From Anthoceros angustus (Eukaryota > Plantae > Anthocerotophyta), in contig MU008164.1 in NCBI GenBank assembly GCA_010909165.1, forward strand, positions 1,364,001 through 1,428,000: a DNA stretch of 64,000 bases, written 5' to 3'. Positions within the stretch are counted from its first letter, which is position 1, and the number at the start of each line of letters is the position of its first letter. This document shows, piece after piece, positions 1-64,000 of this stretch. The notes beneath the pieces are model-generated. The model was given only the letters and a program-made list of their open reading frames with translations. It was not told the origin of the DNA and did not search any database. Made by a program: the position numbers and the translations under genes.

Positions 1-170
1 TAAAGAGACACCACTGATCCATATAAAGATTCGCACATTAATGTACTATGTGACTTGTGACAAGTTGCACGAAAAAGTAGACTTGTAGCTTGCAGAGCAC
101 GCCAGTGAAGCAAGTAGTGCACGCCAGCCAGCGAAGCAAGAGTGAAGCAAGTAGTGCACGCCTGCAACGC

Positions 171-330
171 ACATTGCTCTTCCAAGTCTATTTATAATCA
201 GCCTAAAGTAGAGATGGCATTCCATATACATTGCTCTACCAAGTCTATTTATAATCAGCCTAAAGTAGAGATGGCATTCCATATACATTGCTCTACCAAG
301 TCTATTTATAATCAGCCTAGAGTAGAGTGG
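171..330. repeat. 57-bp tandem repeat, about 2.7 copies
   Basis: Unit ccaagtctatttataatcagcctaaagtagagatggcattccatatacattgctcta starts at 182, 239 and 296 (third copy diverges). Confidence 0.9.
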
Positions 331-1575
331 ACGGCATCCCATATTATCTTTTTCACTACGCACAAGTGCCAACAGACACATGGCCGAACCAACCTTCTGA
401 GTGGCCTTCATGAGCAGTACACTATATGTAGAGTATATTTTACTCTTGTGGGCTACAGCCTTCCATGAAAGGATGCATCTAGCAAGGTTATTGTGGAACT
501 GATATTTCCAGCCGAGTTGTTATCCACCCACAATCCGTACAATGTGAGCTGGGTTGAGAACTTTTGAGGCAGGTTCTTGCCAAGTCAGTGGAAGCATCGC
601 TCGTTCATCTCACCAACACTACCGTCGGCATGCAGACTGCAGTACAGGCTAGATAGGATTCCTTTGCCGTGTGATGCCGTCAAGGTAACGCTGTCCTTGG
701 ACCCAGTCATGACAAGCTGCAGTCAGCTTTCCACAAAGTACCGGTCGATGATGTCCCAAGAGTTGCACGTACGCTGGGGATGTGCCACACAACAGCTGAG
801 ACCTTGTGTTCCGTTTGTGACGGAAGCTTTTCCGGACAGGAGGCAGAGGGATAGCAATCCTTGGTTGCTGGAGTCTCGTAGAAAATGGATTAGCTAGACT
901 ACCTCTGTGTGTAGCCTGGCACGGGCATCACAGCTTGTACGCTGGTGATGCTAATATGCAGGGTTCATTACTTCTGAGGGGAGACAGGTAGCCTCATGAC
1001 GGACCTTCGGACAGAGATGAGGATACCGAGCCATTTATAACCAGTCTACAGTAGACATGGGCATATGTATCATTCCTAGAGAACTGTCACAAGGCAGATG
1101 CTTGTGAGTGGCTTTCAGGACCGGTACACTGTATCTCTTGTGGACCACGGCCCTCCCATGAGAGGATGAATGCTGGCAATACCAAGGTGTGGTCAGAGTT
1201 TCATAGTTTCGAGGCGAGTCATCCACCCTCAAGCCGTACAACGTGAGCTGTGTTGACAACTTGAGGCACGTTTTTGCCAAGTCAGTCAAGCACCGCTATT
1301 TCATCTCACCAACACTGCAGTGCAACCCAGATAGATTCCTCTGCAATGTGATGCTGCCAAGGTTGACGCTGTCCTTGAACGCTGCCAGGCAGCTTCCCAG
1401 AGAGTCATGCAACCCATTGATTTCCTACCAGCTGCACTTAGTGCTTTGCCACAACGCTGCGACCTTGTGTTCCGTTTGTGATGGAAGAGGAGGCAGAGGA
1501 ACAAGAATGCTTGGTTGCTCAAGTCTCTTAGAAAATGGATCTATGTACATATAGCCCTGGCACGGGCATCCGTGG
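300..1575. repeat. Two tandem degenerate copies (~720 bp period) of an unidentified repeat or decayed-gene unit
   Basis: Shared blocks ccatga(a/g)aggatg, atccaccc..a.ccgtacaa.gtgagctg, ttgccaagtcagt, ccttgtgttccgtttgtga and gaaaatggat...cctggcacgggcatc occur in both ~300-925 and ~990-1575. Confidence 0.75.
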
Positions 1576-2400
1576 CCATGGAAGCCACTAGGAACGCCAG
1601 AGCTACCTTCTCAGCGTGCCCACCACAAAGTACATCTTCCTCTTCCTTCTCACCCCGTGGCGTCAACACCAACTTCGTGGGAGGTACGTGGCCCCCTTCC
1701 TGCTTCAGACGTGCACTCGTGCTCTCTACCTTAAGCGCAATATCCTCTCTTCTTCCACCCACTAGAAATCGATGTGCCTGCTTTCTCACCTCATAGTTGC
1801 CACTGCAGGTTTCTTGTTAACTCCTGCTACCCTTCTTCTTGTTTCATCAATCCTGTCCACATCGGTCCACCTACCTGCATCTGCGTAGGCATTGGCAATG
1901 AGAACATATGAGGGCGCCTCGTGGGGGTCCAGCCTAACAAAGCTTTCGAAACACCAGATTTCCCCCTCTCTATCCCCGTGACATTCGCAGGCATTCAACA
2001 AAGACGTCAAGCCCACCACATTACTTTGGCCCTCACAGGACAGTACCATCTTCTCAGCCTCATCTCAATGGCCTGCACGCCCAAGAAGATCGATCATGCA
2101 GTTGTAACGCTCGATCCTGCTCCATTTGTCCACACAGAACAGGCACCTCATGTCTGAACCCAAGGGCTCGTGATACCCAGCAATCAGCGCCGTCCATGTC
2201 ACCACATCCCTTGTGGCCATGCCGTCAAAAGACCTGGCCTGCATCTTTCAATTGGCCAAATGAAGCATGCATGTCCACCAGTCAGTTGCCAACAAACAGG
2301 TCAGGAGGAATGCCGCTCTGCGAAACATCACACTGCACGTTTGTGCCAGATTCCAAGTCCGAGCCAAATGCACAAGCTTGAGTGACAGCTGAATTCACGA
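1575..2400 (-). pseudogene. PLS-class PPR pseudogene with E1/E2 and the N-terminal half of a DYW:KP domain
   Basis: Minus-strand translation gives DLFVGN*LVDMHASFGQLKDAGQVFDGMATRDVVTWTALIAGY, YNCMIDLLGRAGH*DEAEKMV, SYVLIANAYADAGRW, then KKPAVAT(I)EVRKQAHRFLVG (1-nt deletion) and LKQEGGHVP...LCGGHAEKVALAF. Two in-frame TGA stops; truncated before the CxxC motif. Confidence 0.85.
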
Positions 2401-4969
2401 ACACGTGAACATTCCTGACCTAAGCCCTGCTCCTGTCGACGACAATCGCTGGGAAATCCGTCCCCACCCCCACATTTTCTCGGAAGTGGAAGTGCTGGGC
2501 TCGTTGCGACCCTAAACCTCCATGCCGCCCAAATCGGATTTTGCCCGCCCTCCCAGGTTCAGGATTATCGCACACCTCGAGAAAAGCATCGTCACCCATC
2601 TGCATATCCAAGGAAACCACCTGCTCATCGACTCCAGCTGTCAAAAGGAAAAAATGGGATCAATTAGCTACTATTTTACTAAAATTTTTATAATAAACTT
2701 TATATCAATAGACGGCTCTTTACAAGGACTATCACCTCAAAATTGTTTTCAAACTTTAATTGTTAATATTTTGAAAGATATACGTAAGAAACTGCTATTT
2801 GGTATTGAGATGAAAAGTATGAGTGACTGTTTTGAGGTTAACCATAGGGCCTCGCCGGACCCCTGTTACGCAAGAAGTCAGCCAAACAAGAGCTCTTCTT
2901 ATCTCGTCTGCTGAAGAGTTCAATGGTTTTCATCCATCATCTTTAACTGAATAAATAATCATATGATACTTCAACAGATCTACCAAGTAAAAATAAATCA
3001 TACCTGGTATGAAGTTGAGTTGTATATCTGTTCAAAGTTAAAATAAAATTCATTATCAATGGGCCAAACTCCTTGGCAACGAGGGTGGGTCACTTCCTGA
3101 GAAGCAACACAAGCTCAACAGAGAGCATTCAAAAATAAAAGAAAAGATAGCACGGGTTCTTGTCATCTATTTTTTTGGTGTTATGTATATGTATATTAAT
3201 TAGTATTAATAAAAATAAAAAATTATTTCTTGAAAGATTAGGTTGAATTTGAATATCCAAACATATTCTACTTGTGATGAGTAGGCCATAAAGGTTGGAG
3301 ATGCAAAAAAATGGGAAAGTGTAAATGATAAGTGACAAAGGGCCTAACAACATAAAATCTATAAAAAAATAAAATAAGAAAATTCTTTGTCGCTTAGTTG
3401 GATTTACATATTCCTAGAATGAAAACCGCACATATGAGAAGTCCTATAAATATGTAATCCTTGGGTTAGTTCTTATTTTGCCAGCTATTCTCCCTGTGCG
3501 GGACTTTGTTGTATTTGTGACAAATCTAAAAAAGGACAAGAATGCTTTTGAGTTGACAGAGAGCTACCATATATGTTTATGCATGAGAGTTTAACCTTCA
3601 TTGAGTCTTTTAAGAGCTATAGCCAAGAAGTCTTGGATGATACACTTTGTGGTTGTAGCATTTGGCAAGTTATCAATATGTTTAAGTTGACAGAGAACTA
3701 GCATATACTTTATGCATGAGAGCTTAGCCTTCATTGAGTCTTTCAAAAGAGCTATGAGAATCGTGAGGAACCAGTGGGCTGGTTGGAGGCCCAGTGTCAT
3801 GTTGTGCCGTAGGAAAGGTTGCTCTATGAGATATTGTAGTTTCTTCGGTCAAGGGTGGGATTAAATGGGATTTCTAGACCGGATGTGCGCTCAATTCTCG
3901 TCGAGGTAGCAAAGATTTTTTAGTACAAACTTAAAAGATATATTGATCCAGTAAGATATTTTTTTACAATAAATTAGTATATATATTATGAAGGAATATC
4001 AGAAATAGAGTAGGAGATTAAACCGCATTCAGCATTAACATATCTAGATGGAAATTTTTGGGATTGCATAGGGCAACATCTTATTTGCGGGTTAACAATT
4101 TAGTATAATGATAACTACATAATATGATTATGTGATCTGTATAATTATAATTATAGACGAGAAAATATGAGACCAACTATATATGGTGGCAAACAACGAC
4201 GTTCGTTACTTAAAATTATAGATAGTAAGATACAAATTGTACGGACGAAGTTGTTAGGTTAATTGGAATGATGGATAGTGAAAATTTTACTAGAAGACAA
4301 AATCTGAGAACAATCATAAAAGATGGTGATAGTGAGAACATGAATAGTAACAATACATCCTGCCCATATGCTCTCATTCTTCATGCCTTGCAAATCCCTG
4401 CCCTGCACGGCTCAATTCCGCTTCCCGCACACTTCCCAGGACCATCTGCAGCTCTTCTTCAAAGGCCTCCCAGCTAACGCGGGATCCCCCGATCGACTGC
4501 ATTCTGTCTCGGGACGTGACCACCCTGCGATACCATCCTCTGCAATTACCGAGGTGAATGCATTTCTTACCAGCCGTCGCCCGCGGCCTCTTCTGACTTC
4601 TCTCCTGCTGATTACTCCTCATGAATCCAGTTCCTCGCAAGACACCATGTCTGATAACCTTGCCCGCAGCTCCCCAATCGTGGGCTACCCCTTACATGAC
4701 GCCGCTCAAGGATTTCCCATCTCCTCCCAGTACCAGTCGCAACCACAAGACGCAAACCCTGTCGGCCTTGGGTATTCAACAGGATGCTAACGGCGTCCCC
4801 CGCATCTGTCCTTGGACGGCTGACGACGAGGATGTCCTGGAGCCGCCCAACGACAATGGACCACCCAGACACGATGCCTTCAGGACAGCGCGCGGGTTGA
4901 AAGCATTACAGGCTGGTTACTCATGAAGGAGCATGGCCACACCGAACTCCCGCTGGCAAGATGAGTGAA

Positions 4970-6676
4970 CTATGGTAGAGACCAGTATAGCCCTCTTGTG
5001 AGTGTGGTGTATACCTCGGGACACTGGAATTTCTTCTTGGGGGGCTTTCCTGCTTGGTCTTGGATTTTGTTCTCCATCTCCCTGACCCTGCGAATAACGC
5101 TCGTTAAAATGCTCAACACATCCGCTGTCTGAGAGCCGTGAACGATGGCGGCCATCAGAGCTGTGATAAAGTGTGTGCCTTCCTTGACATCTCTGAAGGA
5201 TTCTTGTCCATGACTGGTGGAGAAAACAATGAGACAATCGCCCACAGAATGCAGGGCTCGGATTTCTCCGGCCCTCTTGCTCGCCACTTGGCTGCTCTCA
5301 ATTTCAGAGTCCTCGGCTTTCTTGCTTGTGGTAAGCCAGCCCCTGCCCCGACAAGCATTGATCAAAAACACCTTTGGCTTATCCGCAAGAAAGCTGGATT
5401 CAGTGATGGGCTTCAAGATATCATCAACAACATATAGCTTTTCGCCTGCTCCACTTATGATGATGTATTCCCTTCCATCCACCTCAATCCCCCCATGAGC
5501 ATTAATGCAACACAGAAAGCAGTCGTCGTCAGCTAGCTCGCGGACCTTCACAACCTGCCTAAGCACTTCTTTGATCTCCTCAGGATCGTCCACCACAATT
5601 TCGGTTTCAAACTTCAGGAACTCGAGAAGACCTTGAAGTCGCCCTCGGTCTACAGCTCCTCCAGATCTGTCCGTTTCCACGCTCACAATCAGTGCCAAAC
5701 CTCTCCGTCCGCCTGCTTGCACGCTGTGGTTAGGATAACTCCCAGCAATGTGTTGCACTTTCTGCACTTCCCTCTCTTCCGGGGATAGGTGTGTGGGAGT
5801 TCCATCAAACGACCTGCCACTGGATTTCAATCCTGCAACAGGTGCAACCTCAGAGTTTGCAAGCATGCTACTGAGAAACGACGTGTGCAGAAGCAGGACA
5901 CCTACACACAGGATTGAGAACAGCCACGAATTCGAACCTTGGAACTCTGCTTCGGGTCTGGCAACGTCCAAGCCCGGCCAGCGCCTCCCCACTTCCACTG
6001 CCTCTTCCGGAATCAGCACGAGGTCGCCCGGGTAGAGCACGTCCGGAACGCTGCCGTTCGATTCCCGCAGCTCCTCCAGCGTGAGGCCGAAGCGCACCGA
6101 GATCTTCCATGCCGAGTCGCCGGGCTCCACAACCACGGCCTTGGTCCGCCCGCGGCGCGTGGGAGCTGAGGGTGGATCCGCGCTGCGGGGAGGCCGTAGG
6201 GAGGCTGCGGGAAGTGCCACGGGCTTGGCCAGCGACACTGCGACGGATGAAGCTGCCAATCCTGGTCCGGAACACGGAGTTGAGGCGAGCGAAGCGGTTG
6301 CGGCACCAGAGGAGGAAGGCAGGCATGAAGATTCAGAGGAGGAGGATGGCTGGGGTGGCACAAAGAGCACTTCACCGGTGACGATGAGGTCTGATTGGAG
6401 GTTGTTCACCTGCTGGAGAAGGCGCCAGGGCACGTTCAGGCGCTGCGCCAACGTCCACAGCGTTTCTCTTTCCTTAACCACGACAACCGAGGAGGAGGAT
6501 GGCCGGGGTGGCACAAAGAGCACTTCGCCGGGGCAGATGACGTCTGAGTTGATGTTGTTCTCCAGCTGGAGAAGGCGCCAGGGCACGCCCAGGCGCTGCG
6601 CCAACGTCCACAGCGTTTCTCCTTCCTCAACCACGACAACCCCGCTGCCGGCGAGCCTGCCGCCAGGCGACGCCAT
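4970..6676 (-). CDS. Triple-LysM / caspase-type cysteine protease (peptidase C14) fusion protein; 568 aa ORF, or 533 aa if the 5833-5937 intron is spliced
   Basis: LysM-like repeats at aa 13-56, 64-107 and 180-223 (VxxGxTLWxLAxRxxV..L...N...DxIxxGxxLxxP). C14 domain aa ~324-565: RGLALIV, RSGGAVD, CINAHG (His394 at 5495-5497), KPKVFLINACRG (Cys442 at 5351-5353), DCLIVFST.HGQESFR...GTHFI.AL, QCPEVYTTLTRGLYW. No stops or frameshifts. Confidence 0.9.
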   Translation of the reverse strand: MASPGGRLAGSGVVVVEEGETLWTLAQRLGVPWRLLQLENNINSDVICPGEVLFVPPRPSSSSVVVVKERETLWTLAQRLNVPWRLLQQVNNLQSDLIVTGEVLFVPPQPSSSSESSCLPSSSGAATASLASTPCSGPGLAASSVAVSLAKPVALPAASLRPPRSADPPSAPTRRGRTKAVVVEPGDSAWKISVRFGLTLEELRESNGSVPDVLYPGDLVLIPEEAVEVGRRWPGLDVARPEAEFQGSNSWLFSILCVGVLLLHTSFLSSMLANSEVAPVAGLKSSGRSFDGTPTHLSPEEREVQKVQHIAGSYPNHSVQAGGRRGLALIVSVETDRSGGAVDRGRLQGLLEFLKFETEIVVDDPEEIKEVLRQVVKVRELADDDCFLCCINAHGGIEVDGREYIIISGAGEKLYVVDDILKPITESSFLADKPKVFLINACRGRGWLTTSKKAEDSEIESSQVASKRAGEIRALHSVGDCLIVFSTSHGQESFRDVKEGTHFITALMAAIVHGSQTADVLSILTSVIRRVREMENKIQDQAGKPPKKKFQCPEVYTTLTRGLYWSLP

Positions 6677-7079
6677 CGCCTCGCCCTAGCCGTCCACCTA
6701 ACCTTCCTCCTCCCCTTCCTCCCCGCCAGATTGCATTATCAGTGCTCCTAAACGGTTTCACGCCAGGGACGAACAGGAATAGCCGTCTACTGCACTAGAT
6801 GGCTGTCGCTGGAGTACCACTCCTGCTGGAGAGAGCCAAGCCAAGCCAATCCAAGCACAGCACAGCACAGCACATTGCAGACAGCAGAGCTACGACATTG
6901 CACCTCGTGTGAAGTGAAGGCACACACTGCTGCCTGGCTTGTGGAAAGATGCACCAAAAAGCGTGCATTTGGGATTGCATTGTGCTGGCCAGCGCGGAGT
7001 AGGCTGCACGCCTCTGCAGCTCAACACGCCAGTGGAGCAAGTGGAGCACGGCCCATCGCAATGCGCATCGTGCATTGTG

Positions 7080-7870
7080 CGGGACCTCGGGCCTTAACTT
7101 CCATGGAAGGTGCGATGCATCCTGGCAACTTCAAGGAACGTTGTTCTCGAATTTGATAGTGTCCAGCCGAGTTGTTATCCACCCCCAAATGCCAAGTCCG
7201 TACAATGTGAGCTTAGTCGAAGAAACGTTCTTGCCAAGTCATTGATCAGTCAAGCACCGCTGCTGCAGACTAGTGCCTGCAGGCTAGCCAGATAGAATAC
7301 CTATGCCATGTGATGTTGCCAAGGTGACGCTCTCCTCGGACCACGTCATGAATGGATGCAGTCAGCTTTCCACAAACAAGAATGCCACCAATGGATGTCC
7401 CACGAGTTCCTCGCAGACTAGTACTCTGCCACCCAGCTCACACCTTGTGTTCAACTTCCGTTTGTGATGGAAGCTGCTTTTCCGAGCAGGAGACCTGCCT
7501 CGTGAGGGACCTTCGGACAGAGATGAGAATACCGAGTAGTATCTATAACCACTTCTGCATGAAGGGACCAGACACAAGTCAGAAGTCGGCAGAATCGTGT
7601 GAGTGGCTTTCAGACCGGTACACTGTACCTCTGAAGTTGTGGACCACTGTCCATGAGAGGATGAATGCTGGCAATGCCAAGGTGTGGGCTCAACTCCATA
7701 GTTTCGATTTGGAGGCGTCATCCACCCTCAATCCGTACAGCGTGCGCTGTGTCGACAAGTTTTGGGCCTCCTTTTTGCCAAGTCAGTCAAGCAGGGATAA
7801 GCACCGATATTTCAGCTCATCAACACTGCACTATAGGATACGCAATGTGATTGATGTGATCCTCTGCCTC
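7080..7870. repeat. Paralogue of the 300-1575 repeat block (again two internal copies)
   Basis: ccagccgagttgttatccaccc at ~7163 matches ~508; ggaccttcggacagagatgag.ataccgag at ~7507 matches ~1001; catgagaggatgaatgctggcaat at ~7652 matches ~1157. Confidence 0.75.
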
Positions 7871-8169
7871 TTCTGCCTCCTTAATTGCTCTTAGAGCTCA
7901 ACTCCGCTAACAAAACATACATTTGAGGGATTCGACTATGCTGCGAGTTCTGCATGTCGCTCACCGAAAAGGTGTGCACGTACGTTCTCCGAAGGCCGCT
8001 GCTTGCTGCTCTTGCACGACATTACTGTCGTCCGACGTCACTCGCGGGATTCACAAGAACAGCCGCCGGGCCCGCCACCATTCATCGACATGGTGCAGGA
8101 GAGCCCACTGGTGAGCTAGGGCTGTCTGTTAGGCGGGAGAAGTTAATGTCCGTGGAAGACGGGGATGAT

Positions 8170-8526
8170 TTACTTCTTGTTGCAGTTGGATGGATCCTCC
8201 CTATCTCCGCCTCCCGGACGCTGTACATCATAGCCATCAGATTGTGCAACCAGACGGCCTGGAGTATCACTACGGAGCTGCCTTCCTACATGTAAAGATG
8301 CCACCCTTGCACATGCCTGAAGGAGGCAAACAACCGTTACGGAATTCGGTGCAATAATGCCTTCTTCTCGCATACCCCTGTAAAGACGAAGGGCTTCCTG
8401 TCCCATGCCCTTATGGAAATATCCTGCTATAATGGCATTCCCCATTCCTGCATCTTTCTGATGATGTCTGTCAAAAACGCCCTGAGCATCCTCTAGGCTG
8501 CCACACTTGGAATACATGCCTACCAA
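8170..8526 (-). pseudogene. PLS-class PPR fragment (one S-P-L stretch)
   Basis: MYSKCGSLEDAQGVFD...NAIIAGYFHKGMGQEALRLYRGMREEGIIAPNSVTVVCLLQACARVASLHVGRQL; closely resembles the repeats of the 25405-28614 gene; no gene context on either side. Confidence 0.8.
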
Positions 8527-8959
8527 ACGTCGACTCTTCGGGAAGCTAGCGAGCTGGAGGAACCCATTGTGAACATCATTTCAGGAGAATGAGGGTGCGG
8601 TGCGATCCTCCTTTGGATTAATCAAGGAGACTTGTGGCCAGGAAGCTGTTTTCGATGAACACGCAATGACGTTCAAATAGCTAATCTTTCTCAATGCATG
8701 GCCGATTGAGAAGATGAAAGATGCATTGGGTAGCCGGCGTAAGAGGAGTGTCCATGACATTTTTTGTTTTCTTGTAAATTTATTTGCACGACATCCTAAC
8801 ATCACTTCGAAGACTTTCTTTCTGAGTCTTTCTTTCTACAAAAGGAGGCATATGATTGGCGTTATTATTTTAATTTTCTTTCTGTAAGAAAAAATTATTA
8901 TAATATTATTTTTATGATCTTGATTTTTATTTTTCTGGAGGATCTTGTGTTAGTGTGGA

Positions 8960-10075
8960 GGAGGGAACCTTTCCTTTCCAAATTTCCTTGAGGCAAGCCA
9001 GGGAACTGCTTTCTACGGATGCTCGACGGGATTTTCCTCCTTTCTCGACATTTATCTCCGATGGCTTCAGGGGATTGCAGACTTGTTGCTTGAGATCCAG
9101 CTTGGCCAGGCTTTCCAGTCCGTCCTCTTGGACTCCTCCATCCTTAGGTCCACGAGAGCTCGGCTTCGCTCTTGTTCTAGTAAGGGCGCAGGCGCTTGGC
9201 TTCTTGCTCGTCCATGTATACGAGGTTTTGTCATCATACCAGTCACCTTCACCACTGCGATACGATTCCGTCTTGGCCTGCTTAGCCTGTGACGTCTTCT
9301 TTTCTTACTTGCGAGTGCAGCTCTGCCCTCGATGTCTCTGGGGTACACCTTGCTTGTTGTCCCCATAGGGGTCATTGCATCGCCACCCACGATGCTATCC
9401 GCAATGTCATATTCGTCATAGCTCGCGAAAGCGGCTACATGGCCTGGAGGGAGCGAGGGTACACTCTTCGAACAGGTCGCTCAATTAGGGCTGACTTGTA
9501 CTTTGTCCGCGGTGACTGGGTTTCAGTCGCGGACGTGGTGGTAACTGACCTTGCTCAAGACACCATCTCCGCCAGTTATCACTAACTGGCCCTAGTTGGC
9601 CGCCGCTTGCCGCGCTCTTAAGGTCAGAAAGTATAGCGGGATGCAAGCGGGCCACTTCTTTATTCCGCTCGAGAAATTCTTTACTGGCTGTTCGAGCCAT
9701 GTTATGCTACTCATAATGTCGGTGGTGGTATATCGAGATCTTGATCGTGAGGAACACATGTCCAAGAGTACCAAAAAGCACGGAGGAGCGTAACTTCCGG
9801 AGGATTGGGGAAACGCTTGGGATTGTGAGTCCATCTCACCCCTATCCCTCACCCCTCCTATCTACCCTCTACCTGTCTGATAACACCTCTTGCTTCTGTG
9901 ATGTTCCAGGCTCCATCCGTCGCTCTCGCGTGATCAGCCGGCTCCGTGATGTGGTGCAGTAGGTGTGCGGGTAGGGTGCGGATAATGTTGTGGAGCATCT
10001 CCTTTGAGCACTCCCACCATGAGGTGAGAGCATAGAGTCTTGACAACTCCCAGCCTTTTGCACTAGACTCTTATG
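8960..10075 (+). mobile_element. 3' fragment of a CRE-like non-LTR retrotransposon with a restriction-like endonuclease
   Basis: Frameshifted pieces SKGAGAWLLARP, AIRFRLGL, CECSSALDVSGVHLACC...HDAIRNV (CCHC knuckle), RADLYF...ADVVVTD (PD-(D/E)xK-like) and KVRKY, in the order typical of RLE-clade LINEs. Confidence 0.7.
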
Positions 10076-11427
10076 TATTGTAGGCCATTTGAGTGCAAGC
10101 CCTGTATTTGTGCGATTGTTTTGATGGAAGCCCTTCTTATGCTGTCCTTCTGGTACAAGCTTGTTTATGGGTATTTAGTGGTATGTGCAATTGCACGGCC
10201 CTTATAGCCTGCAGCAAACAATGTGTGCAGCCCTCCAGCCAAGGGCAAACGCACTCAGACGTGCAGCAAACGCGCATCACAAGGTCCAGCACATAGCCTC
10301 CCAGACGCACAACCACATAGACGCACATTGCAACGGTTCAAAGCACATGCTCAATGCAAGGGTCTAGAGCAAATGTACACATACGCCCATCAGAAGGGTC
10401 CTCATCAAATGTGCCTGTAGTGGCTGGCGCAATCCTAACCACAAGTGGGCAAGAGAAAAAAAGTTTATGTGCATCATTAGCTTGACGAGATCAGTACACC
10501 AAGGGGCCATAGTGAACGCAGATGTGGTCATCTGTAACATACATAAATAGTCCCACCGCATATGGCGGGACTATTGCTCGCTGTACAAAACCCTAAAAAG
10601 ATATGGATGGCCCGTGACGATATCGGTATTCCATAAAGTGGTGGTACAATCATAATTGAGGTAATCTTGCATTCATAGCATTCATTATAAAAGTTTGATA
10701 AATAGAAGGTCGAATTTCTAATTTAGTGATAAGGTTAACTACCATATATGTATCATTGTATACCTATAGAGAGAAGAGTAGACGTTATTAATAGGCGAGA
10801 TTGGGGAATCACATCTATCTGAAGTCCGAAGAGGAACAACCCAAAAAGGGCTAATAGTAAAAAGGGAAGTCATTATATACCTATATAATATTTATTACAT
10901 ACTTTTTGTTAGATCTTCTAGCCATATACATGTGACCGCACAAACTTTGTTTAGAGTTCTCCACTTCGCTCATTCTGAGCATGACAAATATTCCATAGTA
11001 AGTGTACATTGGAAGAGAGAAAAAAAGAAACGAATTTTATATTTCACGGCGAAAACGGCTCACTGCCATTTGAATGTGTACAATGGGGAGTGCAACATGG
11101 TTCTACTCTGTGGGTGTACACAGTGCGCGGAAATGACAAACCCCGAGAGTGCACGTTTGCCGCCGGTGTCTCCTGTGTGGTGAGCGATGCCTGGGGTGGC
11201 CTACGCGGAACCTGGGGGGACATCGCAATTGAGCAGAATGAACAAACTGCGGTACCCGATCATGCTCATTGGACGTGGAACTTTGTTGTTGCCAATTTGT
11301 GTGGGCATTCATCGCCACATGCGGCCTGTTTCATGTCTGCTGGCGGTGCAGGATGGCGGACTGTGCACAAAGCCTATCTGGCTAAAGAGAGCAGGGTCCA
11401 GCAGCGGGTAGTGGCAAGCCGCGAGAA

Positions 11428-14186
11428 ATGCAACAAGAAAGCTCTGCTGCGGCGGGAGATGGCGAAGCCCCGAAGAAGGGCCAGGAGAAACCTGGCATGC
11501 TGTGGGCAACGCAGTTGAGGAAGTATGTGGGGAATGGAGTCGGCCTGGGGTCGGAGGCGGTGACTGGTGAGTTCCGTCACCGTGAAGTTGAAGTTCCCGC
11601 TGCCGGACTCGTCTTCCGAACCTGCTAGGTTTTGTGCTTCTTGGAGTAGGGGAGGAAAGGTTCGACCACGGCACTCATGCAGCTGCATTTGTGTAGAGTT
11701 GGAGACCAAGAAAATCCTTTTAGAAGCCTTCAAAGAGCGAGAACGGAAGACAGCAGCAGCTGCAGCTATTCCCAACTTCTACAGAAAGGTGGTGTTTCCA
11801 GGGATGTGTGTTGCGGGTCTGCAATGCCTTCGTTGGCGCGTGAGCTCATGCAGTTGTGGAATCGTGTGCCTTTCGCTCCGCTCCGTGATGCAGAAACCAG
11901 CGGATGGTTCGGCAGCGGCAAAAGTGCATCGTTTGGCAAGATTCAGATTTTTGAAGGTACACTCGTGCACTAGAGAGTTGTAAAGAGTCCGGTTGCTGGG
12001 AGCTGCTTGCGCTCGAATGTATGTTTAAGCTTTTATCTCTGCCTGTATACAGAAACAAGCGGAGCAGCTTTTGAACGCCGATGATCTCGATGCCATGTGG
12101 GTGTGCTTGCGAGAAAATTGCAGTATCGATGATACTAATCGCACAGAAAAGGTGAGTCATGGTTGTGAAAAACATTCATGGTTCTGGGCATCGGTGTTGC
12201 ATCTCGTACTAAGTGGTTGCTCCTTTTCCAATTTTCTATGCTTGCAGATGAACTATGAAGATTTCTGTCAGATTGCCTCCATCTGTGCTGAGCAGATTGG
12301 AGTGAAGTGCCGTCGCTTCTTCTCTCCTTCTAATTTCATGAAATTTGAGAAGGATGAGTATGGGCGTGTTGCCATCCTGCCTTTCTACCTGTATGTCATG
12401 CGCACGGTATGCCATGCAACCATTGGCTCATTTTTCTTGCTACGCTGTCTACAGCGAAGGTGGACCACATAGAACTTCTATAACATGTTGTCCAAACCTT
12501 GGCATAGAGGATAGCTCAGCTGGGTTGCTGTGTGCGTTCTGCTGCTTGTGCTTACTTGATATGTTCTTTGCAGGTTTCACTGACACAAGCTCGAATTGAC
12601 ATGAGTGAGCTTGATGAAGATGCGGATGGTTTTCTTCAACCACAGGTATGCTGGAGTGTATTTCTTGCCTCTACGTCTCATGTTATCAATCACCCTCTCA
12701 GTGCCCCCCACTTGTTTTGTCTTGGTAATAGGAAATGGAGGCCTACATCAGGGGGTTGATCCCTAATCTTGCCCAGCTGCGAGATATGCCTCTTCCGTTC
12801 TTGTCTATGTATTGTCGAATTGCAGCCCGCAAATTCTTCTTTTTCTGTGATGCCCACCGGAGAGGTAATGCTGCCCCTTTCAGCTCTTTGGATTTCAACC
12901 TTAGTTTCAAGTATTGTCGCCTCTTTTGAAATAGGTTTTCCCCTCCTGTAGCCACTCGTTTACATGTGCTCAGGCAAATTGTGCATCAAGAAGGTGCTGT
13001 TGAGCAACTGCCTTGCTGAGCTCATGGAGCTTCATCAGGTATGTCTCGAGATTATGTGCATGTGAGCTCAGTCGAGCCCGTTTCCACAAGCTGAGTACGT
13101 TTCTACTATGCCTGTAGGAAAGTGAGCCAGATGAGAACTCAGAGGGAGAACAGGTTGACAACTGGTTCTCACTTAGCAGTGCCCAGCGAGTCTGTGGTAG
13201 GCCTCTACCTCATCCGCTGCTTGTTGTGAAGACCACAGCGTCAGTTCTCATGCTTTGTTCTTTCCAGATGTGTTTCTTGCTCTGGATAAAGATATGAATG
13301 GGACTCTCAGCAAGCAAGAATTGAAGGAGTATTCGGATGGAACTTTAACAGAGATTTTTATTGAAAGAAGTAAGTTCTCAAATAGTTTTGCCCTATGGTG
13401 TGGCAGTATGTTTTAAGGGCAAGTTCTAACTGTCCGTTGTCACCAGTCTTTGATGAGCATGTGCGAAGAGGCAGAGGTGGTAACAGTAAAGTACGAGAGA
13501 TGGACTTCGAAAGCTTCCTAGATTTCGTTTTGGCTCTGGAAAACAGGGACACCCCCGAAGGCCTCTCCTACTTGTTTAAATGTCTGGACTTGCAGAACAG
13601 AGGGTTTCTCACAACCGCCGATGTCCATACCCTCTTCAGGTGGGTGCCCCGAAGGTTCCCTAAATGTTGAAAAGTCAAGCTATGGAGAAGTTTGTGCCTG
13701 TTGACTTGCATGCCGCATTTATGTTGGAAGGAAGAAAAAGAAGGGTGATCACCCCAGGATGTCGACTCACTCGATACAGTCTTCCAAGAGTTGTGTGGGA
13801 AATTCCTTTTTGCACTTCTAGAGCGTTGGGTGCAGGACTCATGTTCCCAGAGATTCTTAGCAAACGCGAGTTTCACGTAGTTGTGTAACTCATGAGGTAT
13901 TGATCTTTTTCTGATCCCCTGTCCATTGAATCTTTTGTGCAGGGATGTCCACAGGAAATGGATTGAAGGGGGAAATTATGATCTCTGTATTGATGACGTG
14001 AGGGATGAGATATGGGACATGGTGAAACCAGTGGACCCGTTAAAAATTACCCTTCCGGACCTGTTATCCTGCAGGCAAGGTGGAACCATTGCCAGTATGT
14101 TGACCGACGTCCGTGGGTTTTGGGCTCATGACAACCGTGAGAACCTTTTGCAAGATGAGGAAGAATCTACGGAAGACGAGGAGTGA
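11428..14186 (+). CDS. TON2: PP2A regulatory subunit B'' TONNEAU2/FASS, 12 exons
   Basis: GT-AG exons 11428-11566, 11697-11788, 11894-11956, 12053-12151, 12248-12406, 12574-12645, 12732-12864, 12974-13038, 13118-13196, 13268-13369, 13447-13639, 13943-14186 splice in frame. Motifs LNADDLDAMWVCLRENC, RRFFSPSNFMKFEKDE, LALENRDTPEGL, RGFWAHDNRENLL match TON2/FASS. Confidence 0.95.
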
Positions 14187-14346
14187 GCAACCTGCGTAGA
14201 GCTAGCTTATCTAGTTCTATATTTTTTTAAAAAGATGTATATTATATTTATTTGTCCTGAATACCTAGGGATTAAGGAAATGAGTTTCGGATTGAAATGG
14301 ATACTCGGCGAAATATTGAATAGCGTTATCCTGATCGCCGAAATTG

Positions 14347-16828
14347 CTAACCAGTTTCATCGCTGGAAGGGGAGGTGGGGCGCCACAAGGTGCCGCTCCC
14401 CCCGTCCATGAGCGCAATTCCTAAGCTGGCTAGATCGGCTCGAATTGCATCCGATCGACCATAGTCCTTGGCGGCTCTTGCGGCTGCTCTTTCTTGTACG
14501 CGTAAAGCTATGTCGTCTTCTGTCAGACCGGCCCGCTTAAGCGCCAGCCGTCTCATTTCTTCCAGAACCTGACCAAGAAGAACCAAGAATGCATGAGGAA
14601 AGAAATGTCAGGAGGTGTCATGCGGAGGAGGAGGAGGCAAGGGCATGAAAGGCATCAGGCCAAGGCGTCTTGCCTCTACGTTGCTGCTCACTGAGAGACC
14701 AAGCACATCCAGAACTTTGAGGACTTCGCTCAACAGCATCCTCAGTGATACAATTCGACTTTTGTCCTTGCGCCCCTGCAAAGACAGCAAGATGAGCTCA
14801 CCACAAAAGGCCCTCACGTTGGACAAGCAAACGCTGCATTTGTGAGTGACAATCTCGATTGTTAAACAATTCGGATACCTTCTTTGTGTGCATAAGATCG
14901 TTCATTAATCTCAAAGGCTCGGACAGGGCCGCTGCTGCTGCTGGCGTGTTCAAGTCATCTGCCATAGAGGCTGCAACTGTAGACCGCAAGGCATCCACGG
15001 AGGCCCGGACTTCCTGCGATGGGAGGCTGGTATTGTCGTCCTGTCCGTCTAGGCACTCCTGACAGTCGAATAGCGTCTGCAAAGCAACGAGAGCTCAGAG
15101 CAGAAAGCCACACAATTGGCAGGTACCGAGCGGTAAGGAGCGGAGCTTACTTGGTACAAGTAGTAGACGCGATCAGTTGCCTTCTCCACTTGGGACTTGG
15201 AATAGTTTACAGGTGAGCGGTATTGCGTGCCAACGAGAAACCATCTCAGAGCCAAAGGATGATACACTTCCAAGACCTGAATCACAAAAGAGTAGGTCAT
15301 GCTAAGTACAGAGATCTGGTTGCAAGACATACTAACGCTACTCGACAGATCCAACAACATGTAGGTTCTCTTACCTCCCTGATGGTGAAGAAGTTTCCTA
15401 GAGACTTGGACATCTTCTCTGCATCCACTGTCACAAAGCCGTTGTGTATCCAGTATCTTACACTGCTGTCCTTACAAGCTGCACAGCTTTGTGCAATCTC
15501 GTTCTCGTGATGTGGGAAGATGAGGTCTTGACCACCTCCATGAATGTCGAAGGCATGTCCCAAGTGCAGTGCACTCATGGCACTGCACTCTATATGCCAA
15601 CCAGGTCTTCCTGGACCCCAAGGGCTTTCCCAAAACGGTTCACCAGGCTTTGCACTCTGGAGTTCACCACACAGAGTGATTATAAGAGCACGCTCCCCAC
15701 ACCCGCCAACAAGCATCAAAAACCAACACGGATCTGAAACCAAAGGGATGCCTCTCTCACCATCTTCTAAATGCTGACCTTCCAAAGCGCAAAGTCGGCA
15801 GGATTCCGTTTCCGCGAATCCACAGCAACTCGTTCCCCAGCTCTGTTCTCCTCTAGTTTCCGGCCAGACAGCTTCCCATAGTCCGGAAAGGTGTCCACAG
15901 AAAAGTAGACATCTCCATCTTCCATCACGTATGCATGGCCATTCTCTAGAATCTGCTGACCAGGCACAGGGCACATTGATCAGAACCCTTCAAAGCACTG
16001 CCTTAAGCTGAAGCCCTGAGGCGCGAGACCTTCTTTCAGTATTCAGCACCACAACATGGAACACATGTTAAAAGAACCTGTTCGATCATCTGGATGATGT
16101 CGTCTAAGTGACCAGTGACTCTAGGCTCTACAGTCGGAGGAAGGCATCGCAAGGCCTTCATGTCAACATGAAACTCTTGACAGAATCTGTCACTCAGCTT
16201 AACCGGGTCTTCTTCGACCTCATTCGCCCTCTTGATGATCTACAAGCTGATAAGACTGTCAGAAGCAGACCATCCAGCACAAGAACATGCCTCAAGGACT
16301 CCACACCCCAAGACTTCACCTTGTCATCAACATCAGTGAAGTTGCGGACGTATGTTACATCATACCCCAAGTTCCTCAAATATCTGGCACCATGGCAGCC
16401 AAGTGACTGTCAAGGTGAGCACCATGTTTCACAATCTGCTAGAGGCACGAAGCGATGGGTGCTTGCCTGAACAGAACGTCGAAAGCAACATACACCCTTG
16501 CATGTCCGATATGGCTGTAGTCATAGGCCGTCACTCCACAGACATACATGCTCACCTTCCCAGCTACTCTTGGCTGGAAGAGCTCCTTCTGCCTGCTCAG
16601 CGTGTTGTACAAGTGCAGCTCTGTAGCAGCAGCAGCCGCAGCAACATGCTTCTCCACAAGCTCTTCCTCCCTGCTGGTATCGATCTGCACGCTCAGGTTC
16701 CTGGCAGAACACCGTTTCTGGCTCTGCAGCTGAGGCCTTCCCACCAAGCCACGGCTCCAACACCTGGACCTGTACCTGTACAAACCTGCTGCATGGCTGA
16801 AGCATGCTGGGTGCAGCACCGCTGCCAT
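14347..16828 (-). CDS. Cysteinyl-tRNA synthetase (class I), multi-exon, probably organelle-targeted; start codon uncertain (16828, or upstream in-frame ATG at 16903)
   Basis: [30 protein letters not shown] (HIGH), [76 protein letters not shown]; basic hydroxylated N-terminal extension. Confidence 0.93.
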
Positions 16829-16974
16829 CCCTGGCTGCCGCCTGGAGCACAAGTCCAGCACGGACCGCCCGCAGGTAAGGACAAACCGCACCGAGGTTCC
16901 CATTTCTGACCAAGATCGCTTCCTAAGCGCCCATAAGTACGAGCGGATGGGGGCGGGATGCGAGGTAGGCAATC

Positions 16975-19828
16975 ATGTGGAGGAGCCGAGGCCGCAGCAG
17001 CAATTGGCTGGTGGGTCATTCGTTGCTGACCCGCAGATCTACGTCTCACGCTCCACCGCCGCCTGCGGCCCGGCGGGCTCCTGCTGCTTCTTGGCTGCGC
17101 CGGCTGGGGGTCACGGGCGGTGTGATCCTGGTGGGCGCGTCCAGCTGGGCTGCAATTGGAGATGACCCAGGTCGCCGCGCCAAACTCCTGGTTGCGGTGC
17201 CGCTGCGGCTGGCACGCAACATGGCCATGGCAGCCATCATGGTTGCGGGTGGGTGTGCTGGTGCTGCCTCTTCCGCTGTTCTTGCGAGGAGCTGTGGAGC
17301 CAGAATTGAATGTTGGGTTCTTTTGTTGGGTTTCCAGATTACAGCTACTCCTTGCACGGGCTCGTCGAAGGAACAGAAGAGAGGGCTGCGGCCACCCACC
17401 AGGTCCATCTGCGGAATGCGCACCGGTTGCAGGATCTCTGTTTCAGGAACGGAGGGATATACATCAAGCTGGGGCAACATGTGGGTCAGCTGGTATGTGC
17501 TGCAAAGCAATCTGAGCTGGGGGATGGGAGCTGCTTGGGTGGATGTACGGGTGAACTATGCTTCTGGGCATCAGTCTGAATTGGGGTTGGAACATACTGG
17601 TGGCAGGATTACTTGGTGCCGCAGGAGTATGTTCAGGTGATGCGAAGTTCGATGCTGAACAGGTGCCCTGTGTCTTCTTACAAGCAAGTCTGCGATGTGT
17701 TTCTGGCAGAATTTGGCCGTCTCCCGCAACAGGTAGCTTTATGTTCCTCATGGGAACATGGTTCAAGAACTTGGGATGAAACAGGTGGATATGACATGGA
17801 ATGGTGGTGTAGGTTTTTCGGCAATTCGACCCTGTGCCTCTAGCAAGTGCTTCTTTAGCTCAAGTTCATGCTGCTCAGACCGTGGATGGGGAGAGGGTTG
17901 CTGTGAAGGTAGTAATCCTGCGACTTTGGAGATAAGTTCGTCGTCGTCATTTTATATTAGAACATTCTAAAGGAACTGGTCTTACATGGCTGCAGGTTCA
18001 GCATATGCACTTGACTGATACAGCAGCTGCGGACACAGCGACCGTGTACTTTGTTGTGAACCTAGTGCACTGGCTCTATCCTGCCTTTGACTACAGGTAT
18101 TGTTGCTCTGCTCATCCTCAAGTATGCTGTAGTCTGTTGTATCCCAATCCTTCCTTGTTTGTTTTTTGAGATGGGTGCTAAACATGTGCCCATGGCAGGT
18201 GGTTGCTTGCTGAGATGCAGGAAAGTTTGCCCAAGGTAAGTGCCTAAAGGTATCTGTCCAAACGCTGTCAAATTCGTGTCCAAATTTGGAAGCTGCTGTA
18301 TGTTACAAAGGCTTCCAGCTCCTTATCGTGTGTCAGGATTGTATTGGTTCTCTTTCCTGTTTCTGATATCATGAAGTGTCGGCTTTTGTTTTGCAAAGGA
18401 GCTGGACTTCGTAAACGAGGCCAAGAATGCAGAGCAGTGTCGGGCGAACTTCTCGAAGCTCTCTCCTGATTTGGCTCCATACATGCACATCCCCAGGATA
18501 TACTGGCCGCTGAGCACCTCAAAAGTTTTGACCATGGAATTCATGGACGGGGTTGAGGTCACCGATGTTGCTGCCATAAAGAAGCTTGGGCTGCATCCAG
18601 CAGAACTGGCAAAACTTGTGGGTGCATACTGTGAGCAGACTTTGTGGTCAGTCATAGCACGCTCGTTCTTTGTACCTCGAGTCTGAACTACAGAGTATGC
18701 TGCGATGGTGGATGGGGATGCAGATAAGCGAGGTGTTTGCCAATATGATATTTCGTCATGGATTCGTTCATTGTGATCCACATGCTGCGAACATGCTTGT
18801 CCGCATCGCACCAGGCCAGAAGGGGGGGATCCTCGGTAGGTCTTGGGACTGATTCTGCTGAGCTTGTGAGGGGCTTCTTTAAAATTGATTCAGATGGCAC
18901 TGATGTTCACAGCTGATCATACCTACACTACAGGGAGGAGAGAGAAACCTCAGCTGATCTTGCTGGATCACGGGCTGTACAAGTCACTGGAACCTCAATT
19001 ACGCGCACACTATGCTGGACTATGGAAGGTAGCTCTTCAACGGGTCCCCTCGTGCGGTCATAGTCTGCTTCCGCCCTTGTTCCCGCTGGATTGCAGTGCA
19101 CAGAACATAATGCACAAGAGCTGTGCAACTTGAACAGGCACTAGTTTTTGCAGATGAAAAGGGGATCAAGGAGCACAGCATCGGCTGCGGAGCTGGAGAA
19201 GATCTTTACATTCTGTTCGCGGGCGTGCTGACAATGCGGCCATGGAACCGCATCATCGAACGGGACATCAACCATCTCCACGTCCCTGACAGTCAAGAGG
19301 GTCGAGATGAGCTGCAGGTGAGTCCTCCCATCAAACCCCATCTCGTGTCCTCTTCCTTCACATCGTATCTGCACACTCATCACCTTTCTCCTGCACTCGG
19401 TCCAGATGTACGCAGCACAGTACCTGGTGGAGGTAACCGAGCTCCTGCGTCGCCTTCCTCGAGTTATCCTCCTCTTGCTGAAAACCAACGACTGTCTCCG
19501 AGCGGTGGACAAGGCCCTGGTAGGTCTCACATCCTTCTCATGTCACACACTCAACCACTGATGCTTCTGCTCCTTCAACCTTCGATGTGTCATTCGGACT
19601 TCCCTCCATGTTGCCACTGGACAGGGAGCCCCCGTCAACACATTCATCATCACTGGCAGGATCTCTTCCAGAGCCTTGGCGGAGATGAACAGCACCGGCC
19701 GCATGTCCTTGTTTTCTGCCTTGAAAGCCTTGCGCGACAGAGTCCATGTGGAAATCAGGCTCCTGAGCCTGTGGCTCGCAGCAAGGATTATGCATGTCAG
19801 AACTCTCCTGTACCAGACGAGCCCTTAA
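16975..19828 (+). CDS. ABC1/ADCK (AarF-like) atypical protein kinase, ADCK1-like, multi-exon
   Basis: NGGIYIKLGQH, LDFVNEAKNAE, STSKVLTMEFMDG, FVHCDPHAANMLVR, LILLDHGLY, LFAGVLTMRPW, ILLLLKTNDCLRAVD, separated by GT-AG introns; TAA at 19826-19828. Confidence 0.92.
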
Positions 19829-19937
19829 CGTAACACGGTGACGGACGTATTCGACGGGATTGGATGGTACTTTCAGCGTATTTTTTGCCTCATCAGGCGT
19901 CGACCAAGTCCTCTCATGTACTGTGCAGTGTACCCGA

Positions 19938-20012
19938 GCCCCTCCTGGGGGATCGAACCCGAGTCTATGGAGTGGAAGCCATGATGCCTAACCAAAAGAG
20001 CTGTTTGAGGGT
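19938..20012 (-). tRNA. Degenerate tRNA-Gly(TCC)-like sequence (pseudo-tRNA or SINE head)
   Basis: Minus strand GGTTAGG...ATGG-CTTCCAC-TCCAT-AGAC-TCGGGTTCGATCCCCCA; B-box GGTTCGATCCC is intact; acceptor stem pairs at 5 of 7 positions; anticodon stem is one base short. Confidence 0.45.
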
Positions 20013-21826
20013 TATGTAACGCACGGATGGTGCTTCCCACCATCCATGATTATTTTTAGCAGCCGTGCACCTCTGCCCCTGCGTTCCGATGGACGGACGG
20101 ATGGGATGCATGTATAAAAGGGCTCCGGCGTAGTGTAGCGCCAGGTGGCACGGATCCGACCGCCCGTCCATCCACTTAGTATCGTTCTCGAGTTACCTGC
20201 CCTCGCACGCATCCGTCCAGCTTGTCCCGTTCTGATTCGGTCACGCAAGCTGGTACCTGCAGCAGCGCCTCTCTTGGCAGATTTCACGATCCGTAGCCGA
20301 AAAGATTCTGCCACGCCACCTCCCGCCTCCCCTGTGCGTCATCCAGATTCACGCGCCCCCACGCCGGATGCGCCAGCCGCATTCTCCTGCAACTCCTACT
20401 GGCGCGGCTGGTCGTGGTGCTTCTGCAGGCGGGAAGACAATCAATTCTGCTTTGCACCGAGCTGGATAGCGTAATCTGAGTTAGCGCTCCTGCTTTCGGT
20501 GAGGTTTGATAGGATTTGCGGCGCGGATGCTGGATTTCTGTCGTCTGAAATCAACCGGAGCGTGAATTCTCGTGTTGTGGCTGGATTGGAGTGGAGTGCG
20601 GGCGGGGTGGGGCCCTGGACTGGATATTGAGGTCGGGACCACTTTGCAGCGGGGTTGGTTGGTTTGTCTCTTGCCCCCGGTCGGATTTGGCTGCTGCTGG
20701 CCAGCACTGGCGGGGTGAAACTGTGTTGTTAGAGGCGAGGAACGGTAGCTCGGTGGCGGACGGTGGTGGCGTGCTGCGGAGGGGAGGGTATCGTCCAGTT
20801 TTGGAGGTTAACTGTCGAATTCGTTGCGGAGAGGGGTGCAAAGTGGAGAGATGCGGTAGGTGTGTGCCGTGCGGCTTGCGGTAGGGAGACGGTGAATTGG
20901 ACGAGTCCGGCGGGGTGGAACAGTGCGGTCTGAGCTGCGGTTGGGCAGCATGCCGGAGTGTGCACTTTAGGTGACTGGCTGCAGCGGATGCCATGGACGG
21001 GTAGGTTGAGCAGAGTATCCAATTCTTGTTTTTCCGTGCATGCAAAGTCCGGACTTTGTAGCTGAAATTGGTCGTTTCTGCAAATGGGAGCTGCGGGCTT
21101 AGTCTCAATTGCGTCGTTCCACCCTGCTCTAGTTTGTTGAAGGGGTGAGGAAATTGGATTGTTGAAGAAAATGGGAGTGCAATTTGGATTGGTTTTCTTG
21201 TTTTGCGATCGTGGAGGGGTCTCATCTAGCGTGTCCTCAGCTGCGGACTGTTTTTTCGCCTGATCATGTCGGGCTTGCTCCGGTCTGTGTTTACACTGTG
21301 CGAGGCTTGAAGTAGGAAGCATGACCTAGAGTCCCGCTGAAGGAAAATTGCTTGTGGCAAGTGGGAAAGCTAGGTCAGTCAGCGAAGTGTCCTCACATTG
21401 TCGTGGACGTGATCGCTGTTGCAGGGAAGTGGTTGTTGGGGAACGGTGGCAGCAAAACTTGGTATTGGATGTGTCATAAGTTTGAGTTTGGGGGCTTTCT
21501 TCTCGGCAGGGAAGTGAAGACCAAACGTACAGCGTGAAACTCATATTGTTGCAGAAAGCATGCGGGCTCTGACAGGGTGGATTTATGCGTTTAACTCAAT
21601 TTGACTGTGGCTCAGCAACCTGGATGTAGCTGAGAAAGCTGGCTGCGGCTGCGCAAACTGGTTATGGCTGAGCAAGCTGGGGGAGGCTGAGTCTATCCTT
21701 GGATGAGATGAGAGAGTTCCCAAGGGAGTAATTCATTTTAAGATACATATCAAGACGAAGAGTAGCATATTGTCAGGAGAAGATATCATATAGGGGACAG
21801 AGGTCGAAGACATGATACTCCTTGCT

Positions 21827-23525
21827 ATGGGGACAGGAAGGTCTTTCAAGGAGTCACTGAAAGCATTGGAGGCTGATATTCAGCATGCTAACACTTTGTA
21901 AGTGATTCTACCATACGTGATCTTAACCCTTGACTCATGCTAACTCTCAGTGCCTCATGCTAACTAACACTTTGGGACCGATGCTAACTAACACTTTGGG
22001 ACTGATGCTAACTAACATGCTGCTAGAAAAGTACCTGGTGACGCTTAAGTAACACTTGGTAAGTTATACTAAGTGGGTGATGCTAAGTAAAACTTAGAAG
22101 GGGGGTTGATGCTAAGTGACAGTTACATGGTACTGCTAAGTAGCACTTAGAAGGGTGATGGTAATCAACACTCGGATAATTGTTCCAAGCTAACACTTAG
22201 TTGATGCTAGCTAGTGCTTGGTGAGTGATGCAGACCCTGGTGAGTGATGTTAATCCTTGGTGAGTGATGCTAACACTTTGGTAAGGTGGTTGCTTTGTTC
22301 TCCTTCGATTTCAACTGTTTTTATCTCTGTCTGACCTTTGATGCGTCGTTTTCAGGGCATCAGAATTTCCAAGAGAATATGATGGCGCTTGCTTGCAGAT
22401 GAGGCTGTCATACAGTCCGGCAGCACCTTTTCTTCTTTTCCTTGTTCGTTGGACGGACTGCAGTCTTGCTGGTGCCTTAGGGTTATTAAGGATACTTATT
22501 TACAAGGTGTGTTTAAGTTTTTTACTAGACACTCCCAGTCCACGTAGCTCCCTCGATGCATAAAGGTCTGCAATGGGTTGTATGGAACTGTAGACACTTA
22601 AGTAGCAATGCCGTTGATGTAAAACGATAAGTGTTGCATGTTTCTATCACAATTCAATGTCCTTGTGCTTGCATGTCTGTTGGCTATTGTGCATGTGATT
22701 TTCCAATGATCTTGGCTGTCCAGTGCTGAGTGAAGTTTAGTCGAATGTGTTGGGTTCCCTCCAATGCCGTGCAGGTCTACATGGATGGGACAACAACCTT
22801 GTCAACCCATGAGAGGAAGGCTAGCCTGCGCGAGTTTTATGGTAAAGTTTGCTCTGTAATCGGGTGGCAGACAGTGCTTGTGTCTAACTAGTAACCCTGA
22901 AATAAAGATGATGAACTTTGTCTTTTTGATGCAGCATATATCTACCCTTCTCTGCAGCAGCTGCCGGGTGGGGTCACCGAACTGGAAGATATGAAACAAA
23001 AGGCCCAATGCATGGAAAGATACAAGAAGAAAGCTGATGAAGAGAGGGGACGCATGTCGGCGCTTGATCTTGAGAGGGAACAGGAATGTGGCATCTGCAT
23101 GGAGACGAACAGCAAAATTGTCCTTCCTGTCTGCAATCATGCTATGTGCATCAAGTGTTATCGCGAATGGTAAGCAGCAGGGGTGCCTATGTTTTTTCTA
23201 TCCTCCAGCAAATGCACACGTCTAAAGAAGTGAGGGTGCTTGGAGGCATGGGTGACAACCCTAGATGGTCTTCCGCGTGCCATGTTAGCATGATGCTCAC
23301 CTTGTCCCTTGCAGGCACGCACGGTCGCAATCCTGTCCCTTTTGTAGAGACAGCCTGAAGCGGGTGAACTCCACAGATTTGTGGATTTTCACCGACTCGG
23401 GTGATGTGCTGGATATGATGACTCTGGCGAGAGAGAATCTACAACGACTGTTCATGTACATCGACAAGTTGCCTCTCTTGGTGTCCGAGAGTGTCTATGC
23501 CGTCTACGATTCACACCTCAAGTAA
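21827..23525 (+). CDS. AIRP2: C3HC4 RING E3 ubiquitin ligase, AIRP2-like, 5 coding exons
   Basis: SFKESLKALEADIQHANTL, EYDGACLQMRLSYSP, LLRILIYKVYMDG, HERKASLREFY, ECGICME...CNHAMCIKCYREW, SQSCPFCRDSLKRVNS, RLFMYIDKLPL; TAA at 23523-23525. An in-frame ATG also exists at 21812. Confidence 0.9.
21935..22285 (+). repeat. Degenerate intronic minisatellite (~15 units, ~20-27 bp)
   Basis: Repeated gatgctaa(c/g)taacact-like units inside intron 1 (21898-22355) of the AIRP2-like gene. Confidence 0.75.
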
Positions 23526-24453
23526 GTTGGACCACTGTTCCTCGATTTATATCTGTCATTTTCCCCCCACCCCACTGGTTAGGTTGAAGAATTGTAAATA
23601 CATATGTACTTCCGGGCCTCAACTCTAGTTCGCGCCGATGCCGTCCTTCCACGTCCCTGAAAGAGAACCGACAAGAGGAAGGGCCTTCGGGCGGGCATCA
23701 AGAGTTACTTGGCAGTAGGATTGCCAAAACTGTACAGCATTAAACGAAGGGGCTTGTGGTCGCGCCAATCTCCACAATTGCGTCATACGCACACGCCCCG
23801 AGACTCCGGGGAATCTGGATTCGGTGCGGGGAATGTAACAACCACCACTAATTGTTTTGTCTTCATGATCATCAACCTATGTACACGTACATACCAAGCC
23901 GGACCCAGCGGAAGTTGGAATGTGCTGAATGCACAATCACAGTTGAAGGTATGTTCTCCCTCGCTCCGTCGCACCGGAAGACTCGCAGGAGCGCAATGGC
24001 GTGAGCATCTCATCACGCGCAGACACATTGAATACCTGAAGAAAATCAATCCTAGCTACCGGGATAGGAAGGCAAAGGGCCGGACGGAAAATCCATGGGA
24101 CGGAGCGGACTCGCATGCGTGAGCCCAAAGCGGGACGCTTCTTCGCTGTTTCAGGCTTACCCTGCGTCCTAATCCTGTATCATTCGGTTCTTTAATTAAA
24201 AAAGAAGAAGACTTTATTAGAAAAAAAGATGGAAAATCCCCTAAAACAAAGGGGAAAAACCCAACAAAACGCACCATGCCATCCGGTTCTTTACCGTGTG
24301 ATTTTAGTGGGCATCCTTGCCCGTGGGCATCCTTGCCCCCTCCACAATACTGACCCACTGTACATGTGAACTCTATTGCTGAACTAAGGTGACAAGGCGG
24401 GGCTGCTCAATTCGGCTGCTGACATACACGAGAGTCAGTTACCGTGTTACCGT

Positions 24454-24523
24454 TACTATTTGAAGGGAGACTAACAGGAGGAAAATGTTACTATTTGAAG
24501 GGAGACTAACAGGAGGAAAATGC
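24454..24523. repeat. 35-bp direct tandem duplication
   Basis: tactatttgaagggagactaacaggaggaaaatg occurs twice in tandem. Confidence 0.8.
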
Positions 24524-24767
24524 TTGAAGTTGGAATGCAAGGTCGTTGAACTACGGGGTTCTCTTTGTAGAATAGTTATTGCATAATAAATTTTATTTTT
24601 ATTTATATCTATAAAAAAAGATATGAAGTTTGCATGCAAAACCTTGAAGCATCCCATCTTTAACCCTAGTGAGAAGCGCTTAACTACGAGTTTCTCTCTC
24701 TGAGATGGTTATCCGGTAGTTACATCCACTAAAAATCATCAAAATATCACCGGCACTTTTTTTCGTA

Positions 24768-24838
24768 TGTCATAGACGGGTTTCCTCTTGTTAAGAATCC
24801 CCCAAGTTTACGGCTTCGACCAACTCGGCCATCCTAAC
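24768..24838 (-). pseudogene. tRNA-Leu-like relic followed by an A7 tract
   Basis: Minus strand GTTAGGATGGCCGAGTTGGTCGAAGCCG resembles the plant tRNA-Leu 5' half; ends in TGACA; T-arm decayed; 71 nt, too short for tRNA-Leu. Confidence 0.4.
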
Positions 24839-25404
24839 ACATGATGAAAGTCGCAGTACTTCTAGCTTGAAATTTCACTGGACTTGGAAGAATCCAGCGT
24901 GATGAATTCTGGGAAGGGAAGGCAAAACCAGCGTGGGGCTTGACTTAGGGGACGCGGAATACTAGAGAGACGGACTCACAGACAGCAAGAATGAAGCACT
25001 TGGAAGCATAAAGGGCTTTGCCATACACGCAGAGGGAATGACAATTCTACCTACGCAGCATTCCACTACCTTGTAGTTCTTGCGCTTCCTTGGCAGCCCG
25101 CATGTCGGGCGGCAACATCCCTTTTATAAGTTTTGTCATTGTTGCTGGTAGAAAAGCACTAGTGTGAGAGAGATTGTGGAACCCCGACAGCGTTCGCACA
25201 CGTTGAACTTACCTCTGGGACGGGACACCTCCTCCTTGAGCTTTCCGGCGGCAGTCTCCGTTGTCGCCATGTTTCTCGACAAACAGTCCTCACCAGCACG
25301 GCAGGGAGCAGGTCCAGTAGTTGTTATTTTCTTCTACGATGTTTCCAGCGGGTATGCTCTGCTAGCGTCATGGATATGGGATCAGGGTATGATCTTGCCA
25401 GTGA

Positions 25405-28400
25405 ATGGCTGCCTGGCGCGTTGCACTCCTTTCACAAAGGACGACCCTGCCGAGAGGGCGTCTGGCTGGGCTCGGTGGGCTCCAGTGTTTTGTGGGCGAT
25501 ACACCGTTGTGCGATACCAGGCAATATAAGGAGAGCTCCTGTGGCCCTGAAAAGTTGTGCAAGCAGACGCAGATGGGTCATCGAGCTCCAATATCCAACT
25601 GGAGCATGCCGGATGATGGTGACCCTCGCAGGTCCAGGCCTGCAGGATACGAAACTGTGGTGACTTGTGAAACCGTGAGCCAACTGTGTCGGGAGGGGCA
25701 GCTTGCTGAGGCTGTTGAGGCTCTGGGAGTTCTGGTGCTGGCTGGATGTCGTGTTTCACAATCTGCCTTTCATACTGTGCTGAAAAGTTGTTTGGTGCAA
25801 AAGGATTTGGTTCTGGGTCGCCGTGCCCATGCTCTCACTGTGGAAAAGGGTTATGAGGTGGACACTTTCTTGTGCAACCAGGTCATGCGGATGTATGCTT
25901 CTCATGCCAGGTTGCAGGAGGCCATGGATGCATTTACGTTGGTGGCCGAACCAGATGCCTTCATGTGGTCTTCTATAATCTCTGCATATGTGAGCCATGG
26001 GCAAGCTAAGCAGGCCATAGAATTATATCACCGAATGCGCAGGTCAAGCGTGAAGCCAGATGGGCATGTGTTTGTGGCTGCCCTTCAGGCTTGTGCCAGG
26101 GGAGGGGACTTGAAGGCAGGGCAGCAAGTGCACGCTGATGTTTTGGCCAGCGGCGTTGAGCCTCATTTGTTTGTTTGGAATTGCTTGGTGGACATGTATG
26201 CCAAGTGTGGCAGCTTGGAAGACGCTCGAAGAGTGTTCGATGGACTTGGTGAGAAAGATGTGGTGACGTGGAATGCCATGATAGCAGGGTATTCCCAGCA
26301 GGGGATGGGTCATGAAGCCCTTCGTCTTTACAGTGCTATGCAAGAAGCAGGCATTGCTGTGCGTACTTCTGTGACATTTATCTGCCTCCTCCAGGCATGT
26401 GGAAGTGTGGGTACCCTGGCATTGGAGAATGGGAAGCAGCTTCATGCAGAAATCAAAGAACGAGGTGTTCTGACAGATGTGTTTGTAGCCAACAGCTTGG
26501 TAGACATGTATGCAAAGTGTGGCAGCTTGGCAGACGCCCGAAGGGTGTTTGATGGGCTCGGTATAAAAGATGTGGTGACGTGGAATGCCATGATTTCAGG
26601 ATATTCCCAGCAGGGAATGGGCCAGGAAGCTCTTTGTACTTACGGGGCTATGCAAGACGAGGGCAGTGCTGCACCTGATTCTGTAACGTTTGCGTGCGCC
26701 CTGCAAGCTTGTGCAAGTCTGGGTACCTCGGCTCTGGAAAAGGGGAAGGACCTTCATGCTCAAGTTAGGGAACGAGGGCTTCAGGCTGATGTGTTTGTAG
26801 CCAGTAGTTTAGTAAACATGTATGCAAAGTGTGGCAGCTTGCAGGATGCTCAGGGTGTTTTTTACTTGTTTGGTCAGAAGAATGCAGTGGCACAAAATGC
26901 CATGATAGCGGGGTATGCCCAGCAGGGAATGGGTCAGGAGGCTCTTCATCTTCACAGTGCGATGCAAGACGAAGGCATCCCTTTACCCGATGCTTCTACA
27001 TTTGTGTCTCTCCTGCAGGCATGTGCAACTGTAGGCACCCCAGCTCTGGAAAAGGGGAGACAGCTCCATGCACAAATCGTAAAACGTGGACTTCAAATTG
27101 ATGTTGTTTTAGGCTGCAGCCTAGTTAACATGTATGCCAAGTGTGGCAGTTTGGAGGATGCTGAAAGAGTGTTTGATGGACTTGGTGAAAAGAACGTGGT
27201 CACGTGGAATGCTATAATTGCAGGATATGCAAAAGGTGGCATGTTAGAAGACGCTCAAAGAACGTTCGTCAAGCTTCCTAAGAAGGACGTGGTGACATGG
27301 AATGCCATGATTGCAGGCTACTCGCAGCAAGGCATGGGCCATGAAGCTCTTCTTCTTTACAAAGCTATGCAAGAAGAGGGTGTTGTTGAACCCGATTCTG
27401 TGACATTTCTTAGCGCCCTCCAGGCATGTGCAAGTGTGGGCACCCCCGCTTTGGAGATGGGAAAGCAGCTTCACTCACAGATTGGGGACCAAGGGCTTGT
27501 GCCCGATGTTCTTGTAGCCAACAGTTTGGTGAACATGTATGCAAAGTGTGGCAGCTTGGAAGAAGCTCGAGCCGTGTTTGACGGGCTTCTCCAAAAAGAT
27601 GTGGTGACATGGACGGCTCTAATTTCCGGATATTCACAGCATGGCATGGGTCAGGAAGCCATTCATCTCTACAGTGCTATGCAAGAAGAAGGCATTGTTG
27701 CACTCAATCCTGTGACATTTGCTTGCCTCCTGCAGGCATGTGCAAATGTGGCAGCTTTGTGTGTCGGAATGCAGCTTCATGCAGAGATCAAAGAACACGG
27801 GCTTCAAGCTGACGTGCTTGTAGCCTGCAGTTTGATAAATATGTATGGGAAGTGCGGGAGCATGACAAATGCACAGCTGGTGTTTGAGGCATTGCCCAAA
27901 CGAGACGAAGTTGCATGGAACGCACTGATAGCAGGCTATGCCTGTCAAGGAGACAGTGACGTTGTCTTTGACCTGCTCCAGAGAATGAGAGAGGATGGCA
28001 TACAGCCAGCAGGCATCACGTTCCTCAGTGTGCTCACAGCATGCAGTCATGCCGGTCTAGTGAACCAGGGGCGGGAGTACTTTGCAACCATGAGCAAACA
28101 CTACGACATCACTCCCGAGGTGGAGCACTACACATGCATGGTGGATCTCCTCGGCCGGGCAGGCCGTGTAGACGAGTCACTAGCATTGGTAAGGACAATG
28201 CCTGTACACCCAAGTGCTGCCCTTTGGCACAGTCTATTGGGTGCTTGTCGAAAGTGGAGCAACGTGACGGTGGGACTGTATGCTTTCCACGAAGCAGTGA
28301 AGCTAGACCAGAGAGACACAGCGGCATATGTGTTGATGTCAAACATATACACCAGCGCCCACATGTGGGAGCAGGCACAGGAGATGCATGCAAGGAGGAA

Positions 28401-28614
28401 GGCAATCGGAGCATGGAAGCAGCCGGGCCAGAGCTGGTGGACAGACATGGACGGTGTGGTGCATAGCTTCCTGGTAGGGGATAAGAAGCATCCCGAAGGT
28501 GATGTCATATATGAAAGGCTAAAAGATCTCTTCCTCAAATTGAAGGAACAAGGGTATGTGCCACACCTGGACTCCTCGCATGTGGAATCTGGCTATCGCA
28601 TCTGCCTTGAATAA
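25405..28614 (+). CDS. Intronless PLS-class PPR protein (1069 aa) with E1-E2 and a truncated DYW:WW domain; organellar RNA-editing factor family
   Basis: Serial P-L-S motifs (DVVTWNAMIAGY / VTFxxxLQAC / VANSLVxMYAKCGSL), HYTCMVDLLGRAG, AYVLMSNIY, WKQPGQSWW...HSFLVGD; the ORF ends before HxE/CxxC. Confidence 0.95.
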   Translation: MAAWRVALLSQRTTLPRGRLAGLGGLQCFVGDTPLCDTRQYKESSCGPEKLCKQTQMGHRAPISNWSMPDDGDPRRSRPAGYETVVTCETVSQLCREGQLAEAVEALGVLVLAGCRVSQSAFHTVLKSCLVQKDLVLGRRAHALTVEKGYEVDTFLCNQVMRMYASHARLQEAMDAFTLVAEPDAFMWSSIISAYVSHGQAKQAIELYHRMRRSSVKPDGHVFVAALQACARGGDLKAGQQVHADVLASGVEPHLFVWNCLVDMYAKCGSLEDARRVFDGLGEKDVVTWNAMIAGYSQQGMGHEALRLYSAMQEAGIAVRTSVTFICLLQACGSVGTLALENGKQLHAEIKERGVLTDVFVANSLVDMYAKCGSLADARRVFDGLGIKDVVTWNAMISGYSQQGMGQEALCTYGAMQDEGSAAPDSVTFACALQACASLGTSALEKGKDLHAQVRERGLQADVFVASSLVNMYAKCGSLQDAQGVFYLFGQKNAVAQNAMIAGYAQQGMGQEALHLHSAMQDEGIPLPDASTFVSLLQACATVGTPALEKGRQLHAQIVKRGLQIDVVLGCSLVNMYAKCGSLEDAERVFDGLGEKNVVTWNAIIAGYAKGGMLEDAQRTFVKLPKKDVVTWNAMIAGYSQQGMGHEALLLYKAMQEEGVVEPDSVTFLSALQACASVGTPALEMGKQLHSQIGDQGLVPDVLVANSLVNMYAKCGSLEEARAVFDGLLQKDVVTWTALISGYSQHGMGQEAIHLYSAMQEEGIVALNPVTFACLLQACANVAALCVGMQLHAEIKEHGLQADVLVACSLINMYGKCGSMTNAQLVFEALPKRDEVAWNALIAGYACQGDSDVVFDLLQRMREDGIQPAGITFLSVLTACSHAGLVNQGREYFATMSKHYDITPEVEHYTCMVDLLGRAGRVDESLALVRTMPVHPSAALWHSLLGACRKWSNVTVGLYAFHEAVKLDQRDTAAYVLMSNIYTSAHMWEQAQEMHARRKAIGAWKQPGQSWWTDMDGVVHSFLVGDKKHPEGDVIYERLKDLFLKLKEQGYVPHLDSSHVESGYRICLE

Positions 28615-29340
28615 GACGCCCACTCCCCCCACTATCCTTCAAGCCGAATTGCACATTCTGCCGTGTCTTTGCAAAGTACATCCAAATTTCCAATGCCCAT
28701 TCTTTTGCTATTCAGGGCAGATGAGATATGTACTGCAAACACTTCTACCACAGCCCAATTTACTAAAGTTACAACGAGCCATTCAAGGCCGATCAGTGTC
28801 ACAGACTGGCCTACAAGTAGCTCGCGGGAGGAGGTGCTGTCAGGCCTGCTACACATCATCCACTAGTACGGACTCCTCCAGGTTGTGAACATGTGAGAGA
28901 AATTATGATGTAGGAATTGGAGCCGGGCATGAGGGAATCTCACTGCACGAGATCCGGATAAGCCTGTGCAATGTGGACATTGTAAAGCAGCCGCACCGAG
29001 AATAGAAAGCTCGAAACAGCAAGTGCAGAAGCGCGTTGACATGCTCCAGCCTGGTGCAAGATGGAATGCCCTTCAATAATTCGGATATGATTCAATAATG
29101 GAGTCAGCCGATGCATCACTACCCATATGACAGTGAAGGCCACATCCTGTAGGGAGCCAACCATTCATCGCTGTCCCAGTGTTGGCTCGCCTCGAGCTCG
29201 AGGCCTTCAAATCTCAGCCCACCGGCCTCTCATCCGTCATGTACAAGTGCCTTTGCTGCCTGCCCTTCTTCCAATCCCGCACCTTCTCTCCTCCCAACTT
29301 CCTCCGGCAACCCCTCCTCCTCCGCACCCGAGAAGCTCAC

Positions 29341-30835
29341 ATGGATCACGGCGAATGCGGCCCTGACGGCCACCACGACCACCACCACGATCACCACCCC
29401 GACCACCACCACCACCCCGACCACATCCACGGAGGCCCTCCCGAGTGCGCTGAGCCCGAGCCCGAGCCCGTGCCCGCCGCGCCTGAAGGCAGCCGGGAAG
29501 TGGACGCCAATGCCGCCCTCAAGGCCCTAGCCGGGGAAGCGGAAGGATTCGGGCGAGACGCGCGAGGTGGCGCGGATGGTTGTGTCTACGTCGTCACTTC
29601 TCTGGAAGGTGCGTCTCGCTCGAACCAAGAAGTCGTGAAACGTTGGAGTTTGAGACGTGGGAAGTTGGTGCGACCGAGGTGGTGGTTGGTGAATGCGGGA
29701 CAATGAACACTGAATGAAAGCACGGCTCGCACACTGAATGATGATTGCAGATGACGAGAGCTGCGAAGGCACGTTGCGGCACGGATGCGCCAAGGAGGAG
29801 CCGCTGTGGATCGTGTTCGGAGTGTCGGGCACCATCTGCCTCTCGTGCCCGCTCCCCGTGTCGTCGCACAAGACGATCGACGGGCGGGGGCAGAAGGTGA
29901 CCATCTCCGGCCACGGCGGGCTCAAGCTCAAGGAAGTAGAGCACGTCATCATCTGCAACCTCAACTTCGAGTGCGGGAGCGGGAGCGACGCGGACGCCAT
30001 CCAGATCAAGCCCTGTTCCAAGCACATCTGGGTGGATCGGTGCACCCTGACCGACTACGCCGACGGCTTGATCGACATCACGCGCGCCTCCACCGACATC
30101 ACCGTCTCCAGGTGAGGGAGCTGTCTTTGTGATGGATGCGGCATTAGGTCTGCGGGAGTGCGGGCGGGATGGGGATTTTACCAGCTGTGTAATCGGCTGG
30201 CCGCGTCTTGTAGATGCCGGTTGCTCAATCACGACAAGGCTTTCTTGATCGGAGCCGATCCCTGTCACGTGGATGATCGGTGCATCAGAGTGACGATTCA
30301 CCACTGCTTTTTCGATTGCAACAAGCAGTATCAACCTCGCGTGAGGTTCGGAAAGATTCATCTCTACAACAACTACACTCGGAATTGGGGATCCTACGCC
30401 ATCTGTGCTGGTGTCGAGTCCCAGGTAGGGGGATCGAAAGAGGCCTTTCTCGTTCGTGCTCTGTAGGAAGGAATTTGCACTATGGCAGAAACCCGATGGC
30501 TCATGAGTGACTTTGAAATTGCCTGTGCATGCGACGAGCAGATCTTTTCACAGTCGTGCATATACGAAGCTGGCGAAAAGAACAAGAAGAAGGCGTTCAA
30601 GTACGATTGTGAGAAGGCCGGTGACCGGGAGGTGGAGGAGGCTGGCAGCCTTCGTTCGGAAGGAGATGTTTTCTTGAATGGTGGAGCAGGGGATGTGCAA
30701 GGTGCTGAATGTGTTTTCGATCCTAAGGAATACTACTCGCACTGGACTCTGGAGTGTGCTGATGATGCCTTGGCCGCAAGTGTGTGTGCAAATGCAGGAT
30801 GGCAAGATGTGTGTCTGCCACCGTATGCCATCTAG
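29341..30835 (+). CDS. Pectate lyase-like protein (PL1, subgroup without signal peptide), 4 exons, His-rich N-terminus
   Basis: ALAGEAEGFGRDARGG, VVTSLEDD, EPLWIVF, HKTIDGRGQ, DAIQIKP, HIWVDRC, DGLIDITRASTDITVS, PRVRFGKIHLYNNY; TAG at 30833-30835; an upstream in-frame ATG exists at 29239. Confidence 0.9.
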
Positions 30836-31429
30836 GGTGATACTGTGCAGCCTATTTTTCGACATCTCGTCGACTCACATTTTTTCAGTACCTAATCTTT
30901 TCATCGAATTAGGTCCCTGACGTTGGGGACCGAGCCAAGTTCATAAGTTCACGCGGTAGCTTGTGAGTGGGCTATGGTGCAAAATATGAGAGAACTTTTG
31001 ATGGAGCTTGGAGGCTATGAGGGTGTTGGTCTCCCGGTTGTGATATGGGCATGGGCTCGGGATTTATTGGCTCCATCGGAGCTCGGGATTTATTGGCTCC
31101 TTCGGAGCGGGCGTTTTCTTGCGGTTTCGTGGTGCAGAGATTAATGTTCGGCTGTATCGGGTTCTGTTTGTGTGGCCGGAACACTTTTTCACCGGAAAGA
31201 CTTGTGTGGCCTGTGGCCGGAAATACTTGCGTAGCGTATGGCCTGAAGATTTTTTCACGGAAAAATTTGCGCGGTCTGAAGACTTTTTCACCACAAAGAG
31301 GCACTCGATAATTATTTTAGAAACTATGAGAATATTTCATTTTAAATTTTTATATCATAGATATAATGTTTATAAAATAAAATTATCATCATCTATGTAA
31401 AAGTGCGAACAAAATGAAAAATAGTCTGA

Positions 31430-32180
31430 AACTTGTTGCGTATCCGGTCTGCAATCTTGTTCTATATTTAACTCTATATTTAACATTGAGTAAAGGAGAA
31501 ACTCATTGAAGATTTGGGCAATTCAGTGCTCTACTTATTTAGTTGTTCCACTCATAATCTATGTAAGGACATTTTCCAAATAAAATTTCAAATAGAATGA
31601 TTCATGTGCTCCAAATAAGTAATCTATATAACGACGTTTTGTAAGTTAAAAGTTCATGTAGAATGATTCATATGCTCCAAATATCAGTTTTTGAAGTATA
31701 GCTTGTGTTAACATTACCTTCCGCATCCAATATAGCTTATGTTAACATTTAACATTACCTTCTGCATCCAATATAGCTTGTGTTAACATCATCTTCTGCA
31801 TCCAATAGCTATGTAACAATGTAACGTTGGGTTCCTACAACTCCCCTGTGTTGTAATTCTGATCCATTTTGAAAACATGGAACAGACCAAAGTCTGCTGT
31901 TGTAATTTTGTGATTGTATAACTTTGTATAATAATTTCATCTAGGATTTAAGGTTTATTTAATTAATTAAAATGATGTTCTTATTTGGTTTTCTTTAAAA
32001 TTATGCAATCCACAATGAAAATGGAAATGAGAATGTTTCAAGAAAGACAAATGTAGAAGTTAACGTATATGGTGAAGGTGGTTTTCCCAAAGTCTACGAA
32101 TGCTATAACAAATATACAGGAACATGGATTTGCACATGTATGCCTTGTGATAGATTATCTTCTTGATAATAAATCTTGGC
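31430..32180. pseudogene. Older, diverged relics of the AT-rich kinase-like sequence found in the 6.8 kb array
   Basis: tccacaatgaaaatggaaatgagaatgtttcaagaaaga (~32008) recurs at ~45248 and ~56278; tagaatga.tc.tg.gctccaaata (~31595, ~31659) recurs at ~46352. Confidence 0.55.
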
Positions 32181-33834
32181 AGTGTGTGCGAGAGTGCGAT
32201 GCAGTGCGACGGCGGCATCGAGGCTGCCAAGGCCAAACACAGTTGCAAAGGCCTGCCTTGCCCTATCTCTATGGGCCTCCAAGTACGGGGCCTGGTGTGG
32301 AGGCCCGTGACTGGTGCGTCACGGGCCCTCGGCCCTTGGCTGGTGAGGCGTGGCAGCAGGGTCCGAGTGTGCTATGGCGGGCCCCGGGTGTGATCGTGAG
32401 GCTCGAGTGTGGCGGCGGCGGGCGGCTCGTTGCGGCCTCTGGGCTCTTCGAGGTGCGTAACCCTGGCCAGGTTCTGCCGGGCACGGCTTCGGGGGACGGC
32501 GAGCCCTCGGCACCTCGGGTTCTAGCGTGCCGAGGTGATGGCACGTTGTCAGGGTTGTGGGTTCATGGGTACGGCGGAGATGGATTGACGGGGCTGTGAA
32601 ATTTTTGCGGGCCCCAAGTATTTAGGGTTTCTGCAGGGAGTGGCAGGTGCGGGCGCTAGTGCGGTGGGTTGTTTGGGGTTCTGATAGGTTGCGGTCCCTC
32701 TGGGCGGGGCCTCGCCATACGGAATGCACACTTCGTATGTCTGGTAAAGGCCAAGGACGTTTTGTCCCCAGTTCTTGGTGTTTCCTTGGCCCTAACACTC
32801 TCAAGTAGGCGCATGCAGCTACTCTCTCCTTTTTCTGCCACCAGTCTTAATCAGTTCGAGTTTTTGCCATCTGTCCTTGAGCAATTGGGGTTATTGTTCC
32901 TAAGCTAGGATCCTTCCCCCCCTCCCGAGTCTGCTAATTGTTATGTGGAGAGTTTTGTGCTCTCCCCAATGGGACAGTCCACACCTTCTATGACCCTCAA
33001 AAACACTCTCTGTTCGGTCTGCGCTTAGCTTTGTTGCGGAGTCAAGGGGGTGAAAACCCACATTGGGCATATGCATAAGCCTGACTTCGATTAGACTACT
33101 TGGGTGGCCCAAGTGCGTCTTGCCACCCCTACCACCTCCATTACGCAGGTGTCCAGACATCGCTCTTCCAAGGGTGCCTCTTTCATTGTGGGAATGGTTG
33201 CAGACCCAGCTAGATCACATTCTTGGGTTGTTTGAAACCCGCTCGTCATGCCTGCGGTTCTTCCACAGGCTTGTCAAACACCTCCACGACTTAGCATTCT
33301 GTCTTCCTCAAGATCGCCTTGCCCTTGACTCTCAAGGCGAGTTGGCATGGTGTCTTCTTCTGCTTGTGGTGTTTGCGTTGTTCTAGGGGTGGGGCTTCTG
33401 GCCATTGGGAGGTTGCAAGCCGTCTTCAGCGCTTTCGGTTTGCCGATTGAGCATCTCTCCAAAAGGAGGCTTTGTGTACTTCCAAGGCTCGTACAAAATT
33501 TGCACAACGGATGGAACAAGCACCGGGAAATGCAGCAAACCTACAACACTGCAAATTGTTAAGCTAAGCGGGTGAATATGGCCGCATTGCCAAGGCTCTT
33601 CACCCCCTCCCTTTGGCCCTTGCTTCGGAGGAGACCAATATTGTGGCCCTCCGAGCCCTCCATCCAACCCCGAAGGATACCATCCCCCGGACATATATGG
33701 CTATGTCTATGAGGACCCCCTCTCCTTCGATCAGGCGGCTTTTGCTCTAGCCCTTTATGGCCCTACATCTTTCATGTGTCGGGCTGGTTAGAATGGTGTT
33801 TGAACACCTCAAAGACCTTTTTCTCCCCGAAGAC

Positions 33835-35109
33835 TGATGAGAATCATACACAAGCTCAAGCAATATGTGTTGCATTACATTCATAATAGAAAGTACATGC
33901 CTTTATGTAGGCAAGGTAGTTGCAACCAATAAGTGGTTGTAACAACTAACCAATTAAATAACTACTAAAAGAAACTACCTAGAGCCCTAAGGTAATTATT
34001 AAGTCCTAGGTGCCCTAGTGAAGAGTGCCCTAATAGTAAGCTATTTTATCACTCCCACTCACTATGAACTAGGGGTGATTTTCTGACCAAAAAGAGGTCT
34101 AGGAAAAACTAGTCTAGTAAAAACTAGTCCCTAACTAAACTTTACTTAAAGGCATAAAGTAAAACTTAAGGTAAAAACTGAAAGTAATAATCACTATTAA
34201 AATAACTCCCACTTAAGGAGAACTGAGATGAGAAACTAATAACCCAACTTCAGTAAATAGGTGGAATTAAAACTAATTAAAAGTATTTAAGCGGATTTAT
34301 ATATAGAGGAAAATCCAGAAAATACCTAATTTCCGAAAAGGAAAATCAAAAGGATAATGGATAATACCCTTCTTCCTCAAACTTCACGACGCGATCCCGA
34401 CAACTTGGTGGTTGGTACATGTGCGTGGCGATGGCGGGAGGGTGGCTACCCGCAGCGGCGCCCAATCCCGCCCACGGAGGAGGCGCCCGTGGGGCGCCAT
34501 CGCGCCCGCCCGAGCCCGCGGCCCCTCTCGCCGCGGCCCCTCTCCGCGCGCCGTAGGCCGGGCGCCTTCCGCCGCCAATCGCCCAGGGACGCCACGCGCC
34601 GGGCGCCAAACAAAAGGAGGAGGCGCCCCTACTGCTGATGCATAGTCGTGTCCGCTGGTGATGAAGAGTCTCGCCTGACGCCCTTCCCGCAGCCTTTCAA
34701 AGAAATCCGCATTTGTCATTGATCGACCTCATCCTCGGAGGATGAAGCGAACTGCCTAAGGATCCTAGGGGACTCCAGCGAAGAGGAAAAAGTCCAAGTG
34801 TAAGATTGTCTTCATTTTCGCCATGTCTTCCTGCCATGTCTTCATTTGTGAAGCAACCGGATGTGCTCACCAAAGGGGAGGAAGCGCAGCCTAGGTGATG
34901 AGGACGTGCCCCCCCCTCAATGAATGATGCTCGCAAAATGCCCACCTCGCCAAAAGTGTTTGTAGGAAAGATTGCCCATCTTATGCTTCTAAGAAGAAGC
35001 TATGACACAAGTGGATTACAAGGATGCTAACGACTTGATGGATAAGAGGTGACACTTGTGTGGGCGTTTGCGAGCGGATGGGTGGAGACGGCATGGGGAG
35101 GATATGACA
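33835..35109. mobile_element. Probable solo LTR (~1275 bp), family unassigned
   Basis: Begins TGATG and ends TGACA; interrupts a segment (33470-33834) that continues as ccttctagtgg in the array copies; no coding content; no matching TSD (aagac vs aggaa). Confidence 0.5.
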
Positions 35110-35786
35110 AGGAAGGGAAAAGAAAGGTGCAATATATTAAATAAGGGTTATCCAAGATTTTAAGCATCCTAATTTCTATATGAGTTTTAGGATCTATAAT
35201 AACCTAGCATAAATTTTCTGCGATTGATGCTGTAAACACATTTTGTTTCCCTAAGTGTATTAAAGACAAAAACATGGGCTATTATAAGGAATTCTACCAA
35301 AAGGTGACCGGAAAATAAAGTATACATACTCACCTTAGGTTTAAGTGAAAAGGAGATGTCCGGACTCCTATATATGTGAGGAAACTACCATCCACATGAT
35401 AAAAATAGCAAGTCTCCCATGTGAGGAATTTCCAGGACATATCAAACATATTTTCCGTAGGTGCCTTTGGTGCTAAGGGAATTTATTGTTTTAATCACAT
35501 AAATACTGCTTAAATATTATTTTTATTTTTAATATAAATATTCCAGGTTCTATGTTGGCCGTCTATGAAGAGGAAGGCGGATGACCTAAGCTATTTTGAG
35601 ATAGAAGAAGAAAAATGTTCAGAAAAATAGTAAGACAATAATTTTTGGGCTAAGATTTTAAGGTTATCTTAAATCGGCCCTAAGGCTAGGGTGAGTATTA
35701 GGTTAAAGGTTTGGACAGTGTCCATTATACCCAAACATTTCATGTGTTTCCTATGTAACTCAATTCCCAATGACTTTGTTAATAAA

Positions 35787-38330
35787 TCAAGCATTGTCTA
35801 AAGTTTGAACATAACTAATATTTATGGTTTGATCTTCTAACTTTTCCCTTATGTAGTGATACTCAACAGCTATATGTTTAGTTCTAGAATGAAAAGCGAT
35901 TTCGTGCAAGTGCAATGGCACCACGGCTATCACTAAACAAAGATGTAGGCTTAAGTTGAGGATGGTGAAGTTCACTCAAAACTAACTGGACCACACTATG
36001 TCTTTAGAAGCGAGGTTAGTACCTGTACTCAGTTGATGCCAAAGCTATAGTAGGTTGTTTCTTACTTGACCAGATATTGGTGCTCCTCCCAAGAGTAATA
36101 CATACCGATCTGATTTCGTGTGGGTCACAGTATCGGCATCAGCATATGCCGTTAGAGTTAATGTGTTGATAGCTGGTGTATGCTTGAACATCAGTCCTGT
36201 GTACATAGTGCCTTTAAGGTATCTAAATATACGCTTAACAGACATCCAGTGTTCACGTCCAGGATTCTCCAAGAATTGTGAGCAGGAACTGACTTCAAAA
36301 GATATATCTGGTCTCGTAAAATTACATAAATATATTAGGGTGCCAACAGCATGTCGGTATGGAACTGCTGACATTTCTAGCTTTTCTTCAGCTGTTTTGG
36401 GACTCATATCTGAGGTAAGCCTAACACCACTTGCAAAAGGTGTGGGTGCAGGCTTTGCATCCTCAAGTCCAAATTTAGCTAAACTCTCCTTAATATACTT
36501 GGTTTGAACTATACTTAGAGTCTTATTACCTCTATTTCGTATAATATTAACACCAAGTGCATATGTCATTTCTCCTAGATCGGACATCTCAAATAGAGTC
36601 CTAAGCCATGCTTTAGTTTGCTAGGAGAGTGAGGGAGTTTGTTGCCATAAAAACATCATCAACATAAAGTAGAAGATAAAATATATCATTGCGGATATTA
36701 GGATGTACATACAAGCATCACCACGGCTTTGCTTAAATCCTCTCCCAATAAGTTGTACATGTATGGTTAAATTCCAATTCTTGCTCGATCGCTTAAGGCC
36801 ATACAAACCTTTGATGAGTCGGCATACCCAATCTTCTTTGCCTTTGACTTGTAACCCTCGGGTTGTCTCATGTATATTTCCTCTTGCGGCGCCCATACAA
36901 ATATCTTTGTCTTAACATCCATCATGTGGAGTTCAAGATCATGTTGGGCACATAAGGCAAATATCATTGAGTGTGGCAAATTTGGCTCTTGGGGCATAAG
37001 TGGCCCAAGGTATGTAATCTAGACCGAGAATTTGTGTAAAACCTCGCTACTAGGCGTGCCTTATACCTTTCTATAGAACCATCTCCTTTTCTTTTAATTT
37101 TGAATACCCATTTGCTGGTTACTATCTTCCTACCCCTAGGTGGTTTGACCAATTCCATGTAGAGTTATTAACTAGGGAATTATATTGATCTCTGACTACC
37201 TTCCATAAGTCTTTTCGGAGAAGAGAAAGCTTGTTTTAAGGTAAGAGGTTCTTACGGGTCTATAGTTGCCTTGTAGACTTGAGAATAAAGTGATATAGGG
37301 GTATAGGATCATCAAAAGCTAGGTATCCTAAAGGAGGTTCCTTCCAACTGCGGGACTGAGATAGTAGGTCGGGATCTAAGGTTGTACCTTTGTGCAGGTG
37401 CATCATCCACAGGAGCGGGATCAACGACAGGATCTGCTGGCTCCACAATGTCATCCTCCAGAGGGTCATCAAACTCATCATCATGAGTGTCAACTGGCGC
37501 CTCTGCTGGGATGTCAACATCAGGTTCGTCTGGTTGTGTTATTCCAGGTTGTGGAATGGATGCTAACTCCTCCTCCTCCTGCATAATAGGTTCAACTAAA
37601 GGAACACGAGAAGCAGGAATGGGAAATGGAGTGAAATAATCAGTATCATCAAAATAAGAAGGGTCAATGGTCTCATCAAGAGGAGGACCAAGCCTATCAG
37701 CTCCCACTGTGGGGGAAAAGAGGTAAGACTCATGAAAAGTAACACTCCGGGCGTATAAAAGTTGCCTTGTAGAAGGGTTGAACAATTTGTACCCTTTGAT
37801 ACCTTCGGTGTAGCCAATGAAAGTGTACTTTGCTTTGGGATCCAACTTCTTACGCAATGCTTTGGGAATAAAAACATATGCGGGATCCAAAAATTGAAGG
37901 TGGTCAATAGAAGGCTTCTTGCCAATGAATGCTTCATATGGAGTCATACCTTGAGCTGATGTAGGCAATCGATTCATGAGATAGGTTCTTTGTGAGGAGG
38001 GCCTCAATAAGCCTTAGATAATTTAGCTTGTACCAATAAACAACTTGTGATCTCTTGAAGGCGTAGATTCTTGTTCTCGGCTACGCCATTTTGTTGAGGA
38101 GTGTAGACAACTGTAAGTTGTTGAGCTATACCTTCAGCTCGACAAAAATCCTCAAATTCAGTAGATGTAAACTCTCCACCATTGTCGGAACGTAAGGTCT
38201 TGAGTTTGTGATCTCTAAGTCTCTCAGCCCATTTCATGTAGTCCTTGAAGAAGTGAAAGGCATCAATCTTGTTTTTCAGGATGTAGGAAAAGACAAAACG
38301 AGAGAAATCATCTGTGTATTTACACACATG
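35787..38330 (-). mobile_element. Decayed Ty1/Copia pol (INT-RT-RNase H), frameshifted, gag/protease absent
   Basis: INT: DDFSRF, LRSDNGGEF, TPQQNGVAE; RT: KWVFKIKRKGDGSIERYKARLVA, LIKGLYGLKRS, MSDLGE, TRPDISF, VKRIFRYLKGT; RNase H: HSRTKHIAVEYHYIRE. INT lies upstream of RT, the Copia order. Confidence 0.9.
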
Positions 38331-38639
38331 TTGAAGGTCTTGACCTGCTAGACTATGCTGCCTACTTCAAAGTAAAGGGCAAATCAATATACCAATAAGC
38401 TTCAAGGCTGAGAATTAATATATAAGGCCTAGCCTATCTAGGTGTGGAGCATGGTATGTGCTTGTATGCTAGTACCTAGAGTGCCTAGTGCATATAAGCC
38501 ATATTGTGTGGGAGTGTTGTGTTCCCTCCCATGAATAAAGGCATAACGCTTTTTCTAATACATTTTGTGGAATACACATCCTGCTCCAAAGGAGGCGACA
38601 TTAGCTTCAAAGGAGATGGCATCTCCACTAAGAACGTTA

Positions 38640-39545
38640 TCTTGCAGTGCATCATCCGAGGCGGGATCACGGCAGATCTGCTGGCTCCACAATGTCATCC
38701 TCCGGAGGGTCATCAAACTCATCATCATGAGTGTCAAGCGCCTCTGGGATGTCAACATCGTTAAATCGTTGTTGTACCAGTTGTGGAATAGATGCTAACT
38801 CCTCCTCCTCCTCCGCATAATAGGTTCAACTAAAGGAACACGAGAAGGTGAATGGGAAATGGAGTGAAATAATCAGATCATCAAAATAAGAAGGGTCAAT
38901 GGTCTCATCAAGAGGAGGACCAAGCCTATCGCTCCTGGGGAAAAGAGGTAAGACTCATGAAAAGTAACACTCGGGCGTATAAAAGTTGCCTTGTAGAAGG
39001 GTTGAACAATTTGTACCCTTTGATACCTTTGTAGCCAATGAAAGTGTACTTAGTGCTTTGGGATCCAACTTCTTACGCAATGCTTTGGGAATAAAAACAT
39101 ATGCGGGATCCAAAAATTGAAGGTGGTCAATAGAAGGCTTCTTGCCAATGAATGCTTCATATGGAGTCATACCTTGAACTGATGTAGGCAATCGATTCAT
39201 GAGATAGGTTCTTTGTGAGGAGGGCCTCGCCCAATAAGCCTTAGATAACTTAGCTTGTACCAATAAGCAACCCGTGATCTCTTGGGCGTAGATTCTTGTT
39301 CTCGGCTCGCCATTTTGTTGAGGAGTGTAGACAAGCTAAGTTGTTGAGCTATACCTTGACTCGACAAAAATCCTCAAATTCATAGATGTAAACTCTCCAC
39401 CATTGTCGGAGCGTAAGGTCTTGAGTTTGTGATCTCTAAGTCTCTCACCCATTTCATGTAGTCCTTGAAGAAGTGAAAGGCATCACTCTTGTTTTTCGGG
39501 GATGTAGGAAAAGACAAAGCGAGAGAAATCATCCGTATTTACACA
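38640..39545 (-). mobile_element. Second, indel-ridden copy of the Copia integrase region
   Basis: Near-identical to ~37400-38330 with many short deletions (TYLMNRLPTS.QGMTPYEAFIGKKPSIDHL). Confidence 0.85.
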
Positions 39546-42500
39546 CATGTTGAAGGTCTTGACACCGCTAGACTATGCTGCCTACTTCAAAGTAAAGGGC
39601 AAATCAATATACCAATAAGCTTCAAGGCTGAGAATTAATATATAAGGCCTAGCCTATCTAGGTGTGGAGCATGGTATGTGCTTGTATGCTAGTACCTAGA
39701 GTGCCTAGTGCATATAAGCCATATTGTGTGGGAGTGTTGTGTTCCTCCCATGAATAAAGGCATAACGCTTTTTCTAATACATTTTGTGGAATACACATCC
39801 TGCTCCAAAGGAGGCGACATTAGCTTCAAAGGAGATGGCATCTCCACTAAGAACGTTATCTTGTGCATTGACAAAAGGTGTGGGATCGGACTCGAGTGTT
39901 CGTGAACAAATTGTGGCCGTTTACGCCTACACAATTGTCGCCAATTGGGCAAGGACAACAAGGCAGCAGCGTTAACGTTGCAATTTGGGTAGAGATTTAG
40001 CTCATGCCAATTGGGCCTCTAGCGTTGATTGTGGCAAGCTACCGATTGGTGTGCGTAATCGTAATCTAATGCATCTTCGATTATTGTCAATGATAAAATG
40101 ATTGTCAATGGTAAATGATTTTCAATGGCTATCAATTATATACATATAATAAACTTGAAACTTGTATGATGTCCGAAACACCGGTGGAGGTGTCTTAGAC
40201 TTTGCGAGATAGGGACAAAATTGTACATTCAATATCGATAATTTTGCTTCTTAATTAATCATTGTAAGAACAATGACAATTGGAGAACAATGAGATTGTC
40301 GTACTAATATTTAACTACTATACGAGCCTTTGGTCGCTGCCCATGCCTTCGCAATTTCAATCTTCTTTGATAACAATAGATGGCGCTTAGTACCACGACA
40401 AAGAACCCAACCACAATTGTCATGAGGAGAAATGACATGCTACATTGTGAGAGCATGAATAAGAAAAATAAGCCTCCCATGATCACAAAAATCTCAGCTA
40501 ACATTAGCACCACATGCGATACTTTGGAAAGCGTGTAGCCTTTCGAGTTCTTCCTCCAAACAACAAGATGATCAACGCTAATGCAAGAAGCACTTTGCAG
40601 CAAATCCTGTGCGATGAACACCCACGAAACTTGAATGAATCATCCAAATTTCACGGCGTGCAATAGGAACAACCAAATGAAGCCAATGGAGAACATTAGA
40701 ACAAATGGGGACCAATATCCCTTGCTCTTCCAGCTCAATGTCTTCAACACCAATGGCTTGAACACTACTCATAGTTTCATGGTCATTCCCACCACATCCA
40801 TGTATTTGATCTACTCCAACATGTGAGTGGTCCATATTCTCATCCAATGTGTTCACTCTGGATCCACCACATGAGAGAAGCAAACAATATGCACCGCCAA
40901 CTTCATATTCATGCGTAGGAAACTCACCGGGACCCCTTTGTCCCGGCGAATATTCATTTCCGACGTGGATTTGAAATCTACTATTACTTGTAAATCACTC
41001 ATGATTAAATTTCCGCCGGAATCCACGATATATATACATTTACGCTTGTTTCATGTTCACCTAGTGCCCCTTAGGATATGTGCCCACATGCGGTAGGAGC
41101 TAAGCGTGTAACGCATACAAAAGAAATCGAGGAACAAGGGACTTGACTACATGTACACAATATGTGGTCTATGCCGTCATATATAGACTTCTAGAGGCCT
41201 AATCTCTCGATAACCAAATAAATTCGTTAAAAATATTAATATAGATTAAATAATTAATAATCCAAGAGGAGGCTTTGTGTACTTCCAAGGCTCGCATAAA
41301 ATTTGCTGTGGATGGAACAAGCACGTAGAAATGCAGCAAACCTACAACACTACAAATTGTTAAGCTAAGCGGGTGAATATGGCCGCATTGCCAAGGCTCT
41401 TCACCCTCCCTTTGGCCCTTGCGGAGGAGACCAATATTGTGGCCCTCGAGCCCTCCATCCAACCCCAAGGATACCATCCCGGACATATACTATATACATT
41501 TACGCTTGTTTCATGTTCACCTAGTGCCCCTTAGGATATGTGCCCACATGCGGTAGGAGCTAAACGTAAACGCATACAAAAGAAATCGAGGAACAAGGGA
41601 CTTGACTACATGTACACAATATGTGGTCTATGCCGTCATATATAGACTTCTAGAGGCCTAATCTCTCGATAACCAAATAAATTCGTTAAAAATATTAATA
41701 TAGATTAAATAATTAATAATCCAAGAGGAGGCTTTGTGTACTTCCAAGGCTCGCATAAAATTTGCACAACGGATGGAACAAGCACGAGAAATGCAGCAAA
41801 CCTACAACACTACAAATTGTTAAGCTAAGCGGGTGAATATGGCGCATTGCCAAGGCTCTTCACCCTCCCTTTGGCCCTTGCTTGGAGGAGACCAATATTG
41901 TGGCCCTCGAGCCCTCCATCCAACCCCAAGGATACCATCCCGGACATATACGGCTATGTCTATGAGGACCCCTCTCCTTGATCGTGGCTTTTGCTCTAGC
42001 CCTTTATGGCCCTACATCTTTCATGTGTCGGGCTGGTTAGAATGGTGTTTGAACACCTCGAGACCTTTTTCTCCCGAAGACCCTTCTAGTGGCTTCAGGA
42101 GCTCTTCTTCTTGGGTACTCATGGCTCGGGAGAGATGCCTCATCGGATCCGCCATAAGGCCTTGCAACTAGCAGGCTAGTTGCTATGGGCTTGCCCCTCC
42201 ATTGGCGTCGCTCACTTGCGGTTGGGGAAGCCTTCATGCGGCTTCATAGCCGTACTATTACCCTCCAATGCCGTCACTTCTTCAGCAGCAGCTCAATCCC
42301 TTCAATTTGGCATTGCCACTTGCTGAGTCCGTGGTGTTTGGAGTGAAGGCATGCTTGACACCCACCCGAGTGGGTGGTCTTATAGGTGGATGTTGAGAAC
42401 GCCTTCAATGCCATCTCCACAGGCATCATCTTGAGAACTCGGGGATCTTGGCGGCATCTTGAGGAGCCTTATGCCTTTGTCCAAGCTTCTACGGAGATTC

Positions 42501-45500
42501 TCCACCCTTTACTATCGGCATAAGAACGTGTCATCGGATTTGCCATCTTTGTCTCGGAATTAGCCACGGTACTAGGCAAAGCGACACTCTAGGCGATGCT
42601 CTCTTCATCATCGCTCACAGGGCCATCTAGAGCGCATCCTCAACGCATGATTATCTTCTCTTTTCTTTGGCGACAACTCTCACATCCTTGGGCCTAGGGA
42701 CAAGGTCAAAATATGAGCTCTTCTCTCATGACCTTTCTTTTGGCTTGAACACTACTCATAGTTTCATGGTCATTCCCACCGTCCATGTATTTGATCTACT
42801 CCAACATGTGAGTGGTCCATATTCTCATCCAATGTGTTCACTCTGGATCCACCGTGAGAGAAGCAAACAATATGCACTAACTTCATATTCATGCGTAGGA
42901 AACTCACCGGACCCCTTTGTCCCGAGCGAATATTCATTTCCGACGTGGATTTGAAATCTACTATTACTTGTAAATCACTCATGATTAAATTTCCGCCGGA
43001 ATCCACGATATATATACATTTGCACGCTTGTTTCATGTTCACCTAGTGCCCCTTAGGATATGTGCCCACATGCGGTAGGAGCTAAACGTAAACGCATACA
43101 AAAGAAATCGAGGAACAAGGGACTTGACTACATGTACACAATATGTGGTCTATGCCGTCATATATAGACTTCTAGAGGCCTAATCTCTCGATAACCAAAT
43201 AAATTCGTTAAAAATATTAATATAGATTAAATAATTAATAATCCAAGAGGAGGCTTTGTGTACTTCCAAGGCTCGCATAAAATTTGCACAACGGATGGAA
43301 CAAGCACGAGAAATGCAGCAAACCTACAACACTACAAATTGTTAAGCTAAGCGGGTGAATATGGCGCATTGCCAAGGCTCTTCACCCTCCCTTTGGCCCT
43401 TGCTTGGAGGAGACCAATATTGTGGCCCTCGAGCCCTCCATCCAACCCCAAGGATACCATCCCGGACATATACGGCTATGTCTATGAGGACCCCTCTCCT
43501 TCGATCAGGCTTTTGCTCTAGCCCTTTATGGCCCTACATCTTTCATGTCGGGTGGTTAGAATGGTGTTTGAACACCTCGAGACCTTTTTCTCCCAAGACC
43601 CTTCTAGTGGCTTGAGCTCTTCTTCTTGGGTACTCATGGCTCGGGAGAGATGCCTCATCGGATCGCCATATAAGGCCTTGCAACCAGGCTAGTTGCTATG
43701 GGCTTGCCTCCATTGGCGTGCGCTCACTTGCGGTTGGGGAAGCCTTCATGCGGCTTCATAGCCGTACTATTACCCTCCAATGCCGTCACTTCTTCAGCAG
43801 CTCAATCCCTTCAATTTGGCATTGCCACTTGGTGGGCAGTCCGTGGTGTTTGGAGTGAAGGCATGCCTTGACACCCACCCGAGTGGGTGGTCTTATAGGT
43901 GGATGTTGAGAACGCCTTCAATGCCATCTCCACAGGCATCATCTTGAGAACTCGGGGATGCTGGCGGCATCTTGAGGAGCCTTATGCCTTTTGTCCAAGC
44001 TTCTACGGAGATTCTCCACCCTTTACTATCGGATAAGAACGTGTCATCGGATTTGCCATCTTTGTCTCGGAATTAGCCACGGTACTAGGCAAGCGACACT
44101 CTAGGCGATGCTCTCTTCATCGCCGCTCCAGAGCGCATCTAGAGCGCATCCTCAACGCATGATTATCTTCTCTTTTCTTTGGCGACAACTCTCACATCCT
44201 TGGGCCTAGGGACAAGGTCAAGGAAGCCTTCGAGCTCTTCTCTCATGACCTTTCTTTGGTGGGCTTGAAGGTCAAACTATCTAAGTGTGTTCTTCGTGTA
44301 TGGAGATCCTCCCTACTTTGCGCTTTCTGACGAGATTGCTCGGCCTTAGGCCTCTGGATTTTGGGGATCCCCTTGGTTCCCTTGACTTCATCGGGAGCTT
44401 CCTAGACTAGGCTCTTGCGGAGGACTTGTCCCACATTCAACCTCCAGTCCCAACATCGGTGCTCTTTTCTAGAGTTGTAGTTTATCCCTCTCGACATAGC
44501 CACGATAAGGCTGTCGATTAAGGTCCTCCACATCCGCATAATTGCTTTTTCGGCTTGGGAGTTGCTTCTTTTGCGTTGTCGGTTCTTGAGTGCAGTCTTG
44601 ATTTTGGCTTGATGGACTAGTTAAGTTTAGCTTCTTGGACTAGTTAAGTTTGGCTTGTTGTCGCCGTGAAAGAGATGCAGGATCTTCACGTCACATGTCC
44701 GTAATCCTAATCCCTTCCTTGTGACGATGAAATCTGCGAACCTTCTTTAGCTCAAACTCACGTAAGTGTTCGTGAGAAAATAATATGGTGAATATGTCCA
44801 AAGAGCTGGTTTTCAAGAAGAATGATGTATATTGGCTTGTTTTGGGGGTCATTTTTCGCCTTTAGGAACCCAAACCCTTTTAGTGAAGAATTATAACTCT
44901 TTTCGTGGAGACATTGTTCCTCCTCTACTTCCTAGTATGGCAAAGTTTCTCATGGATACCGGTGGTCATAAGCGTTACAGTGCGGCTGTAAGGCTCACGC
45001 CATGAAGGACAACCTCGGGCGTCCATCCGTGATTATCTTCTTTTCCCATTTTCCCTTCATGACACTATTAAGATGACCAAAATCTAATTTAATTTTGTGA
45101 CTATATAGCTTTTTATCATTGTTTTATATATGATTTAAGGTTTGTTTAATTAAGATGATATTCTCCATTCTAGAGGGATGCATGTATCCATCTATATTCG
45201 TGCGTGTTACCAAATTCTCTATTTAGTTGTCTTTAAAATTATGAAGTCCACAATGAAAATGGAAATGAGAATGTTTCAAGAAAGATACGATGTGGAAGTT
45301 AATGTATTAGTGAAGATGGTTTTCCAAAGTCTATGAATGATATGAAAAATATACAGGAAAGATATATGCTTGTAAAACTATGAAAACATATGAAGAAATA
45401 AATCATGTAATAGGTGGAGATAAACACTCTTGATTTCTTCCAAGACATTATCATATTTTCAACACAAAAGGATATGGAACATATATATATTGCTATGTAC

Positions 45501-48500
45501 CATGGTACATTAAGATGAACTAAGAAGGGGAGCTTATTGTGAGGAGGATGCAAAATACTTATGTTTAACCTAATGGAGGCAATCAACTTTTGCCACAAGC
45601 ATAATGTTATGCACGCGATTTGAAATCGGCTATTATATTAGTACTAAGTTGTCTCAAAATTAAACTAGACTTTGGTTTGTCTATTCCATGTTTCAAAACA
45701 AATGAATTATTGTATAGGGGAGCTGCAAGAACCCCATTTCTCATGGCTATGAAGGTATTGGACTCGTGAGATGATGAAAAATACAAGCGATTACTTCAAA
45801 AGGCGATATTTGGAGTGTGGGAGTTAATCATGAAGTTTTAACGGAAAACGTCCTTACACACGTCATGGGTTCAACATCGAAAAGAGTGGAGAACTCAATT
45901 GGACCTAGATGGTGGCCCAACATCTTAAGCAGTAAAAAATGTACTACACTCAATGTTACATTAGGCAGAACTCGATGCTTGTGACAAGTTCTAAACCATT
46001 CTTGGTATCTTCTATGTAGAATATAGTAGTTTATTATATAATAAATTATTTCTAAAGTAAAAATAATTTTGATCCGATTGATGATCAGTTTTTACACAAG
46101 AAAATAATTTTTTCTATAATGAAAAATAAAACTACTATGTTGTATAGAAGATAAAAATAGGACCAAGAATAGTTTAGAACTTGTTATGATCTAGTCTGCA
46201 CTCCACTCTAAATGTAACATAGAGTGCGATGGATATTTTATTTCATTTGAGATGTTGGGCCACTCATGAATGTCTATTTGAATTCTCCACTATCCATTTT
46301 CAATGTCAAAACTCATAGCCTATGTAGGGACGTTTTGGTCAAAACTTCATATAGAATGACTCTTGCGCTCCAAATATCAGTTCATAGCTTGTGTTTACAT
46401 CATCTTGAGTCCCCTCTTTAGCCATGTAACATTAGGTTCCAACTCCCTATACAATAATTCATGTTCATTTTGGAAACAGGGAACAAACAAACCAAAGTCA
46501 TGAAGTTTTAACGAAAACGTCCTTACACACGTCATGGGTTCAACATCGAAAAGAGTGGAGAACTCAATTGGACCTAGATGGTGGCCCAACATCTTAAGCA
46601 GTAAAAAATGTACTACACTCAATGTTACATTAAGAGCGCAGACTCAAATGCTTGTGACAAGTTCTAAACCATTCTTGGTATCTTCTATGTAGAATATAGT
46701 AGTTTATTATATAATAAATTATTTCTAAAGTAAAAATAATTTTGATCCGATTGATGATCTTTTACACAAGAAAATAATTTTTTCTATAATGAAAAATAAA
46801 ACTACTATGTTGTATAGAAGATAAAAATAGGACCAAGAATAGTTTAGAACTTGTTATGATCTAGTCTGCTCACCGCTCTAAATGTAACATAGAGTGCGAT
46901 GGATATTTTATTTCATTTGAGATGTTGGGCCACTCATGAATGTCTATTTGAATTCTCCACTATCCATTTTCAATGTCAAAACTCATAGCCTATGTAGGGA
47001 CGTTTTGGTCAAAACTTCATATAGAATGACTCTTGCGCTCCAAATATCAGTTCATAGCTTGTGTTTACATCATCTTGAGTCCCCTCTTTAGCCATGTAAC
47101 ATTAGGTTCCAACTCCCTATACAATAATTCATGTTCATTTTGGAAACAGGGAACAAACAAACCAAAGTCATGAAGTTTTAACGAAAACGTCCTTACACAC
47201 GTCATGGGTTCAACATCGAAAAGAGTGGAGAACTCAATTGGACCTAGATGGTGGCCCAACATCTTAAGCAGTAAAAAATGTACTACACTCAATGTTACAT
47301 TAAGAATCAGATGCGCAAGTTCTAAACCATTCTTGGTATCTTCTATGTAGAATATAGTAGTTTATTATATAATAAATTATTTCTAAAGTAAAAATAATTT
47401 TGATCCGATTGATGATCAGTTTTTACACAAGAAAATAATTTTTTCTATAATGAAAAATAAAACTACTATGTTGTATAGAAGATAAAAATAGGACCAAGAA
47501 TAGTTTAGAACTTGTTATGATCTAGTCTGCACTCCACTCTAAATGTAACATAGAGTGCAAATGATATTTTATTTCATTTGAGATGTTGGGCCACTCATGA
47601 ATGTCTATTTGAATTCTCCACTATCCATTTTCAATGTCAAAACTCATAGCCTATGTAGGGACGTTTTGGTCAAAACTTCATATAGAATGACTCTTGCGCT
47701 CCAAATATCAGTTCATAGCTTGTGTTTACATCATCTTCTCGAGTCCCCTACCTCTTTAGCCATGTAACATTAGGTTCCAACTCCCTATACAATAATTCAT
47801 GTTCATTTTGGAAAAGCAGGGAACAAACAAACCAAAGTCTAGTTTAATTTTGAGAGGGCTAAGTAATAATATAACAGCCAGATTCAAATCGCGATGTATA
47901 ACATTATGCCTATGGCAAAATTTGATTGCCTCCACTACGTTAAACATAAGTAATTTTGTATCCTCCTCACAATGAGCTCCTCCTTTCTTAGTTCATCCTA
48001 AGTGTTCCATAGGTTATAGCTCCATCACTCTATATATATATATATAATTTTACAGGCATATATTTTTTGTATATTTATCATAGTATTCATAGACTTTGGA
48101 AAAGCCATCTTCTGATACATTTTCCCCATGTATTTTCTTAAAACATTCGCACTTCCATTTCCATTGTGGACTCCATAATTCTAAGGATAGATAGATAGAG
48201 ATAGGAGGATTTATTTTGGTTTAGGTCCCGGCCTTTGAGTAATTAACGTGTCTGCGAGGATACCGTAAGGAATAAGAATAAATAATTCATTGACACACAC
48301 AATATAGATGGATACACCGTCCCTTTATGAGTGAGGACATCATCTTCATTAAACAAACTTTAACAACCCTAGATAACATGATTATAAAAGTTATATGAAA
48401 GAATCTTGGATAACTTGATTTATTTAAAGTTGACGGACTCTAGGAGGCTTTATTTCGTTAGGTCTTGCCCTTTGGGTAATTAACGTGCCCTTGAGGGATA

Positions 48501-51500
48501 CATGTTGAACAAGTACAGAAAATTTGTTACACACACCGTAATATAGATGCTTAGACCCATCCTCTATAATGGAGAACATCATTTAATTTAAACAAACCTT
48601 AAAACCTTAGCCCTTTAAAACTTCCCTTTGCATGAGTTTCAAAAATATTAACCCGTAAAAGAATAGCCCTGCACCCCTTTTATACACCTTGGTGAGAAAT
48701 TACCATTTTCAAGATGTGCTCCCTGTTTGCGTCTCATCCCTTTCAAACACTTTGGAATTGCCATGTACTCTAGGTGAGAAACTACCACTTCAAGTGAGAA
48801 ACTACCATTTTAGCACTCCTACTCCGCATGTGAACCCCTTTAACACTCATGATAGAAACTACCATTTTCACCGCCACGCCTGCACCCCTTTTAATACATA
48901 TTAGAAAATACCATTCCATATATAGCAAATTTCCCATGGAAATATCCCCATGGCCATAATGCTAAGTAATAATATAACAGCCAGATTCAAATCGCGATGT
49001 ATAACATTATGCCTATGGCAAAATTTGATTGCCTCCACTACGTTAAACATAAGTAATTTTGTATCCTCCTCACAATGAGCTCCTCCTTTCTTAGTTCATC
49101 CTTAAGTGTTCCATAGGTTATAGCTCCATCACTCTATATATATATATAATTTTACAGGCATATATTTTTTGTATATTTATCATAGTATTCATAGACTTTG
49201 AAAAGCCATCTTCTGATACATTTTCCACATGTATTTTCTTAAAACATTCGCACTTCCATTTCCATTGTGGACTCCATAATTCTAAGGATAGATAGATAGA
49301 GAGATAGGAGGATTTATTTTGGTTTAGGTCCCGGCCTTTGAGTAATTAACGTGTCCGCGAGGATACCGTAAGGAATAAGAATAAATAATTCATTGACACA
49401 CACAATATAGATGGATACACCTGTCCCTTTATGAGTGAGGACATCATCTTCATTAAACAAACTTTAACAACCCTAGATAACATGATTATAAAAGTTATAT
49501 GAAAGAATAATCTTGGATAACTTGATTTATTTAAAGTTGATGCACTCCTAGGAGGCTTTATTTTGCTAGGTCTTGCCCTTTGGGTAATTAACGTGTCTTG
49601 AGGGATACATGTTGAACAAGTACAGAAAATTTGTTACACACACACCGTAATATAGATGCTTAGACCCATCCTCTATAATGGAGAACATCATTTAATTTAA
49701 ACAAACCTTAAAACCTTAGCCCTTTAAAACTTCCCTTTGCATGAGTTTCAAAAATATTAACCCGTAAAAGAATAGCCCTGCACCCCTTTTATACACCTTG
49801 GTGAGAAATTACCATTTCAAGATGTGCTCCCTGTTTGCGTCTCATCCCTTTCAAACACTTTGGAATTGCCATGTACTCTAGGTGAGAAACTACCACTTCA
49901 AGTGAGAAACTACCATTTTAGCACTCCTACTCCGCATGTGAACCCCTTTAACACTCATGATAGAAACTACCATTTCACCGCCACGCCTGCACCCCTTTTA
50001 ATACATATTAGAAAATACCATTCCATATATAGCAAATTTCCCATGGAAATATCCCCATGGCCATAATGCTGCAAGTAAGCTTGTAAGGCCATGTCATCAC
50101 GAGGACAACCTCGGGACATCCATTTTGGATTTATTTTCTTTTCCATTTTCCTTCAAGACATTATCATAGATGACGAGACTAGTGTATGTCGAGATTCTAT
50201 ATGGGTTTGTTTTCCAGCCTCGAAAACCATGGATGCAACCATTTTGGATAGTTGTCAAACACATTTTCCGGTACTTGAAAGGCATAGTTTTTATAGGTCT
50301 ATGTTACAAACGGACTAGTACCTCACTCACCTTACATGGTTTTCGACACCTAGGCCTCCAACATTGCCTCTCGCAAAAGCTTGTTATTTGAACTGGAGTT
50401 GCAAGAAGCATCAGCATTTCCCTCTCCAGCATCGAGGCCGAGTATCAATCCTTAATCGATGTTTCCAAGAAAGTGGAGTGGAAAAGGTTTTCCTCAAGGT
50501 TATTAAAGAAGAGCAATCCTCAACTACTATATTATCTTTGTGACAACGTTCGGTCCGCTTTGGCCTTAGTGGCTCACCTCCGGTTCCATGCTAGGATGAA
50601 GCACATTGAAATACAGCATCATTATGTTAGAGATGTAGTTATCAAGTTGACCTATGTGTACATCGATGCAAACACGCACACATCTTAATTTACAAAATCA
50701 CCGCCCAAGCATATTTACACACATGTTGAAGGTCTTGACACCTAGACTATCTGCCTACTTCAAAGTAAAGGGCAAATCAATATACCAATAAGCTTCAAAA
50801 TGAGAACTAATATATAAGGCCTAGCCTATCTAGGTGTGGAGCATGGTATGTGCTTGTATGCTAGTACCTAGAGTGCCTAGTGCATATAAGCCATATTGTG
50901 TGGGAGTGTTGTGTTCCTCCCATGAATAAAGGCATAACGCTTTTCTAATACATTTTGTGGAATACACATCCTGCTCCAAAGGAGGCGACATTAGCTTCAA
51001 AGGAGATGGCATCTCCACTAAGAACGTTATGCGCAGCATTGACAAAAGGTGTGGATCGGACTCGAGTGTTCGTGAACAAATTGTGGCCGTTCTGCACAAT
51101 TGTCGCCAATTGGGCAAGGACAACAAGTGGGCAACGTTAACGCTCGTGCAATTTGGTAGAGAGATAGGAGGATTTATTTTGGTTTAGGTCCCGGCCTTTG
51201 AGTAATTAACGTGTCCCGCGAGGATACCGTAAGGAATAAGAATAAATAATTCATTGACACACACAATATAGATGGATACACCGTCCCTTTATGAGTGAGG
51301 ACATCATCTTCATTAAACAAACTTTAACAACCCTAGATAACATGATTATAAAAGTTATATGAAAGAATCTTGGATAACTTGATTTTATTTAAAGTTGATG
51401 ACTCTAGGAGGCTTTATTTCGTTAGGTCTTGCCCTTTGGGTAATTAACGTGTCTTGAGGGATACCCGTGTTGAACAAGTACGTAAAATTTGTTACACACA

Positions 51501-54500
51501 CACCGTAATATAGATGCTTAGACCCATCCTCTATAATGGAGAACATCATTTAATTTAAACAAACCTTAAAACCTTAGCCCTTTAAAACTTCCCTTTGCAT
51601 GAGTTTCAAAAATATTAACCCGTAAAAGAATAGCCCTGCACCCCTTTTATACACCTTGGTGAGAAATTACCATTTCAAGATGTGCTCCTGCTTCCGCTTC
51701 TGCACCCCTTTCAAACACTTTTGAATTGCCATGTACTCTAGGTGAGAAACTACCACTTCAAGTGAGAAACTACCATTTTAGCACTCCTACTCCGCATGTG
51801 AACCCCTTTAACACTCATGATAGAAACTACCATTTCACCGCCACGTCAGACCCTTTTAATACCATATTAGAAAATACCATTCCATATATAGCAAATTTCC
51901 ATGGAAATATCCCCATGGCCATAATGCAAGTAAGCTTGTAAGGCCATGTCATCACGGAGGACAACCTCGGGACATCCATTTTGGATTTATTTTTTCCATT
52001 TTCCTTCAAGACATTATCATAGATGACGAGACTAGTGTATGTCGAGATTCTATATTTTGTTTTCCGGGCCTCGAAAACCATGGATGCAACCATGGATAGT
52101 TGTCAAACACATTTTCCGGTACTTGAAAGGCATAGTTTTTATAGGTCTATGTTACAAACGGACTAGTACCTCACTCACCTTACATGGTTTTCGACACCGA
52201 CTAGGCCTCCAACATTGCCTCGCAAAAGCTTGTTATTTGAACTGGAGTTGCAAGAAGCGGACAGCATTTCCTCTCCAGCATCGAGGCCGAGTATCAATCC
52301 TTAATCGATGTTTCCAAGAAAGTGGAGTGGAAAAGGTTTTCCTCAAGGTTATTAAAGAAGAGCAATCCTCAACTACTATATTATCGTGACAACGCTCCGG
52401 TCCGCTTTGGCCTTAGTGGCTCACCTCCGGTTCCATGCTAGGATGAAGCACATTGAAATACAAAGATCATTATGTTAGAGATGTAGTTATCAAGTTGACC
52501 TATGTGTACATCGATGCAAACACTGCATACAATTTACAAAATCACCGCCCAAGCATATTTACACACATGTTGAAGGTCTTGACTGCTAGACTATGCTGCC
52601 TACTTCAAAGTAAAGGGCAAATCAATATACCAATAAGCTTCAAGGTGAGAACTAATATATAAGGCCTAGCCTATCTAGGTGTGGAGCATGGTATGTGCTT
52701 GTATGCTAGTACCTAGAGTGCCTAGTGCATATAAGCCATATTGTGTGGGAGTGTTGTGTTCCTCCCATGAATAAAGGCATAACGCTTTTCTAATACATTT
52801 TGTGGAATACACATCCTGCTCCAAAGGAGGCGACATTAGCTTCAAAGGAGATGGCATCTCCACTAAGAACGTTATGCGCAGCATTGACAAAAGGTGTGGA
52901 TCGGACTCGAGTGTTCGTGAACAAATTGTGGCCGTTCTGCACAATTGTCGCCAATTGGGCAAGGACAACAAGTGCAACGTTAACGCTCGTGCAATTTGGG
53001 TAGGAGATTTAGCTCATGCCAATTGGGCCTCTAGCGTTGATTGTGGCCGCAAGCTACCATTGGTGCGTAATCGTAATCTAATGCATCTTCGATTATTGTC
53101 AATGATAAAATGATTGTCAATGGTAAATGATTTTCAATGGCTATCAATTATATACATATAATAAACTTGAAACTTGTATGATGTCCGAAAACCGTGTGGT
53201 AGAGGTGTCTTAGACTTTGCGAGATAGGGACAAATTGTACATTCAATATCGATAATTTTGCTTCTTAATTAATCATTGTAAGAACAATGACAATTGGAGA
53301 ACAATGAGATTGTCGGTACTAATATTTAACTACTATACGAATCGGTCGCTGCCCATGCCTTCGCAATTTCAATCTTCTTTGATAACAATAGATGGCGCTT
53401 AGTACCACGACAAAGAACCCAACCACAATTGTCATGAGGAGAAATGACATGCTACATTGTGAGAGCATGAATAAGACGGAAAATAAGCCTCCCATGATCA
53501 CAAAATCTCAGCTAACATTAGCACCACATGCGCAGATTTTGGAAACGTGTAGCCTTCGAGTTCTTCCTCCAAACAACAAGATGATCAACGCTAATGCAAG
53601 AAGCAGCAATCCTGTAGCGATGAACACCCACCGAAACTTGAATGAATCATCCAAATTTCTGGCGCAATAGGAACAACCAAATGAAGCCAATGGAGAACAT
53701 TAGAACAAATGGGGACCAATATCCCTTGCTCTTCCAGCTCAATGTCTTCAACACCAATGGCTTGAACACTACTCATAGTTTCATGGTCATTCCCACCACA
53801 TCCATGTATTTGATCTACTCCAACATGTGAGTGGTCCATATTCTCATCCAATGTGTTCACTCTGGATCCACCACTGTGAGAGAAGCAAACAATATGCACG
53901 CCAACTTCATATTCATGCGTGGGAAACTCACCGGGACCCCTTTGTCCCGGCGAATATTCATTTCCGACGTGGATTTGAAATCTACTATTACTTGTAAATC
54001 ACTCATGATTAAATTTCCTTGAATCCACGATATATACTCGATTTGCGCTTGTTTCATGTTCACCTAGTGCCCCTTAGGATATGTGCCCACATGCGGTAGG
54101 AGCTAAACGTAAACGCATACAAAAGAAATCGAGGAACAAGGGACTTGACTACATGTACACAATATGTGGTCTATGTCATATATAGACTTCTAGAGGCCTA
54201 ATCTCTCGATAACCAAATAAATTCGTTAAAAATATTAATATAGATTAAATAATTAATAATCCAAGAGGAGGCTTTGTGTACTTCCAAGGCTCGTACAAAA
54301 TTTACTGTGGATGGAACAAGCACGTAGAAATGCAGCAAACCTACAACACTACAAATTGTTAAGCTAAGCGGGTGAATATGGCGCATTGCCAAGGCTCTTC
54401 ACCCTCCCTTTGGCCTTGCTTGGAGGAGACCAATATTGTGGCCCTCGAGCCCTCCATCCAACCCAAGGATACCATCCCGGACATATACGGCTATGTCTAT

Positions 54501-54719
54501 GAGGACCCCTCTCCTTGATCAGCGGCTTTTGCTCTAGCCCTTTATGGCCCTACATCTTTCATGTGTCGGGCTGGTTAGAATGGTGTTTGAACACCTCGAG
54601 ACCTTTTTCTCCCGAAGACCCTTCTAGTGGCTTCAGGAGCTCTTCTTCTTGGGTACTCGTGGCTCGGGAGAGATGCCTCATCGGATCGCCATATAAGGCC
54701 TTGCAACTAGCAGGCTAGT

Positions 54720-55460
54720 TGCTATGGACAGCTTGCCCCTCCATTGGCGTGCGCTCACTTGCGGTTGGGGAAGCCTTCATGCGGCTTCATAGCCGCATTA
54801 TTACCTCCAATGCCGTCACTTCTTCAGCAGCTCAATCCCTTCAATTTGGCATTGCCACTGTGGTCATGAGTCCGTGGTGTTTGGAGTGAAGGCATGCCTT
54901 GACACCCACCCGAGTGGGTGGTCTTATAGGTGGATGTTGAGAACGCCTTCAATGCCATCTCCACAGGCATCATCTTGAGAACTCGGGGATCTTGGCGGCA
55001 TCTTGAGGAGCCTTATGCCTTTTGTCCAAGCTTCTACGGAGATTCTCCACCCTTTACTATCGATAAGAACGTGTCATCGGATTTGCCATCTTTGTCTCGG
55101 AATTAGCCACGGTACTAGGCAAAGCGACACTCTAAGCGATGCTCTCTTCATCATCGCCACAACCGCATCTAGAGCCGCATCCTCAACGCATGATTATCTT
55201 CTCTTTCATGGCGACAACTCTCACATCCTTGGGCCTAGGGACAAGGTCAAGGAAGCCGAGCTCTTCTCTCATGACCTTTCTTTGGTGGGCTTGAAGGTCA
55301 AACTATCTAAGTGTCGTGGTCTTCGTGAGATCCTCCCTACTTTGCGCTTTTTTCTAGAGATTGCTCCGGCCTTAGGCCTCACAGTTTTGGGATCCCCTTG
55401 GTTCCCTTGACTTCATCGGGAGCTTCCTAGACTAGGCTCTTGCGGAGGACTTGTCCCACA
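54720..55460 (+). mobile_element. CRE-like LINE reverse transcriptase fragment (also at ~42150-42690, 43690-44440, 62460-63250)
   Basis: VFGVKACLD.HP.WVV..VDVENAFNAIS, GTRQSDTL (GTRQGDPL-like), GDNSHILGP (decayed YxDD), LVGLKVKLSKC; frameshifted. Confidence 0.75.
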
Positions 55461-56299
55461 TTCGTAACCTCCAGTCTAACATCGGTGCTCTTTTCTAGAG
55501 TTGTAGTTTATCCCTCTCGACATAGCCACGATAAGGCTGTCGATTAAGGTCCTCCCACATCCGGCATAATTGCTTTTTCGGCTTGGGAGTTGCTTCTTTT
55601 GCGTTGTCGGTTCTTGGGAAATTCGTTGGCTTGATGGACTAGTTAAGTTTAGCTTCTTTGGACTAGTTAAGTTTGGCTTGTTGTCGCCGTGAAAGAGATG
55701 CAGGATCTTCACGTCACATGTCCGTAATCCTAATCCCTTCCTTGTGTGATGAAATCTGCGAACCTTCTTTAGCTCAAACTCAGCCGTAAGTGTTCGTGAG
55801 AAAATAATATGGTGAATATGTCCAAAGAGCTGGTTTTCCAAGAAGAATGATGTATATTGGCTTGTTTTGGGGGTCATTTTTCGGCCTTTAGGAACCCAAA
55901 CCCTTTTAGTGAAGAATTATAACTCTTTTCGGGAGACATTGTTCCTCCTCTACTTCCTAGTATGGCAAAGTTTCTCATGGATACCGGTGGTCATAAGCGT
56001 TACAGTGCGGCTGTAAGGCCACGCCATCACGAAGGACAACCTCGGGCGTCCATCCGATTTATCTTCTTTTCCCATTTTCCCTTCATGACACTATTAAAGA
56101 TGACCAAAATCTGCTAATTTAATTTTGTGACTATATAGCTTTTATCATTGTTTTATATATGATTTAAGGTTTGTTTAATTAAGATGATATTCTCCATTCT
56201 AGAGGGATGCATGTATCCATCTATATTCAAAAGCGTGTTACCAAATTCTCTATTTAGTTGTCTTTAAAATTATGAGTCCACAATGAAAATGGAAATGAG

Positions 56300-57830
56300 A
56301 ATGTTTCAAGAAAGATACGCATGTGGAAGTTAATGTATTAGTGAAGATGGTTTTCCAAAGTCTATGAATGATATGAAAAATATACGGGAAAGATATATGC
56401 TTGTAAAACTATGAAAACATATGAAGAAAATAAATCATGTAATAGGTGGAGAGATAAACACTCTTGATTTCTTCCAAGACATTATCATATTTTCAACACA
56501 AAAGGATATGGAACATATATATATTGCTATGTACCTATGGTACATTAAAGATGAACTAAGAAGGGAGCTTATTGTGAGGAGGATGCAAAAATACTTATGT
56601 TTAACCTAATGGAGGCATCAACTTTTGCCACAAGCATAATGTTATGCACCGCGATTTGAAATCGGCTATTATATTAGTACTAAGTTGTCTCAAAATTAAA
56701 CTACGGACTTTGGTTTGTCTATTCCATGTTTCAAAACAAATGAATTATTGTATAGGGGAGCTGCAAGAACCCCATTTCTCATAATATGAAGGTATTGGAC
56801 TCGTTAGATGATGTAAATACAAGCGATTCAAAGGCGATATTTGGAGTGTGGAGTTAATCATGAAGTTTTAACGAAACGTCCTTACACACGTCATGGGTTC
56901 AACATCGAAAGAGAGTGGAGAACTCAATTGGACCTAGATGAGTGGCCCAACATCTTAAAACAGTAAAAATGTACTACACTCAATGTTACATTAAGAACCT
57001 TGACAAGTGTGACAAGTTCTAAACCATTCTTGGTATCTTCTATGTAGAATATAGTAGTTTATTATATAATAAATTATTTCTAAAGTAAAAATAATTTTGA
57101 TCCGATTGATGATCGGTTTTTACACAAGAAAATAATTTTTTCTATAATGAAAAATAAAACTACTATGTTGTATAGAAGATAAAAATAGGACCAAGAATAG
57201 TTTAGAACTTGTTAAGATCTAGTCTGCACTCACCGCTGTAACATAGAGTGCGATGGATATTTTATTTCATTTGAGATGTTGGGCCACTCATGAATGTCTA
57301 TTTGAATTCTCCACTATCCATTTTCAATGTCAAACTCATAGCCTATGTAGGGACGTTTTCTGGTCAAAACTTCATATAGAATGACTCTTGCGCTCCAAAT
57401 ATCAGTTCATAGCTTGTGTTTACATCATCTTCTCGAGTCCCCTACCTCTTTAGCCATGTAACATTAGGTTCCAACTCCCTATACAATAATTCATGTTCAT
57501 TTTGGAAACAGGAACAAACAAACCAAAGTCTGCTAGTTTAATTTTGAGAGGGCTAATAATAATATAACAGCCAGATTCAAATCGCGATGTATAACATTAT
57601 GCCTATGGCAAAATTTGATTGCCTCCACTACGTTAAACATAAGTAATTTTGTATCCTCCTCACAATGAGCTCCTCCTTTCTTAGTTCATCCTTAAGTGTT
57701 CCATAGGTTATAGCTCCATCACTCTATATATATATATATAATTTTACAGGCATATATTTTTTGTATATTTATCATAGTATTCATAGACTTTGGAAAAGCC
57801 ATCTTCTGCGATACATTTTCCCACATGTAT
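56300..57830. pseudogene. Convergent pair of intronless Ser/Thr kinase relics (plus ~56300-56940, minus ~57230-57830); further copies at ~45270-45950 (+) and ~46200-48150, ~48960-49260 (-)
   Basis: YACKTMK, MEAINFCHKHNVMHRDLKS, DFGL, GDIWSVGV on plus; VEAIKFCHRHNVIHRDLN, KLDFGL, TDIWSARVILYEV on minus; many stops and indels. Confidence 0.75.
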
Positions 57831-58719
57831 TTTTCTTAAAACATTCGCACTTCCATTTCCATTGTGGACTCCATAATTCTAAGGATAGATAGATAGAGAG
57901 ATAGGAGGATTTATTTTGGTTTAGGTCCCGGCCTTTGAGTAATTAACGTGTCCGCGAGGATACCGTAAGGAATAAGAATAAATAATTCATTGACACACAC
58001 AATATAGATGGATACACTGTCCCTTTATGAGTGAGGACATCATCTTCATTAAACAAACTTTAACAACCCTAGATAACATGATTATAAAAGTTATATGAAA
58101 GAATCTTGGATAACTTGATTTTATTTAAAGTTGACAGACTCCTAGGAGGCTTTATTTTGGTTTAGGTCTTGCCCTTTGGGTAATTAACGTGCCCTTGAGG
58201 GATACCATGTTGAACAAGTACAGAAAATTTGTTACACACACACCGAATATAGATGCTTAGACCCATCCTCTATAATGGAGAACATCATTTAATTTAAACA
58301 AACCTTAAAACCTTAGCCCTTTAAAACTTCCCTTTGCATGAGTTTCAAAAATATTAACCCGTAAAAAGAATAGCCCCTGCACCCCTTTTATACACCTTGG
58401 TGAGAAATTACCATTTCAAGATGTGCTCCCCTTTAGCTCTGCACCCCTTTCAAACACTTTGGAATTGCCATGTACTCTAGGTGAGAAACTACCACTTCAA
58501 GTGAGAAACTACCATTTTAGCACTCCCTACTCCGCATGTGAACCCCTTTAACACTCATGATAGAAACTACCATTTCACCGCCACGCCTCGCACCTTTAAC
58601 ACTCATGATAGAAACTACCATTTCACCGCCACGTCTTTTTTTATCATATTAGAAAATACCATTCCATATATAGCAAATTTCCCATGGAAATATCCCCATG
58701 GCCATAATGCTGCAAGTAA

Positions 58720-59310
58720 GCTTGTAAGGCCATGTCATCACGGAGGACAACCTCGGGACATCCATTTTGGATTTATTTTCTTTTCCATTTTCCTTCAAGA
58801 CATTATCATAGATGACGAGACTAGTGTATGTCGAGATTCTATGTCGGTTTGTTTTCCAGTTCTGAAAACCATGGATGCAACCAATCGGATAGTTGTCAAA
58901 CACATTTTCCGGTACTTGAAAGGCATAGTTTTTATAGGTCTATGTTACAAACGGACTAGTACCTCACTCACCTTACATGGTTTTCGACACCGACTAGGCC
59001 TCCAACATTGCCTCTCTAAAAGCTTGTTATTTGAACCGGGTTGCAAGAAGCGGACCAGCATTTCCCTCTCCAAGATCGAGGCCGAGTATCAATCCTTAAC
59101 GATGTTTCCAAGAAAGTGGAGTGGAAAAGGTTTTTCCTCAAGGTTATTAAAGAAGAGCAATCCTCAACTACTATATTATCGTGACAACGTTCCGGTCCGC
59201 TTTGGCCTTAGTGGCTCACCTCGGTTCCATGCTAGGATGAAGCACATTGAAATACAAAGATCATTATGTTAGAGATGTAGTTATCAAGTTGACCTATGTG
59301 TACATCGATG
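58720..59310 (+). mobile_element. Copia RT-end/RNase H fragment inside the array unit (also ~50080-50690, 51940-52510)
   Basis: IVVKHIFRYLKG, KKRTSISLS.IEAEYQ, CDNVRSALAL, RFHARMKHIEIQHHYVRD. Confidence 0.8.
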
Positions 59311-62300
59311 CAAACACGCACATCTTAATTTACAAAATCACCGCCCAAGCATATTTACACACATGTTGAAGGTCTTGACACCGCTAGACTATGCTGCCTA
59401 CTTCAAAGTAAAGGGCAAATCAATATACCAATAAGCTTCAAGGTGAGAACTAATATATAAGGCCTAGCCTATCTAGGTGTGGAGCATGGTATGTGCTTGT
59501 ATGCTAGTACCTAGAGTGCCTAGTGCATATAAGCCATATTGTGTGGAGTGTTGTGTTCCCTCCCATGAATAAAGGCATAACGCTTTTCTAATACATTTTG
59601 TGGAATACACATCTGCTCCAAAGGAGGCGACATTAGCTTCAAAGGAGATGGCATCTCCACTAAGAACGTTATCGCAGCATTGACAAAAGGTGTGGGATCG
59701 GACTCGAGTGTTCGTGAACAAATTGTGGCCCGTTTACGCCACAATTGTCGCCAATTGGGCAAGGACAACAAGTGGGCAACGTTAACGCTCGTGCAATTTG
59801 GGTAGGAGATTTAGCTCATGCCAATTGGGCCTCTAGCGTTGATTGTGGCCGCAAGCTACCGATTGGTGTGCGTAATCGTAATCTAATGCATCTTCGATTA
59901 TTGTCAATGATAAAATGATTGTCAATGGTAAATGATTTTCAATGGCTATCAATTATATACATATAATAAACTTGAAACTTGTATGATGTCCGAAACACAT
60001 GTGGTAGAGGTGTCTTAGACTTTGCGAGATAGGGACAAATTGTACATTCAATATCGATAATTTTGTTCTTAATTAATCATTGTAAGAACAATGACAATTG
60101 AGAACAATGAGATTGTCGGTACTAATATTTAACTACTATATTATACTGTGACAACGTTCCGGTCCGCTTTGGCCTTAGTGGCTCACCTCCGGTTCCATGC
60201 TAGGATGAAGCACATTGAAATACTGACATCATTATGTTAGAGATGTAGTTATCAAGTTGACCTATGTGTACATCGATGCAAACACCGCACATCTTAATTT
60301 ACAAAATCACGCCCAAGCATATTTACACACATGTTGAAGGTCTTGACCGCTAGACTATGCTGCCTACTTCAAAGTAAAGGGCAAATCAATATACCAATAA
60401 GCTTCAATGAGAACTAATATATAAGGCCTAGCCTATCTAGGTGTGGAGCATGGTATGTGCTTGTATGCTAGTACCTAGAGTGCCTAGTGCATATAAGCCA
60501 TATTGTGGGAGTGTTGTGTTCCTCCCATGAATAAAGGCATAACGCTTTTCTAATACATTTTGTGGAATACACATCTGCTCCAAAGGAGGCGACATTAGCT
60601 TCAAAGGAGATGGCATCTCCACTAAGAACGTTATCGCAGCATTGACAAAAGGTGTGGATCGGACTCGAGTGTTCGTGAACAAATTGTGCTTCTACACAAT
60701 TGTCGCCAATTGGGCAAGGACAACAAGTCGGGCAACGTTAACGCTCGCAATTTGGGTAGGAGATTTAGCTCATGCCAATTGGGCCTCTAGCGTGATTGTG
60801 GCCGCAAGCTACCGCTTGGTGCGTAATCGTAATCTAATGCATCTTCGATTATTGTCAATGATAAAATGATTGTCAATGGTAAATGATTTTCAATGGCTAT
60901 CAATTATATACATATAATAAACTTGAAACTTGTATGATGTCCGAAACTGTGGTAGAGGTGTCTTAGACTTTGCGAGATAGGGACAAATTGTACATTCAAT
61001 ATCGATAATTTTGTTTTAATTAATCATTGTAAGAACAATGACAATTGGAGAACAATGAGATTGTCGTACTAATATTTAACTACTATACGTAATCGGTCGC
61101 TGCCCATGCCTTCGCAATTTCAATCTTCTTTGATAACAATAGATGGCGCTTAGTACCACGACAAAGAACCCAACCACAATTGTCATGAGGAGAAATGACA
61201 TGCTACATTGTGAGAGCATGAATAAGACAGAAAATAAGCCTCCCATGATCACAAAATCTCAGCTAACATTAGCACCACATGCGATTACTTTGGAAACGTG
61301 TAGCCTTCGAGTTCTTCCTCCAAACAACAAGATGATCAACGCTAATGCAAGAAGCACCGGCAAATCACATGTGATGAACACCCAAAACTTGAATGAATCA
61401 TCCAAATTTCACTACGGCAATAGGAACAACCAAATGAAGCCAATGGAGAACATTAGAACAAATGGGGACCAATATCCCTTGCTCTTCCAGCTCAATGTCT
61501 TCAACACCAATGGCTTGAACACTACTCATAGTTTCATGGTCATTCCCACCGTCCATGTATTTGATCTACTCCAACATGTGAGTGGTCCATATTCTCATCC
61601 AATGTGTTCACTCGATCCACCACAGTGAGAGAAGCAAACAATATGCACCGCCAACTTCATATTCATGCGTGAAACTCACCGGGACCCCTTTGTCCGGCGA
61701 ATATTCATTTCCAGACGTGGATTTGAAATCTACTATTACTTGTAAATCACTCATGATTAAATTTCCGCCCGGAATCCACGATATATATCATTTGCACGCT
61801 TGTTTCATGTTCACCTAGTGCCCCTTAGGATATGTGCCCACATGCGGTAGGAGCTAAGCGTGTAAACGCATACAAAAGAAATCGAGGAACAAGGGACTTG
61901 ACTACATGTACACAATATGTGGTCTATGCGTCATATATAGACTTCTAGAGGCCTAATCTCGATAACCAAATAAATTCGTTAAAAATATTAATATAGATTA
62001 AATAATTAATAATCCAAGAGGAGGCTTTGTGTACTTCCAAGGCTCGTACAAAATTTACGGATGGAACAAGCAGAAATGCAGCAAACCTACAACACTACAA
62101 ATTGTTAAGCTAAGCGGGTGAATATGGCGCATTGCCAAGGCTCTTCACCCTCCCTTGGCCCTTGCTTGGAGGAGACCAATATTGTGGCCCTCCGAGCCCT
62201 CCATCCAACCTCAAGGATACCATCCCGGACATATACGGCTATGTCTATGAGGACCCCTCTCCTTGATCAGCGGCTTTTGCTCTAGCCCTTTATGGCCCTA

Positions 62301-64000
62301 CATCTTTCATGTGCTGGTTAGAATGGTGTTTGAACACCTCGAGACCTTTTCTCCCGAAGACCCTTCTAGTGGCTTGTGGGAGCTCTTCTTCTTGGGTACC
62401 ATGGCTCGGGAGAGATGCCTCATCGGATCCGCCATATAAGGCCTTGCAACTAGCAGGCTAGTTGCTATGGACGAGCTTGCCCCCTCCATTGGCGTGCGCT
62501 CACTTGCGGTTGGGGAAGCCTTCATGCGGCTTCATAGCCGTACTATTACCCTCCAACGCCGTCACTTCTTCAGCAGCAGCTCAATCCCCTTCAATTTGGC
62601 ATTGCCACTTCGGTGGGCTGCGAGTCCGTGGTGTTTGGAGTGAAGGCATGCCTTGACATCCACCCGGAGTGGGTGGTCTTATAGGTGGATGTTGAGAACG
62701 CCTTCAATGCCATCTCCACAGGCATCATCTTCAGGAACTCGGGGATCTTGGCGGCATCTTGAGGAGCCTTATGCCTTTGTCCAAGCTTCTACGGAGATTC
62801 TCCACCCTTTACTATCAAAGATAAGAACGTGTCATCGGATTTGCCATCTTTGTCTCGGAATTAGCCACGGTACTAGGCAAAGCGACACTCTAGGCGATGC
62901 TCTCTTCATCATCGCTCACAGGGCCGCATCTAGAGCGCATCCTCAACGCATGATTATCTTCTCTTTGCTGTGAGACAACTCTCACATCCTTGGGCCTAGG
63001 GACAAGGTCAAGGAAGCCTTCGAGCTCTTCTCTCATGACCTTTCTTTGGTGGGCTTGAAGGTCAAACTATCTAAGTGTCGTGTCGGTCTTCGTGAGATCC
63101 TCCCTACTTTGCGCTTTTTTCTGACGAGATTGCTCCGGCCTTAGGCCTCACGGATTTTGGGATCCCCTTGGTTCCCTTGACTTCATCGGAGCTTCCTAGA
63201 CTAGGCTCTTGCGGAGGACTTGTCCCACATTCAACCTCCAGTCTAACATCCGGTGCTCTTTTCTAGAGTTGTAGTTTATCCTCTCGACATAGCCACGATA
63301 AGTCGATTAAGGTCCTCCACATCCGGCATAATTGCTTTTTTGCTTGGGGTTGCTTCTTTTGCGTTGTCGGTTGGCAAGAGTGCAGTGCGATTTGGCTTGA
63401 TGGACTAGTTAAGTTTAGCTTCTTGGACTAGTTAAGTTTGGCTTGTTGTCGCCTCGTGAAAGAGATGCAGGATCTTCACGTCACATGTCCGTAATCCTAA
63501 TCCTTCCTTGTGACGATGAAATCTGCGAACCTTCTTTAGCTCAAACTCACTGTCGGTAAGTGTTCGTGAGAAAATAATATGGTGAATATGTCCAAAGAGC
63601 TGGTTTTCCAAGAAGAATGATGTATATTGGCTTGTTTTGGGGGTCATTTTTCGGCCTTTAGGAACCCAAACCCTTTTAGTGAAGAATTATAACTCTTTTC
63701 GGAGACATTGTTCCTCCTCTACTTCCTAGTATGGCAAAGTTTCTCATGGATACCGGTGGTCATAAGCGTTACAGTCGGCTGTAAGGCCACGCCATCACGA
63801 AGGACAACCTCGGAACGTCCATCCGATTTATCTTCTTTTCCCATTTCTCTTCATGACACTATTAAAGATGACCAAAATCGCTAATTTAATTTTGTGACTA
63901 TATAGCTTTTATCATTGTTTTATATATGATTTAAGGTTTGTTTAATTAAGATGATATTCTCCATTCTAGAGGGATGCATGTATCCATCTATATTCAAAAA

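Follow-up and report, generated by a model that had tools for sequence, protein, structure and literature searches.

A LysM-caspase gene in a hornwort

We identified a nuclear plant gene in the hornwort Anthoceros angustus that was transcribed and spliced, and whose product joins three LysM repeats to a caspase-type protease domain of a bryophyte clade; in this part of the finding our confidence is high. The gene lies in a 64,000-nt stretch of contig MU008164.1 (positions 1,364,001 to 1,428,000; hereafter the window, in whose numbering all coordinates are given). Taken as a whole, the best explanation, to which we assign a probability of roughly 0.45, was that this plant LysM-caspase would act in the manner of an initiator caspase triggered by glycans.

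Gene structure, transcription and locus

The minus strand of the window carried a single uninterrupted ORF at 4970–6676 (568 aa, with its stop codon at 4970–4972), which began with ATG and was preceded by an in-frame TAG 12 nt 5' of the start. A preliminary description, prepared from the sequence alone, had reported an intact ORF with three LysM repeats followed by a C14 domain, and Pfam recovered both the three LysM stretches and a full-length Peptidase_C14 domain. RNA contigs (run X1) covered 4325–7220 with 0 mismatches, and the depth was zero beyond these limits. Transcription, on which the preliminary description had made its proposal depend, was therefore evident from these contigs, and the transcribed region (4325–7220, minus strand) included a 5' UTR of about 545 nt and a 3' UTR of about 645 nt.

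Comparison of the RNA and DNA contigs indicated that the ORF, although intact, was not the mature coding sequence. RNA contigs ended at 5834 and 5937, and the 14 and 11 extra letters, respectively, that crossed the junction 5832|5938 matched the far side exactly and uniquely. The interval between, a phase-1 GT-AG intron of 105 nt (5833–5937, minus strand), had zero RNA-contig coverage as implied by the depth bins, whereas it was contained in a DNA contig spanning 5796–6057. Coding exon 1 (5938–6676, minus strand; GC 65%, GC3 73%) encoded the prodomain with the three LysM repeats, and coding exon 2 (4973–5832, minus strand; GC 51%, GC3 54%) encoded the linker and the caspase domain. Because the intron was in frame and spliced from the RNA, the mature product was 533 aa long.

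The intron was free of stop codons and encoded the only transmembrane-like segment of the protein (aa 251–273 of the unspliced ORF), and the maximum Kyte-Doolittle hydropathy fell from 2.0 in the unspliced form to 1.4 after splicing. No signal peptide or N-terminal hydrophobic leader was found in the LysM-caspase protein. Since the transmembrane-like segment was spliced away and a signal peptide was absent, the main 533-aa product was predicted to be soluble and intracellular, and the receptor envisaged in the preliminary description was not borne out as a membrane protein.

The DNA contigs showed an even depth of about 10 across the gene, and one of them bridged 6641–8303, joining the LysM-caspase gene to the adjacent PPR ORF. 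The flanking genes belonged to the PLS class of plant PPR genes and had E/E+ motifs. The spliced RNA contigs and the DNA link to the PPR ORF settled the concern that the locus might be a contaminant in favor of a real plant gene.

The protease domain resembles animal caspases

The Peptidase_C14 domain (aa 325–564; 4985–5704, minus strand) matched the whole Pfam profile (positions 1–233 of 233) with an E-value of 1.1e-30. A phmmer comparison with the PDB gave caspase-8 at 5e-15 and caspase-3 at about 1e-11, and in these alignments the caspase-like blocks that had been lined up by eye in the preliminary description proved to be real. The putative catalytic His394, in the motif INAHG (5495–5497, minus strand), was aligned to the His of the caspase-8 SHG motif (H317), and the putative catalytic Cys442, in the motif INACRG (5351–5353, minus strand), to caspase-8 C360, with Asn440 in place of the Gln of QACRG. 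Two predicted S1-pocket arginines, Arg337 (5666–5668, minus strand) and Arg495 (5192–5194, minus strand), corresponded to caspase-8 R260 and R413 and to caspase-3 R64 and R207, respectively. The columns of R337, H394, C442 and R495 were at least 90% conserved in 80 caspase domains of the plant clade and metazoans. As judged from these residues, the domain is a complete caspase-type (C14A-like) protease domain with an intact His394/Cys442 dyad. Its predicted S1 pocket (Arg337, Asn440 and Arg495) is basic, with both arginines kept and Gln replaced by Asn440, and this replacement may alter the P1 preference. The variants Ser to Ala (AHG) and Gln to Asn (NACRG) were common to the plant clade.

An AlphaFold2 model of the domain (pLDDT 85.8, pTM 0.82) had six strands, b1 to b6, in caspase topology. 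At aa 448–480 the model contained a low-confidence linker of about 35 residues with Asp and Glu. The top Foldseek matches in the PDB, AFDB clusters and Swiss-Prot were caspases only. In the VIA comparison, Z-scores were 27.3, 27.2 and 26.8 for caspase-3, -8 and -9, respectively, and the top eight structures, with Z of 22–27, were all caspases or c-FLIP, above MALT1, metacaspases and legumain. Among the non-caspases, MALT1 scored about 20–22 (22.2 at best), metacaspases 18.6, 18.1, 15.5 and 12.3, and the bacterial GSU0716 17.8. By sequence, predicted structure and S1 residues, the protease domain is thus closest to animal caspases, then to MALT1 and then to metacaspases. The earlier assignment to the caspase rather than the metacaspase type held in the light of the database matches, the order of Z-scores and the basic S1 pocket.

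Compared with the metazoan caspases (C14A: caspase-8, -9, -3, -2, CED-3 and Dronc), the model had the same fold (Z 22–27, 23–30% identity), and the context of the His/Cys dyad, both S1 arginines and the p20-linker-p10 layout were shared. Like the initiator caspases, the protein has a long N-terminal prodomain. It differs in that this prodomain consists of three LysM repeats instead of a CARD or DED, in its AHG and NACRG motifs instead of SHG and QACRG, and in its placement in a bryophyte clade of its own, outside the animal radiation in an unrooted tree.

Other families were considered and rejected. Plant metacaspases (C14B) and the MALT1 paracaspase share the clan CD caspase-hemoglobinase fold with the LysM-caspase, but both fell below the caspases. 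Metacaspases scored Z 12–19 at 11–15% identity, and Arg occupied the S1 positions of the hornwort protein; membership in the metacaspases was rejected accordingly. Paracaspase membership was rejected on structural comparison (MALT1, Z 22 at 20% identity). Metacaspases and MALT1 have acidic S1 pockets for Arg or Lys, in contrast to the predicted Arg337 and Arg495 of the LysM-caspase. The EACC1-associated caspases of bacteria (NF047832, mostly Actinomycetota), which often carry LysM and PG_binding_1 domains, have in common with the hornwort protein the idea of combining C14 with peptidoglycan binding, but their protease domains were only remotely similar (16.1 bits against the 140-bit NCBIfam cutoff; Atlas score 0.76), and this assignment was also rejected.

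Bacterial-type LysM repeats

The LysM profile PF01476 matched the protein in three stretches with 108.5 bits in Pfam (cutoff 20.9 bits; E 1.5e-31). Repeat 1 (about aa 14–56; 6509–6637, minus strand) was delimited from the Pfam and NCBIfam stretches, repeat 2 (aa 66–107; 6356–6481, minus strand) was the best Pfam stretch (profile positions 2–43 of 43), and repeat 3 (aa 183–223; 6008–6130, minus strand) was a SafA-type LysM of NCBIfam. A linker of about 100 residues separated the repeats from the caspase domain. Repeats 1 and 2 showed 76% amino acid and 89% nucleotide identity and represent a recent internal duplication. In the PDB, repeat 3 matched the LysM of a Thermus cell-wall-binding endopeptidase (E 1.2e-9). 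Overall, the repeats were nearest to peptidoglycan-binding LysMs, namely LytE (PDB, 8e-16), Thermus NlpC/P60, SleL and SafA. The PDB comparison of the repeats gave no plant receptor-kinase LysM under an E-value of 0.01, and the Pfam models LysM_RLK (20 against 27 bits) and LysM3_LYK4_5 both remained under their cutoffs. On these comparisons, the three repeats are classed as bacterial-type.

Placement of the caspase domain in a bryophyte clade

Neither the whole protein nor aa 320–568 gave any match in word-indexed homologue searches, and relatives surfaced only by exhaustive HMMER search and profile search. In the caspase-domain tree, the LysM-caspase fell into a clade of 16 rows (support 97/92) together with proteins of Nothoceros, Marchantia and Riccia and with plant-like contigs. 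The named bryophyte members, annotated as "Caspase family p20 domain-containing" proteins, were 27–42% identical to the hornwort domain and shared its NACRG/AHG variants; they comprised Mp6g00860 and Mp6g00900 of Marchantia polymorpha (PTQ31690 etc.), KAG6554914 of M. paleacea, KAL2622267 of Riccia fluitans and transcripts of Nothoceros aenigmaticus. The gene is not an isolated case, as database entries from three other genera encode the same type of caspase. The search for orthologues yielded bryophyte relatives of the caspase domain, but the homologue and profile searches found the same LysM-caspase architecture in no relative. The Marchantia caspase-family proteins had an N-terminal alpha/beta-hydrolase partner, and LysM occurred in none of the bryophyte p20 relatives. 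By sequence, then, the caspase-like domains of hornworts and liverworts form one bryophyte clade with varied partner domains.

The preliminary description had called the domain animal-type. This was correct as to resemblance, but not as to position in the tree: the domain lay in a separate bryophyte clade with deep internal branches and was not nested among the named animal caspases, in trees that were unrooted and composed without metacaspase or paracaspase sequences. As far as they were examined, the named matches outside the bryophyte clade were metazoan caspases and one Picozoa protein, and no seed-plant relative was found among 1,536 matches. These two observations would fit an origin of the bryophyte clade by horizontal transfer from an animal, virus or protist into an early bryophyte, in place of vertical descent. 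We consider such a transfer rather unlikely, since the clade lies outside every named animal subfamily and has deep internal branches (in unrooted trees), and its genes have plant introns and plant partner domains. A recent bacterial donor of the caspase half was dropped because, of the 17 matches to the active-site pattern in 185,579 bacterial and archaeal genomes, none was a relative. The metagenome scan yielded only short contigs of 22–47% identity, the PADLOC defence models gave no match to the caspase domain, and a blastn comparison showed no DNA in common between the window and the plant-like relative loci.

On four contigs (L001, L005, L006 and L007), members of the clade lay beside NB-ARC-LRR genes, and on several such contigs the caspase exon can splice in frame to the NB-ARC-LRR gene. 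This adjacency hints at an immune role, and it concerns paralogues in other plants, not the LysM-caspase gene itself. In several clade members (P0009, P0016 and P0024, as well as the second caspase of L006) the catalytic His or Cys was lost, so that non-catalytic roles occur in the family.

Proposed mode of action and alternatives

Because the LysM-caspase has the layout of a long-prodomain, initiator-like caspase, activation by induced proximity is a reasonable hypothesis. In the mechanism that we propose, by analogy and tentatively, at somewhat less than even odds, glycan bound by the LysM repeats would cluster and activate the long-prodomain caspase. The protein would resemble an initiator caspase in which the CARD or DED recruitment domain was replaced by a directly ligand-binding LysM module. 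The three repeats would bind GlcNAc-containing polymers in the cytosol; candidate ligands are peptidoglycan fragments or chitin oligomers of bacteria, cyanobionts or fungi, and possibly material of a damaged peptidoglycan-walled plastid. Several molecules would gather on a multivalent glycan, so that their caspase domains could dimerize via the C-terminal beta6 strand. Activation would follow, perhaps accompanied by autocleavage of the 448–480 linker at an acidic position, for example after D456, and the active enzyme would cut substrates after Asp (or Glu), with an immune, symbiosis-control or cell-death output. LysM domains are normally extracellular; a sensor of this type inside the cell is unusual, which counts against the proposed cytosolic mechanism.

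As sensors of GlcNAc polymers or muropeptides that feed immune signalling, CERK1, CEBiP and the LYK/LYM proteins of plants, and NOD1/NOD2, are functional analogues only. NOD-type sensing is cytosolic and feeds caspase-linked pathways. Unlike the plant LysM receptors, the LysM-caspase lacked a signal peptide, a transmembrane segment, a kinase and a GPI signal, and unlike both these receptors and NOD1/NOD2, it carries the predicted sensor and the protease on one polypeptide.

A broader extension of the proposed mechanism, which we think doubtful, is that bryophytes keep a true caspase lineage lost in seed plants, which serves as a plug-in executioner wired to different sensors, the LysM-caspase being a one-protein cytosolic sensor of peptidoglycan or chitin. 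The range of partners in such a scheme comprises LysM in the present protein, NB-ARC-LRR beside or fused to the caspase on other plant contigs, and alpha/beta-hydrolase in Marchantia.

For many animal caspases, functions other than cell death are established, and the hornwort protease might likewise have no part in glycan sensing or cell death. It could serve in processing or regulation, with LysM as a protein or wall anchor, or be a decoy or pseudo-enzyme similar to c-FLIP. The clade members that lack a catalytic residue agree with this view, as do the other roles of animal caspases, but the LysM-caspase copy retains the dyad and both S1 arginines, and its ORF is intact and expressed; we judge this alternative unlikely. 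A peptidoglycan wall is retained around the plastids of bryophytes, and the LysM repeats are of the type found in bacterial peptidoglycan hydrolases. The repeats might therefore see the plant's own plastid wall, and the protease serve the quality control or division of plastids or the detection of damage to them, rather than the sensing of microbes. This is less probable still: there is no transit peptide, as LysM repeat 1 begins at residue 13, the peptidoglycan of plastids is enclosed between the two envelope membranes and would be reached from the cytosol only after damage, and NLR-type genes are the associates of related caspase domains.

Retention of the intron would add a 23-residue hydrophobic segment, and splicing could then act as a switch to a membrane receptor-protease with LysM outside and caspase inside. 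The 105-nt intron is in frame and stop-free, with a Kyte-Doolittle value of 2.0 over 19 residues, and a minor retained-intron form could escape the Logan RNA contigs, which drop rare variants. Against this, the RNA contigs held the spliced form only, with no coverage over the intron, a signal peptide is absent, and a stop-free run of 35 codons has a chance probability of about 19% ((61/64)^35), so that we regard a membrane isoform as very improbable. An artefact, either contaminant DNA or a chimeric assembly of a bacterial LysM gene and an animal caspase gene, might be suspected from the abrupt change in GC between the exons (65% and 51%) and from the protein missing from large protein collections, but it was rejected as barely conceivable, since one mRNA unites both halves after removal of a spliceosomal intron, DNA contigs of even depth span the junction and reach the PPR ORF, the closest relatives are other bryophyte proteins, and no relative emerged from the 185,579 bacterial and archaeal genomes scanned.

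Significance

In the textbook view, plants have no caspases, and their "caspase-like" activities come from unrelated proteases; this has been a premise for decades. A 2025 paper still stated that plants lack caspases (PMC12521494), and in a survey (PMC5982838) the only caspases found outside animals were those of Reticulomyxa and of some viruses. We found no paper describing bryophyte caspases and no functional work on their p20-domain proteins. As assigned here, the caspase domain of the LysM-caspase is a member of a hitherto undescribed bryophyte family of hornworts and liverworts, and the locus provides a land plant with an expressed caspase-type gene, its predicted dyad intact, fused to a predicted ligand-binding module. 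If the plug-in scheme were true, the protein would be an inflammasome-like unit in a single polypeptide, serving hornwort immunity or the control of cyanobacterial or fungal partners. If the protein is active, it would offer a sensor-protease that can be tested directly, in plants that are open to transformation, and would reopen the timing of caspase origin; together with the NLR-adjacent relatives, it would suggest that in some plants, as in animals, caspases are coupled to NLR-type or glycan sensing.

A spliced plant gene for LysM repeats and a caspase-type domain

The gene consists of a single open frame on the minus strand, running from an ATG at 6676 to 4970 and encoding 568 aa (residue numbers refer to this unspliced frame). 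An in-frame TAG lies 12 nt 5' of the ATG, so the protein has no further N-terminal extension within exon 1. As the preliminary description had read by eye, one intact ORF holds three LysM repeats (Pfam, E 1.5e-31) and a Peptidase_C14 domain at aa 325–564, which covered the entire 233-position profile (Pfam, E 1.1e-30). Its caspase-like motif blocks were also real: phmmer against all PDB chains aligned the C-terminal half with caspase-8 (E 5e-15), insect caspases and caspase-3 (about 1e-11).

A public run of this organism yielded RNA-type contigs that covered 4325–7220 with 0 mismatches, and the flanks on either side had no RNA-contig coverage. Two of the contigs stopped at 5834 and 5937 and continued with 14 and 11 letters, respectively; both continuations matched the far side of the junction 5832|5938 exactly and uniquely within the window. 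A 105-nt GT...AG intron (5833–5937, phase 1) is therefore removed from the RNA, and the LysM and caspase halves share one mRNA. The transcript that the earlier proposal depended on is thus present, and it is spliced.

DNA contigs from the same sample showed a steady depth of about 10 over the locus, equal to that of the flanks. One of them (5796–6057) crossed the intron, and another ran from 6641, inside the ORF start, to 8303, inside a second PPR ORF (8170–8526). The other genes of the window are plant-typical: a PLS-class PPR gene (25405–28614, plus strand, 1069 aa, intron-less), which has E and E+ motifs and is typical of the organellar RNA-editing factors of land plants; a class I Cys-tRNA synthetase fragment that resembles an exon (15297–15974, minus strand); and a retroelement fragment with a retroviral polymerase SH3-like domain (37312–38007, minus strand). 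Contamination or a chimeric contig, which the preliminary description had considered, is effectively excluded by the spliced RNA, the even DNA depth, the contig into the PPR ORF, these neighbours, and the absence of any relative among the 185,579 bacterial and archaeal genomes scanned. It is a genuine plant gene that is expressed and spliced.

DNA word depth rose from about 10 to 75–655 across 8137–8530, over the second PPR ORF, where several contigs ended and small skips occurred, which suggests a multi-copy PPR-type repeat adjoining the caspase gene.

The sole hydrophobic stretch of the ORF (aa 251–273) is encoded exactly by the intron, and splicing lowers the maximum Kyte-Doolittle value (19-residue) from 2.0 to 1.4. 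With LysM1 starting at residue 13, a signal or transit peptide would not fit ahead of it. Together, these features predict a soluble, intracellular main product of 533 aa; the receptor-protease, if taken as a transmembrane receptor, was not borne out. A minor membrane isoform arising by intron retention is possible, as RNA contigs can miss rare isoforms, but no RNA contig lay over the intron and the depth bins there were fully accounted for by exonic contig parts.

Structure and active site of the protease domain

An AlphaFold2 model of aa 283–568, built on an 80-sequence alignment, had six-strand caspase topology (pLDDT 85.8, pTM 0.82), and its top Foldseek matches in PDB, AFDB clusters and Swiss-Prot were caspases only. 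Independently of Foldseek, a VIA structure search of 48,161 PDB representatives gave a clear gradient from caspases down to yeast Yca1. Z scores were 27.3, 27.2 and 26.8 for caspase-3, -8 and -9 (identity 23–30%), 22–23 for caspase-4, CED-3, Dronc and c-FLIP (17–24%), 22.2 and 19.7 for MALT1 (20%), 18.6 and 18.1 for Arabidopsis metacaspases 4 and 9 (11–13%), 17.8 for bacterial GSU0716 (16%), 17.2 for legumain (15%) and 15.5 for Yca1 (13%). With caspases scoring above MALT1 and metacaspases, the domain is caspase-type, as had been proposed.

R337, H394, C442 and R495 occupy columns at least 90% conserved across metazoan caspases and the plant clade (the bryophyte caspase-like domains, including this one), and they align to caspase-8 R260, H317, C360 and R413, respectively. 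The basic S1 pocket predicts substrate cleavage after an acidic residue. Asn440 replaces the Gln of QACRG and Ala replaces the Ser of SHG, both variants common to the plant relatives; speculatively, Asn440 may shift the preference, e.g. toward Glu.

Relatives in other bryophytes

The protein itself was absent from a 15-billion-protein collection; searched exhaustively with HMMER for the caspase domain, this collection gave 1,536 matches at E up to 1e-3 and 128 at E up to 1e-10, the best being 37% identical. The most similar caspase domains were those of Nothoceros transcripts (38–42% identity), in keeping with a hornwort gene. In unrooted trees, which contained no metacaspase or paracaspase sequences, the domain fell into a clade with no named animal caspase among its members (SH-aLRT 93 in a 138-row tree; UFboot/SH-aLRT 97/92 for the clade of 16 rows in a 53-row tree). 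The label of animal-type caspase thus stood for its caspase-type sequence and structure and did not stand for its placement with animal caspases.

Clade members include two transcripts of the hornwort Nothoceros aenigmaticus and proteins of the liverworts Marchantia polymorpha (Mp6g00860/Mp6g00900 and paralogues; P0012, P0155–P0160), M. paleacea (P0020) and Riccia fluitans (P0037); several named members are labelled 'Caspase family p20 domain-containing protein' in UniProt. The liverwort relatives are 409–1113 aa long with the caspase-type domain at the C-terminus. Marchantia proteins of 807 and 1113 aa carry an N-terminal alpha/beta-hydrolase domain (SERAC1/DUF676-like), and the Riccia protein showed no such domain. 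P0009, P0016, P0024 and L006:7538–8365 have lost the catalytic His and/or Cys, for example SAYG for SAHG and VISGHG in place of INACRG, so these members are probably pseudo-proteases, recalling c-FLIP.

Outside the clade, most matches of a clade profile were named metazoan caspases, joined by one Picozoa protein and several unnamed proteins; no seed-plant protein was among the matches that could be named. The Picozoa protein (P0177, Picozoa sp. COSAG04, EukProt) combines a caspase-type p20 region with ankyrin repeats, is 39% identical to the query across roughly half of the domain, and is another non-animal caspase-like protein; Picozoa are a group placed near red algae. Because the trees are unrooted, the clade may have arisen either by ancient vertical descent or by early horizontal transfer.

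NB-ARC-LRR genes beside the relatives

On four eukaryote-like, plant-like metagenome and Logan contigs, an NB-ARC-LRR ORF directly followed a caspase ORF on the same strand, and some of these units formed tandem arrays (L006:1855–5564 and 7538–12643; L007; L001:591–6739; L005:10001–12501). At the end of the L006 caspase exon is a canonical phase-1 donor, CAG|GTAAGT, and the NB-ARC exon is preceded by an acceptor, ...TTACAG|, whose phase matches exactly, which predicts a caspase-NB-ARC-LRR protein, an NLR whose N-terminal part would be a caspase domain. In other units, an alpha/beta-hydrolase-like ORF of 236–260 aa (motif GHGLGG) lies between the caspase and NB-ARC ORFs, recalling the hydrolase-NLRs described for liverworts. 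These loci tie the caspase clade to immune-receptor genes and offer a lead on its function.

The LysM half and the fusion

The LysM repeats resemble peptidoglycan-binding LysMs of bacterial wall hydrolases, matching LytE (8e-16), a Thermus NlpC/P60-related protein (1e-9), SleL and SafA. A search with the LysM half found no plant receptor LysM at E 0.01, and plant-specific Pfam LysM models were below their cutoffs on the protein. Between repeats 1 and 2, identity is 76% for protein and 89% for DNA, indicative of a recent internal duplication. GC/GC3 steps sharply within the gene, from 65%/73% in exon 1 (5938–6676) to 51%/54% in exon 2 (4973–5832), which fits two modules of separate history joined at the phase-1 intron. 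Actinobacterial 'EACC1-associated' caspases, found by an Atlas search, likewise often combine a protease with LysM or PG_binding domains, but their protease is only remotely similar (16 bits against a 140-bit cutoff); they were rejected as relatives and are an architectural analogue only.

Discussion

The protein has the layout of initiator caspases, in which a long N-terminal prodomain, ahead of p20, a linker and p10, brings protease domains together; it differs in that its prodomain is proposed to bind ligand directly. In the model that we favour, GlcNAc-containing polymers would reach the cytosol and be bound by several molecules through their three LysM repeats, proximity would drive dimerisation and activation, and substrates would be cut after acidic residues, leading to defence or cell death. 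Alternatively, the role may be linked to plastid peptidoglycan, or the function may be unrelated to cell death or non-catalytic.

A search of the full-text literature, with most subscription journals outside its reach, found no publication on caspase-type genes in any plant, hornworts and liverworts included, and none on the Marchantia or Riccia caspase p20 proteins. Two bryophyte genome papers mention neither caspases nor LysM, a 2025 paper still states that plants lack caspases (PMC12521494), and Klim et al. 2018 found no caspases outside animals other than those of Reticulomyxa and some viruses (PMC5982838). The liverwort relatives were already in databases, where automatic annotation calls them caspase p20 proteins. 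What appears to be new is a caspase-family protease with a new fusion to a predicted sensor, in an unexpected kingdom.

Follow-up and report, generated by a model that had tools for sequence, protein, structure and literature searches.

The analyzed window is a 64,000-nucleotide stretch of Anthoceros angustus DNA, and the gene described below lies on its reverse strand. An open reading frame at 4970..6676 runs for 1.7 kb without a break (568 codons plus stop if read through) and encodes three LysM modules followed by a caspase-type domain. LysM modules are sugar-binding units that recognize GlcNAc glycans, and Pfam places them in three stretches of the frame (PF01476, E 1.5e-31, 108.5 bits, threshold 20.9): LysM 1 (6506..6637, aa 14-57), LysM 2 (6356..6481, aa 66-107), which arose by recent internal duplication of LysM 1, and LysM 3 (6008..6130, aa 183-223). 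The Peptidase_C14 domain follows at 4985..5704 (aa 325-564) and is identified by Pfam (E 1.1e-30), by sequence and profile matches to the PDB, and by its predicted structure. PLS-E+ PPR genes flank the frame on both sides within the 64-kb window, and a tblastn search for a downstream NB-ARC gene, as found in relatives, returned none; a PPR E-motif fragment is all that lies there. Judged from its sequence, the frame is an undescribed plant combination of three LysM modules and an animal-caspase-type (C14A) protease domain.

Fold and predicted S1 pocket of the protease domain

Caspase-8, -6, and -3 are the nearest solved relatives of the protease domain. As a single sequence it matches caspase-8 best (HMMER against the PDB, E 5e-15), while a profile of its clade matches caspase-6 over the full length (E 2.8e-36) in the same register as the single-sequence alignment. 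The AlphaFold2 (AF2) model (pLDDT 90.7, pTM 0.89) shows the six-stranded sheet and the p20/p10-like halves of the caspase-haemoglobinase fold, and a Foldseek search with it returned caspases for all of the top 50 matches (E about 5e-17). Superposition on caspases had been proposed as a check in the first-pass annotation, and VIA-align matches the model to both caspase-3 (Z 27.7, rmsd 2.4 A over 209 residues, 30% identity) and zymogen caspase-8 (rmsd 1.6 A over 204 residues). Among the best 50-60 matches listed, the PDB sequence, profile, and structure comparisons contain caspases only; the best non-plant matches of the exhaustive search are animal caspases with DED, CARD, Death, or PYRIN domains, and by sequence C14A is closer to the domain than the meta-, para-, and orthocaspases are. 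Because the Pfam E-value is 1.1e-30 and both pocket arginine columns are near-invariant (Arg in 140/150 and 144/150 of the best database matches), the similarity to Peptidase_C14 reflects homology rather than chance. By sequence and by model, the domain is built like an animal caspase of the C14A type.

The residues on which catalysis and specificity would depend could be placed individually. Arg337 (5666..5668, AGA, in DRSGGAVD), His394 (5495..5497, CAT, in NAHGG), Cys442 (5351..5353, TGT, in INACRG), and Arg495 (5192..5194, AGA, in ESFRD) align unambiguously to caspase Arg179, His237, Cys285, and Arg341, so that the catalytic His-Gly and Cys motifs of caspases are present as NAH394G395, with Gly395 as the oxyanion glycine, and as NAC442RG. 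In loop L3, Ser493-Phe494 ahead of the S1/S3 residue Arg495 are the equivalents of caspase Ser339-Trp340, and Asn440 (5357..5359, AAT) replaces Gln283. HMMER pairs R337 with the Arg of caspase-8 RDRNGT, NACRG with QACQG, and SFR with SYR. The spacings R-57-H, C-53-R, and C-14-D of the protein equal those of human caspase-8 (R260, H317, C360, R413, D374). The first-pass annotation had located R337, N440, and R495 exactly, and its assignment of the two arginines to the Arg179 and Arg341 positions, and of an Asn to that of Gln283, agrees with both the PDB alignment and the family profile.

In caspases the Arg179/Gln283/Arg341 triad lets the S1 pocket bind Asp, the equivalent sites of MALT1 are Asp365/Asp462/Glu500, and all characterized C14 enzymes with Arg at both arginine sites are acid-directed (PMC4357240). 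The protein aligns Arg337, Asn440, and Arg495 at these three positions in place of the acidic Asp/Asp/Glu-type set of C14B. Within its clade, R337, H394, G395, and R495 are invariant in a nine-member alignment, and of the complete members whose dyad is intact, 19/19 have both arginines; the R495 equivalent is missing in 4/5 dyad-dead members, although these belong partly to one subclade and therefore represent few independent losses of the arginine. The alignment, the confident caspase-fold model, the invariance of the arginines in intact members, and the loss in dyad-dead members thus support a predicted S1 pocket of the basic caspase type, made up of Arg337, Arg495, and, at the Gln283 position, Asn440.

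Between the two halves lies an intersubunit-like linker of 35 aa (G444-V478; 5243..5347), which AF2 models as a helix with pLDDT 64-79. A linker of ~34 aa with the sites KAED/S and SEIE/S had been described previously, and both sites are there: Asp456 (5309..5311, GAC) in KAED/S aligns without a gap to VETD374/S of caspase-8, and SEIE460/S comes after it. Self-processing into p20/p10-like subunits, proposed on this basis, gains from the position of D456 at that of caspase-8 D374 and loses from its lack of conservation, since the linkers of the clade (17-50 aa) share no conserved Asp and several hold only Glu plus a small residue; D456 is for this reason a candidate processing site. Moreover, by our estimate, about 1 in 3 acidic linkers of 35 aa would contain an Asp with a small residue after it by chance. 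The linker-site part of the observation is thus real but weak. The C-terminal interface strand of the caspase-type domain is conserved.

The predicted P1 specificity that can be stated safely from sequence and model is acidic, that is, Asp and/or Glu. The earlier designation as a "true aspartase" keeps its caspase-type basic pocket, but strict Asp specificity goes too far, because Asn replaces the pocket-lining Gln as a rule of the clade (24/28 members) and DRONC, which differs at this place (PFCRG instead of QACRG), accepts both Glu and Asp at P1 (PMC2180229). Since the pocket amide of Asn is one methylene shorter, Glu may also be accepted at P1. The strongest rival to an Asp-directed reading follows from this, namely a DRONC-like "glutamase/aspartase" in which the shorter Asn deepens the S1 pocket so that Glu is preferred or both residues are taken. 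The co-occurrence of KAED/S and SEIE/S in the linker of the protein and the Glu-only linkers in the clade point the same way. However, DRONC carries two changes in its pentapeptide rather than a simple Gln-to-Asn exchange, and Asn is also found in ~7 animal-type sequences among the best matches. On balance, we regard a preference for Glu, or the use of both residues, as a possible but minority outcome.

A bryophyte clade and its origin

From sequence comparison, the gene is a member of an undescribed bryophyte clade of caspase-type domains known from plant contigs and from expressed plant sequences (transcripts of Nothoceros, proteins of Marchantia paleacea and of Riccia fluitans). In an exhaustive search, no match to the caspase domain exceeded 37% identity; identity to its nearest relatives is also put at 33-41%. 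In the tree, the clade branches outside ~120 other best matches, largely animal caspases, and is nested in no subgroup of them. In two relatives (L005 and L006), the caspase-type domain forms the predicted N-terminal exon of NB-ARC-LRR genes with in-frame consensus splice sites, which suggests an immune or cell-death role. Species-assigned relatives include none from seed plants. No second LysM-caspase turned up: none of 115 non-bryophyte best matches carries LysM (Pfam, 0/115), a word-index search with the caspase half returned no orthologous LysM-caspase, and a search with the LysM half returned stand-alone LysM genes only, with caspase absent from their contigs. A metagenome scan gave five loci, all weak.

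Animal contamination or recent transfer is rejected, given the PPR genes on both flanks, the relatives in Marchantia, Riccia, and Nothoceros, and a clade that is not nested in animal groups. A bacterial origin, or a bacterial-type caspase-like defence protease, likewise finds no support: PADLOC gave no match for the protein, its score with the bacterial caspase model of NCBIfam was just 16 bits, and a pattern scan (not exhaustive) of 185,579 prokaryote genomes found nothing.

A further reading takes the gene to be a young, non-functional chimera, a product of exon shuffling that drifts neutrally or is silent and whose motifs are intact only through recent origin. The LysM part is homologous to a stand-alone plant LysM gene (P0165, 46% identity over 75% of the query), with similarity to the LysM genes ending exactly at the exon boundary, and GC3 breaks sharply from 0.77-0.81 in the LysM exon to 0.545 in the caspase part. 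No orthologue or transcript was found among ~15 billion public proteins. Between the duplicates LysM 1 and LysM 2, 11 codon differences are nonsynonymous and 2 synonymous, a pattern that relaxed constraint and diversifying selection would explain equally well. Against this stand the unbroken 1.7-kb frame, the preserved splice donor and phase, and the full set of catalytic and pocket residues, whereas truly dead relatives lack the His and the Arg; moreover, because identity to the nearest relatives is just 33-41%, the caspase domain would have been kept open for long. We therefore hold a non-functional chimera to be unlikely.

Intron or membrane segment

A segment of 105 nt (5833..5937), in frame and bounded by GT..AG, is the sole hydrophobic stretch of the protein, and its status decides the topology. 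It is the top-scoring GT-AG pair of the frame, with a TGCAG/G acceptor, and it is rich in T, at 0.34 compared with 0.19 on either side. Its donor, CAAG/GT, agrees in site and phase with that of the stand-alone LysM homologues, in which exon 1 ends at the same phase-1 donor and the read-through past it is hydrophobic and clearly intronic. Accordingly placed alongside these homologues, the segment is most likely a phase-1 intron, and the product would therefore be a soluble intracellular protein of 533 aa.

The alternative retains the segment as a transmembrane helix in a receptor-like protein with a LysM ectodomain and a cytosolic caspase, comparable to LysM receptor kinases. That the segment is in frame and without stops, that 19 of its residues average 2.0 on the Kyte-Doolittle scale, and that K283 and R287 after it suit a cytosolic caspase side can be cited in its favor, but an open stretch of 35 codons arises by chance in about 1/5 of introns, and the base composition, the acceptor, and the donor shared with intronic read-through weigh against it. 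Specifically, it should be considered that the signal peptide expected with the helix in a LysM receptor-like membrane protein was not found before LysM 1, that the start Met is conserved with the non-secreted, stand-alone LysM homologues, and that an in-frame stop lies four codons upstream of the ATG. An upstream exon supplying a signal peptide was also considered and is unsupported in view of the conserved start Met: the hydrophobic ORF at 6795-7061 offers, by eye, no in-phase donor/acceptor pair. A membrane-spanning receptor is accordingly improbable.

The last alternative keeps the caspase fold and dispenses with acidic specificity. The S2-S4 residues are unlike those of animal caspases, and His502 lies at the position of caspase-3 Trp214 when the PDB sequence alignment is mapped to caspase-3 numbering. 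A protease of non-acidic specificity, or a pure scaffold (pseudo-protease), despite the arginines, is nevertheless very unlikely, for although three residues are no certain guide to substrate specificity, the domain retains the dyad, the oxyanion Gly, both arginines, and the Ser-aromatic-Arg L3 motif, these features co-vary with catalytic integrity across the clade, and the Arg/Arg enzymes of family C14 characterized so far cut after acidic residues (PMC4357240).

A putative single-chain sensor-protease

The explanation that we consider best, with a probability of roughly 0.6, is an intracellular, soluble protein of a bryophyte clade that joins three LysM modules to a C14A-type protease predicted to cut after an acidic P1 residue, which would be Asp and possibly Glu. 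The monomer is probably inactive and would be activated by induced proximity or by dimerization through the conserved C-terminal beta-strand, and a cut in the 35-aa linker, for which Asp456/Ser457 is the best candidate, may or may not take part. The LysM modules may, speculatively, serve as trigger or address, whether they associate with one another or bind fragments of chitin or peptidoglycan. Such a protein could, again speculatively, unite sensor and protease in one chain that acts in immunity or cell death, with a parallel in the relatives whose protease is the N-terminal exon of an NB-ARC-LRR gene.

In plants, metacaspases are the recognized representatives of family C14. Research on plant cell death has for decades sought the proteases responsible for "caspase-like" (DEVDase, YVADase) activities and, on the view that plants possess no more than metacaspases specific for Arg/Lys, settled on unrelated enzymes. 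Papers from 2023 and 2025 describe caspases as animal-restricted and absent from plants (PMC10896300, PMC12521494), and our literature searches found no paper that describes plant domains of the caspase type (C14A-like) or plant fusions of a caspase with LysM or with an NLR. The suggestion made from the first reading, that the gene could be a source of caspase-like activity, is plausible for bryophytes but does not extend to seed plants, where such activity is not explained, since no seed plant occurs among the relatives with a species assignment. That bryophytes have a genuine acid-directed (Asp/Glu) caspase clade, whose sister group would be the animal caspases and not the metacaspases and which is wired to LysM or NB-ARC-LRR sensors, is a proposal to which we give slightly less than an even chance. 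If true, plants would have, within single polypeptides, a counterpart of inflammasome and apoptosome logic, textbooks could no longer state that plants lack caspases, and the caspase lineage would seem to be older than animals or to have moved between kingdoms; the clade also bears on the origin of caspases. The caspase fold, dyad, and Arg/Arg pocket are under visible constraint in hornworts and liverworts, which makes the plant-caspase question directly testable. Probably bryophyte contigs also carry the same domain fused to NB-ARC-LRR receptor genes. The LysM and NLR-type fusions would offer a simple model of how a sensor drives a death protease without adaptor domains.

Several known systems can be compared with the protein. 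Like the NLR/inflammasome-caspase-1 and Apaf-1-caspase-9 assemblies and the bacterial and fungal STAND caspase-like proteins, it pairs a caspase-type protease with a pattern-sensing module; it differs in being one polypeptide, with a LysM sensor instead of NB-ARC and with no adaptor death-fold domain, and it matches no bacterial defence model. Plant LysM proteins, both the non-secreted family and LysM receptor kinases such as CERK1, share homologous LysM modules as a glycan-recognition front end, but their output is a kinase or none, in contrast to the caspase-type protease here, and an ectodomain topology is probably absent here. Plant metacaspases and MALT1 (C14B) have the clan CD caspase-haemoglobinase fold and the dyad in common with the protein, yet their acidic pockets direct cleavage after Arg/Lys (PMC4357240), where the protein has Arg/Asn/Arg. 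Drosophila DRONC likewise carries a non-Gln pocket-lining residue before the Cys and sets a precedent for an acidic P1 widened to Glu (PMC2180229), although DRONC contains a CARD, becomes active on the Dark apoptosome, and shows two pentapeptide changes compared with Gln to Asn only. The closest likeness is to the animal C14A caspases (caspase-8, -6, and -3), from which the plant-encoded protein differs by Asn for Gln283 and by three LysM modules instead of a CARD, DED, or Death prodomain. It shares their fold, the His/Cys dyad in SHG- and QACxG-like motifs, the Arg179/Arg341 equivalents with a Ser-aromatic-Arg L3 motif of equal length and, with caspase-8, the Asp at the D374 position; their C-terminal KQxP...L.K.LYF-like strand has its counterpart in FQCPEVYTTLTRGLYW.

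Caspase-type domain and S1 pocket of the window protein

The single long ORF at 4970-6676 (- strand, 568 codons; residues are numbered in this unspliced reading) encodes three LysM modules (Pfam 1.5e-31) and a full-length Peptidase_C14 domain at residues 325-564 (Pfam 1.1e-30). Re-reading of the minus strand placed Arg337 (AGA, 5666-5668) within DRSGGAVD, His394-Gly395 in NAHGG, Asn440-Ala-Cys442 in INACRG and Ser493-Phe494-Arg495 in the SFR motif (Arg495 AGA, 5192-5194), and all coordinates of the first-pass annotation proved exact. LysM1 and LysM2 (6356-6637) are a recent 153-nt internal duplication; their 16 nucleotide differences change 11 codons nonsynonymously and 2 synonymously, which would fit relaxed or diversifying selection alike.

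A phmmer comparison of the protein with all PDB sequences gave caspase-8 as the top protease match (5e-15), with caspase-3 and insect caspases next. This alignment placed R337 on the Arg of caspase-8 RDRNGT and paired NAHG with SHG, NACRG with QACQG and SFR with SYR, with no gap between the catalytic Cys and the second Arg. A nine-member clade profile matched caspase-6 over the full domain (2.8e-36) with the register unchanged, the clade R-x-G-G/T falling on caspase-6 R64-R-G-T. The spacings Arg-57-His, Cys-14-Asp and Cys-53-Arg equal those of caspase-8, whose positions we take to be R260, H317, C360, D374 and R413.

These alignments are complemented by an AF2 model built from a 77-sequence alignment (pLDDT 90.7, pTM 0.89), in which local pLDDT averages 94 in the R337 and R495 blocks and 96 in the block ending at Asn440; Cys442 opens the next block, whose mean of 72 is pulled down by the linker. 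The top Foldseek matches were caspases only (E ~5e-17), and VIA-align comparison with caspase-3 (Z 27.7, rmsd 2.4 A over 209 residues, 30% identity) and zymogen caspase-8 (rmsd 1.6 A over 204 residues) matched the caspase fold. The earlier proposal that R337 and R495 are caspase-type S1 arginines is thus upheld by both alignments and by the fold of the model, from which we infer their geometry in the pocket. Caspases form their basic Asp-binding pocket from Arg/Gln/Arg (Arg87, Gln184 and Arg233 in caspase-7), whereas the MALT1 equivalents are Asp365/Asp462/Glu500 (review of clan CD structures, PMC4357240); the window protein has Arg/Asn/Arg and therefore a pocket of the caspase kind, unlike that of meta- and paracaspases.

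Asn440 preserves the amide of caspase Gln283 (caspase-1 numbering) on a side chain shorter by one methylene. In QACRG, the Gln forms part of the lining of the substrate pocket, and a 2000 review argued that caspases deviating there would be expected to show changed preferences, noting that DRONC (PFCRG) cuts after Glu as well as after Asp (PMC2180229). Because Asn is shorter than Gln and DRONC takes Glu, we cautiously predict an acidic P1, Asp and perhaps Glu, for which strict aspartase would be an unproven label.

The linker (G444-V478, 35 residues) contains Asp456|Ser457 and Glu460|Ser461 and aligns without gaps to caspase-8, KAED456|SE lying on VETD374|SE, the main p18/p10 processing site. 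Clade linkers span 17-50 residues, and many carry Asp or Glu plus a small residue 7-14 residues past CRG with no position conserved; by our estimate, a D-small pair would occur in such a linker by chance in about 1 of 3 cases. AF2 draws the linker as a helix at a pLDDT of only 64-79. The suggested Asp maturation site, D456, coincides in position with caspase-8 D374 and stays a candidate for self-processing.

A bryophyte clade and constraint on its pocket

HMMER, run exhaustively against 1.84 billion representatives, returned 1535 relatives, all at 37% identity or less and none an orthologue of the window gene. The best were plant-like ORFs, and named clade members include Nothoceros aenigmaticus (hornwort) transcripts, Marchantia paleacea KAG6554914.1 and Riccia fluitans KAL2622267.1; the remainder of the best 150 of the 1535 were largely animal caspases, among them named insect caspases. 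Domain scanning of 115 non-clade top matches found DED in 10, CARD in 7, Death in 2 and PYRIN in 2, and LysM in none. In a midpoint-rooted maximum-likelihood tree with many unlabeled rows, 21 bryophyte rows formed one cluster (SH-aLRT 93) outside about 120 other rows, largely animal caspases, and nested in no subgroup of them. Two sequences with INCCRG/INTCRG motifs, P0015 and P0079, adjoin this clade and could be its nearest non-plant kin; the P0015 contig is taken as eukaryotic because it carries a p300/CBP-like gene.

The nine-member alignment shows no variation at R337, H394, G395 or R495. Among 28 clade members examined, both arginines are kept wherever a complete sequence has its His/Cys dyad intact (19 of 19), the R495 equivalent is lost (to Pro or Gln) in four of five broken-dyad members, one of which also lacks R337, and Asn occupies the Gln283 position in 24. 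Selection on a working acid-binding pocket would predict this pattern, despite few independent losses, since the dyad-dead members partly form one subclade.

Recent papers describe caspases as animal-restricted and absent from plants (PMC10896300, PMC12521494), and our literature search found no report from plants of caspase-type domains or of caspase fusions to LysM or to an NLR. The kind of protease is already known; what is new is that plants have it, that Asn replaces Gln in it and that it is fused to LysM.

Gene structure and receptor-linked relatives

Residues 247-281, the sole hydrophobic stretch of the protein, correspond to a GT..AG segment of 105 nt, 5833-5937, which is in frame and might be read as a membrane span or as an intron. 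It forms the top-scoring donor/acceptor pair of the ORF (CAAG|GTTCGA ... TGCAG|G) and has a T content of 0.34 vs 0.19 in its flanks. Stand-alone LysM genes homologous to the first exon lie on other plant contigs (L013:1199-2100, called protein P0165, 46% identical to the N-terminal half; L014:66-560, P0166). They share its start Met, and their first exon closes at a CAAG|GTGAGC or AAAG|GTCGAC donor at the same phase-1 position; the hydrophobic C-termini of both called proteins are artefacts of prokaryote-style gene calling that reads through the intron. Homology to these genes ends exactly at the 5833-5937 donor, and GC3 within 4973-6676 falls sharply from 0.77-0.81 in the LysM exon to 0.545 in the caspase part, a break compatible with two exons of different history. 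On the splice sites, T-richness, shared donor phase and coincident homology and GC3 breaks, 5833-5937 is probably an intron (roughly four in five). If spliced, the mature protein would comprise 533 residues with neither signal peptide nor TM helix, and is therefore predicted to be intracellular. The simplest reading of the sequence would be exon shuffling that joined the first exon of a LysM gene to a caspase-domain exon; the gene itself may be a chimera of recent origin.

In relatives, a caspase-type ORF is followed, 190-280 nt downstream and in the same orientation, by an NB-ARC-LRR ORF. On two plant, probably bryophyte, contigs (L005:10001-13596; L006:1855-5564) the two exons are joined by in-frame consensus splice sites (CTG|GTAATT...TTGCAG| and CAG|GTAAGT...TTACAG|, respectively), and these are therefore predicted caspase-NLR genes. 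Each adjoins a tandem second gene (L005:14712-19931; L006:7538-12643), in which a dyad-dead caspase domain (SAYG) that has lost its second arginine precedes an alpha/beta-hydrolase ORF and NB-ARC-LRR; this gene resembles a decoy or regulatory paralogue next to the active one. Hydrolase-caspase fusions also occur in Marchantia paleacea and one other clade member. Protease domains go unmentioned in a survey of the N-terminal domains of plant NLRs (PMC11218826). The NB-ARC-LRR linkage suggests that the clade caspase domain serves immune-type receptors as an output module; in the window protein, LysM may act as the sensing or clustering part. A search downstream of the window gene found no NB-ARC-LRR.

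Surroundings of the gene

The caspase gene is flanked by an intact PLS-class PPR gene with E and E+ motifs (25405-28614, + strand, 1069 aa) and by PPR fragments at 8170-8526 and 1786-2049 (- strand). The window is land-plant DNA, and the PPR gene and fragments mark it as nuclear DNA of a lineage with many RNA-editing factors. It also contains a CysRS exon and a copia-like element. Upstream of the caspase gene, an 88-codon ORF at 6795-7061 (- strand) has a signal-peptide-like hydrophobic run, ALLSAMCCAVLCLDWLGLALSS; no in-phase splice from it to the main ORF was found. A tandem repeat at 46-468, open on both strands and with repeated units such as YFRLIINRLGRAMYMECHL, is probably a minisatellite.
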